A stretch of DNA of 61,824 bases, the filler included, from Rhabdomonas costata (lineage: Eukaryota): assembly GCA_019059605.1 (NCBI GenBank). It is 27 parts of 27 records of this genome, joined end to end, with 100 filler letters (N's around TTAATTAATTAA, not from the genome) between each part and the next. Parts side by side here need not be neighbours in the genome. Positions count along the whole stretch, not along the records: positions 55,053 to 57,244 come from JAHMHO010004948.1; 26 more parts are not named here. One strand, given 5' to 3'. This document shows positions 1-61,824 of this stretch, piece by piece. The notes beneath the pieces are model-generated. The model saw nothing but the letters and a program-made list of their open reading frames with translations. It did no database searches and was not told where the DNA came from. Both the position numbers and the translations under genes were made by a program. The first letter of the stretch is position 1. Each line of letters opens with the position of its first letter.

Positions 1-843
1 GGGTTTTTGGTGTCCTCTGAAATCTGCATATGGGATGTGATGTCATATCACGCGATATAATTGAGAATCAGGTTTCTTTTTTCTTAGATGGATTTCACAC
101 CACCCAAGAAAAAGCAGAAAAACAGCAAAACGTCGTCAAGTAATGTAATATTTGCGTGTTAAGAGGGCGATAATGGACAATTCTAAACAAATGGGCTTTC
201 ATCAGTTGGTTTTACCTCGTGTGTTTTTGGTGTTGCGCTCGCTCGGAACTATTTATTTTGTGTGGAGGTTCTGGATAATGCAGGCTTCGATAAGCCCTTG
301 GGCTTGATTTTTGGCTGCTCGACGCGCAAATGTTTACGCCGAATTCGTGGTGTGTCTTTTTTTGTGACGTCCCTTTTGCTTTGAGCAACACTTGCAGGAT
401 AGCGGCATCTGATCACGTATGGTTTCCAGGGGCCCTTGTGATTCTTCAGTTGGCTCTGTGTTATATCCCACTGGGAAAAACCAAACCTTTCCCCCCTTCT
501 AGTGTCCTGCCTGACTGCCCCCCCCCCGGACTGTCGATTCGTATTGCATTGCAATGCTTTTTGCTGCACTAGGGCTCCTGCGGATCCATGGGCAAGGCCC
601 CCACAGGGTCCTCCAATGGGTGCGACACCCCCAACACCCTGGTTCGCTAGCTCTGCGGGGAGGCCCATTCCCCCTTCCTCTGCAGTGCTTCCCCTACGAA
701 GCTCTGCCCCTGTAAGTTACTCGCCAATTTGGGTTCCCCAAAACCCAGACGAGGGAAACAGGTCAAGCTTTCCGGGAGGTAGCGGAGAGGTCTCTCTCTT
801 TGCACACCTGACGGCGGAAGATGCTCCTCCGTCGCCTCCTCAG

Positions 844-1498
844 GTCGACCTTCTGGAGGCACTCCAGAGGTGCGTATGTTGGGTGGCTCTGGGGAAGCTC
901 GGAAGATGTGGACGTGAACAGGTTATGCTGGAGCGTGTGCGTGTGACGTAGGACACGTAGGGGCGGAGTGGGCGAGCTGAGATATCGCTCGCTGTCCCCT
1001 GCGTGTCATGTTTAAAGCAGTGGACGCGGGGTGTAGCAAAAGATCAGTCACCAGAGCACCTTGCAGGCGATGTGGTGGAAATCTGAACCGTTTGACTTGA
1101 GCTGCCGCCTTTTCACCTAAGAGCGGAGATGTTGCTCTGGAGGAATGCGGAATGCTTGCAAATCTCCACCATGCGGAAACACATAATATCTACTCTTCCT
1201 ATAAGGCTTGGAATCTGAAGTTTGTAATACTGCGTGTGGTTTTTTGAAATTCAGCATCATATTCGTGTGTGGGTGTGCTGGCGCGCAGCCCGTGCTGGAG
1301 CACTCTAGGTGACAAGGATGTGGGGGAGAACAAGCGTTTTCTGATCGCTGGGGTGGACGACTGGGTTGACCTTCTGCTATACTTCAACGTGTGGCTCTTC
1401 CCGTTGGCGAATCAGGCCTTACGAAACCCCCAGACCGGCGCCGTGGGGGTCAATACCCGGAAACATCCCATCTGCGTTCCCGGAGCCCCTTACTTCAG
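844..1498 (+). CDS. Hypothetical protein, internal exons (844-869, 1289-1498)
   Basis: cag|GTC...AG|gt joins in phase to cag|C CCG...TTC AG|gt, giving VDLLEALQSPCWSTLGDKDVGENKRFLIAGVDDWVDLLLYFNVWLFPLANQ...; GC3-rich; no family recognised. Confidence 0.5.
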
Positions 1499-2196
1499 GT
1501 GCGCACGGTTGTGCGAGGGTTGTGCCTTTGCGTGGGCGAGTTTAATGATGGACGTTTGAGTGGCGTACGATGTCGTGTCGCGCTTGTGGCATCCAGTGCG
1601 TTCTTTTTACGCTACTTTGACCCTTGCCGAGAATTCTTTTCAGCCTAGTCATTGTAATGATATCTCTTGGATCGAGGTTTCGAGGTTGTGGTGGGGCTCT
1701 GCAGAGTTCTCCGGTGCAAGAAATTGGTTGGGGCGGAGCTGCGGAGCTGTACCATCTCGCTTGTAACTGCGATCTGGCTAATTCATACGTAGAATTTTAC
1801 TTCGACCCCGGTCCCCAACGGTGGGTCCCGGCGACCGGGAACGTGGCCTTCGACATCTTAGTATCCCACAGAGCAAGCCCGTGATTTGTTGCCCTGGGTC
1901 ATCCTGGTTTTGCACTGAATCGGTGTTGCTGTGGTGCAAACAAATATGAGCATATTGCCAGAATGCGCCATAGGTCCCCCATGGGGCTGTCGGAAAACAC
2001 GACAGTCCCCGTCATCCCTTTGTATTTACACTTCTTCCAGCATCTACGTGTAACCCACCGTGGATTTTTTTGGTTTTGCTTATTGTTGTTATTCGTTTTT
2101 GCGCCTTCTTGCATGTAGGGTGTTAGTTGTACGCACCTTGCATTTTCTCCTGCAAGATCTGTCTCTCCTCTTAGCGGCAACATCTACTGGATCAAA

Positions 2197-2296
2197 NNNN
2201 NNNNNNNNNNNNNNNNNNNNNNNNNNNNNNNNNNNNNNNNTTAATTAATTAANNNNNNNNNNNNNNNNNNNNNNNNNNNNNNNNNNNNNNNNNNNN
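2197..2296. other. Artificial contig-joining spacer (first of 26; others start near 4493, 6787, 9083, 11378, 13673, 15975, 18270, 20564, 22858, 25153, 27447, 29741, 32035, 34329, 36623, 38917, 41197, 43490, 45782, 48076, 50368, 52661, 54953, 57245, 59537)
   Basis: N-run + TTAATTAATTAA (stop codons in all six frames) + N-run, repeated about every 2.3 kb; gene content changes completely across each spacer. Confidence 0.99.
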
Positions 2297-3601
2297 GGGG
2301 TTTGGTGGAAAGAAGTAGCTTCTCTCCACCGGAACCCGTGCTTTCGCCCAACGCGCTGCCTCCTGGGGCCCATGCTTGCGTTTCTTTGCGAGCTTGCTCT
2401 GGCCTGCTGTACACTATTCCGCTGTTGCGCCGTGCGTGCTCTGTGCAGTTCGTGCTATTGTGTTTTTGTTGCCATTACTTCAAAGCTGTGTCGTGGTGCC
2501 ACTTTTGGTAATGCTGAATATTCTCCCGCGATGTTCTGCGCCCCCCCCCCCAGAGAGAGTGTCTCGCTAATTTTCAATGAGGTTTCCATTTTTTCAGTTG
2601 TTCTGCTGGCTTGGTTAACGTGGGTGGCGTTTTCAAAATCGGGTGTCCTTGCTCATTGTGCTCGTGTGGGAAAACATTAACCCAGGAATGATCGCTTTTC
2701 CCTGATTCCCTAAATTCCGCAGGTTGGACAGCGACCATACTTCCCCCACCATCGAACAGCATCAAGGTCATGCATCCACAAAGTCCTCATTTACCGCTCT
2801 CAGACGATCCACGTCTCGCACGCCCAGGTCACTTGAACGGATTTTTTCCCGTCACCTCTATTGAAGAAGATCATTTTGAGGATAAACTGGGTTGTCAGGG
2901 CTACCAGGATTCGACATGGTTTCTCGTACCTTTACCCGATTCGAAAAAACGACAACTGACCTTCTACTTTTCGATTCGTTTTTTCCCCTCGTGATCGTTG
3001 TGCACTGAAATGTGCCGTTTGTACTGGTTGCCTTCCATCCATGTGCCAGAGTTTGCCGAAACACTGTATTTTGGTCCCTGGCCCTGTGCTTAATCGGGTT
3101 TTATCGGTCTCAGTGTTTTATATTACAAACGTGCGCAAGGATGGAGGTTCCCTTTTGCACGGAGTTCTATCGGATCCAGGTTCTTTATTGCCTTACTTCA
3201 ATGACCTTGGCGTGATCCCTATTCTCTTATTTGTTCTTGCTGCTCACCCCACACAATCAAGAGTTTCGATTTAGTCGATGCATCCGGAAGAATACGTAAG
3301 TTTGAGATCCTTTGCAGTGGGAAGTGGAGCTCGGCACCCGGATTCCTTAAGCTTGTTTCGCCTTTAAGCCCCTTGAAGCATCCTTGATCTTGATCTTTTT
3401 TGGGTTCTGAACCAGCGCGCAATGAACCGGTGCTTATCATGCATCAGCTGTGAATGTTTTTCTCAAGAACCCGAGTCGACGGGCGGTGTGAGTAACTGGA
3501 AGTCACCCAGCCAGCTACACTCCAGAATAGCTTTATTGGTTAGGGTTTGGCTATTTCAAAAGAAAGCAAAAGCACTTGTGTGTGCTTCTTCCCCACCCCA
3601 G

Positions 3602-3769
3602 CTTGAGGCGCAGGATGAGAAGCTCCAGGCCCTTCTCGATGATCTCCGTGCAGCCCAGGAAGATCTCCTGATCGCCCAGGAGGAGGCGTCATCCGCCGAA
3701 GAGGCCGCCTCGAGGATGGAGGAGCGCCTTCATTTCTACAATGAGATGGAGACCGAAAGCCTGAAAACG
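3602..3769 (+). CDS. Coiled-coil protein, internal exon
   Basis: cag|CTT...ACG|gtgtgt; LEAQDEKLQALLDDLRAAQEDLLIAQEEASSAEEAASRMEERLHFYNEMETESLKT, heptad-like. Confidence 0.6.
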
Positions 3770-4704
3770 GTGTGTCTGCGAACCCACCGAGATGTGTATC
3801 GCACCTTCGTTTGCGTGTGCGGATAAATATCTCAACAGGAGTCTGAAGGATGGTTTTTGTATTTCTTGTTTTTTTTGGACTCTATTTTTTCTTTTGATAC
3901 CCACCAAGTCACCTGATCGTCGCACCCCCGGCCCTTGAGTTTGGTGGACCACTATTTGCAGGATGAGACGAGAGCGAGAGCGACAAAGGGCGAAGAAAGA
4001 AATAGGGGAATCCTGGATGGGCGCAGTCTCCTGTGTCGAAGCCTGACAATACTTTTCCCGCTGTATGTGGGCAGGACCGTTTTGCTGCGCTTTTTGCTTG
4101 ATGGGGAAAATTTAATTCCTGAAGGGGCGCAGCTTCTTGAAGTGGAGCTGCATGTCAAGACCAGTGCATGTTCGGGGGGAGAGGGGTGTTAACCTCATTT
4201 CAACGTGAAACCATACCACACTTAACCAACGTTCGAAAGGAAAGGTTTTGCTTCAGACGTGACCAACGCAATTTAAAGCGCAAACCGCAAAAACGGGAAA
4301 ACGCAGGAGAGCAAACTAAATACGGTCAGATCGACCCAATATTTCGTCAAATATCTCTGTGTCCATTTTCTGCGTTCTCTCGCAGCTAAGTGAGCTTCAG
4401 GGGCACAACTGTTGTGCCCAGCGCAGCACCGTTCCCTGACTGCGCTTCGTTCGTCTTTGTTCATCCGTAGTGTCAAGTTTTTTGTGGTGCATNNNNNNNN
4501 NNNNNNNNNNNNNNNNNNNNNNNNNNNNNNNNNNNNTTAATTAATTAANNNNNNNNNNNNNNNNNNNNNNNNNNNNNNNNNNNNNNNNNNNNGTTGGTTG
4601 TGCACCTGAAGACGTTTGTCCTTTTTGTTGTGATTTTCGGTGGTCTTTTCCCCGCGGAAAGGACTAGATAAAAGTGTGTTTGTGTGTGTGTGTGTGTGTC
4701 ATAC

Positions 4705-6504
4705 GGAGTTGGTTGCGGACTTGCGGGAGGAGCCAGTGCCCATGACGTCGCTGATGAAGGCCACAGGGAAGCCGCTCTTCTTCAGCTCCGCGATCTGCTC
4801 CCCAGCGTTGGTGACACCCTCGCGGGGGTTCTTCAGCATCGCCTTGGCGTGCAGCGGGATGTCCGGCCGGGACCACGCATCGGGGGCGGGGCTGTGGTCG
4901 CCACAACAACAACAAATGCAAATACGAGTGAGTTCCAATGAGGAGAGCTAAGCTGAAGCAGGACGGGTCTTTTGTCTATACAGCGTGCCTCGACGAAATG
5001 CTGCGTGGCCGGCCCTTGCGGTGAGCGAGTGCGTGCATGCTCAGTGGCTGACAAATATCTTCAGACTGTCTTCCTATTACCTCACTTTTTGCTTTTTGCT
5101 CGTGTTGTGGGCTGCGTGGTCCCATCTTTTCGCTGCAGGAGAGAGAGCATGTGTGGGTGATAAAGGTGTGACTCAGTGGGAGAGCGGATGTGTGGGATGA
5201 GTCCTTCCCCTGCAGGTGGGTCTGAAGAATTGACATTTTCGCGCAAAGACGGGAGCGAAGGGAGAAGAGCCTGATATTCACCTGAGGTCATCCGTGTTGA
5301 TCTCTCCAGGAACCTAAGAACAGAGACAAAGATAAAATTGAATAGAGAACTCAGTTCTGAGGTTCGGCAGACTAATCCGTGAACGTGCATCCGTTTAGAC
5401 GAATACCATGCACTCATTCCTCCTGTCGCCAGCCCTCTTGTATCGCAATGCAGCGGTCTTTCTTCGTGAGGGAGAGGATCTTGGCACCTCTCCAAAGCTC
5501 TGTTGCATCCATCAGGATGCTTCACGATGCAGCTCCACACAACGGACGTACAGGAGTCAAAAAAGCCCATTAATATAAAATAAAAAAAAAGGAAAACTGA
5601 GGGGGGAGGGTAGTCTTTTAGGTCCTGAACCGTCATCTTGGCACACCCGCAGAGACCGAAGGGCTAACATACTCACAAGCGAGTGGAGTGGCGTGTTTGG
5701 GCTCTTTTTTACAATCACAACTGCTTTTTTCTCCCAATAACCTGTGAAGACAAAAGGTTTCGCGTCGCTTAACTTATGCATCGAAAATCCCGAAATCCAC
5801 AGTGACATTACATTATGAAAAGGTGTGCACCAGTGAGAACTGCAAAAACGGAATGGAGAGAAGACGTGGGAGATGGGGCGTGCGGGTGTGGACCTTGTAG
5901 GCGATCACGGTGACCTTCTGCCCCAGCTTGGGCTGGGTGGTGAACCACTCCCCGTTGGCCCAGGACTGCAGCACGTCCTTCGCGGTCTGCAGGGTCTTCG
6001 CCTTCTCCGCCACCGCGGAGAACTGGTCGAACACCAGGATGGTGTGCTTGAGCTCTGTCGCCGCCAGGGGACCTATTTTTTGGGAGGGCGTGGAATAGGA
6101 CCCACAGAAAAAGGGCTTGGAAAACCAGACAGCAGGTCAGGTGTTCACTTGAGCAAGGCAGTGTCAGTAACTGTCATCTAAGACTTCTTGCCCTTTGAGG
6201 ACTGCATCTCTGGATCAGGCTCCAACCGACTGGAGCACATTGAATGACAGTGCCTTTTTGTGTGTTTCACCTTTGCTCATCCTTTTGGTGACTCCTGTGA
6301 CTCCGAAACCGCTGTTTCTCCTTGCAGATTGCTTCTTGCAAATTGCCTGAATAGGTGGTTGCGTTTTTCTTTCACAAATTCACCAACAGGGGCACTCGCA
6401 CGTGCGAACACACACACACACACACACACACACAACGCACCGAGCTCCTTGTCGCCCAGAAGGTCCACCAGAGGGGCAATGTTGTAGCCACCGACCATCA
6501 GCCC
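4705..6504 (-). CDS. acnB: Bacterial-type aconitate hydratase B / 2-methylisocitrate dehydratase, partial (exons 6504-6441, 6072-5894, 5313-5282, 4891-4705)
   Basis: Four GT-AG exons splice in frame to [12 protein letters not shown]...[12 protein letters not shown]...[11 protein letters not shown]...[38 protein letters not shown]...[15 protein letters not shown], the AcnB N-terminal and swivel-domain signature. Confidence 0.95.
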
Positions 6505-7112
6505 CTGAGTAAACCCATACCCACGACAAGGGGAGGGGGGCATTCGAACAATCATCACGCACCCACCCTCCCTTCATCTCCGTTGTGAGAGCTTTGAAGA
6601 ACAAGAGTCGAGACAAGCGCTTGGTCATCCTCCAACCACCTCTCCATTGTTGAAAAAAAAACACAGGCGAACCGCGAATCGGGCGAGCCCCCCCACCGAA
6701 TGACAACCTCTCCTTCTCGTGTGTGTGTCTTTTCTGTCTTTACATCGCACAAACATACACAAACACGAACAAACAGACACAACCCCNNNNNNNNNNNNNN
6801 NNNNNNNNNNNNNNNNNNNNNNNNNNNNNNTTAATTAATTAANNNNNNNNNNNNNNNNNNNNNNNNNNNNNNNNNNNNNNNNNNNNGGGGGGTGGGTAAG
6901 TCTCACTTTTGAGGTAAAACGGGCCATATGACCACGAAAAGTCGGATTTTCTGGGTTTTTTGAAGTTTTGAAAAAATAAAAAATTCCGGTTTTGATTCAT
7001 ATCTCCAAGCAAACGTGTCGGTTACGGGGGACCATAGGTTCTGGGACTGCGAAGCATCTCCCTGCTTTACAAAAAACTGCGAATTCGTAAAAAAAAAAGT
7101 ACGTCGGTATAC

Positions 7113-8652
7113 CGGTGCAGCCCGACAGGCTAAAGGTTCCGTAAGTGGAGCTGCAGCTCACGCTCACGGTGCCGGAGTAGCCCGAAGCGCAGCTCAGCCC
7201 CGTGCAGCTCGAGGCACTGACGTACCCCGAGCCACACCCACTGCCGCCGTAGGAGTAGCCCGAGGGCAGCGTCGAGGGCAGGGAGCAGCGAAACGATCTT
7301 ACTGTGAGCGAAGAGATGGACATGAAGGGCTGAGTTGGCTTTGCTCCCCCCCTTCCTCGCTTTCGGCGGTTCGATCCACTTGTAAGCGAACACTGGCCAA
7401 CGAAAACTGAAAGGTGTGAGGGAGGAAGTTCAGTTACAACCTAAGGGGACAGGGCAGGCATATGGGTGAAATGAGCATTGCCCCAAACTTCAAACCCCGT
7501 TTGTTCAAGAGGGAGAGGGGTGGGGCACATACGCTGAGCTTTCTTCGACTCCCTCTTCTACCTCCACATATGCGTCGTGAACTCAGGCGGTGCCGCTGTA
7601 CTCAAAACCTCCCCCCGCCCCCTCACCCCATCGTTTTCTTTGCTCTGTGGATTGGAACTTCATCGACACTGGTGAGACAAGAATCAAAATGTGGTGTTTC
7701 GGAAATGCCTCTGGCTTGGTTGTGCTGCATGTTTTCAGTTGCACGTTGTGTTGAACACCCGCAAGCAGAGAAGAACGTATACCGGTGCAGCCTGATAGTG
7801 CAAAGATTCCGTAGTGTGTGCTGCAGCTCACGCTCGCTGTTCCGGAGTAGCCCAAGTTGCAATACAGCCCCGTGCAGCTCGCCGCAGGGATATACCCACC
7901 ACAGCCCGTGCCACTGAAGTAGTATTCCACAGGAAGCGGGCTTGGCAAGCCGCAGATGGGGCCCAACGCTAAGAAGCGGAGAGGGGTGAAGGGGTGGAAG
8001 AAAGGCACACCTTAACAGGAATACATGTAAAAGGAGACAAAGGCACGGTTGGGTCGAAGCGCTGGCACCAGCAGGTCATGAACAAAATACGGAATGGGGT
8101 TGGAATAGCAGGTCAATGCACAGTGGGAGTGGGGTGAGAGGACCCAGCCACGACTCAAGCACAACTGGGAGCAAGGCTGCGTTGGGCCAGTAGCAAGGAT
8201 GTCATCCTCGAAGCGGCGAGGTGATGAGTGAACGCTATGGGTTGGGAACAAGTCAAAGAATAAAGTTTGCAAAGGCGCGCTGACGACAGGATGTCTCTCG
8301 CTGGATTGTGATGTTGTAGGGGCAGGTGCGGTGAGGGGACTGGTTTAGGGAGGAACAGCTACTTGCTAACCGTTCACAACTAACCGCTACTCACCACTAC
8401 AACTAATAATCTACTTAAGACACACGAAGCAATCTCCTAAGACACACAAACAGACACACGCACAAGCACCAGAGCAGCCCGAGAGCGCAAAAGTCCCGTG
8501 GGAAGTGTTGCATCTCACGGTGGGGGTGCCGTCATAGCCACTGCGGCAGGACAGCCCCCCACAGCTTGCAGCAGCGACGTACCCGGAGCCACAGCCGCTG
8601 CCGGAATAGCTGTAGCCCACCGGCAGCGGGCTGGGCAAGGCGCACGTCAACA
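7113..8652 (-). CDS. Cys/Gly/Ser-rich repeat protein, probably extracellular; three homologous exons (8652-8470, 7968-7783, 7301-7113)
   Basis: Each exon (183, 186, 189 nt; phase 1-1; AG/GT bounded) encodes one ~60-aa module with 6 Cys: CxLPSxLPxxYxxxGxGCG-x-Y-xxAxSCxGLxCxxGYxGTxxVxCxxxxGxFxLSGCxG. Confidence 0.85.
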
Positions 8653-9189
8653 CTGAGGAAACACACACGCCGCAAAGCAAGACTACAGAAAGGAAATCTG
8701 CTGACCCGAATAAAGGTGTAGAAGGAGACACAACTCCACTTCCAAAGGGGCTGTCAGTACGGAAAGAGAAATGGTGCTCGCAAATATAGGTCCACATTGC
8801 AGTTCCCCGTCCCCATGTCAACAGAAAAGTCAAATAGGTCGAACCTGGCTTCTGTCCGTGGAACACCGTGGAAACAGAAGGAGCGAGGTGGGCGCTTCCA
8901 CCACTGCTTTCAAGCAGTGGTGGTCCAAATCAGTGACGACGACCCAATTTTGACCCTGCGTTCTGTGTTGTGTCACACAGATACACACAGGGACCTTTTC
9001 AAATCCTTCCACGTTTGTTCAATGCCTGGCATGGTCCAGATTTTTTCACTCACAATTAGCAAGCGGAAGATTTGGCGCATCANNNNNNNNNNNNNNNNNN
9101 NNNNNNNNNNNNNNNNNNNNNNNNNNTTAATTAATTAANNNNNNNNNNNNNNNNNNNNNNNNNNNNNNNNNNNNNNNNNNNNTTTTGTG

Positions 9190-9313
9190 GTTTGCACTTC
9201 CTCCTCGACGCCGGCAACGCACCTTCTGACAAGAATAGAGCAAATCCTGGGTGGGCAGATTCTTCTATTCTTGTCAGAAGGTGCGTTGCCGGCGTCGAGG
9301 AGGAAGTGCAAAC
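9190..9313. repeat. Perfect 50-bp inverted repeat with 24-nt loop at a contig start
   Basis: 9190-9239 is the exact reverse complement of 9264-9313. Confidence 0.9.
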
Positions 9314-9682
9314 TACATAGATTGGAAAATCACCATGGTTGGGAGGGTGGCAAAACCGAAAGTTGCAACGACCCCCTCCCCTATCTCTTCCTGTTGGACC
9401 GAAAGAGGAACGACAGCAATCCAAAAAGACGCCGCGCCCAGGGGTGGATGTTGAAAAAGAAGCCGATGTGCAAACCTTGTGTTGGCGGTCAATGACATCG
9501 TTGCGGGTGCCGAATTCGCGCTCGTCCCAAACGACGTACCTATTTGGGTAGTGGAGGAGGGTAAGTGAGGGAGTTACGAGAACGCAGCACAGATATAATG
9601 GTCTGATTGCCCCGCCTTAGAAAACGTATCCCAAGAAAAGTTTCCTTCCACACCCCTCTCTCGTCGGTCTCCCAGAACGCAC

Positions 9683-11212
9683 AAGCGTCCAGTGGAGGAG
9701 TGGAGGAAGACAGACCCGCCGCAGAAGGGATGGCTCCGCGTCGCCGAGGAGGTGTCCATGGTGAGGCAGTACGTCTGCACTAACCCATCGATGCCCTTCA
9801 GGTGAAGCATCTGACGAGCCTGGTATGGATACCTGGCCCGGGAAGGAGCGTGCAAATTTACCAAACAGAGATCGTGAGAAGGCACAAAACACACAAAAAC
9901 AATGAGTTCATTGGAGTTGGGAGGCCCTGTGTATTAAAACAGCATCTAATGAACTAAAACCAATCGCTCATCACACGCGATGCTCTGCGGCTTTGCCGAG
10001 CAGACACACTTCAGAGCGATTGGATCGCGGTGTTGGTAATATAGCCTTACCGCACATTCTTGTCATGGATTGAAAAAAGAGCATGCAAGAAAAAATGTTG
10101 TCAGGTCTAATAGTGCTCGACTGTAGGCGGGGCATACTTCAAGTGAGTGGCCTGGTAAACCTCGTTGCTGACGTGGATCATGCTGGGCTCAGCATTGGTC
10201 TGCAAGCGGCTGGCCACGTTGACTGCCGCCCCCCACACATCGAAGACGAACTTCGTCTTCCCAATCACTCCGCCCACGACCGAGCCCACGTGGATCCCCA
10301 CTCGGAATCTTGAAGCAGCACGCAATTCACAGCACACACATCACAAGCTGCATTCCAATGAGCATATCCAAGCCGCGAATCTCACACAAAAGCTGGTAAG
10401 AACCGAGATTTCCAATCGCAAAATGTTTGGGTGATAGAGTGCAAAGTGGCGCTCAATGGCAATTCTTTGGGGCAGGGGGGTTGCATTGACAACCACAAAT
10501 CCGATTAATTTCCACTGATTCTGCAAGATTCCGCACAGAAGCCAGGAGAATAGAGCAACAGTGCTTACAGCTTTTATCGCTGCTCTTCGACCGCACCCCC
10601 CCCCCCTCATAACAGAGGAAAGAAGAGGTGGAACCTCAAGTCCTGTGAGAGCTCCTCCCCGACCTGGGCTCCGCACTGGAACAGGTAATGCGCGAAGTCC
10701 ACTGCGACGGAGCAAGGGTCCTCCACGGGCACTGGGCACCCCGCGACGGCGAAGTAGCAGTCACCTTGGAAAGTGATCAACAGCAATTTCACAGCAATCC
10801 AGCAACCAGAAACTGAGAGGTTCCCGCTGCTGGGGAGCTAAGTTCGCTCGCAAAAACTCAATCTAACTTCCACTGCTCTGCCGAAGTCGCGCTATGGAAC
10901 TGCTGGACAGCTATGCCCTTTCGTGGCGCTGGTTTTTCAGCTGGAGCTGACTGAAATTTCGGTAAGTAACTGCAGTGGACACCAAACCAATACCAGACTC
11001 AGGGAAATTTTTTTTGGGGGGGGGGCGGACCAATGGTTTTGATCTTCTCTACCCCAAACTCCACGGCCATGGCGTCGATCCTACGGAAGAGGGTGTCCAG
11101 AATCTCGACCACGGCGGTAGCATCCATCATCGAGCAGATGGGGATGAACCCTACGAGGTCGGCGAAGAGGATCGCGACGTTCTCGTAGGAGTCCGCCAGC
11201 AGGCCACCAGTC
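9683..11212 (-). CDS. Class III adenylate cyclase catalytic domain, partial gene (exons 11212-11031, 10764-10635, 10308-10138, 9832-9683)
   Basis: Spliced product has ILFADLVGF, EKIKTIGDCY, FRVGIHVGSVVGGVIGKTKFVFDVWGAAVNVASRLQ and LKGIDGLVQTY; both metal Asp, the ATP-specifying K/D pair and the catalytic N/R are present. Confidence 0.93.
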
Positions 11213-11514
11213 CTGGGAGCACAGAACGACGCCCAAAAGAAGCACAATCAGTCAGCTAAAGGAAATCAGGTCTGTGGGAAAATATGGGCCAAGGATTTGT
11301 GGAAACGTACACTCGCCGAATTCCGCGACAAGCTCAGAAAAAACACGAAATGACAACAAAGGATGACAACAAAAACCNNNNNNNNNNNNNNNNNNNNNNN
11401 NNNNNNNNNNNNNNNNNNNNNTTAATTAATTAANNNNNNNNNNNNNNNNNNNNNNNNNNNNNNNNNNNNNNNNNNNNGTGTTTGGGTGTGGGTGGGTGAC
11501 GAACAGCACAGTAC

Positions 11515-13100
11515 CTGCATAAAATCCAGAATTGTTTTAAGTTCAGAGCGGCGCAAGATCGGCTTGAGGCGAAACGAGGTAGAGCGCTCAAACCCAAGGG
11601 AAAGTTGGCCGTGCGTACAAAATTTGGTCCCACATGCAGGAGCCCTTTCTAATGAGTCACAAGACGTACTGCGCAAGCTACACGGCAAGGTACCAGTTCA
11701 AAGGAAAGGGGTAAAACATGGGTCACCTTTGATGTCCCAAAGCAGCTTCTGGGCCCAAAGCTGGCGGGCCACGAGGTTGCCAGATATCGGAACAAACAAC
11801 GCCTGTACATCAACAGGAGGAAAGGGGCGAGGATGGGTAGCGCAAAAAGCGCGCGTGAAAGCCAAGTGAAGAAAAACCGCGGAACGAGCTGAGCCAGAGC
11901 TTTTCTTCCGTGTTCCATTTGATGCTCTTTAACCTGCCTGCAAAATCTGATTGTCATCCCTATTTTCCCCAGATCTGATTTGTGCGAATAACCCTAACGT
12001 GTTTTCCTTTATCTTGATTCAGAACATCTTTGTCACAGCTGACACAGTTGACACAAACCTGGGACAAACCAGGATGATGCGCGAGATGCATTCCAAATGG
12101 TAACATATTCGGCCCCATCGATTCGAGGCATTCAGAAAGTAATATATCTCTTTGGGGGGGGGGGTCAAATCATCAGTTGATCGAAAAAAATTCGGATAAT
12201 ACCCAAAAGGCGTCGTACAGGAAAACAGTGGCCAGCGCCGAGTGACCACACGGGGCCAGGGTGCGCTGAGGAGGTACCACAGGGAAGTTCCGGGCGGAGA
12301 ATACGGTGCACTTCTTAAACCTTTGGCGGCAGCGGCTGTGGTAGAGGTTCCATCCCGCACGGCAGAGGCAGGGGCTCTGGGCGGAGGAGGCGGAGGTGAG
12401 GATAGGCTGCTGAATCAGCGCCCGCCGAAGCCCGCTCCCATCATTGAAAAAGAAGTACTTCCGGTCTTCCTGGGAGGCGTGGCCCTAAATGCCCACCATT
12501 TCGAAGAGAAAGTGCAAAAAGAAAAGAAAACGCAGCGGATTGGGAAATTAGTGAACCGAGAAAAGAACGCCAGTCCAAAAAAGGAAAAACAGTTCAAGAA
12601 GGACGCCATACGAAATCAAGGCAGGGGTCCTCTGCCAGATAGTGAGCTGAGGGAAATACGAATGCATTATCGGTGTCGTACTCCGCGGTCATGACATGGC
12701 TCTGTAAAGGGAAGCAAAGTCGTAAAGGCAAAAGAAAAACAAAATCTAAGAGATCCAAAATTGGCGAGAAGGCGGAGGCAAAATCCGTACCTCTGGAAAC
12801 ACGGGCACAGCAGAACGAAACAAGGATCCAGCTGTGCTGAAGTCGGCCACGTCCGCAATTACCTTCGCCCCGTTGGAGATGGCATACAAAAACCCCACCT
12901 GTCGCCGCAGACAAAGCGGAACAAAAAACGGAACCAAACGAAGACTATAAAGAAAACACATTGAACACGAAACCATCCTCCAGGTGAGTGCATCGAATGA
13001 AATGCTGAGATTTCGCAGAGCTGCAGCTGTCCGAAGCTGGGAGGTCTCCAGATCCCTCTGCTCCAAAACCCGGCAACGACTTCTTGCCGAGGACCCTCTG
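11515..13100 (-). CDS. Multi-exon gene fragment, possibly the membrane/coiled-coil region upstream of a nucleotide cyclase domain
   Basis: Exon-like pieces ICYHLECISRIIL, QVKEHQMEHGRKALAQLVP and GFLYAISNGAKVIADVADFSTA; 'LAQLVP' resembles the pre-catalytic LLxxxLP helix. Boundaries approximate. Confidence 0.3.
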
Positions 13101-14603
13101 TGCGGAAGAGCAAAAACTGAATAATCGTATTGCACTAGCCATTTCAACGGTCACAACGCAAAAGCGCAGATCTTTGGGATTTTTCTGGGCCCATAGCATT
13201 TTTCATAATAATTTGAATACGTCCATGACTGATGGCGAAATTTCGAAAGCGATAAAATGACAGGTGTTCTGATCTTCCTCAACAAAACAATTAGGCTAGG
13301 GCTGTGTAAACGCTGGATAGTTCATCAGCAGCATTCCATTCTCATTTAACAGACAACGTAGTAGACACGTTCATAAGGTCAGCACTACAATTCAACCAGT
13401 ATCCCTCCCGGGATGCAGTTCGCACGAAGACCTAAGCCCAAAGGATGGAGCAACTACCGTGGTAGAAACGATCCAGGGGTCAAAACTAAGCAGCACCACC
13501 CCGCAGGAAGGGGACCGGGATCGGAATGGTCGCGGCGATGGACGCTGACAATCCAGAAGCTGGTGTTGCACTTCTGCAGAACACACCACAGAAGGTACAA
13601 GGCTAAATACACTTAAAACAAACCTGAGACGACGATCCCCAAAAACATCGCACAGTGCACATGTACAGAGTGNNNNNNNNNNNNNNNNNNNNNNNNNNNN
13701 NNNNNNNNNNNNNNNNTTAATTAATTAANNNNNNNNNNNNNNNNNNNNNNNNNNNNNNNNNNNNNNNNNNNNGGTTGGTGGTCAATGAGGGTGTGAAAGG
13801 TGCGCTCCCACGCCTCGTCACGGACAACAACGCCGTTAATGTTCACATCTCCACTACCTAAGACAAAGATATAATAGTAAGAAGAACCGGTAACAGGCAG
13901 TAAGAAAAGCAGTAGGCGCCACGCGGGGAAGATGGATCCAGAGCAAATACCGCGCGCCACACCCGAGCTGGATAGCGGAGTATCATCGAAGCAAGGAGGT
14001 ATGCGTGTGCGTGAATGGTCTCCTTTCACGAAAGCGGAAGTCTGGGAAAAGGCCATCAGGGATCACCGCTGTATCCTCATTCGTTTCATTTCCCTGCAGG
14101 TGCAAACACCTCTCACGGCTATCCCCTTTCCAATGAAAACAATGAAAACAACAAAAAGCTCCCTAGAAGTTTGTCCAACCATCCAACTACCCCCCGACCA
14201 AGACCGGCCCAGTGGCTGCACTTCCCCGCTTGAGTTTAAGTATGGAATGGGACCCAGGAAACCCCTGCCACCAAACCCGCCTGGAAAACAGATCGTGAAA
14301 GATTGGGCTCGGAGAAGGGGATCTTCCCCACCAACAGAGCTCCATCCTAATAAAAACTTCAGGGGACTGAGCAGGGCAAGGGTAGGGGGCTTCACACCAA
14401 ACACATTCTTTCACAAAATTCCGGTCGGACCGCTGCAAGCACGCCGAGTATGCTGGGGTTGTTGGGAGGCAATGCGAACACCTAATGGGACACCGCCGAT
14501 CTTGCGATCTTGGGCGCTGCGCTGGGGGGGCCCTCCTCACCAAAAATCCTTCTCACCGCAAAAAAAAAACAAGAAAAAGAAAGCATACTGTAGTCGCCCA
14601 CAC

Positions 14604-15323
14604 GCCGCCTATTGGTGGTCTTTCTCCAGAGCCACCAAGACAAATAGCCCAGCAGAGCCAAGAGGGCCACTCCCAGCACCGTACCCCCAGTAATGGCCAA
14701 GATCTCCGCGATGGGAGTGGAGCCTGCAATACCCCTCCCACACACATCTGCCAATAGATTTTCGCAATCAAGTAAGCAACGCCGAATGTACTTGCGCCCG
14801 CGTTAGCTGCGGTTCCGGAAAGCCACTGGTGTAGGAGGCCACACAGCGAATGCGGGAAAGTGCAAAGCCCTCTTCCCCATTTCGAAAGTGCGCACTAACA
14901 TAACGTGAACGTCGGGACGCTGAAAAAAGCTAACAAAGTATGCTGCTGGAACACCATCTGAAACGACAAAAGAATTCATTTCTCTTTTGTGGTCACACAT
15001 TCCTTCATTTGAGTACCAGCCTTCCAGTCTACCTATCCAAAGCGCAAGTGGATAAGTTGACATACGGGATGCGGGGAATTTTTTTTGGGGTAAGAGGCCA
15101 GTCCGCGCTACAGCCGGAGCTGGCAACTGTGGCAAGGACGTGACCTGGGGGGCTGATGCCGACTCTTTTAAACGAAGCTCACATAGAAAACTGGTACCAC
15201 TGGCAATCGTAACTAGTGGAACCCGTTGCCCCCCCCCCTACCTCCATTGCACCTATTTTTACGGTAACTGGCACAGGCAAGATGTTTTTTCGGGACAGGC
15301 AGATGGCTCAAGCCAGCTGCCTT

Positions 15324-15362
<39 letters not shown>

Positions 15363-15471
15363 TTGCAGCAGTCAACCACACTGCAGCTCCACGATGAGCA
15401 GATCGTGGTATCGCCCGTTGCGGTGTAGGAGGACGGGCACGCGAAGTGGGCTTGCCCACAAGTGGGGTGAG
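14604..15471 (-). CDS. Single-pass membrane protein fragment: Cys-rich exon (15471-15361) and TM exon (14747-14604)
   Basis: 111-nt phase 1-1 exon HPTCGQAHFACPSSYTATGDTTICSSWSCSVVDCCK; 144-nt exon with ILAITGGTVLGVALLALLGYLSWWLW followed by basic RKTTNRR. Confidence 0.65.
15326..15360. repeat. (CA)n/(TG)n microsatellite beginning exactly at an intron donor
   Basis: Pure AC repeat; on the minus strand AAA G|gtgtgtgt... Confidence 0.9.
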
Positions 15472-16453
15472 CTGTGCGCACCATGCAGAAAGAAAATCGC
15501 AGATGATGCCAGAAGCTGCAGCTTTGAAGCTAACGAGGAAAGCAAGTGGGAACATGGGGCTTCACAGGGTAACTCTTCAATGAGGACCGGCAACGAAGAC
15601 ATCTTCCAGGGCTCCGTGCGATATAATGTCCAACTCAAAAAAGCACAACCGAAAAATGAAGTGTGCTTAGATAACATGGATATAATGCACGCCTGTTTGT
15701 ATGCAAGTACCGGAGTCAAAAACCGCTGAACGGTACGCAAGACGTTATCATTGCCCGAGAACATGTACCACTCCGTCCATAAAGCGTAGGCCTTCTTCCA
15801 AACAAGACTTTGAGGAAGGACATTAGTCGCAGCTCATTCATGACTCCGACACACACAACTCTTAACACGCTCGCTTGAGAAAATTGCTAAAAACAAAGAA
15901 TGCTTGCTTTACCTTTCTTTTCGCCCATATTTCAGATCCCTGGTTCTGAACTTGTTCTTTCAACCCTCTAAACCNNNNNNNNNNNNNNNNNNNNNNNNNN
16001 NNNNNNNNNNNNNNNNNNTTAATTAATTAANNNNNNNNNNNNNNNNNNNNNNNNNNNNNNNNNNNNNNNNNNNNTTTGTTTTGGTAGAATAGCTTGAACT
16101 TGGGGGTGGAGTGGAGACGTTTCATTTCCCCCCGGTGGAATCGGTTGTGCTTCTGTTTGTGGGGCCTTTGTTTCTTGCGATGCCGTTTTTTTACTGGGAC
16201 CGAACTATTTTTGGTTTTCGCATTTTTACTATCTTCCAGTTCCAGTAGAGCACTGTGCCCCAACAAAACAAGGTGATGCTGGGCTGCGAGCTGCTTAACA
16301 AGCGGCACGTTTTTTGACTGCAGAACTTGTGCCCAGAAGCCACCTATACAATAATTTCTGTATGAAGAATTCGTTGGGCTGCTTTATCGGGCCGTTTTGA
16401 AATTCTCGGGGTCCTGATCGGCATATCTTCTCGCCGTACCACCGTGAGCGCAG

Positions 16454-16659
16454 GCCTGCTTTCAGCGGGGGAAGGGGAGGAGGATGGCCTGGAGGAAGAA
16501 GGGGAGGACGTAGATGACTTGGAGTATGACAGTCCCATCAGCGACGATTTGGATGACTCTGATGATATCATTGTGGGCTCTGCTGGGGCAGCCGCAGTGC
16601 CGGACTTGGCGGATGACGACGAAGAGGATCAGTCCAGCGGAGAGGATTCTGACGATTAA
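16454..16659 (+). CDS. Terminal exon encoding a highly acidic C-terminal tail
   Basis: cag| then GEGEEDGLEEEGEDVDDLEYDSPISDDLDDSDD...SSGEDSDD-TAA. Confidence 0.6.
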
Positions 16660-17718
16660 GGAGGAGCCGCCTCCCTTTGGGAGCTGTATTTTGTGTCCAG
16701 CAATGTGGTTTCCTTCGTGGTCCTGCTCAGTGCAACATGCGCTGCGAGGTTCACACAGGAAAGAGAGCTTCCACTTTTGTGTTTGAAGTGAGAAAACAAG
16801 CAAGGTCATACTTTCTCGATCATATCAATGGTTGTCTCGGTGCACCATGGGAAATCTAATAGTCGCCAGGGTGTACATTTGCTAGGATGGGGAGGTTATT
16901 TTTATAAATGGTGATCTTTCTGAAAGTGGGTTTCTTTTGCCGCAAATGAATTGTAATGCTTCGAAGCTCCTGAGTCCCAATGTTTGCTACCTACCTGACA
17001 GAGCATTACCCAGTCCACGATAAGGCATGTCTCTAAGACTGCAGCGTTGCCTCTGCGCCATCAACGGGTGCCTGAGTTCTTTTTCCCGATGGTCTGTGAT
17101 GGTCTGGGCATGTTTGGGTTCCAGAATGTCAGGACCCGGATGCCCAAGACACATAGACAAGTGATGATTTTTCAACCCTTCCAGAAAACAAAATTGCTGC
17201 ACAACGCGAATAACAGTATTCCCTTTTTTGTGGGGGCCGACAGCGGCTGCATCAATCTAGTTTACATCTTTCGTATTTTCATTTGAAGTGTGATGCCTCT
17301 CCATTTTTCCAAATATGCTTTATAACGGCTACCCTGAGCTTCTTTAGCGCCCATTCGGCTTTAGTTGAACATAGGGTGAATTATAAAAGCAAGTCACGTG
17401 CAAATACAGCATTGTGAATTGAAAACTCAAAAAGAAAACAAGGTCAAACGTTGTGAAAAAATGAAAAAGGCATCCTGCTGACAAGGACGTTGCGGTTTTC
17501 TGCTCTGAGACCCCATTTGTTATTTTTTTTTTGCAGTCAAACGTTCAGGGTAATGGCTTGTGCTTCCCCGCCCTTTCATCAAAGATTCATGCCGATTTCT
17601 CAGAGGTCTTCAGTTTGCATTTGTTTCGTTGTCCTTGGTATTGAGCGTTTCTGTGCATAGCAGACGTGGGGGAAGTTGCTAGTTTGTGACAAGACATTGA
17701 CGGAGGCAAAGACTCTCC

Positions 17719-17901
17719 ATGGCCAGCGAGGCGAGGCGTAAGTGGCTTGACCAGCTGGAGCAGCAGCAGCGCCAGAAGCAGGCACAACAGTCGCCGCCGC
17801 CGCCGCAGCAGCAGCAGCAGCAGGCCCCTGCTTCGCCCGCGGGGTCCACTCCGCAGCCGCCCCTCTCTCAACCGTCCTCTGAGCTGGCCCCCTCTGTTCA
17901 G
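17719..17901 (+). CDS. First exon of a Gln/Pro-rich protein
   Basis: ATG...CAG|gtcggc; MASEARRKWLDQLEQQQRQKQAQQSPPPPQQQQQQAPASP. Confidence 0.5.
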
Positions 17902-19836
17902 GTCGGCAGGCTCTCCATTCTTATTGGCATGCTCTTTCGTGTCCTCAAGGCCCAGTAATCTGTGCTGCTTGTGGAGAATAAGCGGGATACTCGGGTTGCT
18001 GATGTCAGTGGTGATAATATTTGTGGTGGCATGCCAAGCAACTGTACCCTTGTGCTTTTGCGCCATTGTAGCTGCCGTTTTCACCCTGTGTGTATCCAAC
18101 CCTCTGCTTTGTGTCGCTGCTACTTTTGCTCCCCGTTTGTGCGGGCATGTCGTGGAGATCGTACTTTTCTGACAAAAAACAGAAAATAAATGAGAGCGAG
18201 ACGAATTTAATGGGAACTTGAATGGGTTCTATCGGTTTCTAGGGTTCTGCCGCTGGAGCCCCAACCACCNNNNNNNNNNNNNNNNNNNNNNNNNNNNNNN
18301 NNNNNNNNNNNNNTTAATTAATTAANNNNNNNNNNNNNNNNNNNNNNNNNNNNNNNNNNNNNNNNNNNNGTTGTGGGGGGGAGGGAGCTACCGCGAGGGG
18401 TGAGGCCAAGGACTCTGTCTCGGCTGGGGTGGAGATGACAATGGCAATGGGTGCGGGGGCTTCTCCGAGTGGGTCGTCCATGGGCGAAGAGGCCAAATGG
18501 GAGGTCATGCACAAAGTTGGAAGGAGGGATTAGACAGACAAAATGTGAGGTGGAAAGAAATATTTGATGGATTCGTTCAGGATCCCGGCCACCTCACTCC
18601 ACCCGCTCACAGATAAAAATGACAGCACAGTCTGAATACAAGAGTAGGATGACCACAGCACGCGAGACTGCGCTTCAATCCGAAAAAAATATATCAAAAT
18701 TTCTTCCCCATTTCGTTGGTGAGAATTGAGCCCCGTTTGGTATGTCTGGAGTCTGGAGTCGGAGTCTTACCGCACAGAAATAAAGAGCCGCACTATCACA
18801 CACTTTCGGTCTTCTGTACTACTAACCAAAATGGAGGACGCTGCCTGCTGTTGCAGCAAAAATTTCGCCCTCCGCAATCAAGGTATTGGAGAACCGAGAA
18901 AAAACGGAGCACCCTTTTTGGAATTATTTTTTTCTAGAGGGCGAAGCCAAAGCAGGCCTTTTGTATGGATCAACACCTCAGACAGAACTCTTCGGGAAGA
19001 ACTCGGGGAGTACTTCTGGCATTTTGCCTTTGTTTTGGTGAAATGATACTGGGGAGGGGGGTGCCCGAATAATGGGGTATTATAGCCATTATACTATTGT
19101 ATCATTGTACATATATTGGTATCATACGGGCCATATAATCATATTATACGCTATAATATCATTAGATAGTAGGCTCCACCATAAACTGAGTCTTTCGCCG
19201 GAGCAGTTCAAGCACTGGGTTTAAGGCTGAGCGGCGCTAAATCAAGCCAGTCAGTGTGTCGGCTGATGTTTGACGTTGAAGGTGCACGCCGTCCACCCGA
19301 AACACGCCTATGTCATCTTCAAAACGACTGTTCTTGAGGCCGAAACTTAGCCTTTGTGTTGTGTACGTAAAAGCCTTGAAAGGACTGGAGATTTACTACT
19401 AAAAATCTCCGCGCCTTCGGCGCGCAAAGCTCCTTTCCATGGCGTATTTTGCCTCCCAGGTCAATCCCTCATCTACGGACTGCGCTCATCTCCACGTAAC
19501 CCACATTTTTGAGACCAGCGGCATAAAAACACGGTAAAAAGACTTCTGTTTGGAATGTTAATCTCTCAGTTTTCGGGTGGAGCTAGCCTCAATTCGCAAA
19601 CTGAGGGAACTACAGGAGTCCGGGGGAACCGTAGGTTTCTTTGGCTTCTGCTCACAAGGTGTACTGAAGTGAGAAAAAAGCAACAACGGCGGTCTTCGGT
19701 ACCAAAGCAACAACCCTCGAACAAGGTTCCCCATTGCCACTGCCCATAAAAGCACGGCATCACTGCAAGGCCTCCGCTGCATCCTCCTCTGAATTCTCAC
19801 TCCCATAGCGCATGCTCACTGTGAAGGAAGGCATAC

Positions 19837-20563
19837 CCTCCGGTGGGTGGGGGCATCTCCGTCTTGGGAATGGCATGCTTGGGGTCGATGACCTTCCCCT
19901 TTATGCTCAGCGGAGTGGCGGAGTGCTCCGCCAGCACGGCCGCCGCGGCCTCGGGCGCCGTGAACGTCACAAAGCCGAACCCCCGTGACTTCCCCGTCAG
20001 GCAGTCCAGCTGCGGGTAGAAGGAGGGAATGCACGTACACACGACCAGGCAGCTCGACCAGGCATTGCCGGTTGCCCATAGCAACATGACTGTAAAGGTA
20101 CGTGATTTCACCGAGTGCCACTGGTTTAGGTGGTGCCACAAGTACCGCTCTTGGTTGGATTTTCCCATGTCAAACAATATCCATCCCGAACATCCTTAAA
20201 ATCACAGAGCAGCAGTGCTGTTCAAAATTAAGGAGCGAAAACACGCTGTTAAACGTGTCTCAGTGATGAAGCTAAGAGGATAACGCATACACAACTTTGT
20301 ACAGCTAGTGACATAAGAGTATCAAAGTACTTTCACACGGAGAATGCTGGGACGTGAAGTGAACAATGAGTGATGCATGTATCGGTGCATGCGCAAGGGT
20401 TTGCTGTGTCACTGAAGAAGGTTCCGTTGGGGTTTGGGGCCTCATGCTGTTGCAGAAAAGAAAAAGGCTGACCGTTGAACCCGCAAACCCACGGCAAAAC
20501 CCAGGATACCATAATACGGGCATCCTCGATCTCGCCGAACTTCGCGAAGAACTCCCAAAAAAC
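19837..20563 (-). CDS. RRM RNA-binding protein (hnRNP A/D, Musashi or Hrp1-like), partial (exons ..20563-20510, 20009-19837)
   Basis: EFFAKFGEIEDARIM|LDCLTGKSRGFGFVTF...IKGKVIDPKHAIPK; canonical RNP1 RGFGFVTF. Confidence 0.9.
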
Positions 20564-22371
20564 NNNNNNNNNNNNNNNNNNNNNNNNNNNNNNNNNNNNN
20601 NNNNNNNTTAATTAATTAANNNNNNNNNNNNNNNNNNNNNNNNNNNNNNNNNNNNNNNNNNNNCCGACAGAAGAACATAACGGGAAGGGGGATCTTCAGA
20701 TGGCAAACGAGGGACCGCTAAGAAGCTGCGCTCACATTACTAAAACCTAATGCCGTCAAAACCATACCTGAGAGGAACCTTTCGACAAGGTATCTCTCGC
20801 CAGTCTTTTAAGCATAGACAAGATGAGAAAGCGGCCCTTCTTTTTACAAGCCGTTCGGTAAAAATAAATCCCCATGCTTCGCAAAAACGGGATTATTTAA
20901 TAGCCTGTGCACATAAATTCAGTGCATTGGAAGTCAGCGACGAGCATTGCCAGGCTGAGAAGCACAGCTTCACAGACATAGCACCCGTGAACTAAAGCCC
21001 CTCAAGCCAAAGGCGCACCCCACGTACCTTCAGACTGGATAAACCCTATGGAACAAACAAACAAAAGCAATGAGGAGCGAACCCCCCAAAAGGCGTCTTT
21101 TCATCTCGTTGGCTCAGATCATGAAAAAAGAGACCAAAAGCGAAAATGCTGGCAATGACAGCGCAGTTCGAGTATGAGTAAGTGTCTGAGTGAGTGTGAG
21201 TGTGCGTGTGCGGGTAGACGCCAGCACAAACCCGAAGGAAGCAGTGGGTTGTGAGGGCTGTAGCGCTGCATTGTAGCTGCGGCTCAAACAAATGGAAGCG
21301 AAGAGAGAAGGCTTTGGCTGAACAATAGCGAAACAAGGAAAGAAACACTCATCGCCTTCACCCGTGCATTATTTTGGACACGAGGACAAAACCAAAGGCA
21401 CATGCCCCATACCCCATTGGAATAGAAGGGCTAAGCCAGAAGCCGTTTCAAACCCTTAAACCTCGGCCATTATGTTTTCAGCACCTTTACATTGGCGCTG
21501 CACGCGCGGAAATTGGGCCAACCGTCAGCGCCTTCCCGTTCAACACGCAGACAAAAACGGCTCCGATCCCGTGCAGCCGTCTAAAGCTTTGTAGAGCTGA
21601 AACCCTTTGCCTGTTCGGCTATCTAATGCCAAGGGCGGATTCAACCCAAAACAGCAGTTCAACAAAAAGGGGGCTGAGGCGCCTTCAGAGAAAGAGGCGA
21701 TCGTAGCAAAACAGAAAAACCTAGCAGAAGAATTTGCGTAACAGTGCCCGGTGCGCCATGTGTGCTCGCGCGCGCGAGAAACACACACACACACACAATA
21801 GTGCTCACATGAACTCAAGCTCAATTCAATTTCGGACATGGAAGGTGTACTTGTCCTTGCTTCGCAACAGTAGTGCTTTTCTTGTGAAAAACTAACGGAT
21901 GTCTCCAGCAGCGAGCAGGAGTTTTGGTTAATAATGGGGTTTTTTAGGGAACGATGGGGGTACATATGGTGCTAAATCCAAAGCTGAATTCAAACCCTTG
22001 AGACATATGATCTAGAAGGCCCCAAGCTGAAGGAGGCGGCCCCATCGTTTCGAAGCAATATATGCGTTTCAGAGAAAAAGTCAACAAAAAATCGCATTGC
22101 TGCCTTGGCAGTCATCGATTTCTTGAACAACAGTGAAGAGAAGGGAAAGCCACGGGGCTCACCACAGCAAGCGAAGTTTCGAAGTCAAACAAAAGTACAC
22201 TTGCTTCGACCTCCACTGAAACCACATCCAATATACAAAGCGTTACTGGCAATAGAAAGCAATGACCCAAGTAAACCATCTGTTGACGGTTTGGCAGGAA
22301 CTCCTGAACCCTCCAGCATTCGCTTCTCGTTCCAATCGCTCGCTCGCTCGCTCAATTTCCCCGCAGGCTGC

Positions 22372-22540
22372 TCACTCGTGCTTCTCCACGGGCATAGTGA
22401 TCACGTAATAGAACAAAGGGTCCGGGAAGCCATTGTAGCGCGTGGTGAGGGTCGTTGTGTATGCCCCAAACATTCGGTGGTAGATCCAGTCTCCAACGTG
22501 CAGCTCCGGCATCCACACCCCCTTGTTGATGGTGTCCGTG
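22372..22540 (-). CDS. Ornithine decarboxylase family (fold-type III PLP decarboxylase), last exon
   Basis: cag|C ACG GAC...: STDTINKGVWMPELHVGDWIYHRMFGAYTTTLTTRYNGFPDPLFYYV matches the ODC C-terminal PExxVGDW...GAYT...(F/Y)NGF motif. Confidence 0.85.
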
Positions 22541-22990
22541 CTGGGACCCGAGAGACGCGGTGTGTGAGTGGACATGGGAAGCAGGAGACTGAATGCCCTC
22601 AACTATATGCATTTTTTGCGCAATGCAAATCCCCTCAAAAAATGCAATGGTCCCACAACAAGAAGCTTCCCATTGCTTTCAGTATATTTGAAAAAAAACC
22701 ACTGGCAATGAAGAAAAGCGAGCAATACATTTTTGTGCGCCCATTCATAAACATGACAGACAATTCGATTGCAAGAAAAAATTGCAAGAAGCAACAAGAC
22801 AAGAAGCAAGGACAACTTGGGGCACACTATTTCTTTAGGCGTACGGGAATAATGGGANNNNNNNNNNNNNNNNNNNNNNNNNNNNNNNNNNNNNNNNNNN
22901 NTTAATTAATTAANNNNNNNNNNNNNNNNNNNNNNNNNNNNNNNNNNNNNNNNNNNNTGGTGTGTGTTGTGTGTTTGGTGGGGGGTGTAC

Positions 22991-24922
22991 TGGGCGAGGA
23001 TGTACAGCTCGTCGTGGCGGTATACCCAGGTGTCTACCGGGGGGGCAGTGAAGATGTAGCTGGAGGGCACCCCCGGCATCTCCTGAGGAGTAGGGGTAAT
23101 GCAACCGGATGGCAACCCGCAGAGCAGGCGCACTTTCCTTCATGGGGAGGACTTCTTTGTGGTGCGGTGGTCGCGATTGCAGCCTTTCTCGCGAGTACTT
23201 CAACAACGAAAGACCCTAAACTGCGAAAAGAAACGATATGCGAACAAAACCCAAAGTGCAAACAGCAAACGGAGGTAAACAGTAAATCCCATCTGTGGCG
23301 GTATTCTTTGTGCCATCCGGGAGCGCGAGGGCATCTTGCCACCCACGTAGTGTGCTCTCTGAAGCAATTCGAAGAGCACCTTCTCATCATTCGCACACCT
23401 CAACCTCCAGAATGCACTGAATAGAATCAGGGGGCAAGGCAAGCAGCAACCTGGTGGGCCCACGCGGTGGGGTGGCGGAGAAGGCCGATGGAGATCCAGT
23501 TGTACTCCTGCAGCAGCCGTAGAAACAGCAGGCCAAAGCTGACCCGGGTGTCCGTGGCGAAGAGCTTCTCCGGCACAGGTACCAGGAAGAGGTGGGAGGA
23601 GCTCGCCCCGCTGTCTGCCCGTCATGTGCCCGAGCACACACGCAGAGATGACATGGTAGTTAGATGGAGTGCACGTGTGTGGTGAACATTGCGATCACGG
23701 AACGTGGAAATATGGCATCTGTGGAGCTGTTGAAAAGAAGGCGGATCGGAACATCCATCAAAAAGGGACTTCCATTTTTGGGCAAGAGATGGAGGTCGTT
23801 GTCCTTGGGCTGTATTCACGTCTCCTTTCTTTGGTGTAAGAAAACGGAAATTGCGATGGCAGATAATTGTTCCAGGAATCGCTCAAACACACAGGCCGGG
23901 GAAAGGTCAAAGTAGGGTCAAAATGGGGGCAGAGAAAGTACGTGTGAAATTAGAGACAGAACATCACAATCACAACGAAAAAGAGACGGGCGCCAAAGAA
24001 CAGGAAAAAAAAACGCAAAAAAAAATGCACCGCAAAGAAAACGGAAAAAAACATTAACCAAACCACCTGCCGAGTTATCAACGCCGAAGTGCGGGAACAT
24101 GGCTGTGGGAAGAAGATGGAAAGATGGAGGGGCGGGGGGAGAAGGAGATGAGCACCATCGCTGAGAAAGGTGGGTCCACAGAACATGGCTTCGATCATCT
24201 CCACCAGGGAGGGGCTGAAGAACAGCATGCACAGCAGCTGGTCGTACAGCGTCTCCGAAAGCACCCGCCCGGAGGCCACCCAGGGGTCCAGGCACTCCGT
24301 CATGATCGGCACGTCCAGGTTCCGCGAGGCCGCCCGCGAGAGCAGGGAAACACTCATCCTGTGGCCACATACATACACACAAACACACACAAACACACAC
24401 AAACACACACACACACACACACAGAGTTGGGTGTAAAGGGCGAACATTGGTACGGATACTGTCAGGCACCGAAGTCGGCTCGAATCCATATCACGGTCTA
24501 CAACGCTGGTCTCGATGAGGCGTAAGGGTGAAAGCAACTCTGGCCCCACACCAATCAGGATTTCCCCGGTGAAACATGGGGGCCAGCAGGTCCCTGGTTC
24601 GGGACCGAAGCTGCCTTACCGGATGGTCTCTCTCTCATACACGCACGCACACACCTGGCATACCCCCCCACACACACCGCACGCACAAGCACACACATAG
24701 CTACCACACATGGATTTTCCACCAACAAAAAAATTCGAAGCATCATCCCCAGCTGACTCCGTGATGCGGATGACGCCAAGTGAACCCAGAAGTCTGTCTG
24801 ATAGGTCGGACCCCATTTACCAGAGCACGAACACACCCCCGAGACTCCCGTGGGCCGCTCTCCATGAAGCGGGCGTTCTCCCAGTTCTCCAGCACCACCA
24901 CCAGCTGCGCAGGGAGGTTGCT
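22991..24922 (-). CDS. Slo/BK-family K+ channel, cytosolic RCK2 region, partial
   Basis: Exons encode LVVVLENWENARFM, PWVASGRVLSETLYDQLLCMLFFSPSLVEMIEAMFCG, VSFGLLFLRLLQEYNWISIGLLR and YIFTAPPVDTWVYRHDELYILA, in the Slo C-terminal motif order. Confidence 0.8.
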
Positions 24923-25569
24923 CTGACCAAAGAAAATGAAATGAAAGAAACGAAAAATCATGAAAGTGAGACAGCCATCAAAGGACAACGCCGCAGACAC
25001 GTTCTGTCGTCTTCGAGTCTGTTCCCAACTTGCCCCTTCGCTAATCGGCCGGCGCGCGCGTCGATTTCAACAGCTCACATCCATGTTGAGAACTATGGAA
25101 TGCACACGAACGACATTATTTGCGGGAAGAGCATCCCTGAAGGTAGCAAGTGNNNNNNNNNNNNNNNNNNNNNNNNNNNNNNNNNNNNNNNNNNNNTTAA
25201 TTAATTAANNNNNNNNNNNNNNNNNNNNNNNNNNNNNNNNNNNNNNNNNNNNCTTTTATGTAGTCATGTGTATAGTTGTCGCCGTGTCTGCTACAGTGAG
25301 TGGGTTGGGTGACTCTGTGGCCTGTTTTGGGAAAGGAGTTCTCGAGCTCCTCAGCCTCACCCTGCTGAGGGCTTCAGGTCAGACCCCATCGCTGTCTGTG
25401 CTGGCGCAGGCCTTCCCCGTCCACTTCCTCTTCTATGGTTTCCTTCTACCATGTGCTCGTTCTGTCTCTCTCTCTCTCCAAATTTTTAGGAGGAGTGGAA
25501 GAGTAACAACCACTCTAAAAAGACACAGCCAGAGCTCCAGCGAAAGCGTAGGTTTATCGTTCCGGCTCT

Positions 25570-25622
25570 GAGCTGGCTTTCGCTTTCCTTTCCTTCCACT
25601 CGTGAAGATGAAACAAGCAAGA
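25570..25622. repeat. Dispersed ~50-nt repeat, copy 1 (also at 45951-46002 and 46140-46193)
   Basis: GAGCTGGCTTTCGCTTTCCTT(TC/CA)CTTCCACTCGTGAAGA..AAGCAAGA is shared between two unrelated contigs. Confidence 0.85.
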
Positions 25623-27578
25623 AAAAACTTGTCAAAGGCCTTATCTGCGCTCACAAGCAACAGTGCGCCGACACTCGTATAGTCACACACTCACGGTTAG
25701 ACTGAAAGGTGAGCTGTCAAGGTTTGGGGGTGTGGAGCGAGCAGCTGTATCGTGGGAGTCCGTGCCTGTCGGGGTGAGAAGAGTATTTTTCCAGTTGGCC
25801 ATATTTGCATCGCTCATCATGACTTGCTTGTTCCTTGGTTGTTCCACTCCCTAAATGTTAGAGTGCTCATAGCTTGCTTTTCAAAATATGATGAAAAGGA
25901 GAGCGGCTGTTGTTCGAATGGTAGTATCCCGACCCTTCCCTCTTCTGCGTGCGCAGAGTTTCTAAGAGATGTTCAGCTGGTTTTTGCTTCCGCCCCGCGG
26001 GGGGATGGGAGCGGCGAGGTGACCGTTGCTCTGCGTGAGCTCTGCGAGACCAACGTCTGCCGCCCTTTGTACGTGTTTGTGTGTTATGATTGGGTCGGAG
26101 TTGCCTAGAAGCTCGTTTTAATGCGCCATTGATTCGCCCTTCGAGAAGCGGCCAAGAAGCGGGAGAGTATCTGAAGGCCTGCAGGAGGCAGAAAAGAGGT
26201 GCACCAAAACCATGCCTTGTGCACGAATTGTGTGTGTGGAACTTTGTCAGAGTTTTTTAAGGCTCCGTGATGCTGTTGGTCCCGAGGGAAACACCGACCC
26301 TGCGGAACAGTGAAAGTAGCGAGAGGCAGTGGACGGAGAAGGTGATGAGGTCGGGGAGCCTTGTAAGGGAAGAGCAAAGCAAGTCTTCCCCAGAATACAG
26401 TTCCCTTCGCCAAGGGCGCAAAGTGGTTGTGAACGTGTGTGTACGGGAATATTGCCCACGTGCTGCAGAGCATCTTTAGAGGCTGTTAAGGATGATTACA
26501 TGGGGGGAAAGAAAAGTTGCCAATGACAGGTTGCACTCACACCTCAGCATCAAACTGCACACAGTTTTGTGTGGAATAGCAGCCTGGCTACCTGGGGCCA
26601 GTATTATGTCAACTGGATTGCCTTGAGAGAGAGAGAGCTGTGGAACGTGTGATGTGTGGCTAGCGCCGATAAATAGTGCCCAACTTATGTTCCATGCTGC
26701 GCATGGATGTTACTGCGGACGATGGTGCGGTCGATGTTAGAACGGTTTCGGCAAGATGCGTGTAGTGTCTGCATGTTATCGAAACCTGATGTCCTTTGTC
26801 TCACCTTAGAGAACGCCCGATTTTCACCAGTGTGGTAGCATTGCTGCGCCACATCCATTAGTTTGGCGTGCTTTTGCCACAGCTATCCCCCCAAGTCAGT
26901 TAGTGGCGTTGTGCTGGAGCAAGCAGCATCCCAGGCGGAGGTCACCTTCGAAGCCTTTGCAGCCAATCTCTACAGGTGCGGCACTCAAGAAGAGTGTTGT
27001 GCATCAGTGGTTAAGGGGTTGAGGACTGGTGGTATGGCTGGGGTCTGCCCGGTCGTTGAGAGGTTGTGTGGTGATAGCTTTAACACACCCCACCTTTGGG
27101 CGACCGAGCTGAAGAGCTGAATGGTGTCCGTCTCACAGCAGAGAAAGCAGCAGAATTCAGAAGTGCGCAGAATTATCTGGCGTTAAACGTTTGTGAACTC
27201 GAAATCTACTCAACTTCGGCTGCAAGGAAAGTGAATATGCGACTTCGTTATCCTGCGACCACGCTGGTTTCTAGTTTATAGGTGAACATGTCCAGTGGCT
27301 ATGTGACTCCTATGGCACTGTCTGTTCTTTCTTCAGCTGCCGTGCGGCGAGTAACCATATCAGTGCTGTTGTGAGTGGTGGTGCCATTCTCCGCCGGACG
27401 TAGTGGGCTACTTTTCCGCTGTTGCCTTCGGAACGGCCCAACAACCNNNNNNNNNNNNNNNNNNNNNNNNNNNNNNNNNNNNNNNNNNNNTTAATTAATT
27501 AANNNNNNNNNNNNNNNNNNNNNNNNNNNNNNNNNNNNNNNNNNNNTTTTTGTTTTCAAACGGATCAAAGTAGCCTAC

Positions 27579-29560
27579 CTCGTCCTTCCGCACAGCCTCG
27601 GCGGCCTGCAATACCGTCAACTCCTTCTCCCCGGACGAACTGAGCATCTTTGCCCGCCACGGAAGGCTGGAATCCTCTTCTGCGGTTGCGGGGGTGGCAG
27701 TGGCGGTCGACTCCTGTGGAACGCTGGGCAGGGACAGGGAAGGCGTGGCGGAGGGGGTGCCCGGAGGCGACAGGGAAGCAGCGCGGGTGAACTCCTCCGC
27801 GCCTGTCTTGTACCGGGCCAGCTGCTTGTGCAGGGCACGGGCTTGGAGCATCACTGAAGCCTCCAGAGCTCTCAATTGCGGGGGCATGGCCTGCACCCCA
27901 AGCGAAGCATGTGATGTCTCTCGCTCGTTAGCGTGCCTTGCTCTTGCTGAGTATGTGTGTGTGGAGCAAACTCTCTTCTGCTCTGCTGCTCCCTGGAGCA
28001 GCTCTCGTCACGTCAGCTACACACAGCCACGCTATTTCGCTTCAAAAAAATGTGGAAAGGCGTGCTTAACAGGATAGAGCCTAGGTCGCAAATTTCGAAG
28101 CGAGCTTTAAACGAGTGGGGCGGGATGAAAGACGTCATAGAAGAGATAATAGGCAGGAGGGGAGCAAGGGAAAATAGCGACAAAGGATGTGCCCCACACG
28201 TTCAAATAGTTGCGCCGTTTTGAGGCCGCTGGCGAAGGATGAGGCTCCACTTCTCCGCCCACGGGGCCCATGGCCGCGAGAAGGGAGGGGAAGTCTGCGG
28301 CTAGGATGCCCTCCTTCCTCAGAAGTGCGTCGAGGCGATTCAAAACCAGCTTCCATTCCTCCAGGAGGATCTGAGATACAGAGCGTGCAGGGGTAACCAG
28401 CGAGAGAAAGCAGATAAAAGCTACCCGAACCTCAACAAAGGTAGGAACGCACCTTTTTGCGCCCAAACAATTTATCGGTAGTCTTGGTCCACCAGTCCGT
28501 CAAATGTCTTTCGGTGGTGCCACCAGTCCTGACGGAGGGGTCCTCCGAGGTAGTCAGAGGGCAGGTTTCCAGCAGGGCAAGGGCGGCCTCCTTGGGAAAC
28601 AAAACGATAAAGAGATTATACTATCTGCTGGTAACAGGCATTCATAAACGGCTGTAGCGCGATAATAACAATGTCGAGAATTGGAAACACCTGTGACTAT
28701 CAAGTGTGAGAGGGCTAAGCCGAAGCAGGCCTGGGGTCTTTTGTGCATACAGCTGTGACTATGAATTCCTTTTTCTCCGCCACGAGCTTTGCTATTGTGC
28801 TTTGGTTTTTGTGCTGCGAACAGGCCCATGCTTTTATTCTGACCAAAAAAATACCAGAATTTTTTTCCCGATTTTTTTTCCAAAAGCTTCCAAAGCGTTT
28901 TCAATTACACCCACGGCAAGGAGAAAGCAAAAAGGAACAATATAGTAGTTTGAAGTTGCTGGAAGCAAAAGAATCCACGTCAGGAGGATGCGCAGACACC
29001 TGATTCTAAAAAAACAGGCTGTCGCGACCACTGACACGAAAAAGACACGGGGTGCGAAAGACAGGTGCCCGAAAAAGTGCTCCCCGTGGTGTTTCGCGTG
29101 GTACTATCCTATATTTTCGCATTCAGCATATACTTCCTGAAGAAATGGGCACTTCGCAACGTTTTTCCACCTCAACCGGAGCACGGCATACTGGAACAAA
29201 ATACCTTCGTTAGGTATCTCCAGAAGGCCAGACTCGGCATTTTTACAACCTTCTTCTTCTTCTTCTTCTTCTGTTTTTTTTTGTCTTTTGCAGCTTCTAC
29301 GGGGCCGTGCAGATCTGAAACGTTGGATGCATAGGGAAGAATGAATCCTTGGGAAGTGGGGCGCTGCGGGGAGTGGGAGACGCCTGTATTTGGCGGAACA
29401 AAAAAGGTCAAGCAAGCGATCAAGCACACCTGGCTACGGAGCTCTTTCTCGTGTTGCTCCAGGGGACTCAGGGCTTTCTCTACATCGCTGCTTATGCTGA
29501 CAGGAGCAGTCTCAGGAGCCAGGGGAGATGCAACAGACGCGCCCGGTGATTGCGCTGGAT
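27579..29560 (-). CDS. Hypothetical multi-exon protein fragment
   Basis: Several GT-AG bounded GC-rich exons (SPLEQHEKELRSQ|gt; ILLEEWKLVLNRLDALLRKEG; LRALEASVMLQARALHKQLARYK...AVRKDE|gt); no family recognised. Confidence 0.5.
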
Positions 29561-29889
29561 CTGCAAACAAAGCACCGGCCTTCTCAGCATACTAAAAGAG
29601 CAGCGATAGTTCATTTCGTTCTCCGTGCTTGTTTGGCAATGTTGTTCCCTGAGTCTGAGCAGAGTGAGAGCCACTTTGAGGATCGGGCAAAACAAACATA
29701 AGAAGCAAGCAAATATACGTTCTGATTGCAAGACCATCAANNNNNNNNNNNNNNNNNNNNNNNNNNNNNNNNNNNNNNNNNNNNTTAATTAATTAANNNN
29801 NNNNNNNNNNNNNNNNNNNNNNNNNNNNNNNNNNNNNNNNGAACAGGCGCTCCAAGCGGTTGTGGGTGAGGGCCATTCAGATTTCTATT

Positions 29890-30870
29890 TGTCCCGACTG
29901 CTACGGGACAATCACTACAAGCTCACTGGGGTCAAGATGAATTTGAAGGACATCGCGATATCTGCGGCTCCTCGGTGACTCAATCGGTTTTTGCTTGACA
30001 AGGGTATCGTATCGTGAAATGACCCTCCAAGCTCAACTGCGACAAACAGGACTGGAAGTTGGTTGAGTACAGGGGGAAACCAATTTTCCGTTGCTCCAAC
30101 CACCATTGTAAACGTCGGCTCGCCTGCAGTTATTGGGGGCCCATGGTGAAGCTGAAGATAGACCTCAACACCTGGTTCAAGGCCGTGTACATGTGGGAGG
30201 CCAACGTCCCTTTTATATCCATTCAGACGATGCTCGGCATCAACCCCAGGACTCTATCTCGCTTGATCACCATCCTCTCCCAAGCCGTGAAGAAGAACGT
30301 GGACAACAACCCACCTACAATTGGCGGCCCCGGTACTGAAGTTGAATGCGACGAGGCGCAGATTGGAAGAAAGCGCAAAGGTTTGCGAGTATTGATGTCC
30401 GTCTAATGGGGTTAGGTAAACCTGCCTCCTTGTTTATATGCTTTTGTCAGGCAACTTCGGCTAGGACAGCAACATTCTGATGGATATTTGGGGATGCTGG
30501 GACCGCTCCTCTGGCCTACTGTACGCCGGGCCTTTTGAAAACTTCATCCTGATGGATCACATAGACCAGGACCAGCAGCTGCTGACGAAGTCAAACCCTT
30601 GGTGTCGAAGCACTTTCTACCGGGAGGCCTTCTATGCACCGACTCCCTCATGGAATACAGGAACGCTTTGGCCACAATGGGGTTCCAGCGCAAGGCAGTG
30701 AAGCACAGCACTGGGCAGTACGTCCATGAGAATGACCCTCGCGTTCACACTAATGGCGTGGTTGCAACCTGGGGAAGGCTTAAAAACCGCTTGCGTGCTT
30801 TGTTGGGGGTGAAAAAGGAGCGCCTTCCTCAGCATTTGGCCTTGTTTATTTGGCGCCACAACACAAACGT
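29890..30870 (+). mobile_element. Degenerate Merlin / IS1595 (ISXO2-like) DDE transposase with a spliceosomal intron (30381-30450)
   Basis: FRCSNHHC zinc-finger half, IGGPGTEVECDEAQIGRKRK, DIWGCWDR, LPGGLLCTD, VKHSTGQYV, VHTNGVVATWGRLK, HLALFIWR; in-frame TAG at 30462-30464 and a 1-nt frameshift near 30540. Confidence 0.88.
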
Positions 30871-31365
30871 TCGGCGTCTGTGTGTCTTTGATCCTCAAGA
30901 TTTTCGCGGGCTCTGGTTGACAGTTTTTCTCTTCTTCTGTGGCTTTTGTCGCAGATGTGCAGGGATTCAGGCCATCATGAGCCATCAGAGATTAGTAAAA
31001 CACAGGTCTTTCTTTCATATGGCCCGTGTCACCTCATGAGTAAGAGGTAACAGTACAGGGTCCGAAATCAGCTTGAAAAACCACAACTGATGTGCATTGG
31101 AACCCAGCTTTTTCATCAGCCTTCTTAGCTCTACGACCCAAAACGCCCGACTTTTGCATTTTTTGTATGTTCTGAGTTTTTGAGGTGAAGCGGACAGAAT
31201 AAATACCAACATCATCACGAGAAGTGTCGGCTAACACATTTTTAAGTTTCGGAAAAGAAAAGTTACGATTCTTCCTCTCATTGCTGTTCTGAGGTCCTTT
31301 GCTTGAGCCATCATACCAAGTGGGAGAATGACGGGAGGTTTGCGCAACGCCACGACCTGTGTGCC

Positions 31366-32034
31366 CAGTCAGCTCATACAGGAGTCCAAAGAGTTGCTTC
31401 TCAGCCTGTTTCCGGGAGCACTCATCGAGAATCTTTTTGGAGCCCAGCAGCCTGCTTTCGGACGGGCTGGCCTTCGTGGCACGCACCTGGAAGCATACAA
31501 GGAACGTGTTTCAATTAGCAGGAAAACTAATGCGTGCATCCTCCACAAGGGCACCATAAAAACTGTCGCATGCAGAGAGACCAGAACCTAAGTATTCATC
31601 ACAGGACCAGAGCGTTCCGGTGTATCCTTTCACCATGAAACTGCGAAGACAACACGCCGGAATTCATAAGCGATCACACATGACGTGCCGCAGACCTTCT
31701 CGGGATCGAACAGATGCCGAAAGCCAGTTCCTCTTAGCTGCTGCTCATCCTGCAACACAAAAACAGCATCAAAATTTATTGGTATGGTGTCACGCACCCT
31801 TTCAACATCTTGCATCTCTATGATATCTATGACAGATGCAACCGCGAAGCTGAACCAACTGACAACACCGAGGAAGGTTCTCCTTCTGACAAGGGAAGTG
31901 CTAGAGCCCCACGCGCCTGAATTCGCATGCTCAGGGCGTACAGGCAGTTCCTCAAGCGGGAATTCTCCGAGAGGAGTCTGTGGTGTTCCGCCCGCAGCTG
32001 GGCACACTGGTTGGCGGCAGCCTCCCACACAAAC
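31366..32034 (-). CDS. Hypothetical coiled-coil protein fragment
   Basis: Exon-like blocks QCAQLRAEHHRLLSENSRLRNCL, DIIEMQDVERV...FDPEK|gt and cag|VRATKASPSES...YELTGHT G|gt. Confidence 0.45.
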
Positions 32035-32789
32035 NNNNNNNNNNNNNNNNNNNNNNNNNNNNNNNNNNNNNNNNNNNNTTAATTAATTAANNNNNNNNNN
32101 NNNNNNNNNNNNNNNNNNNNNNNNNNNNNNNNNNAGCAGCAGCAGCAGCAGAGGAAGTGAAAGTAAGTGAGGTGAAAGGGGTGAACTGTGAGTTGAGCAG
32201 CTGAATGATCTGATGCCTTACTGGAGTGACTGGCGTTTCGACCCTGGCGGAGTGGTTGGGTCATCATCAGCAAAGCATCGTCTCCGCCTGCCTTGGACGC
32301 TCTTCCTCGGGTTCTTTGCGACTGTGGGGTGGAGGTCGACTTTTTGTCTTCGCATCTGAATCGGAGGATGGGTCTGGGTGTGCGAGGTTTGGGATGACAT
32401 GATGATGGTTGACTGGGGCTGCGGTGTTGAGGTGGGGGGTTATGTGCGAGACTATGTGAGAGAGGCAAGCGAGTCTTAGGAGAGGCAGCAGAGGAAGTGA
32501 GAGCGAGAAGACCGGTGCTGTGAGTGGGGCCTTCTGAATAGAGTCCATTTTTATGGGTGGGTGGGTGTTTGTCTTCTTTCCTTTCCTTGCAATAGTGCTC
32601 TGCTCCCCTGTTCAGTCCCCCAATTTCCCAGTCTGTCCGACAGCTTCTCTGCTTTTCCTGCAAATTTTTGCCTTTTCTACAACAAACAAGATTGACGTGA
32701 TGTGTTGCTTTGCCATGGGGAGCTGTCGCATAAATTGTCAATTACAAACACACATGCGCACAAGTGGGGGGGGGGGGGGGTGAGCGCAC

Positions 32790-34072
32790 TGTTCTGCGCG
32801 AAGATCTCCTCGGGGTAATTGTAGATCAGCTGGCGGTTGATGAAGCAGTTGACACCGTGGCCGACGATCTTCATGCACTTCTTGCGCATCTTCTCCTTCT
32901 CAGCCTGCTCGATCTGCGCCAGCTTGGCAATGGAGTCCACTCGCACCCGCGCCCCAAAGATCTGAAGAACCCAGCACCGGGAAAAGTACGGGTGCCGCAC
33001 AACAAAAACACGCCTGGTGCACACCAAAATCGCACCAAAATCGCACGAATCTTGCGTTCTTGGCAATAAATCGCTCCAGCGCTTAGAAACCCCCCTACCT
33101 TGATCTTGTCAGTATCCATCGGGGTGTTGGCGACCAGGATTTTGGCCTTCTCGATCCTTTTGGGCTGACCAAGACCAATCTTCTTGTCCAGCAGGTAGCC
33201 GTCCGCCAAGAAGCTGTCCCGGATGCTCCCTCCCAGCTGGCATTGGGAGAGGGAAGGGTGCTTTTCCAGGATTGGCTCAGCGTACGTTCTTATCTCACAT
33301 CGCTTTCACTTATAACTGCACTTCACGGAAAGAATGACCGCACAGACGAGACGGCGTGCCAAGTGTACGCAGTGAAACAACAGAGAAAACAAGTGAGTCA
33401 CAGCAAAAGTGAGAAAGCACGGCAGCAAATGTTGACATAATAATTTAATTTGCAAACTTAAAGGGAAAAACAGGGGGGAGAGGGCAACGAGGGACTCCAT
33501 TGCAGGGAGGCAGCAAGATCAGTTCCCCGTAATCAAAGAATGCTCCCCTTCCCGCCTCTCCTTTTTTCATTTGATTCGTATTTTTTGTGCGAGGGTTTAT
33601 GGTTTTCATCAGAAAATCAGTAAGCGATACAAAACAGCAAGCATGCCATGAAAGGAATAAAATGAAAATACCCGCGACCAGCCAAGCCCAAGACTTCAGA
33701 ACAACAGAAGAACCTTTTCAGAACAAAAAACCAAAAGCATACCTTCTTGATGATTGTGATGGACTGAAGGTTGGTCGAGCCCTTCAGCCGAAGCACAGCA
33801 TCCACGGCGAGGCGGGCGAAGTGGTCGACGTCCACGTTGACCGCCTTTACCCCCACCCAAAAAAAATTGGGGGGGGGGGCAAGTTGGCCGAGTTTTATTG
33901 AATGGTCTTACAGGTTTACCATCTATCTTCCTGCAAAACTCTCAGAGAGGAGTTAGTGGGGGTGCTTGTCATAAATGCAGCGGCAGACTTTCGAGCACAG
34001 CGTGGTCCTCGCGATTCTAAAGAGGTCCTCCCGGAACATGGCCTCATCCTTCCCGTGGTCCACGGCGCTCGC
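32790..34072 (-). CDS. CCT2: T-complex protein 1 subunit beta (CCT-beta), partial (exons 34072-33989, 33844-33743, 33236-33099, 32961-32790)
   Basis: [112 protein letters not shown]; all junctions GT-AG and in phase. Confidence 0.97.
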
Positions 34073-34428
34073 CTGAAAGAGGGTGTGTGGGTGTGGGTGT
34101 GGGTGGTCAGTTCAATTGGTTTAAAACTCGATATACAGCAATACTTCACGCCACGGCAGCCATAAATGATGCAACGGCACAAACAAACAAACGTAGGAAC
34201 ATGCGGGGGGAGCTCTCCAGCTTTCTCAAGTGGGCAGGCTCACCGCTGACAATCACCATTTGCATCCGTTCAACTTCAAATCCGGCCGGGGCGGCGGTAC
34301 CCGCCCCGCTGGCGGTACACACCACCACNNNNNNNNNNNNNNNNNNNNNNNNNNNNNNNNNNNNNNNNNNNNTTAATTAATTAANNNNNNNNNNNNNNNN
34401 NNNNNNNNNNNNNNNNNNNNNNNNNNNN

Positions 34429-35371
34429 GGTGTGGTGGAGCTCTCCGGGGGAAGCTATGAGTCCCCTGTAATGTTGGGGTATGTGCATTTTTGGCAGCTC
34501 ACTTTGGTTCTCCTTCCCACTCGATTTGTGTGAGGTACGCCAGGGCTTGGCCCGTTGCATTCTGGGTGTCACGTCGCGTCTCGCAACTGTTGTACCACCG
34601 TTCAAGTAGCGTGCATGCGTTTTGGTTTCCCTCTTTCTCTCGTCCAGGTCCTTTTCCCCATCATCTTCGGGGTTGCAGCAGAAGGCGGGACCGAAGCACT
34701 GCCAACTGACAAAATTGAAAAAGCAAAGTCATCCGTAGCGCAACTTCAGCCTCAATAGTTTTCTGACCCAGCTGCGTAACATCTGATTTAGGCCTTCATG
34801 GACGAAGCCCAGTAAGGTGGAGGCCTACTTCCTGTCCCAGGCGATCGAGATCCGCAAGGTGCTCTCCAAGACGGCTCTGATGCTCACCGGGGGCTTCCGC
34901 TCCCGCTCCGCCATGGAAGAGGCCCTGGACCACCACATCGACTTCATTGGTTTAGGCCGGCCTCTGTGCGCCGCCTCGGACTGCGTGTCACAGCTTCTGA
35001 GTGGCAGGATCTCCGTGCTGCCTGCGTTTGAGAACACCCTGCGGGTTGGGGTGCCCCCGCTGCACTCTCTGCTGAGGCTCTTCCGCGTGGGGCGGTTCGT
35101 GATCATCGTAACCCTGCAGGGGTGGTACTACATCAACGAGGTTCGGATGGGACACGGGAAGGAGCCCGATCTGGGGTTGCCCTGCCTCAGGGCCTTGGTG
35201 CAGAACGAGAGGATGGAGGCCAGGCAGGCCTCCGAGCTGGTTGGGGTTGAATGCGTGGGGCGGTTTCACGGCAACCCCCCGCCCGACGGCAGGAGGGGCG
35301 CTGTCGTGGCCGTGGCCTGTGCTGTGGTCACGGGGCTCGCATTGTCGTGCGTGTGGAGGGTTGCTCACTGA
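34429..35371 (+). CDS. NADH:flavin oxidoreductase / Old Yellow Enzyme family, 3' part (exons ..34429-34478, 34792-35371) with a C-terminal hydrophobic tail
   Basis: VELSGGSYESPVMLG|...EAYFLSQAIEIRK...LMLTGGFRSRSAMEEAL..IDFIGLGRPL; GG|G phase-2 junction is consistent. Confidence 0.88.
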
Positions 35372-36124
35372 GGAAGTGAGGGGTAAAGAAAACGGGAAGG
35401 GAGCCCAGGATGGTGGTGTGAGTTGTTGGATGGATGGATGTGTTGTTGGTCCGGGGCTTTTGGGGGTAGGTTCATCAGTATCAGTTGCTTGCTGTAGTTT
35501 TTCCCTCCGCGAACGTTTCGAAATTTCGAACCTCCTCCTCCTCCAGACAAAAACTTTTGAGAATGTGAGAATGGAGTTGGGGGTGCTTGAAGGAGAGATG
35601 GAGGAAGAGAAATTGTGGATTACGAGAGAATGGCAAGATGTGCGTGCGCTCGCTATGTTTCATTCTGGACTTCTCCTACCCGACCTGCGGTTGGCTTTTG
35701 CTTTTTTGAAGTGGGAATCCTCAGCGCTGGCACCGCACAGCCGCATTTTTGTTGTTTCGTTTGAAGTGCTTCATCTTAAATGGGATTCTTTTGGGGAATG
35801 AGGACACGGCCTATCAGCGTTTTGGGAGGCCAAATGCTAAAGCAAAAGTCCCCAGGACTGCTTGTTCATTTATGTGCCAGTAATGTACTGCTTTGGCGCT
35901 TCCAACGAACAAAACACCCCCTCACCTACCCAACTTACGGAACTGCGCCCCAAATTTTGGACGCCTTGACCATTCGTGTTAGTGCCAGGTCCTGCCCAAA
36001 AAGTGCGGCGTAAATCCCGTTGAACTTCGTCTGGGTCAAATATGTCGTCTACACTCTTTAGGATATGCCCCCCCCCCTTTCATATCCTAAAACAGTCCCA
36101 GTCTTACTCTCTAGAGGAAACGTC

Positions 36125-36622
36125 ATGGCAGTTGATTTTTCTGCCGCGTCTTGGCTCCACGCCCCTACTCGCTTTGAAGTCTCCCCTCAGTCCGTGACAA
36201 TTGTCACCGACCCCCACACCGACCTGTGGCAGCGCACCTACTACGGCTTCCGCAACGACAACGCTCATGGCCTGCTCCTCCACAGCGCCGAGAACTTCAC
36301 CTTTACCGCCCGGGCGTCGTTCCAGTACAAGGGCCGCTTTGACCAATGCGGGGTGCTGGTCCTCCTTGACAGTGAGAACTGGTTCAAGGCATCTGTGGAG
36401 AACGAGGATGAGCACATCTCCCGGCTGGGTAGCGTGGTGACCAACGGGGGGCACTCTGACTGGGCGACCACAGACATACCCCCGGTAACGATGATGAGCT
36501 ACCGTCTTAGCCGCCGTGGGCCGGACTTCTTGGTGGAGTCTTCCCAAGATGGGTTGAGGTTTCAGCAGATGCGGATCTTCCACTTAGGTGGCCTGGGGGA
36601 GATCCGCATCTGCAGAAACCAC
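36125..36622 (+). CDS. DUF1349 family (Ree1-like, ConA-fold) protein, bacterial-like, intronless over the visible part, truncated at contig end
   Basis: TDPHTDLWQRTYYGFRNDNA, FDQCG, WFKASVE, SRLGSVVTNGGHSDWATTD, YRLSRRGPDFLVESS.DG..F.QMRIFHL. Confidence 0.9.
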
Positions 36623-37108
36623 NNNNNNNNNNNNNNNNNNNNNNNNNNNNNNNNNNNNNNNNNNNNTTAATTAATTAANNNNNNNNNNNNNNNNNNNNNN
36701 NNNNNNNNNNNNNNNNNNNNNNTTTGTTTGAGGACAAAACAAGTACGTGTCAACAAAAAGAACAGATGCTGGTGGGAAAGAGAGAGAGAGAGAGAGAGAA
36801 ACATCAGTTTCCTTGCATAAACATGGGGAAAATCAGGAAGTCGAGTGGTAGGTCTCCATTTAACAACCTCGACTGAGGTACACTGTTGAATATTTTCTTT
36901 AAATTTTCTTGGAATAATTAGTTGTTTGTTGTTTGGAAATTTCAGCAGCTGCGTCGGCGTAACAGCTGCCGGTTGGCTGCTGTTCGTTCCTTGGCTTGAA
37001 CTCAACGTTTTTATGGTTTTGCGGCCAGTGTCCCATGCTTTCTTGCACCATTCGTATCACTCGTGCTTATATGTTATTGAAGGCGTGGAGGCTTGCCCTC
37101 TACGACAG

Positions 37109-38853
37109 ATCGCTCTGCCTTCGCCGCGGCCTCCGCTGTGGCCGAGCTACGCTCCGCTGAGGCTGTGCTGGCATTTCTGAGCGGGAAGGCAGGGCATTTG
37201 GGCGGGGGTGCAGTGCCGAAGTGGCTGGCTCAGGCCCGTGAGGTTCGGTTGGAGGTCCTGCGGATGCTGACCCGAGTGTACCCTGCGGATTCAGTCACCA
37301 AGACTCAGGTTGTAAACATCTCTTAGTTTTCTGCAGATCATTGTAATTTGTGATCGAACAGCTTCGCTTCCTTTTCGACTCTCTTCGCCCCCCCCCCCTT
37401 TCTCCGCCACCGTTTCCAAGATGGTGGATTCCCGCGCTCAGTGCTCCTGCTCCTGACACTGGGCACCGTTGTTGTGCGCTGAGGAAGGGGTTGGAAGACT
37501 TGGAAGTCTCTTTTTCGATTTTCCTCCTCAGGCCATGTGTGCAGGGTTGTGGGAGTTCAAGAGAGAAGCGCTCTTGCAAAGGCGGAGAGAGTCACTGTGA
37601 ACTCACGGGACCCAGCTGCCTGCTTTAAAAGCAGGGAATGAGGCTGGTTATGGGCAGCGTGCTATTGCTTCTTTTTTTTTGCCTGGGCGCACATCATTTA
37701 CTTTTGTGTGTGAATTGGTGGTAGGGTGGCAACATGTCCGCGGTTCCAGTTATCGGGCGGGGGGTGAGGGGCACTTTTTTTTTTGAAAAATGGGGAATCC
37801 CCTTCTTCTTTTCCCCCGTTTCCTCAGGTACTGAGGCTGGTTCTCCACGCGGTGCACATGCTGTACGAAGACCATATGCTGGATTCAGCCCTTCTGGAGG
37901 ACTTGCTCGCGGCCCGGCCTCCCTTTGCAGGGGAGGACAGTCGATTCCCTCTGAAAGGGATGTGGCAGCTTCTGACCCATGGAGTCTGGGAAACGGTCAC
38001 CAACCCCCACGTGCTGCATCACAACCTGGTGCTGATGGGGACAGTGCTGCGAGCAGCCAGCCTTTTGCCTGCCTCACAGGTGCGACAGGTGGAAATGGGG
38101 AGAGCTTGGGAAGGAGCGTGAGATTTCGAAGAGGCTACTTAATTGTGTGGTTGGGCCAGCCGTGCACAAACCGTGCACTCACCGTGCACTGAAATTTTCG
38201 GAATTTTTCTTCCGGCTTTTGCGGACGTCTTTTTTCTCAGATGTTGAAGGAAAGTGACTACTACCCGGAACAAGAAGGGGATCCCCTTTGCACCCCCCCC
38301 CCCTAGAAAACCGCATACATGAGACTGGTGTCTGGGTGTGGTGTAGAAGGCACAAAGACAACAGCTTATACACACTGCTCTTCCAACTGGCTCCACGTGG
38401 GGCATAAGTAATTCTTCTCACCCTTTTTTACTCTCGTCTAACACCGCAAAACCAAGGTTCTTCCAGTTAGGCAAGTTAACGAGGAGCTGAACAAATCCTG
38501 AGAAGGAAGACGCAACTAACGTGCACGACACTCACGAGTCCGTTCAGTGGTCATGGTGAATTCGCTCTCGGTACAGTTGTGTGTGATGCGCTTTTCTACA
38601 GTCATCAGCCCACAAAACGCTCTCCGAGATGGGCATGGAATTCTGCACTGCAGTGCAGCGGTACTCGCAGCCGGAGAACCCCGCCACCTTCCGCAAGGCT
38701 GCGGTGGCCGCGCTGCGTGCCATGGGGTGGTTCCCCTGTGCGCGGGAGAAGGCCCAGCCCTCGCCAGCTGAGCTGGACTGGGGCACTGCACACCCTGGAT
38801 TGTGCCTGGGTCTGTGGCGGGCTTTGCACAGTCTGGTTGCAGACGAGAACGAG
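37109..38853 (+). CDS. Helical-repeat protein, possibly THADA/Trm732 C-terminal region (exons approx. 37109-37308, 37828-38079, 38602-38853)
   Basis: GT-AG bounded Leu-rich exons; FRKAAVAALRA and LGLWRALHSLVADENE resemble the THADA C-terminal motifs. Confidence 0.45.
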
Positions 38854-39717
38854 GTGCGTGTATGTGGTGCGCATAAAACCCGGGATCCGGTTAGCAGGTT
38901 TTATGCACCCCACACCNNNNNNNNNNNNNNNNNNNNNNNNNNNNNNNNNNNNNNNNNNNNTTAATTAATTAANNNNNNNNNNNNNNNNNNNNNNNNNNNN
39001 NNNNNNNNNNNNNNNNGTGGTGGGTGTGTTTGGGGGGTTGTGGCACAGAAGCCAGCAAAGGAGACGAAAAGAAAGGATGGGCCGAACCAATTTGCCAACA
39101 AGGGCGCACACTGCTCTACTCTTCCCATGAACAAAACAAGAGAATAAAAAAAGAGAGACTCGTCACGCATACACACATGACACCTTGGATCCCAGGTAAA
39201 CCTCAAAAGCAAGAAAGAATAATCCTTTTGAAAGCCTTCCCGGGGGAGAACCCAAACAAAATAGAATATGGCCCAAAGTAAGCTTGGGAAGTGAGGAGTG
39301 GTAAAAACAGACAACTGACCTTTTGCCGACTTACCTTGAAAGGTGACAGATATATTATGCCTGGAAAATCTCGAATCTCGCTTATATGGTGAGCTGTTTT
39401 GTGGCCAGTGCTCCCTAGACGAGTGGTTTTGCTTAGCACTTCAAAATGCGGGCTAAGGACTCTGCAATGGCTGGTATATGGGCGGACATGTGCGGCAGCA
39501 TTACTGAAAGGGCGACCATATGAGCCCCCAGAATGCAGCTTCCAAAAAGAGGAACCACAGTTTTTATGGAAAAGGACTGCAGATTGCCAGCATAATACCC
39601 CACGCAACGAATGAGTTGGCAGGAGGGTACCGTCGTAAACCAAACCAAACTTCTTACCACAACTAACTACGGCTGTGCAAAATGAGGAGTCGTGCGGGGA
39701 GGTGGGATCTCAGCAAC

Positions 39718-40585
39718 CTGGTCGATGGAGGAGGAGGGGAATTCCCGGGTCGGGCGGTAGCATGGCAGCACGTCAACCGAGGGGTACCGCAACACCACCG
39801 CAGGAAGGCACTGCACATGGCATTCCACCTGATATTTAAAGGGCCACAGAAAAAACCCGATCAATATTCATGTGCGGACAAAAACTCTTGGCAAAGAAGA
39901 AAAACCCCGGGAATAAAAAAGGATAGCCCAGGCGGCCGAATGGATGAACAAATTCATCCGCGTAACTTGCGCAGCTCACTGCATCACTGCACTCAACCAC
40001 AGCAACCAAAGGCATTTCAAAAGTTCTGACAATCGCCCACAATCCCACCTGCTTGGCGACGGTCTCCGTTATTAGCAAGGGCACCCCAAGCGCCTTGCAG
40101 GCCACTCTCTGCAGCGCCACCGCCAGCCCAACGGCCTCACCGGTCCCCACGAAACGCTTCACCGCATCGCTACCCATGTTCCCAAAGGTCACACTGGAGC
40201 TGGCAACGCCTACCCGTAGCCCAACGGCAAAAAATGGCGGCTCAGCCTCCGAGGCGGCCGGGGGCACCGCCATCTCTGAGGCCTCCCAAGCTGACTCCCT
40301 CGAATCGGGTGGAACGAGGCAGGCCCGCTGCCGTCGGGGCGAGGGCTCCCCTGGCGAGGAATGAGGTGACTTTGGGCTCAGCGTCAGAGTGGTCTGAGGA
40401 GGGTTGCTCCACTGCGCAACAACCTCCAAAGCGCACACCACAGCGTGGTACTCCGCTTGCGCGCACCGCCGGGGCACGTTGAACAGCGCCAGCACCCGAT
40501 CCCCAAGCACGTTGTCCACCAGCCCGCGGTGAGCGGTGACCTGCTCGTGCACCACTTCGATATAACGGCTGTAAACCTGTTCCAG
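39718..40585 (-). CDS. Degenerate class III nucleotide cyclase domain, paralog A (exons 40585-40049, 39828-39718)
   Basis: GLVDNVLGDRVLALFNVP, HAVVCALEV, LRVGVASSSVTFGNMGSD, GEAVGLAVALQ, VPLLITETV. Confidence 0.85.
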
Positions 40586-41643
40586 CTGTACGCAGACACG
40601 AACACCCCACTGCAAGTGCACAGGCGTGAATCACCCGTTCACATCCGACCACACCAACCACCAGCTGCCTGGCACTGTGATCCTTGGTTCAGGTTCAAAT
40701 GGATCTCAGTCTTGAGCTGCGTATTGTGAACAGGGTTAGGTAAGATACCCTCATCCACTCAGCTGTGATTGAAGAGGAACAGAAGCGTGCACCCTGCAGG
40801 CACCGTAAATTTACACACTTTCTCATTCATCCCACCTATGCTTTCCCTTCTCCATCGTGAACTCTTTTTTGTGCGTCGTAAGGTTTTCGAAGAGTCTCAT
40901 GCTACAAATGGTAACACTGATACGGATAACTCCTCCCCTCATCGTTTAGACCATGAGACATGCGCCGAGAACATCATCAAACATCCAACAAAACATACAG
41001 CAGCGCTTTTCCATCAGTGCTTGCCGGTGTGGCAAGCACCTTCGCATCCAAATGAGGTGCAGCTGCAAGAAAACGGGGAACTTTCACCGCGCCCCCCCCC
41101 CCACACACCTAAAACGGAAAAGGTGGGAAGAAGGATATGGCAGGACGTCAGCATGATTGCGCGGAAGGCACACGGGAAGAATTCGGACACACACCCNNNN
41201 NNNNNNNNNNNNNNNNNNNNNNNNNNNNNNNNNNNNNNNNTTAATTAATTAANNNNNNNNNNNNNNNNNNNNNNNNNNNNNNNNNNNNNNNNNNNNTGTG
41301 GTGCAAACTTTTCTTGGGGTGTTGATACAAGTTGTGGTCCTCAAAGAAAGGGAGAAGAGAGAGAGAGAGAGAGAGAAAGGGGGTGGAGGCAAATGACCTT
41401 CGTGGGCACCTGAAACCATTATCTTGAGTCGCTCAAGACACAGGACAAATCTCAGCGGACGAGCGCAGCTGAAAGGGTACACACTTGAGTGCTTGCGGAT
41501 GTGCAAACACATCCGTTAGTATTTGTGTGTGGATGAAGGAGATCGGTACAACAGAAGGCCTCACAATTAGACCTGCTACGCCTCCCAGCCCAAGTTTCAT
41601 TCCAATGACCAGAGCAGCCTCCCTTCCTCTGACTCCAGTCACC

Positions 41644-43270
41644 TGACTCTCGGCCTGAACAAGCGGGGCATCGCGCCTGGGCCACAGCACAGAAGCGGCC
41701 AGGCTGGAGATGGGATCAGCATGGACTTGGCCTACGCCCGCTCCGGTGACCGGGGCCAGGGTGCACAAGGTGCGCCGCAGGGTTGTCGTGGAGGAGTTCA
41801 CGGGAGAGCCGCCCGAGATGCCCACCATGGGAGACGGCGCCAGAGTTCGGCCCAGACCGCTGCTGTGGCGATACACAGAGACGTGCATGGTACTTCCCAG
41901 TTACTTGCTTCAAGCGTTGATTCTTTGAACCATTCGTGATTCACTGTCTGCAACCCGCGCAAGCGCCATCAAAAGATGTGCAAGTGGAGTGGGTATCAGC
42001 ACGCTCATCTAGCTGAGATCACACTGTGTTGCCCACAATTTACTGCTGTTGATCGTCGCAGTTGTTATGATTAGTGGATACCTTCGGTCCGGTGGGCTTC
42101 GTGCAGTTACGCTTGAGCGGTGCGAGGCGCCGCAGCCTAAACTCACTGGGGAAAGCATGATAAGACCAGCCGTTGACTCCGCCTCCTCTCCCTGCTGCTG
42201 GAAGAGGTAGCATACAAGGCAATGCTCTGAGCAGCGATCGGGCCAGGGACCATCCCACAGGACGATTCCGCTAGAGAAGAACAGCTGGCCTCCTCCAAAG
42301 GGTCCACGGGCGGCCAGGGCTCGTCTGCGCCCAGCGCAGGCTCCACCCCAGAGTCGAACGAGGACCGCAGTGACTCCCCAGCGTCAGACTGCCGCGCAGA
42401 GAAGCCAGCGTCAGGGCCAGACGATCGGTTGCGGTACCGCGAAACCACCCCACTCAGCTGAGCAGCTGGCGCAGAAGACTCCACAGGGGTGGTTGCTGTG
42501 GTGGAAAATGTTGTGGTGCAACTGCAAACGAGACTTTCCAAATACGATACGTTCCAAAGGGCGACCCGCTCTTCGTTTCCGCATTTGTAACTCTTCTAAA
42601 CAACTCGTCAAACAAAGAAACGTTCTTCAGAACCGAACATAACAGGACAGAAGGACAGAAGGACAGCCGGTTTCTATTCGCACCCTTCACTGAAATCAAA
42701 ACGGCTATTCTGCAGCAGATAAATTCAACCGCTCTCCTTCTACACTACCATGTTTCGACAAAGCATACCCGAAATATATCAAAACTGCCGACCTATTCAC
42801 TGCCCGCTGATTCTCATACGATGAGGTTCAATGTTCCATAGTTCACCGCAACGGCCGTGTCACGCATCGAAATCCGCACTGTTCAATATTCACATGCTCA
42901 GAAATCCAAAAACTTGGACTCGGAGAAGGAAAAAGGCGCAAAACCTCTTGCCGGCAGGGGAAGGACCATGTTTTCCCCGGGAGTTTCGGGAGCGGAGCAA
43001 ACCGAGGACCGTCTGCCGCCGCTGCATGAAGGCCGAGACTGAGGCTCCAGCCCGGCCTGGGCCTGGAGGTCGGCAGGAGTTGGGTCCCACTCGGGACGCC
43101 GAAGGGGCTGCCGGACCTTTCCGGGGTTACCGCTTCGTGCGGCACACAGTCTCTGCCGGGCACGAAAGGCTTGCAGGGAAGAGGGAGGGGCACGGGGCGC
43201 AGTGGAAGCGCAAGATGAAGATGTCACTGCAGTGGCAGAGGCGGGGAAGGCCACTGCAGGCGAAGGGGGC
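41644..43270 (-). CDS. Low-complexity Ser/Pro/Ala-rich protein fragment (about 3 exons)
   Basis: GC-rich exon-like blocks near 43270-42930, 42520-42170 and 41862-41644; no domain recognised. Confidence 0.35.
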
Positions 43271-43702
43271 TGAAGCGAAGAAGTAAAAAAAAAATTACGC
43301 GGAGAGAACAAAGAGAACCATCCCACCACATTCCTCCCGCCAAAAGAATGGTCGGTAGTGCAGAATTTCCGCGGCAAGTATTCTCCAAGCAGCTCATCAA
43401 AAATGGAAGCTTTCTTCTTCTTCTCCTACAGCAAGGTATGCCTATTATGACCCTGAAAAGCAGTGACCACTTTGAAGGTGTTCGGATAANNNNNNNNNNN
43501 NNNNNNNNNNNNNNNNNNNNNNNNNNNNNNNNNTTAATTAATTAANNNNNNNNNNNNNNNNNNNNNNNNNNNNNNNNNNNNNNNNNNNNGCTTTCCTTTT
43601 TGTTGCGACTGTAATTTGTGAATGTGTTGTAGACTTTGAAAGCACCCTTAAGTGTGTGCGCAGTTTAGGGGCGGGAGCTGGCACCTCCTCCGTACGTATC
43701 AG

Positions 43703-45567
43703 GTGTCTTGCGACCACACGGAGAAGGCGTGGGTGAGCCCCTTTCAGAGCACCGTGCTGCAACACCGTGGGCTCTCCGCGCTGCTGACCGTCCTACGGTC
43801 CCTGGTGTCGCTGATCGACCTGTGCGAGGAGGAAGCCCCGGAGTGGCTCATTCGCAGGCACCGTTCGGGGGGAGGGGCAGCGCCCGTTGCATCTGGGGGC
43901 GAATAATCAACGCACCTGCGCCTAGAATACAAACGTGTTGGAAACATGCTGAGAATCCAAGTGCAGGCAGCAGCAGCAGCAGCAGTTTACACACAAGGAA
44001 CAGGTGTATCACTCTCATTGCCATCGCTTCATATATGGTGTGATGCACGATGGGTCTGGGAAGTTGTTAGGATGGGGTGTGCAATGCCTATTGCCAGCTA
44101 TTATTGCTTCTTTCGATTTTCGGGGGGGTTTCACGTAGCTTCAACATGGTTCGGGCCAGGATGGTCTGGAACAGTCAGGGCTGGAAGGCCGGGTTGGTTG
44201 CCCTGCGGAGGGCCTGCGGGGAGGAGGCCGCCTCGAACCCCGCCGCGGTGGCCGACTTCCTTATGTTTGCCCCTGGTCTGGACAAGTCCGAGGTGGGACG
44301 CTTCTTCGGCGCCAACAAGGTGTGTGTCTGGCTGTTTTATGCGGGGTTTCATCAACGGCGTGATCTAAAGGTGTTGCCCATACAGGTGACTGGGTGGGTT
44401 ATGCTCGAAACCGGCTAGGGTGCCCTTCGCCTGGTGGGATCGTGCAGCACCCTTCGATCTTCTCCCGGACTTGCTTTAGTACATTTAGAATCCCCCTGCA
44501 TCTGACCATTGCATTCGTTTTTTTTTCGTCGTTCATGGTGTATATGTGAGGTTTGCAGCGTTTCTGATGTCGGGCTGCTGACTTTCGAGGTTTCGGGATT
44601 GAGGAGGTAAACTGCTGGCGAATCTTAGCATGGAAAGCTGTTTGCGACGCCGTGGCGCTGTTCACCATTTCAGTGCCTAAAATCACGCTGAACCTCTGAG
44701 CTTTTTTGCGTCTCTGAAAAGCTTGGCTTTTTTGTGCAGCCGTTTAACATGGGGGTGTACGAGGAGTACCTGGGGCTGTTTCAGTTCGCGGACCGGCCGC
44801 TGGACATGGTGCTGCGGGAGATCTTTACCTCCTTCCGCATCCTGGTGTGCCTCGTTGCACAATTACACCCAATTGGCTGGATCTCCGATCATTGGATACA
44901 GAACCATGTGCGATGGGGAACGGGAGCAAGAGCTTGTAATCTATTAGCAGCGTCCAAAAGCAGGCGGGAAAAATGGCTTCCAGCCAAGGACGCGCACCGC
45001 AAGTGTTGAATCCGCAAGAAACACGCAACACGAGGATGGCCGTGGAGGTGATGCAAGAGAGACGAAGTAACTTTGGGTGGTGTCAATAATGGATTGTGAG
45101 GGTGAGTAGGATGCGACCGGTCACACAGCGTTTCTGAAGGCCCCACAAACATAAAAAAGACTCCGGGCCTGCTTCGGATTTGCCCTCATTTTATTTACTG
45201 GGTGAAGAGCGAGCTTGAGACGGTACGACATCCAGAGAAGTTCAAAACTTCATAGCAATGGCTCTGTACTGCAGCCGAATCGCAAGCAACCGAGGGCACT
45301 GAGTGACGTACACATATCCACACCCGCCCCTTCCATCCTCATCTTGCTTCCTTCCCGGTCTTCCGATGTTGCCGGTGGGGGTTGCCAGGGTGAAGGACAG
45401 GTCGTGGAGCGCCTCGTGGAGAAGTTCGGGGGGAAGTACGCGGAGTCGAACCCCAGCCTCACTGCGGACGCGGCGTACTTTCTGGGCTTCACCATCTTCA
45501 CCCTGAACACAGTGAAGCACAACCCCAACGCCAAGAGCCGGGACATGAGCAAGGACGAGTTCTGCAG
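43703..45567 (+). CDS. Sec7-domain Arf guanine nucleotide exchange factor, partial
   Basis: VADFLMFAPGLDKSEVGRFFG, YLGLFQFADRPLDMVLREIFTSFRIL|GEGQVVERLVEKFG (Glu finger), DAAYFLGFTIFTLNTVKHNPNAK..MSKDEF. Confidence 0.93.
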
Positions 45568-45882
45568 GTCCACACACACTCTCTCTCTGCTTTCTGGATG
45601 CGCTGCCTGGAGAGCACCGTGTGCACCTGACTGTGTGTCCGGAGCGGTCCTGGCGCTAAATGCGCTTGATTGTTTACCGTTCCCTGGTATTTGAGGCTTC
45701 AATACTTAATTAATTTTGGCTTTTTTGAACGGGTACCAGTGGTACCGGGCACCACTGGTGCTAGGTGCCTACACACAACCCNNNNNNNNNNNNNNNNNNN
45801 NNNNNNNNNNNNNNNNNNNNNNNNNTTAATTAATTAANNNNNNNNNNNNNNNNNNNNNNNNNNNNNNNNNNNNNNNNNNNNT

Positions 45883-46191
45883 TGGGGGTTGCCTCCAGAG
45901 GAACCGGGGCGACACCTCAGCACCTGATCCACATCCAGGGAAGGCACTTCGAGCTGGCTTTCGCTTTCCTTCACTTCCACTCGTGAAGAACATACAAAGC
46001 AAAAGCCAGCTCGAAGTGCCTTCTCTGGCTGCGGGGAGTGCAGGCGCGGCCTGGGCTCGCTTTGGGAGCCGTGGGGGTTGCCTCCAGAGGAACCGGGGCG
46101 ACACCTCAGCACCTGATCCACATCCAGGGAAGGCACTTCGAGCTGGCTTTCGCTTTCCTTCACTTCCACTCGTGAAGAACATACAAAGCAA
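45883..46191. repeat. Exact 120-bp direct duplication (period 189) with an interposed 27-bp inverted copy
   Basis: 45883-46002 equals 46072-46191; 46002-46028 is the reverse complement (1 mismatch) of both 45935-45961 and 46124-46150. Confidence 0.9.
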
Positions 46192-46351
46192 GACTAAGGC
46201 AATAGTGTCCAAGAAAACAGCGGAAGATGCATGCGGGTACAGCAGGGGCGAGGGGCGGCTCGTTACCACGGACACAGCAGAGAGCACTGGTCGGGGCTTC
46301 GCCATTGCAGGCATGTGAAGAGGACGGTGCACAAATGGGCAATCGCAAGTG

Positions 46352-46354
<3 letters not shown>

Positions 46355-46388
<34 letters not shown>

Positions 46389-46401
46389 CAGTAGTAGTAG
46401 T
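46355..46401. repeat. (TAG)n/(CTA)n microsatellite
   Basis: About 15 trinucleotide units with one CAG interruption. Confidence 0.92.
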
Positions 46402-46624
46402 ACAAGACCAGCAAAACTTAGACCGCTTCGGCCAACGTGAAAATCTCGTCGAGGAGATCCCATCCAATACCAAAAGCCATACACATTCGAAAATCACCTG
46501 CGCCCCCCTCCCTCTCGACGCGCGTTTTCCTAAAATTCACATTGCAGTTGTCGATGTTAGAAGTTCCCGCTGCAGGAGCAGAAATGCGGCGGATCACCAT
46601 CCCCACCTGAACAGAAGCGCACAC

Positions 46625-47701
46625 CTCCTGAATCCCAGGGCGGGCGTCCGGGTCCTTCGTAAGACAAAGCATCACACACGCCCGCCACAACTCCGAATAC
46701 TGAGACGGGAGTGGCGCAGGGGTGGAGTTCAGGATGCTCCGGAACAGCAGCGGCACAGTGCTCCCAGAAAAGGGGTGCGCCAAGGTCGAAAGGCGGTATA
46801 GCACGCACCCCGCGGCCCAAATGTCAACCTGTAAGGAAAGAAATCAGTCCAATCCGGCAGGCCTGTACCTTTTCCACAATCCACAAGGAAATCCTCCATA
46901 TTTCAATGACTGCAGCCTCCATCAAAAGGAAGATGCGTATCGCCATTCATAGTTAAATAGCGACGATTCCACTGCGCTCACCTGAGCCCACCACAATAAG
47001 GACGAGCCAAAACGTCACGAAGAGTTGGGAAAAGTGGGGTGGCCGTTGAGATGGGCACCTTAGCCACTGCCGAGGACGCACCTTGTAGTCACACGGAAGC
47101 CTCTGCACTTGTTCCGGGGCAAAGTAGGAGGGCGTCCCCACGGCAGAAGCCTCCTCGGGCTGGGAGGAGACCACTCGGCTCAGGCCCAGGTCAGCAAGCT
47201 TCACTGCAAGCTCAGGACCTATAACCCAGAGCGATCAACCGAGAGAAAATGATGATAAGTTACAGCATAACCGCTCGGCAGGCAACGCAGAGGCGTAACA
47301 CTGAGACACGGCTTGGTTTGTAATGCTCCAGGCTTGACGCCTTTGTACCCGCTGGAATGCCAGGCCAAAACAGCACCCTGCTACCCTTAAGTCAGCCACC
47401 TTTAAGTGGTGGGAGTGCCCAGCCTCTCCAAGCGTATGGATGTGGTGCTTGCGCATCAATCAACAATCGTTGGAGTTTTCTGGCTTCTCCGAAATCTCCA
47501 GGTTTGGCTGCACTGGAGTTCTCTGGAGAATAAGCAAGTTATCTTTTCTAGCTCCGCTGCACACCCATGAGAAGGACGTTTCGAGTCTTCACGTCGCGGT
47601 GGATGATGCGCGACTCGTGGAGGTACTGCAGCGCGGAGCACAGCTGGGAGAGCACCCTCCAAAGGAACGCTTCGTCGACTGCACACCCATGACTCCTGTA
47701 C
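46625..47701 (-). CDS. NIMA-related (NEK-like) Ser/Thr kinase, partial
   Basis: DEAFLWRVLSQLCSALQYLHESRIIHRDVKTRNVLL, VKLADLGLSR, VGTPSYFAPEQ, DIWAAGCVLYRLSTLAHPFSG, CLTKDPDARP. Confidence 0.9.
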
Positions 47702-48175
47702 CTGAGGAAGACCGGAACCAGAAGAATCATAGCCACCGACACCTCGGAGACCACTTGAGAGACAGGTTTCCTTTATCTTGGACGGATTTCACACCACCCA
47801 AAAAGCAGCAGAAAAACAACAAAACTTCGTCAGGGTACCAAACCTGCACAGTGAACACGCAGGAATGTCACGTGGAAAGAAAGGGAGTTCGGTTTTCTGC
47901 TTTGCAAACTGTCCCCTATAGTTTTTACACCGCGCTTTCAGCACCCCAGCACGGCAGCCTGCACCGCCGCAAGGGCGGGGAGAAACCCGTGAACGGGGAG
48001 CCCACACACAGTCCCATGAAAGAAGCTTGAAGCTTCTTGGCCTCCCAAACGTGCATCTCCATATGCATACCAACANNNNNNNNNNNNNNNNNNNNNNNNN
48101 NNNNNNNNNNNNNNNNNNNTTAATTAATTAANNNNNNNNNNNNNNNNNNNNNNNNNNNNNNNNNNNNNNNNNNNN

Positions 48176-50367
48176 GGTGGGTCCGACCTCCGGCACCCCA
48201 GCCTGGTGCACACCGTGGGCCGCGCCGACGGGTTCATCATCACAGAGATGGTGCACCCCGGCTCGCTGCGATGGGTGGTCTCCACCTTCGGGGCCTTGGA
48301 GGTCGGACCCTCCCATTTGTGTGGCACCATTGTGCAAAAAAAGAAAGTGAAGAGAAGAAAGGGAAAAATCGGTACCCCATTCCTCCAGCCTCGTTTGGCT
48401 GAGATGTATTCGACGTAGACTTCAGTGTTCCCCGATGTCCCCGGATGTATGGGTGGCCATCAGGCACTCACAGATAAAACTGTCACAAAATGGTGAGATG
48501 GAGAAGATTGTAACCCTCACTCCTCGCCACATTCATGTATATTATTGTATCTTTTTAGATCATTGTCACCAAACCATCAAAGGCGCGAAACCAAAGACAA
48601 ATGAGATCAAACCAAATCAACACCAAATCAGAGGACCACCACATTGTTTCGACGATATCTTGCGGTGAGTTGCGGGATTAATGTAAAATCCCAAGAATAC
48701 TTTACACCAGAAAATTCTGGCGGGATATTAGGGTGCCTACTAAACGTAGGCGGTGGTGTTTTCACTACCTGCGCCGTATGCGCATCATCACGCTCACGCT
48801 GATGTCAACTTCGGTAGCGGTTTCCAATTATCCGCAAGTGCCGGTTATGTGGACGAAATCTGGTGGTCAAACTTCCATGCCCGTAGGTTGAAAATGTGTT
48901 CCGCCCAGAACCAGCCACGGGGAGACCTCATGTGAGTGCTGTGGGTGCTCCCTTTTTGCGGAAGTAGAAGTAGAGCAAAATATCCTGAAAGTCAGAAGGC
49001 CATGAGGCTATGCCTCATTTTGGGTGTCTGGGTTGGGTGACTGATGCTGGCAAAATAATGGGTATGGGTAACGTCCTCCTGGCTGTTTTTCTGTGTGTGA
49101 CATGTATTCTCCCTCTTGGCCAGGAGCAGACGATGGCCCGGTACGTGGCGCAGATCGTTGAAGCGTTGGCCTTCCTGCACCGCCTTGCGCACGTCCACGG
49201 GGACGTCGCCAGCCCGGACAAGGCCCTCGTAGACAGCCGGGGGGTGGTAAAGCTGGTCTGGTTCGGGCCTCCTTCGGCGGCCTCAACGGCACCTCGGGTA
49301 CACGCAAACACACAGACCCACACTTGGACACAACCGCCTACCCCTTACCTGTTCACAAACACACACACACGCCCTTGGCACAGGAGGTTGTGATGCGACC
49401 ACCATTAGCTATTTGCGAGAGTATTATGAAATGCCCAGTTTCGTGATTGCTGTCCTCTGCTCTTCCCTCTGCTAAGTTATTCCCAATTCTTCCACTCTCC
49501 ACTGTTCTTCGGTGTTCTTCGGTGTTCTTCGGATGTTGTGTTGTCGATTGCTTTAAGTAGTGTTTAAGAGTTGAAGACACTCGCACTCCTATTCCCTTGT
49601 TCCGCAGTGGATACTGGAACCCCGTTTTTACCGTGTGAGCGTTACGTTTATGCCGTGTGAACCTACATTATACAACAGCCATTGCTAAAGCACAGCTAAC
49701 GAATATTGGTTCCACATGATGACCGGTGTTCTGCCGCGGAAAGTGAAATATACAAAGCACAGAAGCATGGCGTGTGAGCAGGAAAGCGAGTTACAAAATG
49801 GAACAATAAATTATAGAGGAACCAGACAGCGTGAACATAAGCAAGGCAATCACCAGCCATTGATATCGAAGACCTACTCAATGCAAGATCAAAAACCGGA
49901 GGAGAGACGCATCAGCCCCGTATTATCCAGACAAAAAGAAAAGGGGGTACGGGGGGGGAGCACCGGCTTGCCAGGGAAAGGTCCGGCCACGCAGCGTTGC
50001 GTGAGGTCCATTGCACATGGAAAGGACCCCGGGCTACTGCCGCCTTTCATTCCTAACCTTACCGCAAAATTTAGCCAGAAATTCTGAAGGAACTCTGCGC
50101 TAGTTCTGTGTATGGGAACAGGAGAAGACGCCAAGTGGGGATGTTAAGCCAAAAAGGTCGCATGTGAGAGGTGGAGTGAGGTGTAATTGCGGTATAATTT
50201 GTCAGTTTCTCTTCTCTTGTGTTCTCTCTATATCTCTGTGTGTGCGCATGTTTATTTAGGACGGTGGGGTTGGGCCGTGGGTGGCGCCTGAAGTCGCCTC
50301 CTCGCGGGTCTACGGCCACCCTGCCGACGTGTGGGGTCTGGGCGCCCTGGTCGTCATCTTGGCCACA
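48176..50367 (+). CDS. STE11/MAP3K-like protein kinase fold with degenerate catalytic motifs (exons ..48176-48301, 49124-49297, 50260-50367..)
   Basis: LRHPSLV..ITEMVHPGSL..FGALE|EQTMARYVAQIVEALAFLH..VHGDVASPDKALVDSRGVVKLVWFG..WVAPEV..YGHPADVWGLGALV; junctions in phase. Confidence 0.85.
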
Positions 50368-50467
50368 NNNNNNNNNNNNNNNNNNNNNNNNNNNNNNNNN
50401 NNNNNNNNNNNTTAATTAATTAANNNNNNNNNNNNNNNNNNNNNNNNNNNNNNNNNNNNNNNNNNNN

Positions 50468-52660
50468 GGTGGTGGTTGAAGGCCTTTGTACTCGCCACGT
50501 GCCGAATTAACTGCTCGTCTGTGTCAATTGCAGACGACTGGTTTCAGGTAGTGATGAAGTGATCCATATTTGCGGCACGGTCTGTGACTGTCAGAACCGC
50601 GTCGTAGGTCCTCTAATCCCGCTGAATCGGCGGAATCTAGACAATACGTCCATGCCGATCAACTGCCATTTCTGGGTTGTAATTGAAACTCGTTCCATCA
50701 GTACTCGAGGCTTCTGATGATCAGATTTGGCATGTTGGCACGTTGCATAAATCAATGTGTTTTAGAACAGTGTTTGGAATGAGGACCGACGTTGGATTAT
50801 GCTGACTGTCAAATGAATCCCCCAGTGACCCGCGACGATCGGATGGTGGTCCTCGGTAATAATCTCATTCACCCAATTCTTCGGTATGAGGATTTTGTCA
50901 TCGGCCAAAAGTCAGCCGTACTTGTAGTGCTTCCGCTTGTCCTCATGAAACTCGTTGGTTTTGAGATAGAAAATATATTCGAAGATTTAGTAGTCTTACA
51001 TCCAGTCGTCCAACAGGATTCAAGCTGGTTCAGCGAAACACACAAACACATTATTGGAGAGTGTCGGATGGGTGTTACCCATCTCCTGTTGCTCGCGCAT
51101 GCGTGAGAGAATGTCGGAGACAACATTCAACTTACCCGGAATGTTGGTGATGGTCAAATTGAATTCCTACAATCGATGCAATTTAGCCAGCGAATTTGGC
51201 GTGGTCACGGCTTTTTCATGGTGTAAAGGTACAGGATGCAAGTGTTTTTGGTCAATACTTTGACTTTGGCATAATGGAAGTAGTTCTTCAAAAGGTCGAC
51301 TGTTGACTAGTGCCAGCAGTTCTATTTCGTGTGTATGGTAATTAACTTCATGTTTATTCAACATTTAAGAGGTGCACAACCAGGGGAAGAATATATGAGT
51401 CATCACTCCTGCACAAAATTGCTCCGATGCCTGTTGCTGAAGCTTCGGTGTAATGAGTGAAGGGGTTGTTCAGGTTTGTAAAGTCCAAAACAACATACCA
51501 AAGAAGGTAGGACTTCAGTCCATAGAATGCTTGGTATCAAGTGCTACGGCTTTTTCTTTGCCAACGTCGAAAGTGTGTTAACATCGAAAACTTACCCCCT
51601 CGAATTAGTGACCGAATAAACGAATCCGAGGGGTTTGGATCCATTTTGCGATAGGAAGCCTGGAACTCTGGGCGCGTGTGAAGAGGTTTTTATATGTAAC
51701 AATGAACAGAACGAGATAACTGGAAAGACTCTGGCGTGGAGTTGGGTTGGGAACTGATTGATGAGGTCGATGTAGTGCTGGTGTCTGTGTGGGTGTGTTG
51801 GGTGGTTGTGAAGTGGAGCTCACGTGGTTGGAGAGGCATGTCTGGCCGCCACCGCATTTGGGTGCAGTGCTGGTGCTTCCTGCTTCCACTCATGTCTTGG
51901 ATGCTTTGGTGCTGCAACATCCAGTTGTAGTTTCATGGTGCAATTACTCGCGAAGTGTCCTCTTCGTCGGCAGTTGAAGCATTCGGCGTCTTGAGATGAC
52001 CCGTGTCTCGGTTGGGAACTCATTCCGTTGCCACGACAGGATTGTTGGGTCCAGAACAATGACGGGATGGTGGGCCAAATTCTCTTGGTTGATTTTCCGG
52101 TTGACACGTTTTTGTGGGTGGTGTCTGGCCTCGGCCCCGTCCACATGAAGTCCAACCGATGCCACCGTACCTGATGTAGCTGCGCCCACACCACCTTCCT
52201 GCGGATAGCGGTCGAAAACGTGGTGGGAAAACTGTCCGGGGTATTGGTGTGGCACAATGCTGGAACCTTCCGTATATCGACTTGCACGATGGTGACCGGC
52301 ACTCGGGTTTACCTTCTGTCTTTGGTAAGCTGGTTGATTTCTTCGACTCGCACGGCAAGCGGTCCACAAAACTCAGGTGCGTAACAGGAGTTCTGTAAAA
52401 GGTGGGGCATTCTATGACGTTTGCTGTTGCCATCTGTTCTGTTGCTTTTAGAAAAACTGCCGATTCTTACTTGCGATGAACTAGCCTGCCTCTCTGGACA
52501 AAACGTCAAGCTTTTTGTGAATCTTGGTAAGTACCTTTGAGTTCGCTTGTTCGACGTAGCTCTTTCAGTGAGTAGTAGGGCCCAGATGTCCAGATCAAGC
52601 CAACTCGAAGGCTTGATTCAACGTCGCATTCTTGCCCTGTGATACAAGAAAACCAAACCC
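50468..52660 (-). mobile_element. Decayed Ty3/Gypsy LTR retrotransposon internal region (gag zinc knuckle, RNase H, integrase)
   Basis: CFNCRRRGHFASNC (51940-51981); LNKHEVNYHTHEIELLALV and IPGKLNVVSDILSR (RNase H); WQLIGMDV and YDAVLTVTDRAANMDHFI (integrase); RH-before-IN order; many stops and frameshifts. Confidence 0.88.
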
Positions 52661-52957
52661 NNNNNNNNNNNNNNNNNNNNNNNNNNNNNNNNNNNNNNNN
52701 NNNNTTAATTAATTAANNNNNNNNNNNNNNNNNNNNNNNNNNNNNNNNNNNNNNNNNNNNTTGTTGGGTTCACTATTCTTTCAGACCCAGGCGCAATTTG
52801 TTTGAAGGACATGGTCGTGGGTGACTTCGTCAACTGAGCGGCATTTTGGATAAGCACCATGCCATGCGGCAGCGCATGGATGGGAAAGGTGGGAGGGGTG
52901 GACTGGGGAAAAGAACAAGGGGTAGAGAGTAGAGTAGAGAGTAGGGTAGAGAATCAC

Positions 52958-53624
52958 CTTGTGGTCTCCCAAATCGCGCAGAATCCCCAGAAGGGTGGGA
53001 ATCACACCGGCCTCCACAAACCGCGGCACGAGCTTGCTGCCGTGCTCACTGCAGTTTCTAAGCGGGGGTGGGCGGCACTCAGAAGGGCCACCGTGGAATC
53101 ACAGCACACGGAACATACCCATAATTCTATACCTTCTTGGGGTTTGGCTTGAGTTTCCCATAATAGATTGAAAAGAACAATAAAAAAGTCCAGAAAACAA
53201 ACCAGGGTCAACATACACGACCCCATAGTGCACATAGCTTTGTCAGAGCTGTTGTGGCGCCAGTGGAATTGGCGGTGACCTGTCCCATCAAGACATTCCG
53301 AAATTACCAGGACTGTTGGCGTCCCAACATGTTTACTCCCACTACTGGGTTACTCTGCTTTCTACTTTTCACATTCAAAAGCGCGGCGCAGTGTTTCCTC
53401 AGTGGTTCCGGTGCCCTCCGATGCACTCCACAAACAAGGTAACCTCAGGCACCCCGTGAGCTGCATCAGCAGCGCGATGCCCGCCCGGGGCACCGCGGAG
53501 GGCGATGACTCCGTCGCAGACGGAGGGGATGCAGAGGAGCCCATGGACGCCACAGGGGCGGAGGCAGAGGAGAGCGAGCGCAGGGTCTCCACCAGTGTGG
53601 CCTGCAGGACGTCCACCAGGATTT
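52958..53624 (-). CDS. Armadillo-repeat protein (ARMC2-like), partial
   Basis: Spliced LLMQLTGCLR|NCSEHGSKLVPRFVEAGVIPTLLGILRDLGDHK fits an ARM repeat; AG|A junction in phase. Confidence 0.55.
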
Positions 53625-55269
53625 CTGTGGGGGAAAGAGAGGGGCTGCACCTTTTTAACATTCCACATTCCACACCTTCTGCCCGAGATTTGAATGGTGG
53701 CCAAAGATGGATGGAAATGCTGCTGCGTGGACGGGGAAGGAATCTTGCCTCTTACACCTCCTCCCGCCTATGCCCACAGTGTGTAGTGTGTGGTGGGGGA
53801 TTCAGATCTCGAAAGTGCAACCCACACGTTATTACACCCAACCAATGAAATCCAACTGCATTCCCCCCCCACACACACACACAAGCAAGGGCTGCATTGG
53901 GTGGGGTAGGGGGTGGTGTCCACTCGAGGGCAAAGTGGCATAGCAGACGGGAACAATTGCTTATGTAAACTTCTTGAAGGTTCTCGGTGAGACTAAAGTT
54001 ACGAAAGTAATCCACCAGAGACCATTCAATTGCAAAATTTTCCCGTAATAAGTATCACCAAGTATTTGACTTTCTTGTTTCCACTGCCACTTTCCCTCTG
54101 AGTTACAATAACAAGACCAATTCGTATCTGAAAACTATGCACCGTTGCTTTTGAAGGTAAGCCAACACACAGGAACAATGGGTGACAATGGTGCAAAGAG
54201 CCTACATAGCAGAGACACGAGGGGCAAAGATGTGCACAGGGTCGAGACAGCCCTAACTCTCCTTCTTCCGAACCATCGAATCAGGAATGTCCACGACCTG
54301 ATTTACAGAGCAAAACGACACACAGAAACAGAAAGAGAGTAAAGAAAGAAAGAAAGCGCTTCCAACACTTCGTTCCCCAAACACAACGCGATCCCACGAA
54401 TTCCGCTTTTCACATCTTCAGGTCGCAGCTGAACGCAGCTGTCCATCAACAATCATCCGTATTTAACTTTGCGCCTGAAAGTGGGGATTCTATAAATGAC
54501 AGCGAGAGGCCTCTAAGACAGCGGCAGACCGAAGCATTCCGGCCCGCTCCGGAGCCAGCATGCAGTATTCTTGCAGGTGGGTCATATCTCGGCGTGTATC
54601 CGAAGGCTGAGAAGTGGCCAACTGCCATACATCGACCTCGACCCGTCACACTCCCTCGAGTTCAAAGGTCCGCGTTGGGTCTCCAGTTGTCTGGTCCATT
54701 CCAGGAGTGCCGATGGGTTATGTCCCCCAACGAGGAGGGTGACGCTTCAGGCCAAAATATGTGGTCTTACGACCCTGTTTCCGGTGAAGCCCCCAGTGGC
54801 TCAAGAGACTAAATAGCTCCCACGGAAGGAACCCCAAAACATTGTTAAGAAAACGAACTGAATGCTGCAGTCATCTTGCAGTCATACGAGTCGATTTGAA
54901 GCAGTTAGGGAAGCAAAAAACAATGGGGGGGGGGGCCGAGATGGAGGAGGGGNNNNNNNNNNNNNNNNNNNNNNNNNNNNNNNNNNNNNNNNNNNNTTAA
55001 TTAATTAANNNNNNNNNNNNNNNNNNNNNNNNNNNNNNNNNNNNNNNNNNNNGGTTGGTTGTCAACTCAGCAAATGCTTGCATCTCTCTTTCCTGTCAGG
55101 TTCCTTTTTGGTTTCCGCGTCATCCGCTGCGGTGTGCTCTCCTCAGCGTAATCCGCTCGTGCGCTTCTTCGTTCACTTTAACGTTCTCAGGTTCTCTGCG
55201 CACACAGAGGCGCAAACTAAACGCCTGGGGGGGAGCCACATTGAAGTCGGTTGTATGGGTGGCGAACAC

Positions 55270-56735
55270 CTAAAAACTTCGCATTTCGCCCGATGGTGGG
55301 GCCCATAATTGAGCCGAATTGCGCGCCCCACGTGATCAGTCCAAAGCCCGACCGCGCAGTATTGAGGTCGAAGATAGAATTCACGAAAGACCTGAGCAAA
55401 AAGAACGTGGATGGTGGATGGTTTCAGCACCTGGTCTGCGCGCCATATTGAGTGCGCATTCGGGCCTGGTACCAATACATTGACCGCAAAAGTCGACCGA
55501 CAATACAATAGGTCACATGATGAAAACCACAACTATCTCCTCTCCACATCACAGTCAGGAGAGCCAAATTTTGAGACCAATTGTCAAGGCAAAAAATGGG
55601 AAAGAATAAGAAAAAGAAGAATGAAATACCGTTGGAAAGGGGTGTTGAGAAAGAAAAACAGTCAAGGAGAAGCAGCAACCAGAACATGGGCACGCAGAGC
55701 GAGCCGAAGGACTCAATGCTGACATAGATCAACCATCCCAAAAGACGATCGGGGCTGGCAGGGAGCGCGTCGTCCACGCCGAGCCCAGGGACGCTCAGCG
55801 CGATGGCCACGAAGAAGAACAAAATCCTATGCGTCCCGGAAAGTGCGAAGTGCAGGCTGGGGCATCAGGAGCACTCTCTGCACCACACAGTGCCCATGTT
55901 TCAGCCGGTGCTCTTCACAAAGCTGACAGAATGGAAATGCAGCACAAGTAAGTAATGTTGCTTTTTTTTTGTTGCTCCTTCATTTTGTCATCATTGCCAA
56001 ATAAATTCACAAAGACTTGAAAAGACAACAAACTGAACAGAAATCATGACAGTGTTGTCACTCGTTTTCTGGTCGCCTTTTATGGGCTGCTCATGATCGT
56101 GTAATAGTGTGCTGATCTGTTCAAAAGATCGCTTGTTTTCTCCAACGGGTCATTTATTCCAGCCAATACCAGCCAATAGCCATCAGTCAAATGCAAATCA
56201 CCGATGCGCGCACACCCGTAGGCACCACACACGACGTAAAAGATGCGGTGCTTCTCCAGTAGGTCAACCAGCTTGGAGTAGCCCAGGATCAGTGGAATCA
56301 TAACAACAAATGATAACATCTTGGCTTTGGGAATGTTGGCCGCACCTGTGATCTTCATGAACAGGGCATCCTGTGTGAATTGAGATTGTGTTGTTAACCA
56401 AGGGTGGTGTAGTCGACCCTTGTTTCCTTCAGCACAACGCGCTTTTCTGAAAGACGAGTCCTGCTCTGAAGAGCAAGGGAATCCAATATGCCAAGCACGG
56501 TGACGTCAGCCGAATACAACATCAAACGCTATATAACAAAAATGTGAAAAACCTTTTGAGTGCGAAGCAGCCAATAGGTGCCAACGATGAACATGAACGT
56601 TAGTGAGAGCATGGCAATCTTCCGGTACTCTTCTCTCGGAAGATCTCCCCAGAGCTGCCGACGCACCCTCTCCAACAAGCCCACGGGTCGGGACGCCTTG
56701 AGCTGGGACTCATGGTCATCCTCCAATGAGGTCAT
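55270..56735 (-). CDS. NTT/TLC family ATP/ADP (nucleotide) transporter, 5' part (exons 56735-56553, 56370-56216, 55826-55680, 55391-55270)
   Basis: LWGDLPREEYRKIAMLSLTFMFIVGTYWLLRTQK|DALF..NIPKAKMLS..YSKLVDLLEKHRIFY..GWLIYVSIESFGSLCVPMFW|SFVNSI..GAQFGSIMGP; the conserved NTT K(D) and E...FW motifs are present; all junctions in phase. Confidence 0.9.
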
Positions 56736-58113
56736 CACGCGATAAGCAGGTCTCTGCGTTGTGTGGTGAGCAAACAAGAGACACCAGACGACAAAAGAAA
56801 ACTCAATAAAAGAAAACTCAATAAGGTTCCTGATCAAGTAAAGCAACCATAGTCATGAATAAAAAGCAGGCACATAAGAAATGACTCCCACTGAACAAAG
56901 AAACCAAAGAAACATGTGCGCTTTCGTATTAATCGCACACTATTGCCGTGCTAAAACCGCCAGAATAATGTGGTTATTTTCCCCATCTTTATGGACCTGC
57001 GAGAGCATTCAAACTGGTCTGGTACACATAGCCTGCGCACCCTTGGACCATTTTAAGCTGGATAATTAAAAGTTAAACCATTGACTTTGAATCCGCGAAC
57101 TAAAATTTCAGCACTTTTGCTGAAATAGGATGGTGAACCTTGTCTCCACAACGCAACACAACCGCCTGTGTCATGGGGTGCAGCAGACTATTCGGAACAT
57201 TTGAAAATTTTTTCGGTTTTAAAACCAAATGGGAACCAACAAAANNNNNNNNNNNNNNNNNNNNNNNNNNNNNNNNNNNNNNNNNNNNTTAATTAATTAA
57301 NNNNNNNNNNNNNNNNNNNNNNNNNNNNNNNNNNNNNNNNNNNNGGGGTTGTTGTCGAAGAGGTAGGAAAGGGAAATCTGTCCAGTTGCGAAGGCGGAGG
57401 CAGCCGAGGCACACGCCGAAATAGCTGTGAACTCTGGCTGACGGCTTGTTGACTCTCGCGAGTTCAGCTGGTACATCCATTCCTGAAAAGAAATAGCCCG
57501 CATCTGTATTGAAGCAAACTGTGGAGAGAAAACTTATCCAATGCGAACTATTGCTGCCAACCTCGGAACATAGCACACGAAAGGGAAGATTCATGATTGG
57601 CAAAGTGTTGGAGGGCGAAGCCTAAGCAGGTCCGGGGGTATTTTCTGTGTACAGTGGGCCTCCAGCAACGCTGGCAGGTCGTGGCAGGTCTCTTCTTTCT
57701 TTTATCTTGTTCCGCTTCTTTCCCCAGCGCAGCGGAGGGTTTATCGACGGCCATCAACGTATGAACAAAACCCACCTGCCTCTCTGCCTCTACACCTGTG
57801 AAAGGCCCCCAGGCACATGGCTTTCCAGAGTCAAAGGCCAATTCGAACCATATCATCTTCTGGCCTATTTTTTCCCACTTTGACCCATTCTTAAAATCAT
57901 CGGCACAGTGCTGGCGACAAACAGCAGCGCCACACACGGGGAAGGAGAAAAGAACAACGGAAGTTCAGTGCGCTTCGGCAACGACCGGAAATACAGAAAA
58001 CCCTGAGGAAGGATAGGCGCAACGTCCTACACCCAAGGCGTGGTTTTCAAGATTGCCCAACATTAGTGACCCAACCGCACCTAATTATGGCGGAAGCACT
58101 GCATACAGGATAC

Positions 58114-59069
58114 CTGGTCCCCGGCAGGGCTCGGAAACTCATTCAGAGGGCGGTGGCACGGCAGTACGCGCACGGCGGGCCCCCGCAGTGCCCCCGCAGG
58201 CACACACCGGATATGGCAGCTGACCTGAAAGAACAAAAAGGAAAGGAAAGGAAACCAAGTGGAGGTCACATGATCGAAAGTGCAGAAGGTGAAGAGGCAC
58301 ATAATTTTTTTCGGGGGGGGGGGTTGCACTTTAGACGGTGTTAAACGGGTTTTGTTCTTGCTTCGCACGTTTATTCATCATTCCGCGTAGCGGCTGGAAC
58401 CGGTTGTCTGCAGTGGGTCATATACTGGCTTCGCTCAGTAGTGCCATGCAATAGAGGGTGCTAAAGATTTAGCAAATGACCTAACTTTCGCATTTCGCCT
58501 CCCTCCCACCCGACAGTGAGGAAAATATCTGCATGCCCTTGGTCTCCCTTCTTTTGTCTTTTGTGAATGGTGGTGATCACCTGCTTTGCGACGGTCTCCG
58601 TGATCAGCAAGGGCACCCCAAGGGCCTTGCACGCCACCTTCTGCAGCGCCACCGCCTGCCCCACGGCCTCCCCCACCACAACAAACCACTTCACCACATC
58701 GCTCCCCATGTTCCCAAAGGTCACCGTGGAGCTGGCAATGCCCACCCGAACTCCAAGCGAAGCCGCTTCGCGGGACGCTGGCTCAATGAGAAGCGAAAAT
58801 GGAGTCTGCTCTGAAGATGCTTGCTGCGGAGGAGACGGGGGGCTCAAGTTGTCTAAAGTGAAATTCACGCTGAGTTCAGCACGTGTAATGCTCCACTTCG
58901 CCACCACCTCGAGAGCGCACATCACCGCATGGTACTCAGCCCTTGGCAGCCGCCGGGGGACGTTGAACAGTGCAAAGACGCGATCTCCAAACACCTTGTC
59001 CACCAATCCACGGTGGAGGGTGACATGCTCGTGAACTATCTCGATGTACCGCTGAAAAATCTGTCCCAA
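58114..59069 (-). CDS. Degenerate class III nucleotide cyclase domain, paralog B (exons 59069-58581, 58224-58114)
   Basis: GLVDKVFGDRVFALFNVP, HAVMCALEV, VRVGIASSTVTFGNMGSD, GEAVGQAVALQ; same intron positions as paralog A. Confidence 0.85.
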
Positions 59070-60014
59070 CTGCGCAAAAGGAGGTAACTCGATCATAACA
59101 ACCCGAAAACGGCAGTAGTCTTTTTTCTTCGCTTTGCTTGCAACTTGCTGACTTCTCGGGTACCTTCAAGATCCAAAGACAAATTCACGGGAAATTCTCA
59201 GCCAGTTCCCCGCGACTGGTACGAAAGGTTCAACTTGCTAGCTGCAAAACGCACCAGGGGAAACATTTGAAGACACACACATCCCACTGAGGTTGACACT
59301 TGGATAGGGGATGGGGCAAAACTGCTGCTCAATTTCCAGAAAGATTGATGATGGCAATCGGTTTGAAAGCCTTGGGCTTCTTTCGAACTGTTTCTCTTGA
59401 AAAAAAGTAATCCTCAAAACCTCAAAAGTGCGAGACGAAAAACTGCTATCCAAAAAGTCAAATTTTGCGCTCACGGAGGGTTTTGGGAGTAAATATAATA
59501 GTAGATATCTTCCAATATAAACTTTCCCACAACACCNNNNNNNNNNNNNNNNNNNNNNNNNNNNNNNNNNNNNNNNNNNNTTAATTAATTAANNNNNNNN
59601 NNNNNNNNNNNNNNNNNNNNNNNNNNNNNNNNNNNNGGGTTTTTGGAGGTATGGCCTGTGCCAGGGGGGGGGGGAGGCTGGCATTCTCAACGTAGAAGTT
59701 TGTTGAGGGTCCGTTGGTCTTTGCCTGCCTGCCCACCTGCGTATTCACCCTCTTTCCAACGTTGCACCTCTCACCTCCCTCCCTCCTATCTGCCCACACA
59801 AACTCTTGCTCCGGTGCACAAAGTCAACAAAGTGGTCGGGCATGGCGAAGAACAAAGCAAAGCGCAGAGCCCAGATGCATCGATCACATGGAATTCTACA
59901 CAGACTTCCAATTGCCCGCGAATCGAGGGAACTGGTTATTGGACCTTCCCATCACACCTAGAACCATCTTTCTGAGCTGCGAAGGCAGCCCCCCTTTTCC
60001 CCTCCTCGAAAAAA

Positions 60015-60263
60015 ATGACTGCCCTGCCTCCGGACGTGCTGCGGTACATCTTTGGGTTTGCCCGGCGGCGGGCCTTCTGCCTGGTGTGCCGGCGGTGGTG
60101 TAGAGCATCCCACCTAAGGCACCTCTGTGGCTCCGCCTTCCCCACCCCGCGGGAGCTCAGCAGTTTTCCTGCCCAAGGGCCTCGTGTCTTGCCCTCCTGC
60201 CCTTCCCTTCCCGCTCCCCATTTCCCCTTCGTCCTTTCTTCGACCAGAAGCAAAGCTCTTTGA
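60015..60263 (+). CDS. N-terminal F-box motif ORF (first exon or gene fragment)
   Basis: MTALPPDVLRYIFGF....FCLVCRRW fits the F-box consensus LP.E/D.L..IF...VC+.W. Confidence 0.6.
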   Translation: MTALPPDVLRYIFGFARRRAFCLVCRRWCRASHLRHLCGSAFPTPRELSSFPAQGPRVLPSCPSLPAPHFPFVLSSTRSKAL

Positions 60264-60988
60264 AGGACTCATGAATGTCTCCAGATGCGATCTGAGATAG
60301 GGATGCGCCGTCTTCACCGTCGTATGCAGAACAAATGGAAGCTTCGAAACACCAGAACAGAGGAACACCAAGCCAGCGGCAAAATAGTGGCTGGAAGTCC
60401 ACGGCAGAGAACAAAGCCCAGGCCATCGCAGGGTGCGCAGTCAGCCGGGCGGAAGTGTAAGGCTGGGACTGACACTTCAGGAGGAAACGGTCCCGACGGG
60501 ACGCTAGAGCTGCCCACGACATTAGAGTTAGTGCTCAGTTACTTGTTGACTTGAGGCGCGCTGGAAGGTAAGAAGTCACGGTTTCGTCGGAAAACAACCA
60601 ACCGATGGAACCAGAACGGATCCGAAGCCGCCGTGCATGCGCGACAGCGTGAAGAAACCCGAAGCGGAGAGAAGCAGGGCGGTCCTATCCAACAGCATGT
60701 GCAAGAGGAGAAAAAGAAGAGAGGTCATCCCCAAGGGATTCTGAATACCCAGCCCAGAATCGAACGGAGATATGCGTGAAGCCACTGCGGATCAAAGAGG
60801 AAGGAACTCAGGATGGAGGACAGGGGTGCACACACAAAAAGGGAGCTGGAAAGCAGGTACAAGAAGTGCAAAGGGAATGGTGCGAGCGGCGTAAAGCAGC
60901 TTGCATGCACCAGGCAAGAACGGGGGATGAGAAGGTAGTCTGTGGGCAGTCAAGAAGCTCCAGTCTCTCTGTAAAGCGCTCAAAAGAA

Positions 60989-61177
60989 AGCGGTCCGTTT
61001 GGACTCGCCCTGGTTTGACTCGGGACCCAAGTGCGAGCCACGTACTCTCACTATACATGTTAGCTGAACAGACGAGAACTTGTGGACTAAAGAATCGGGC
61101 AGGAGGGCGGGACACATAAACCCCCCAGCGGTGCGTTTGGACTCGCCCTGGTTTGACTCGGGACCCAAGTGCGAGCC
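60989..61177. repeat. Two 51-bp direct repeats (60989-61039, 61127-61177) separated by 87 nt of unique sequence
   Basis: AGCGGT(C/G)CGTTTGGACTCGCCCTGGTTTGACTCGGGACCCAAGTGCGAGCC, 1 mismatch. Confidence 0.9.
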
Positions 61178-61824
61178 GATCATAAAGGCAACTGTTTGTG
61201 GTGTTGTTTTTTTGGCATCTCATTCAGTCATTGTATAAGAGGATTCGTCTGTACGTATTCGGCAGTGGCATCAGACGCGTCAACACAAATATTTCTGGTT
61301 GCGCATGACCTTTTTTTTCCGCTTATGAATTTGGCTCTAGTTTATTCAGATTGAGCTTGCAGTTGTTTACTCTTGACCGGGTGAGCAGAGGTTCCCGCGT
61401 ACCCCGATGCAACACGGTTAACTCCCATAAACCCTTGGTGACAGGTCTGTCGTGAACAGAATGTATGTTCTGGTCGCCCCTCCATCTTAAGTTTAGGGTT
61501 TATCAGTGCGCAACATCAGCGACAATAGTTTGCCCCCTGTCCCCAAAAATTCAGAAGACTGAGGGAGTTTTTGATGGACTAACAATTATCGTCCAATGGT
61601 CCACCTGACAGAGAACCCAGGAAAGCGATATACAAAAAGGGAACAATAAATTACAGAACGAGGCAAAGTGAAAATGAGCAAAGCAGGAGACCAAATCACG
61701 AGCGATGATAAACACAACAGAAAATTAACCAAATTACATAGGCGCAAGATGGGGTGAGTTGTATGAGTTGGTTGTGCCCCCTATTATCGGTGAGCGCCCA
61801 CGCTTCGCCCCTTCCCACAAAACC

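What the first reader, a model, noticed from the sequence alone, without database searches (positions are those of the whole stretch)
55270..56735. Intron-containing NTT (ATP/ADP translocase) gene with no visible plastid presequence in a probable euglenid
Seen: four in-phase GT-AG exons encode the N-terminal part of an NTT/TLC carrier. The apparent start Met (56735) is only about 27 aa before LWGDL and the leader is charged (MTSLEDDHESQLK), unlike a signal or transit peptide. Established: NTTs are typical of Chlamydiae, Rickettsiales, TM6/Dependentiae, plastids and microsporidia. Inference: the motifs LWGDL..EE.+K, YWLLR..KD, IPKAKMLS, YSKLVD..EKH and IESFGSL look to me more like the Dependentiae-related non-plastid NTT group than plant or algal plastid NTTs. 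That would mean a laterally acquired, now intron-bearing nucleotide carrier that may import nucleotides at the plasma or vacuolar membrane.
Basis: partly seen in the sequence, partly recalled or inferred. Interest (0 to 1): 0.72.

Follow-up and report, generated by a model that had tools for sequence, protein, structure and literature searches.

The report
Bacterial-origin nucleotide carrier gene in a euglenid
This is the front part of a real, intron-split nuclear gene of the plastid-less euglenid Rhabdomonas costata for a nucleotide-transporter-like membrane protein that euglenids as a group inherited long ago from Dependentiae-type parasitic bacteria.

Summary
On the minus strand of window 55270-56735, four GT-AG exons join to 202 residues. 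These are letter for letter the start of EukProt protein RCo044979 (467 aa), a transcript-derived Rhabdomonas costata protein. The gene is cut short because the window is a chain of 27 contigs of about 2.2 kb, and this contig ends inside intron 4.

The full protein passes Pfam TLC (85 bits, cut-off 21). It fails the canonical plastid/Chlamydia/Rickettsia model TIGR00769 (85 bits, cut-off 387). Its closest solved folds are AtNTT1 and Chlamydia NTT1, and four key charged residues are kept.

In the trees, ten euglenid-type sequences form one clade (100/100). They come from Rhabdomonas, Euglena gracilis, E. longa, Eutreptiella, Chasmostoma, Entosiphon and two unnamed records. The clade is nested among proteins of Babeliales/Dependentiae MAGs.

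Substrate and membrane remain inferred. This is a new member of a known kind, of moderate interest.

The parts
55053..57244 (.). The whole short contig that carries the gene fragment. It is bounded on both sides by N44-TTAATTAATTAA-N44 linkers.
   Evidence: linker map; sequence.
56853..56855 (-). First in-frame stop codon upstream of the start codon. It lies 120 nt upstream, with no in-frame ATG between it and the start.
   Evidence: script: in-frame stop at 56855; the upstream ATGs listed are all out of frame with 56735.
56754..56820 (-). Pyrimidine-rich tract ending in AG (56755-56754). This is a candidate acceptor for spliced-leader trans-splicing and would leave an 18-nt 5' UTR (56753..56736). 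Inference only; the 5' limit of the tract is approximate.
   Evidence: Read directly from the sequence.
56553..56735 (-). Exon 1: ATG plus 61 codons (MTSLEDDHES...LLRTQK), holding the hydrophilic leader and TM1. Followed by a phase-0 GT intron.
   Evidence: tblastn 100% identity to P0001 residues 1-61.
56371..56552 (-). Intron 1: 182 nt, GT...AG, GC 0.45.
56216..56370 (-). Exon 2: 155 nt (DALFMKITG...CGAY plus 2 nt of Gly113). It holds K78, the counterpart of AtNTT1 K155.
   Evidence: Pfam TLC E=0.048 on its own. 100% identical to P0001.
55827..56215 (-). Intron 2: 389 nt, GT...AG, phase 2, GC 0.45.
55680..55826 (-). Exon 3: 147 nt (ILFFFVA...CVPMF plus 2 nt of Trp162). It holds E151, the counterpart of AtNTT1 E245. 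The paralogue's isoform RCo050174 lacks exactly the 49 residues (147 nt) that correspond to this exon.
55392..55679 (-). Intron 3: 288 nt, GT...AG, phase 2, GC 0.44.
55270..55391 (-). Exon 4: 122 nt (SFVNSIFDL...NAKFL plus the first nt of Gly203).
55053..55269 (-). Start of intron 4 (GT..., phase 1), cut by the end of the contig after 217 nt. The remaining 264 codons of the gene are not in the window.
   Evidence: intron listing; tblastn finds no further pieces in the window.

Best explanation
Window 55270-56735 (minus strand) is the 5' part of a nuclear, spliceosomal-intron-bearing gene of Rhabdomonas costata or a very close relative. It encodes the 467-aa protein RCo044979, a 12-helix carrier of the TLC/NTT superfamily.

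The protein belongs to a clade found only in euglenids. Members come from phagotrophs (Entosiphon, Chasmostoma), an osmotroph (Rhabdomonas), phototrophs (Euglena gracilis, Eutreptiella) and the colourless E. longa. The clade descends from the divergent NTT paralogues of Dependentiae (Babeliales, TM6), which are intracellular parasites of protists.

The simplest history is one bacterium-to-euglenid transfer before Entosiphon split from the other euglenids. That is before the euglenophyte plastid. Vertical descent, intron gain at host-like density and lineage-specific duplications followed.

Shown here: the gene structure, identity with a transcript-derived protein, family membership, the fold, conservation of four charged residues, and the nested phylogeny.

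Inferred: that it still carries nucleotides (adenine or other NTP/NDP, by exchange or proton symport). Also inferred: that, having no signal or transit peptide, it enters the ER through its first helix and works in the plasma membrane or an endomembrane rather than in a plastid.

The confidence of 0.8 is for gene identity and bacterial origin (about 0.9 on their own) taken together with the softer functional inference (about 0.65 for nucleotide transport; the membrane is open).
For: Gene and organism:
- 202 of 202 residues from the four GT-AG exons equal P0001 = eukprot:RCo044979.
- RCo identifiers are the transcriptome-derived R. costata proteins of PMC8219788.
- That paper reports conventional GT/AG introns at comparable density, for example 4 in the 1335-nt tubB (section 7). 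Here there are 4 in 607 nt.
- Exon GC is 0.50-0.60 and GC of the three complete introns is 0.44-0.45; GC3 is 0.71.

Family:
- Pfam TLC scores 85.3 bits against a cut-off of 21.
- The A1 profile hits AtNTT1 (9j3j, E 2.2e-34) and the ADP,ATP carrier protein 1 chain 9j3n (E 6.5e-30), which titles Chlamydia pneumoniae NTT1. These were the only 2 PDB sequences at E<=0.01.
- The AF2 model has pLDDT 82.9 and pTM 0.81.
- The Foldseek top 5 of 500 are all AtNTT1 or CpNTT1 (E 1.6e-13 to 1.8e-9, TMq 0.60-0.79). Generic MFS proteins follow from E 3.4e-7.

Key residues. Yeoh 2015 lists them after Trentmann 2000. They map through the alignment as K155 to K78, E245 to E151, E385 to D276 and K527 to K399. All four are invariant in the 14-sequence alignment A1.

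Origin:
- Of the best 120 hits, the 9 with eukaryote labels are all euglenid. The rest are Babeliales/TM6-type at 43-55% identity.
- A euglenid-only profile brings the same 11 euglenid-type proteins on top (680-874 bits). Only bacterial-type proteins follow (<=648 bits).
- A scan of GTDB genomes gave 70 loci. 25 are titled Babeliales, Dependentiae or TM6. None is from a named Chlamydia, Rickettsia or cyanobacterium.

Trees:
- FastTree, 246 rows: euglenid clade 100, inside a 110-row clade at 100.
- IQ-TREE quick, 93 rows: euglenids 100, inside a 56-row clade at 100.
- IQ-TREE careful (LG+C20 PMSF), 61 rows, rooted on 3 canonical TLCs: euglenids 100/100. They are sister to an 18-row clade (11 titled Dependentiae) at 98/82, and both lie within a 37-row clade at 100/100.
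- The branching order inside the clade fits the species. Entosiphon is first, and the Rhabdomonas pair is sister to Chasmostoma plus euglenophytes at 99/90.

Not plastid-type:
- TIGR00769 scores 85 bits against 387.2.
- The canonical TLCs sit across a branch of more than 5 substitutions per site.
- E. gracilis has a separate canonical plastid-type NTT, ABV25597.1, seen in the supplement of PMC5381601.
- The leader has no hydrophobic core.
Against: - No member of this Dependentiae-type subfamily has been characterised, as far as I found. Nucleotide transport therefore rests on homology at 23-25% identity to the solved NTTs.
- E385 is replaced by Asp.
- Major 2017 notes that one non-canonical NTT (Simkania NTT4) failed to transport nucleotides (section 5). 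Yeoh 2015 suggests that TM6 paralogues have taken on new functions.
- On NCBIfam, exon 4 alone hits a generic MFS multidrug model (E 0.0038).
- The 5' end is not anchored by RNA.
- 45 of the 70 bacterial loci have vague or conflicting titles: 22 'uncultured Pseudomonadota', 19 unclassified and 4 others. 'Dependentiae donor' therefore leans on the 25 clearly titled ones and on the way the two kinds interleave.
- The root depends on a very long outgroup branch.
- The membrane location was not tested at all.
Confidence: 0.8

Rival explanations
1. The gene and its bacterial origin are as described, but the carrier no longer moves nucleotides. Like other non-canonical NTT clades, it may carry NAD+, another cofactor or some unrelated anionic metabolite.
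For: It scores only 85 bits on the NTP/NDP exchanger model TIGR00769, whose cut-off is 387.2. The subfamily has no characterised member. PamNTT4 carries NAD+, and Simkania NTT4 showed no nucleotide transport (Major 2017, section 5). Yeoh 2015 proposes new functions for TM6 paralogues. E385 is Asp here.
Against: The four charged residues used as NTT markers are kept: 3 identical and 1 conservative. All are invariant across euglenids and Babeliales. The closest solved folds are nucleotide-bound NTTs, not other MFS carriers. PamNTT4's own substrates (NAD+ and ADP) are themselves nucleotides.
Confidence: 0.25
2. The contig is bacterial contamination from a Dependentiae-like symbiont or prey in the culture, not a euglenid nuclear gene.
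For: The nearest non-euglenid relatives are bacterial. PMC8219788 warns that prokaryote-affiliated proteins in its data set may be contaminants (section 6).
Against: Three complete GT-AG introns and one partial one interrupt the frame. Their removal reproduces a transcript-derived protein exactly. Orthologues exist in five other named euglenid species and branch in species-like order. GC3 is 0.71.
Confidence: 0.01
3. It is a plastid-type NTT, of green-algal or chlamydial ancestry, whose targeting exon lies upstream of the contig.
For: Only 509 nt upstream are available, and there is no RNA check. E. gracilis and E. longa have K03301 'plastid ATP/ADP translocases' in plastid-proteome lists (supplement of PMC7580956).
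Against: TIGR00769 is far below its cut-off. The clade is nested among Babeliales-type proteins and lies far from the canonical TLCs. The predicted protein starts at the same Met. Orthologues, including those of phototrophs, have hydrophilic leaders of 28-56 residues and no signal-peptide-like core. R. costata is reported as ancestrally osmotrophic. E. gracilis has a distinct canonical NTT that can account for the plastid entries.
Confidence: 0.01
4. The transfer went the other way: Dependentiae acquired the gene from a euglenid or another eukaryote host.
For: Dependentiae live inside protists, so transfer in either direction is physically possible. The root relies on a long outgroup branch.
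Against: With the outgroup root, five successive supported nodes of purely bacterial sequences lie between the root and the euglenid clade: 95/77, 100/99, 97/87, 100/100 and 98/82. The bacterial genomes hold 4-7 TLC matches each, so the diversity sits on the bacterial side. The euglenid clade is a single long-stemmed branch (0.52).
Confidence: 0.03
5. There was one eukaryotic acquisition, shared with the stramenopile-type relatives (Pseudopedinella and MMETSP proteins), followed by eukaryote-to-eukaryote spread.
For: Other eukaryotes have proteins of the same broad subfamily at about 38-40% identity.
Against: They fall in a separate clade (100/99) together with two unnamed representative proteins of untested origin. 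The AU test rejects a single clade with the euglenids (delta lnL 70.5, p 1.09e-5). The group was named after the tree had been seen, which weakens that p-value.
Confidence: 0.03

Closest known systems
Babeliales/Dependentiae (TM6) 'Npt1/Npt2 family nucleotide transporter' paralogues (for example P0003 and P0014; loci L001-L070)
   Same: They share 44-55% identity over 92-93% of the length. They share the motifs LWGDL, YWL.R..KD, IP.AKM.S, YSKLVD..EKH, IESFGSL and NPCKEI.YIPT.KDVKFKAK.WID. They score similarly low on Pfam TLC and TIGR00769. The euglenid clade is nested among them.
   Different: The bacterial genes have no introns, and their proteins are 430-458 aa. The euglenid proteins add a hydrophilic N-terminal leader and a C-terminal tail of about 10-15 residues. 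They also carry clade-specific changes, for example LLRTQKD against LMRPLKD.
Canonical NTTs: Arabidopsis AtNTT1 (PDB 9j3j/l/m) and Chlamydia pneumoniae NTT1 (9j3n/o)
   Same: They have the same fold (TMq 0.75-0.79, E about 1e-13). The counterparts of K155, E245 and K527 are kept and E385 is Asp. Both belong to Pfam TLC.
   Different: Identity is only 23-25%. The protein fails the canonical model TIGR00769 (85 bits against 387.2). It lies on the far side of a very long branch in the tree. It has no plastid transit peptide.
Phaeodactylum tricornutum NTT5 (a non-canonical diatom NTT in the ER and outermost plastid membrane)
   Same: It is a precedent for a bacterial-derived, non-canonical NTT working in a eukaryotic endomembrane as a purine-nucleotide exchanger (passages of PMC5381601 and PMC6995639).
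   Different: It has a different bacterial source (it groups with Poribacteria, Simkania and Halobacteriovorax according to Major 2017). It has an N-terminal extension. No sequence comparison was made here.
Microsporidian and Rozella NTTs
   Same: They are also NTTs gained by a eukaryote from bacteria by lateral transfer and used at the plasma membrane (PMC5381601; PMC6995639).
   Different: They belong to the canonical clade and serve obligate intracellular parasites. The euglenids here are free-living.
Euglena gracilis canonical plastid-type NTT (ABV25597.1, partial)
   Same: It comes from the same group of organisms and the same superfamily.
   Different: As printed in the supplement of PMC5381601, its sequence carries the AtNTT1-like motifs (for example NYTILRDTKD and VEVTWKSKLKAQFP). 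It is therefore a different, canonical paralogue. It was the only euglenozoan NTT in that survey (table).

Membership tests
TLC / NTT superfamily (Pfam PF03219; TC 2.A.12) | Sequence match above Pfam's gathering score | tested here: met
   The full-length P0001 scores 85.3 bits, E 5.5e-24, against a cut-off of 21. The window's exons alone do not reach it. Only E2 hits, at 12.9 bits.
TLC / NTT superfamily (Pfam PF03219; TC 2.A.12) | 12-helix MFS-like fold closest to solved NTTs | tested here: met
   The AF2 model has pLDDT 82.9. Foldseek ranks 1-5 are AtNTT1 or CpNTT1, with TMq up to 0.79.
TLC / NTT superfamily (Pfam PF03219; TC 2.A.12) | Charged residues K155, E245, E385 and K527 (AtNTT1 numbering) | tested here: met
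   The counterparts are K78, E151, D276 (a conservative change) and K399, read from the alignment. The offset of 84 between chain and precursor numbering is my inference; all four positions land on the expected residue letter. All four are invariant in A1. The residue list comes from Yeoh 2015.
TLC / NTT superfamily (Pfam PF03219; TC 2.A.12) | Nucleotide transport activity | not testable with these tools
   This needs an uptake assay.
Canonical NTP/NDP exchangers (NCBIfam TIGR00769; plastid, Chlamydia, Rickettsia and microsporidia clade) | Score at or above the curated cut-off of 387.2 bits | tested here: not met
   P0001 scores 85 bits. E. gracilis P0008 scores 82.5, P0027 73.5 and the Babeliales protein P0003 69.4.
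Canonical NTP/NDP exchangers (NCBIfam TIGR00769; plastid, Chlamydia, Rickettsia and microsporidia clade) | Branches within the canonical clade | tested here: not met
   Three canonical TLCs (445-614 bits on Pfam) form the outgroup. A 100/100 branch separates them from all 58 ingroup rows. Named plastid and chlamydial sequences could not be added to the tree.
Plastid-targeted euglenid proteins | N-terminal bipartite presequence starting with a hydrophobic signal peptide | tested here: not met
   The 28-residue leader before the WGDL motif has net charge 0, and its best 9-residue hydropathy mean is 0.31. An in-frame stop lies 120 nt upstream. No dedicated predictor was available and no RNA check was possible.
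Dependentiae-type NTT subfamily | Nested among Dependentiae/Babeliales sequences in a rooted tree | tested here: met
   The sister clade of 18 rows has 11 titled Dependentiae, Babeliales or TM6. The enclosing 37-row clade has 100/100 support.
Nuclear spliceosomal-intron gene of a euglenid | GT-AG introns whose removal reproduces the transcript-derived protein | tested here: met
   (202 of 202 residues). Conventional GT/AG introns are the norm in R. costata (PMC8219788, section 7).
Nuclear spliceosomal-intron gene of a euglenid | Spliced leader at the 5' end of the mRNA | not testable with these tools
Only a candidate acceptor AG at 56755-56754 is seen.

The most novel reading that the evidence does not exclude
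Free-living euglenids took the nucleotide-stealing transporter of a Dependentiae intracellular parasite before they ever had a plastid, and they have kept it for hundreds of millions of years. In the osmotroph Rhabdomonas it may sit in the plasma membrane as a net importer, so that a free-living eukaryote can feed on dissolved external nucleotides.

A less likely variant (about 0.1) is that euglenophytes co-opted the divergent paralogue (E. gracilis 7819 / E. longa 4070) for their secondary plastid. That would echo the chlamydial NTT story of primary plastids.
Probability: 0.2. Interest if true: 0.65.

Novelty: new member of a known kind. Interest (0 to 1): 0.5.

Why it matters
NTTs are usually read as a hallmark of energy parasites and plastids. 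Major et al. 2017 showed that they are more widespread, but that survey held a single euglenozoan sequence, the canonical plastid-type one.

This case shows a second, unrelated NTT lineage in euglenids. Its apparent donor is Dependentiae. It is present in plastid-less phagotrophs and osmotrophs as well as in phototrophs, and it now carries host-type introns.

It therefore offers three things:
- a dated footprint of an old association between Dependentiae and euglenids;
- a clean example of a bacterial transporter domesticated by a free-living protist;
- a eukaryotic handle (the E. gracilis orthologue) for finding out what the uncharacterised Dependentiae NTT paralogues transport.

I found no paper describing this in the library searched. 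The protein sequences themselves are already public.

Tried and rejected
- **Own genome.** It is not held, so the rest of the gene and any paralogous loci could not be fetched. tblastn of P0001 and P0010 against the window found only this contig.
- **RNA reads.** The spliced-leader 5' end is therefore unverified. A spliced-leader fragment search in the contig found only an 8-9-nt match on the plus strand (the opposite strand) near the far end, which I take as chance.
- **Per-exon family scans.** They were nearly blank. The identification needed the full-length protein.
- **Scan history.** Three look-ups found nothing.
- **Plastid co-option.** I considered that the two K03301 'plastid ATP/ADP translocase' entries of the E. 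gracilis plastid-proteome list (supplement of PMC7580956) are the two Dependentiae-type paralogues. I could not map the DEEG identifiers to sequences. Finding a canonical E. gracilis NTT then made the idea unnecessary, so I downgraded it.
- **Plastid-proteome preprint.** The main text of 10.1101/573709 does not discuss these carriers, and its supplements are closed.
- **Mitochondrial proteome.** EG_transcript_7140 and EG_transcript_7819 do not occur in the one held supplementary file of PMC7403612. I do not know whether that file is complete, so this is only weak evidence against a mitochondrial location.
- **Other papers.** The Rapaza paper (PMC10041101) has nothing on NTTs. A search for a paper on the 9j3j-9j3o structures found none in the library.
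- built a tree of only 19 rows because of a selection bug in my script. I discard it and repeated the tree properly.
- **GTDB groups.** The search does not report them for genomes reached through loci. I could not check whether the 22 'uncultured Pseudomonadota' MAGs are really Dependentiae. In the trees they interleave with Dependentiae-titled ones and are sometimes nearly identical, for example L062 and L068.
Full report
**What the window is.** The 61,824-base window is not one stretch of chromosome. It is 27 contigs of about 2.2 kb each, joined by 26 linkers of the form N44-TTAATTAATTAA-N44. The finding lies on the contig at 55053..57244. Anything said about 'upstream' or 'the rest of the gene' is limited by these 2,192 bases. 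No whole genome is held for the window.

**The observation.** Four exons can be read on the minus strand, with GT...AG at every complete intron.

| Feature | Coordinates | Length |
|---|---|---|
| Exon 1 (from the ATG) | 56735..56553 | 183 nt |
| Exon 2 | 56370..56216 | 155 nt |
| Exon 3 | 55826..55680 | 147 nt |
| Exon 4 | 55391..55270 | 122 nt |

Introns 1-3 are 182, 389 and 288 nt. Intron 4 begins with GT at 55269 and is cut by the contig end after 217 nt. The intron phases are 0, 2, 2 and 1, so 'in phase' holds only in the sense that the exons join into one frame.

Joined in a script, the exons give 202 codons plus one base. All 202 residues equal the first 202 residues of a database protein, P0001 = eukprot:RCo044979, 467 aa.

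An in-frame stop lies 120 nt upstream with no in-frame ATG between. A pyrimidine-rich tract ending in AG at 56755-56754 looks like a trans-splice acceptor.

**Organism.** RCo identifiers are used for the transcriptome-derived proteins of Rhabdomonas costata in PMC8219788 (passages; section 6). Its abstract calls the species a primary osmotroph whose low share of green-algal genes supports an ancestrally osmotrophic, plastid-less status. The same paper reports that all completely detected introns in six test genes have GT/AG boundaries and are frequent (section 7). That matches four introns in 607 nt here. The window is therefore from R. costata or something very close to it.

**Family.** Taken one by one, the exons say little. 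Only exon 2 touches Pfam TLC (E 0.048, 12.9 bits, below the cut-off of 21; 1 of 4 exons). On NCBIfam, exon 2 touches TIGR00769 (E 0.026) and exon 4 a generic MFS model (E 0.0038).

The full-length protein is clear.
- Pfam TLC scores 85.3 bits (cut-off 21). A sub-threshold MFS_1 match scores 20.4 bits against 33.4.
- A profile of 14 family members hits only two distinct PDB sequences at E<=0.01: AtNTT1 (2.2e-34) and chain 9j3n (6.5e-30). titles 9j3n Chlamydia pneumoniae NTT1.
- An AlphaFold2 model (pLDDT 82.9, pTM 0.81) finds the five AtNTT1/CpNTT1 entries as its top five Foldseek matches (E 1.6e-13 to 1.8e-9, TMq 0.60-0.79). Other MFS carriers follow from E 3.4e-7.

Yeoh et al. 2015 list four charged residues as key for NTT function, after Trentmann 2000: K155, E245, E385 and K527 in AtNTT1 numbering (figure legend). 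I did not see the Trentmann paper. Through the residue-level alignment they correspond to K78, E151, D276 and K399. The offset of 84 between chain and precursor numbering is my inference; it lands on the right letter at all four sites. All four are invariant in alignment A1.

The protein is nevertheless not a canonical NTT. On TIGR00769, NCBI's model of NTP/NDP exchangers, it scores 85 bits against a cut-off of 387.2. Its E. gracilis and Babeliales relatives score about the same.

**Relatives.**
- The word-indexed search with P0001 gave 882 proteins at E<=1e-5 among 8,000 scored candidates, and 120 were listed.
- The nine with eukaryote labels are all euglenid: Eutreptiella gymnastica (67%), E. 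gracilis EG_transcript_7140 (62%) and 7819 (51%), R. costata RCo050173 and RCo050174, Chasmostoma nieuportense (64%), Entosiphon sulcatum (54%) and E. longa (51%).
- Two unnamed records (P0007, P0075) also fall in this group.
- All other listed hits are bacterial-type proteins of 393-471 aa at 43-55% identity. Where they are named, the names are Babeliales or TM6.
- A profile built from the ten euglenid-type proteins brings the same eleven proteins on top (680-874 bits). There is then a gap, and only bacterial-type proteins follow (<=648 bits). No kinetoplastid, diplonemid or other eukaryote appears.
- The exhaustive HMMER search counted 4,372 representatives at E<=0.001 and 317 at E<=1e-30.
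- A scan of one genome per GTDB species gave 207 pattern matches and 142 confirmed relatives. The best 80 were kept, as 70 loci. By title, 25 are Babeliales, Dependentiae or TM6. 22 are 'uncultured Pseudomonadota' bins, 19 are unclassified and 4 are other.
- The vague titles interleave with the Dependentiae ones and are sometimes nearly identical to them (L062 and L068). I therefore doubt the vague labels, but I could not check them (one search gives no groups).
- Five of these genomes are small (1.3-2.7 Mb) and hold 4-7 TLC matches each. Three of them also carry a canonical TLC of 445-614 bits. I fetched those three as an outgroup.

**Trees.**
- *FastTree, 246 rows.* These came from 274 stored proteins. 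I left out P0012, P0135, P0268-P0273 and everything under 380 or over 700 aa. The euglenid-type clade has support 100 and lies inside a 110-row clade at 100.
- *IQ-TREE quick (LG+C20 PMSF), 93 rows.* The rows were 10 euglenid-type, 65 of the 70 loci (5 under 400 aa dropped), 15 representatives and 3 canonical TLCs. Euglenids have SH-aLRT 100 and lie inside a 56-row bacterial clade at 100.
- *IQ-TREE careful, 61 rows, a hand-picked subset of those 93.* Euglenids are 100/100 and are sister to an 18-row clade at 98/82. By my count from the newick, 11 of those 18 are titled Dependentiae, Babeliales or TM6. Both lie within a 37-row clade at 100/100.
- *Order inside the euglenid clade.* Entosiphon (with P0075) branches first, then E. 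longa with E. gracilis 7819 (93/67). Next the two R. costata paralogues (100/96) are sister to Chasmostoma plus Eutreptiella, P0007 and E. gracilis 7140 (99/90).
- *Reading.* The order fits vertical descent from an early euglenid. The 7819/4070 pair would then be an old, divergent paralogue.
- *Other eukaryotes.* Proteins of the broad subfamily from Pseudopedinella elastica and an MMETSP record form a separate clade. Forcing them together with the euglenids costs 70.5 log-likelihood units (AU p 1.09e-5). I defined that group after seeing the tree.
- *Limit.* The root rests on a very long outgroup branch, so 'nested' depends on the root not lying on the euglenid stem.

**Plastid question.**
- The clade is far from the canonical NTTs.
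- E. gracilis has a separate canonical plastid-type NTT, ABV25597.1. It was the single euglenozoan entry in Major et al. 2017 (table). Its sequence, printed in their supplement, carries AtNTT1-like motifs.
- The leaders of the euglenid proteins are 28-56 residues before the WGDL motif (P0027 starts at the motif and looks 5'-truncated). They have no hydrophobic core: the best 9-residue hydropathy mean is 0.31 for P0001 and at most 1.84 in the others.
- The E. longa paper lists two K03301 'plastid ATP/ADP translocase' entries shared with the E. gracilis plastid proteome (text; supplement). I could not map these to sequences. The canonical gene is enough to explain them.

**How it most likely works.**
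- *Shown:* it is an expressed, spliced nuclear gene. It belongs to the TLC superfamily, has an NTT-like fold and keeps the four charged marker residues.
- *Inferred, substrate:* the protein carries nucleotides across a membrane. I cannot say whether by ATP/ADP-type exchange or by proton symport.
- *Inferred, location:* it lacks any cleavable targeting peptide, so it probably inserts into the ER through its first helix. It would then act in the plasma membrane or an endomembrane.
- *Support:* the family is kept in phagotrophs, an osmotroph and phototrophs, so the job is a general euglenid one and not a plastid one. Diatom NTT5, a non-canonical NTT that exchanges purine nucleotides at the ER, is a precedent.
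- *Caveats:* no member of this Dependentiae-type subfamily has been characterised, and at least one non-canonical NTT failed to carry nucleotides. I give the 'other substrate' rival about one chance in four.

**Novelty.** Lateral transfer of NTTs into eukaryotes is known for microsporidia, diatoms, oomycetes and others (PMC5381601). The sequences here are public and are annotated as ADP/ATP carriers. In four literature searches and in the papers I read in part, I did not find three things: the apparent Dependentiae origin, the presence across plastid-less euglenids, and the intron-bearing gene structure. This is a new member of a known kind. It is of moderate interest to those working on euglenid evolution, LGT and Dependentiae biology.

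Noticed in passing
window 1..61824 (linkers at, for example, 54953..55052 and 57245..57344): The window is 27 contigs of about 2.2 kb joined by 26 N44-TTAATTAATTAA-N44 linkers. Neighbouring 'genes' in the window are therefore not neighbours in the genome.
   Followed up: yes
P0010 / P0012 (RCo050173 / RCo050174), corresponding to window exon 3, 55680..55826: The paralogue's second isoform equals the first minus 49 residues (147 nt). The missing piece sits exactly where exon 3 of the window gene lies and has the same length. This looks like frame-preserving exon skipping. It implies that introns 2 and 3 predate the R. costata duplication.
   Followed up: partly
C-termini of P0001, P0006-P0011, P0013 and P0027: Euglenid proteins carry a tail of about 10-15 residues that the bacterial homologues lack. 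7 of 9 end in Leu or Val, against 0 of 5 Babeliales proteins. From recall, a C-terminal hydrophobic residue can act as an ER-export signal. Not tested.
   Followed up: no
window 30539..31036 (+): An open frame with an ISXO2-like DDE transposase domain (PF12762, E 4.7e-9, 36.9 bits against a cut-off of 27) lies on another contig. It may be a transposon or a bacterial contaminant contig.
   Followed up: no
window 32680..33305 (-), 45206..45691 (+), 48989..49390 (+): Other contigs carry fragments of ordinary eukaryotic genes. TCP-1/cpn60 is in two overlapping frames, which suggests an intron. There is also a Sec7 domain (E 9.9e-14) and a protein kinase piece. 5 of the 66 open frames scanned had a Pfam hit at E<=1e-5.
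   Followed up: no
L062 / L068 and other loci: 22 of the 70 bacterial loci are titled 'uncultured Pseudomonadota'. In the trees they interleave with, and are sometimes nearly identical to, proteins from MAGs titled Dependentiae or Babeliales. The submitter labels look unreliable.
   Followed up: partly
G001-G005 (genomes of L001, L002, L011, L054, L067): These small genomes (1.3-2.7 Mb) have 4-7 TLC matches each, some of them adjacent on one contig (for example G001 contig C18). Three of the genomes hold both a canonical TLC (445-614 bits) and divergent ones (about 40-90 bits).
   Followed up: partly
P0274, P0149, P0129, P0134: A separate eukaryote-containing clade of the same broad subfamily holds Pseudopedinella elastica and an MMETSP record. 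These proteins are longer (581-586 aa) and have N-terminal extensions. This may be the stramenopile NTT3/4-type group of Major et al. 2017, but that link was not tested.
   Followed up: partly
cluster of P0007 (member P0272): A 78-aa member of the P0007 cluster lies on a 1.17-Mb ENA contig. This would fit a single exon of an intron-split orthologue in a large eukaryotic assembly.
   Followed up: no
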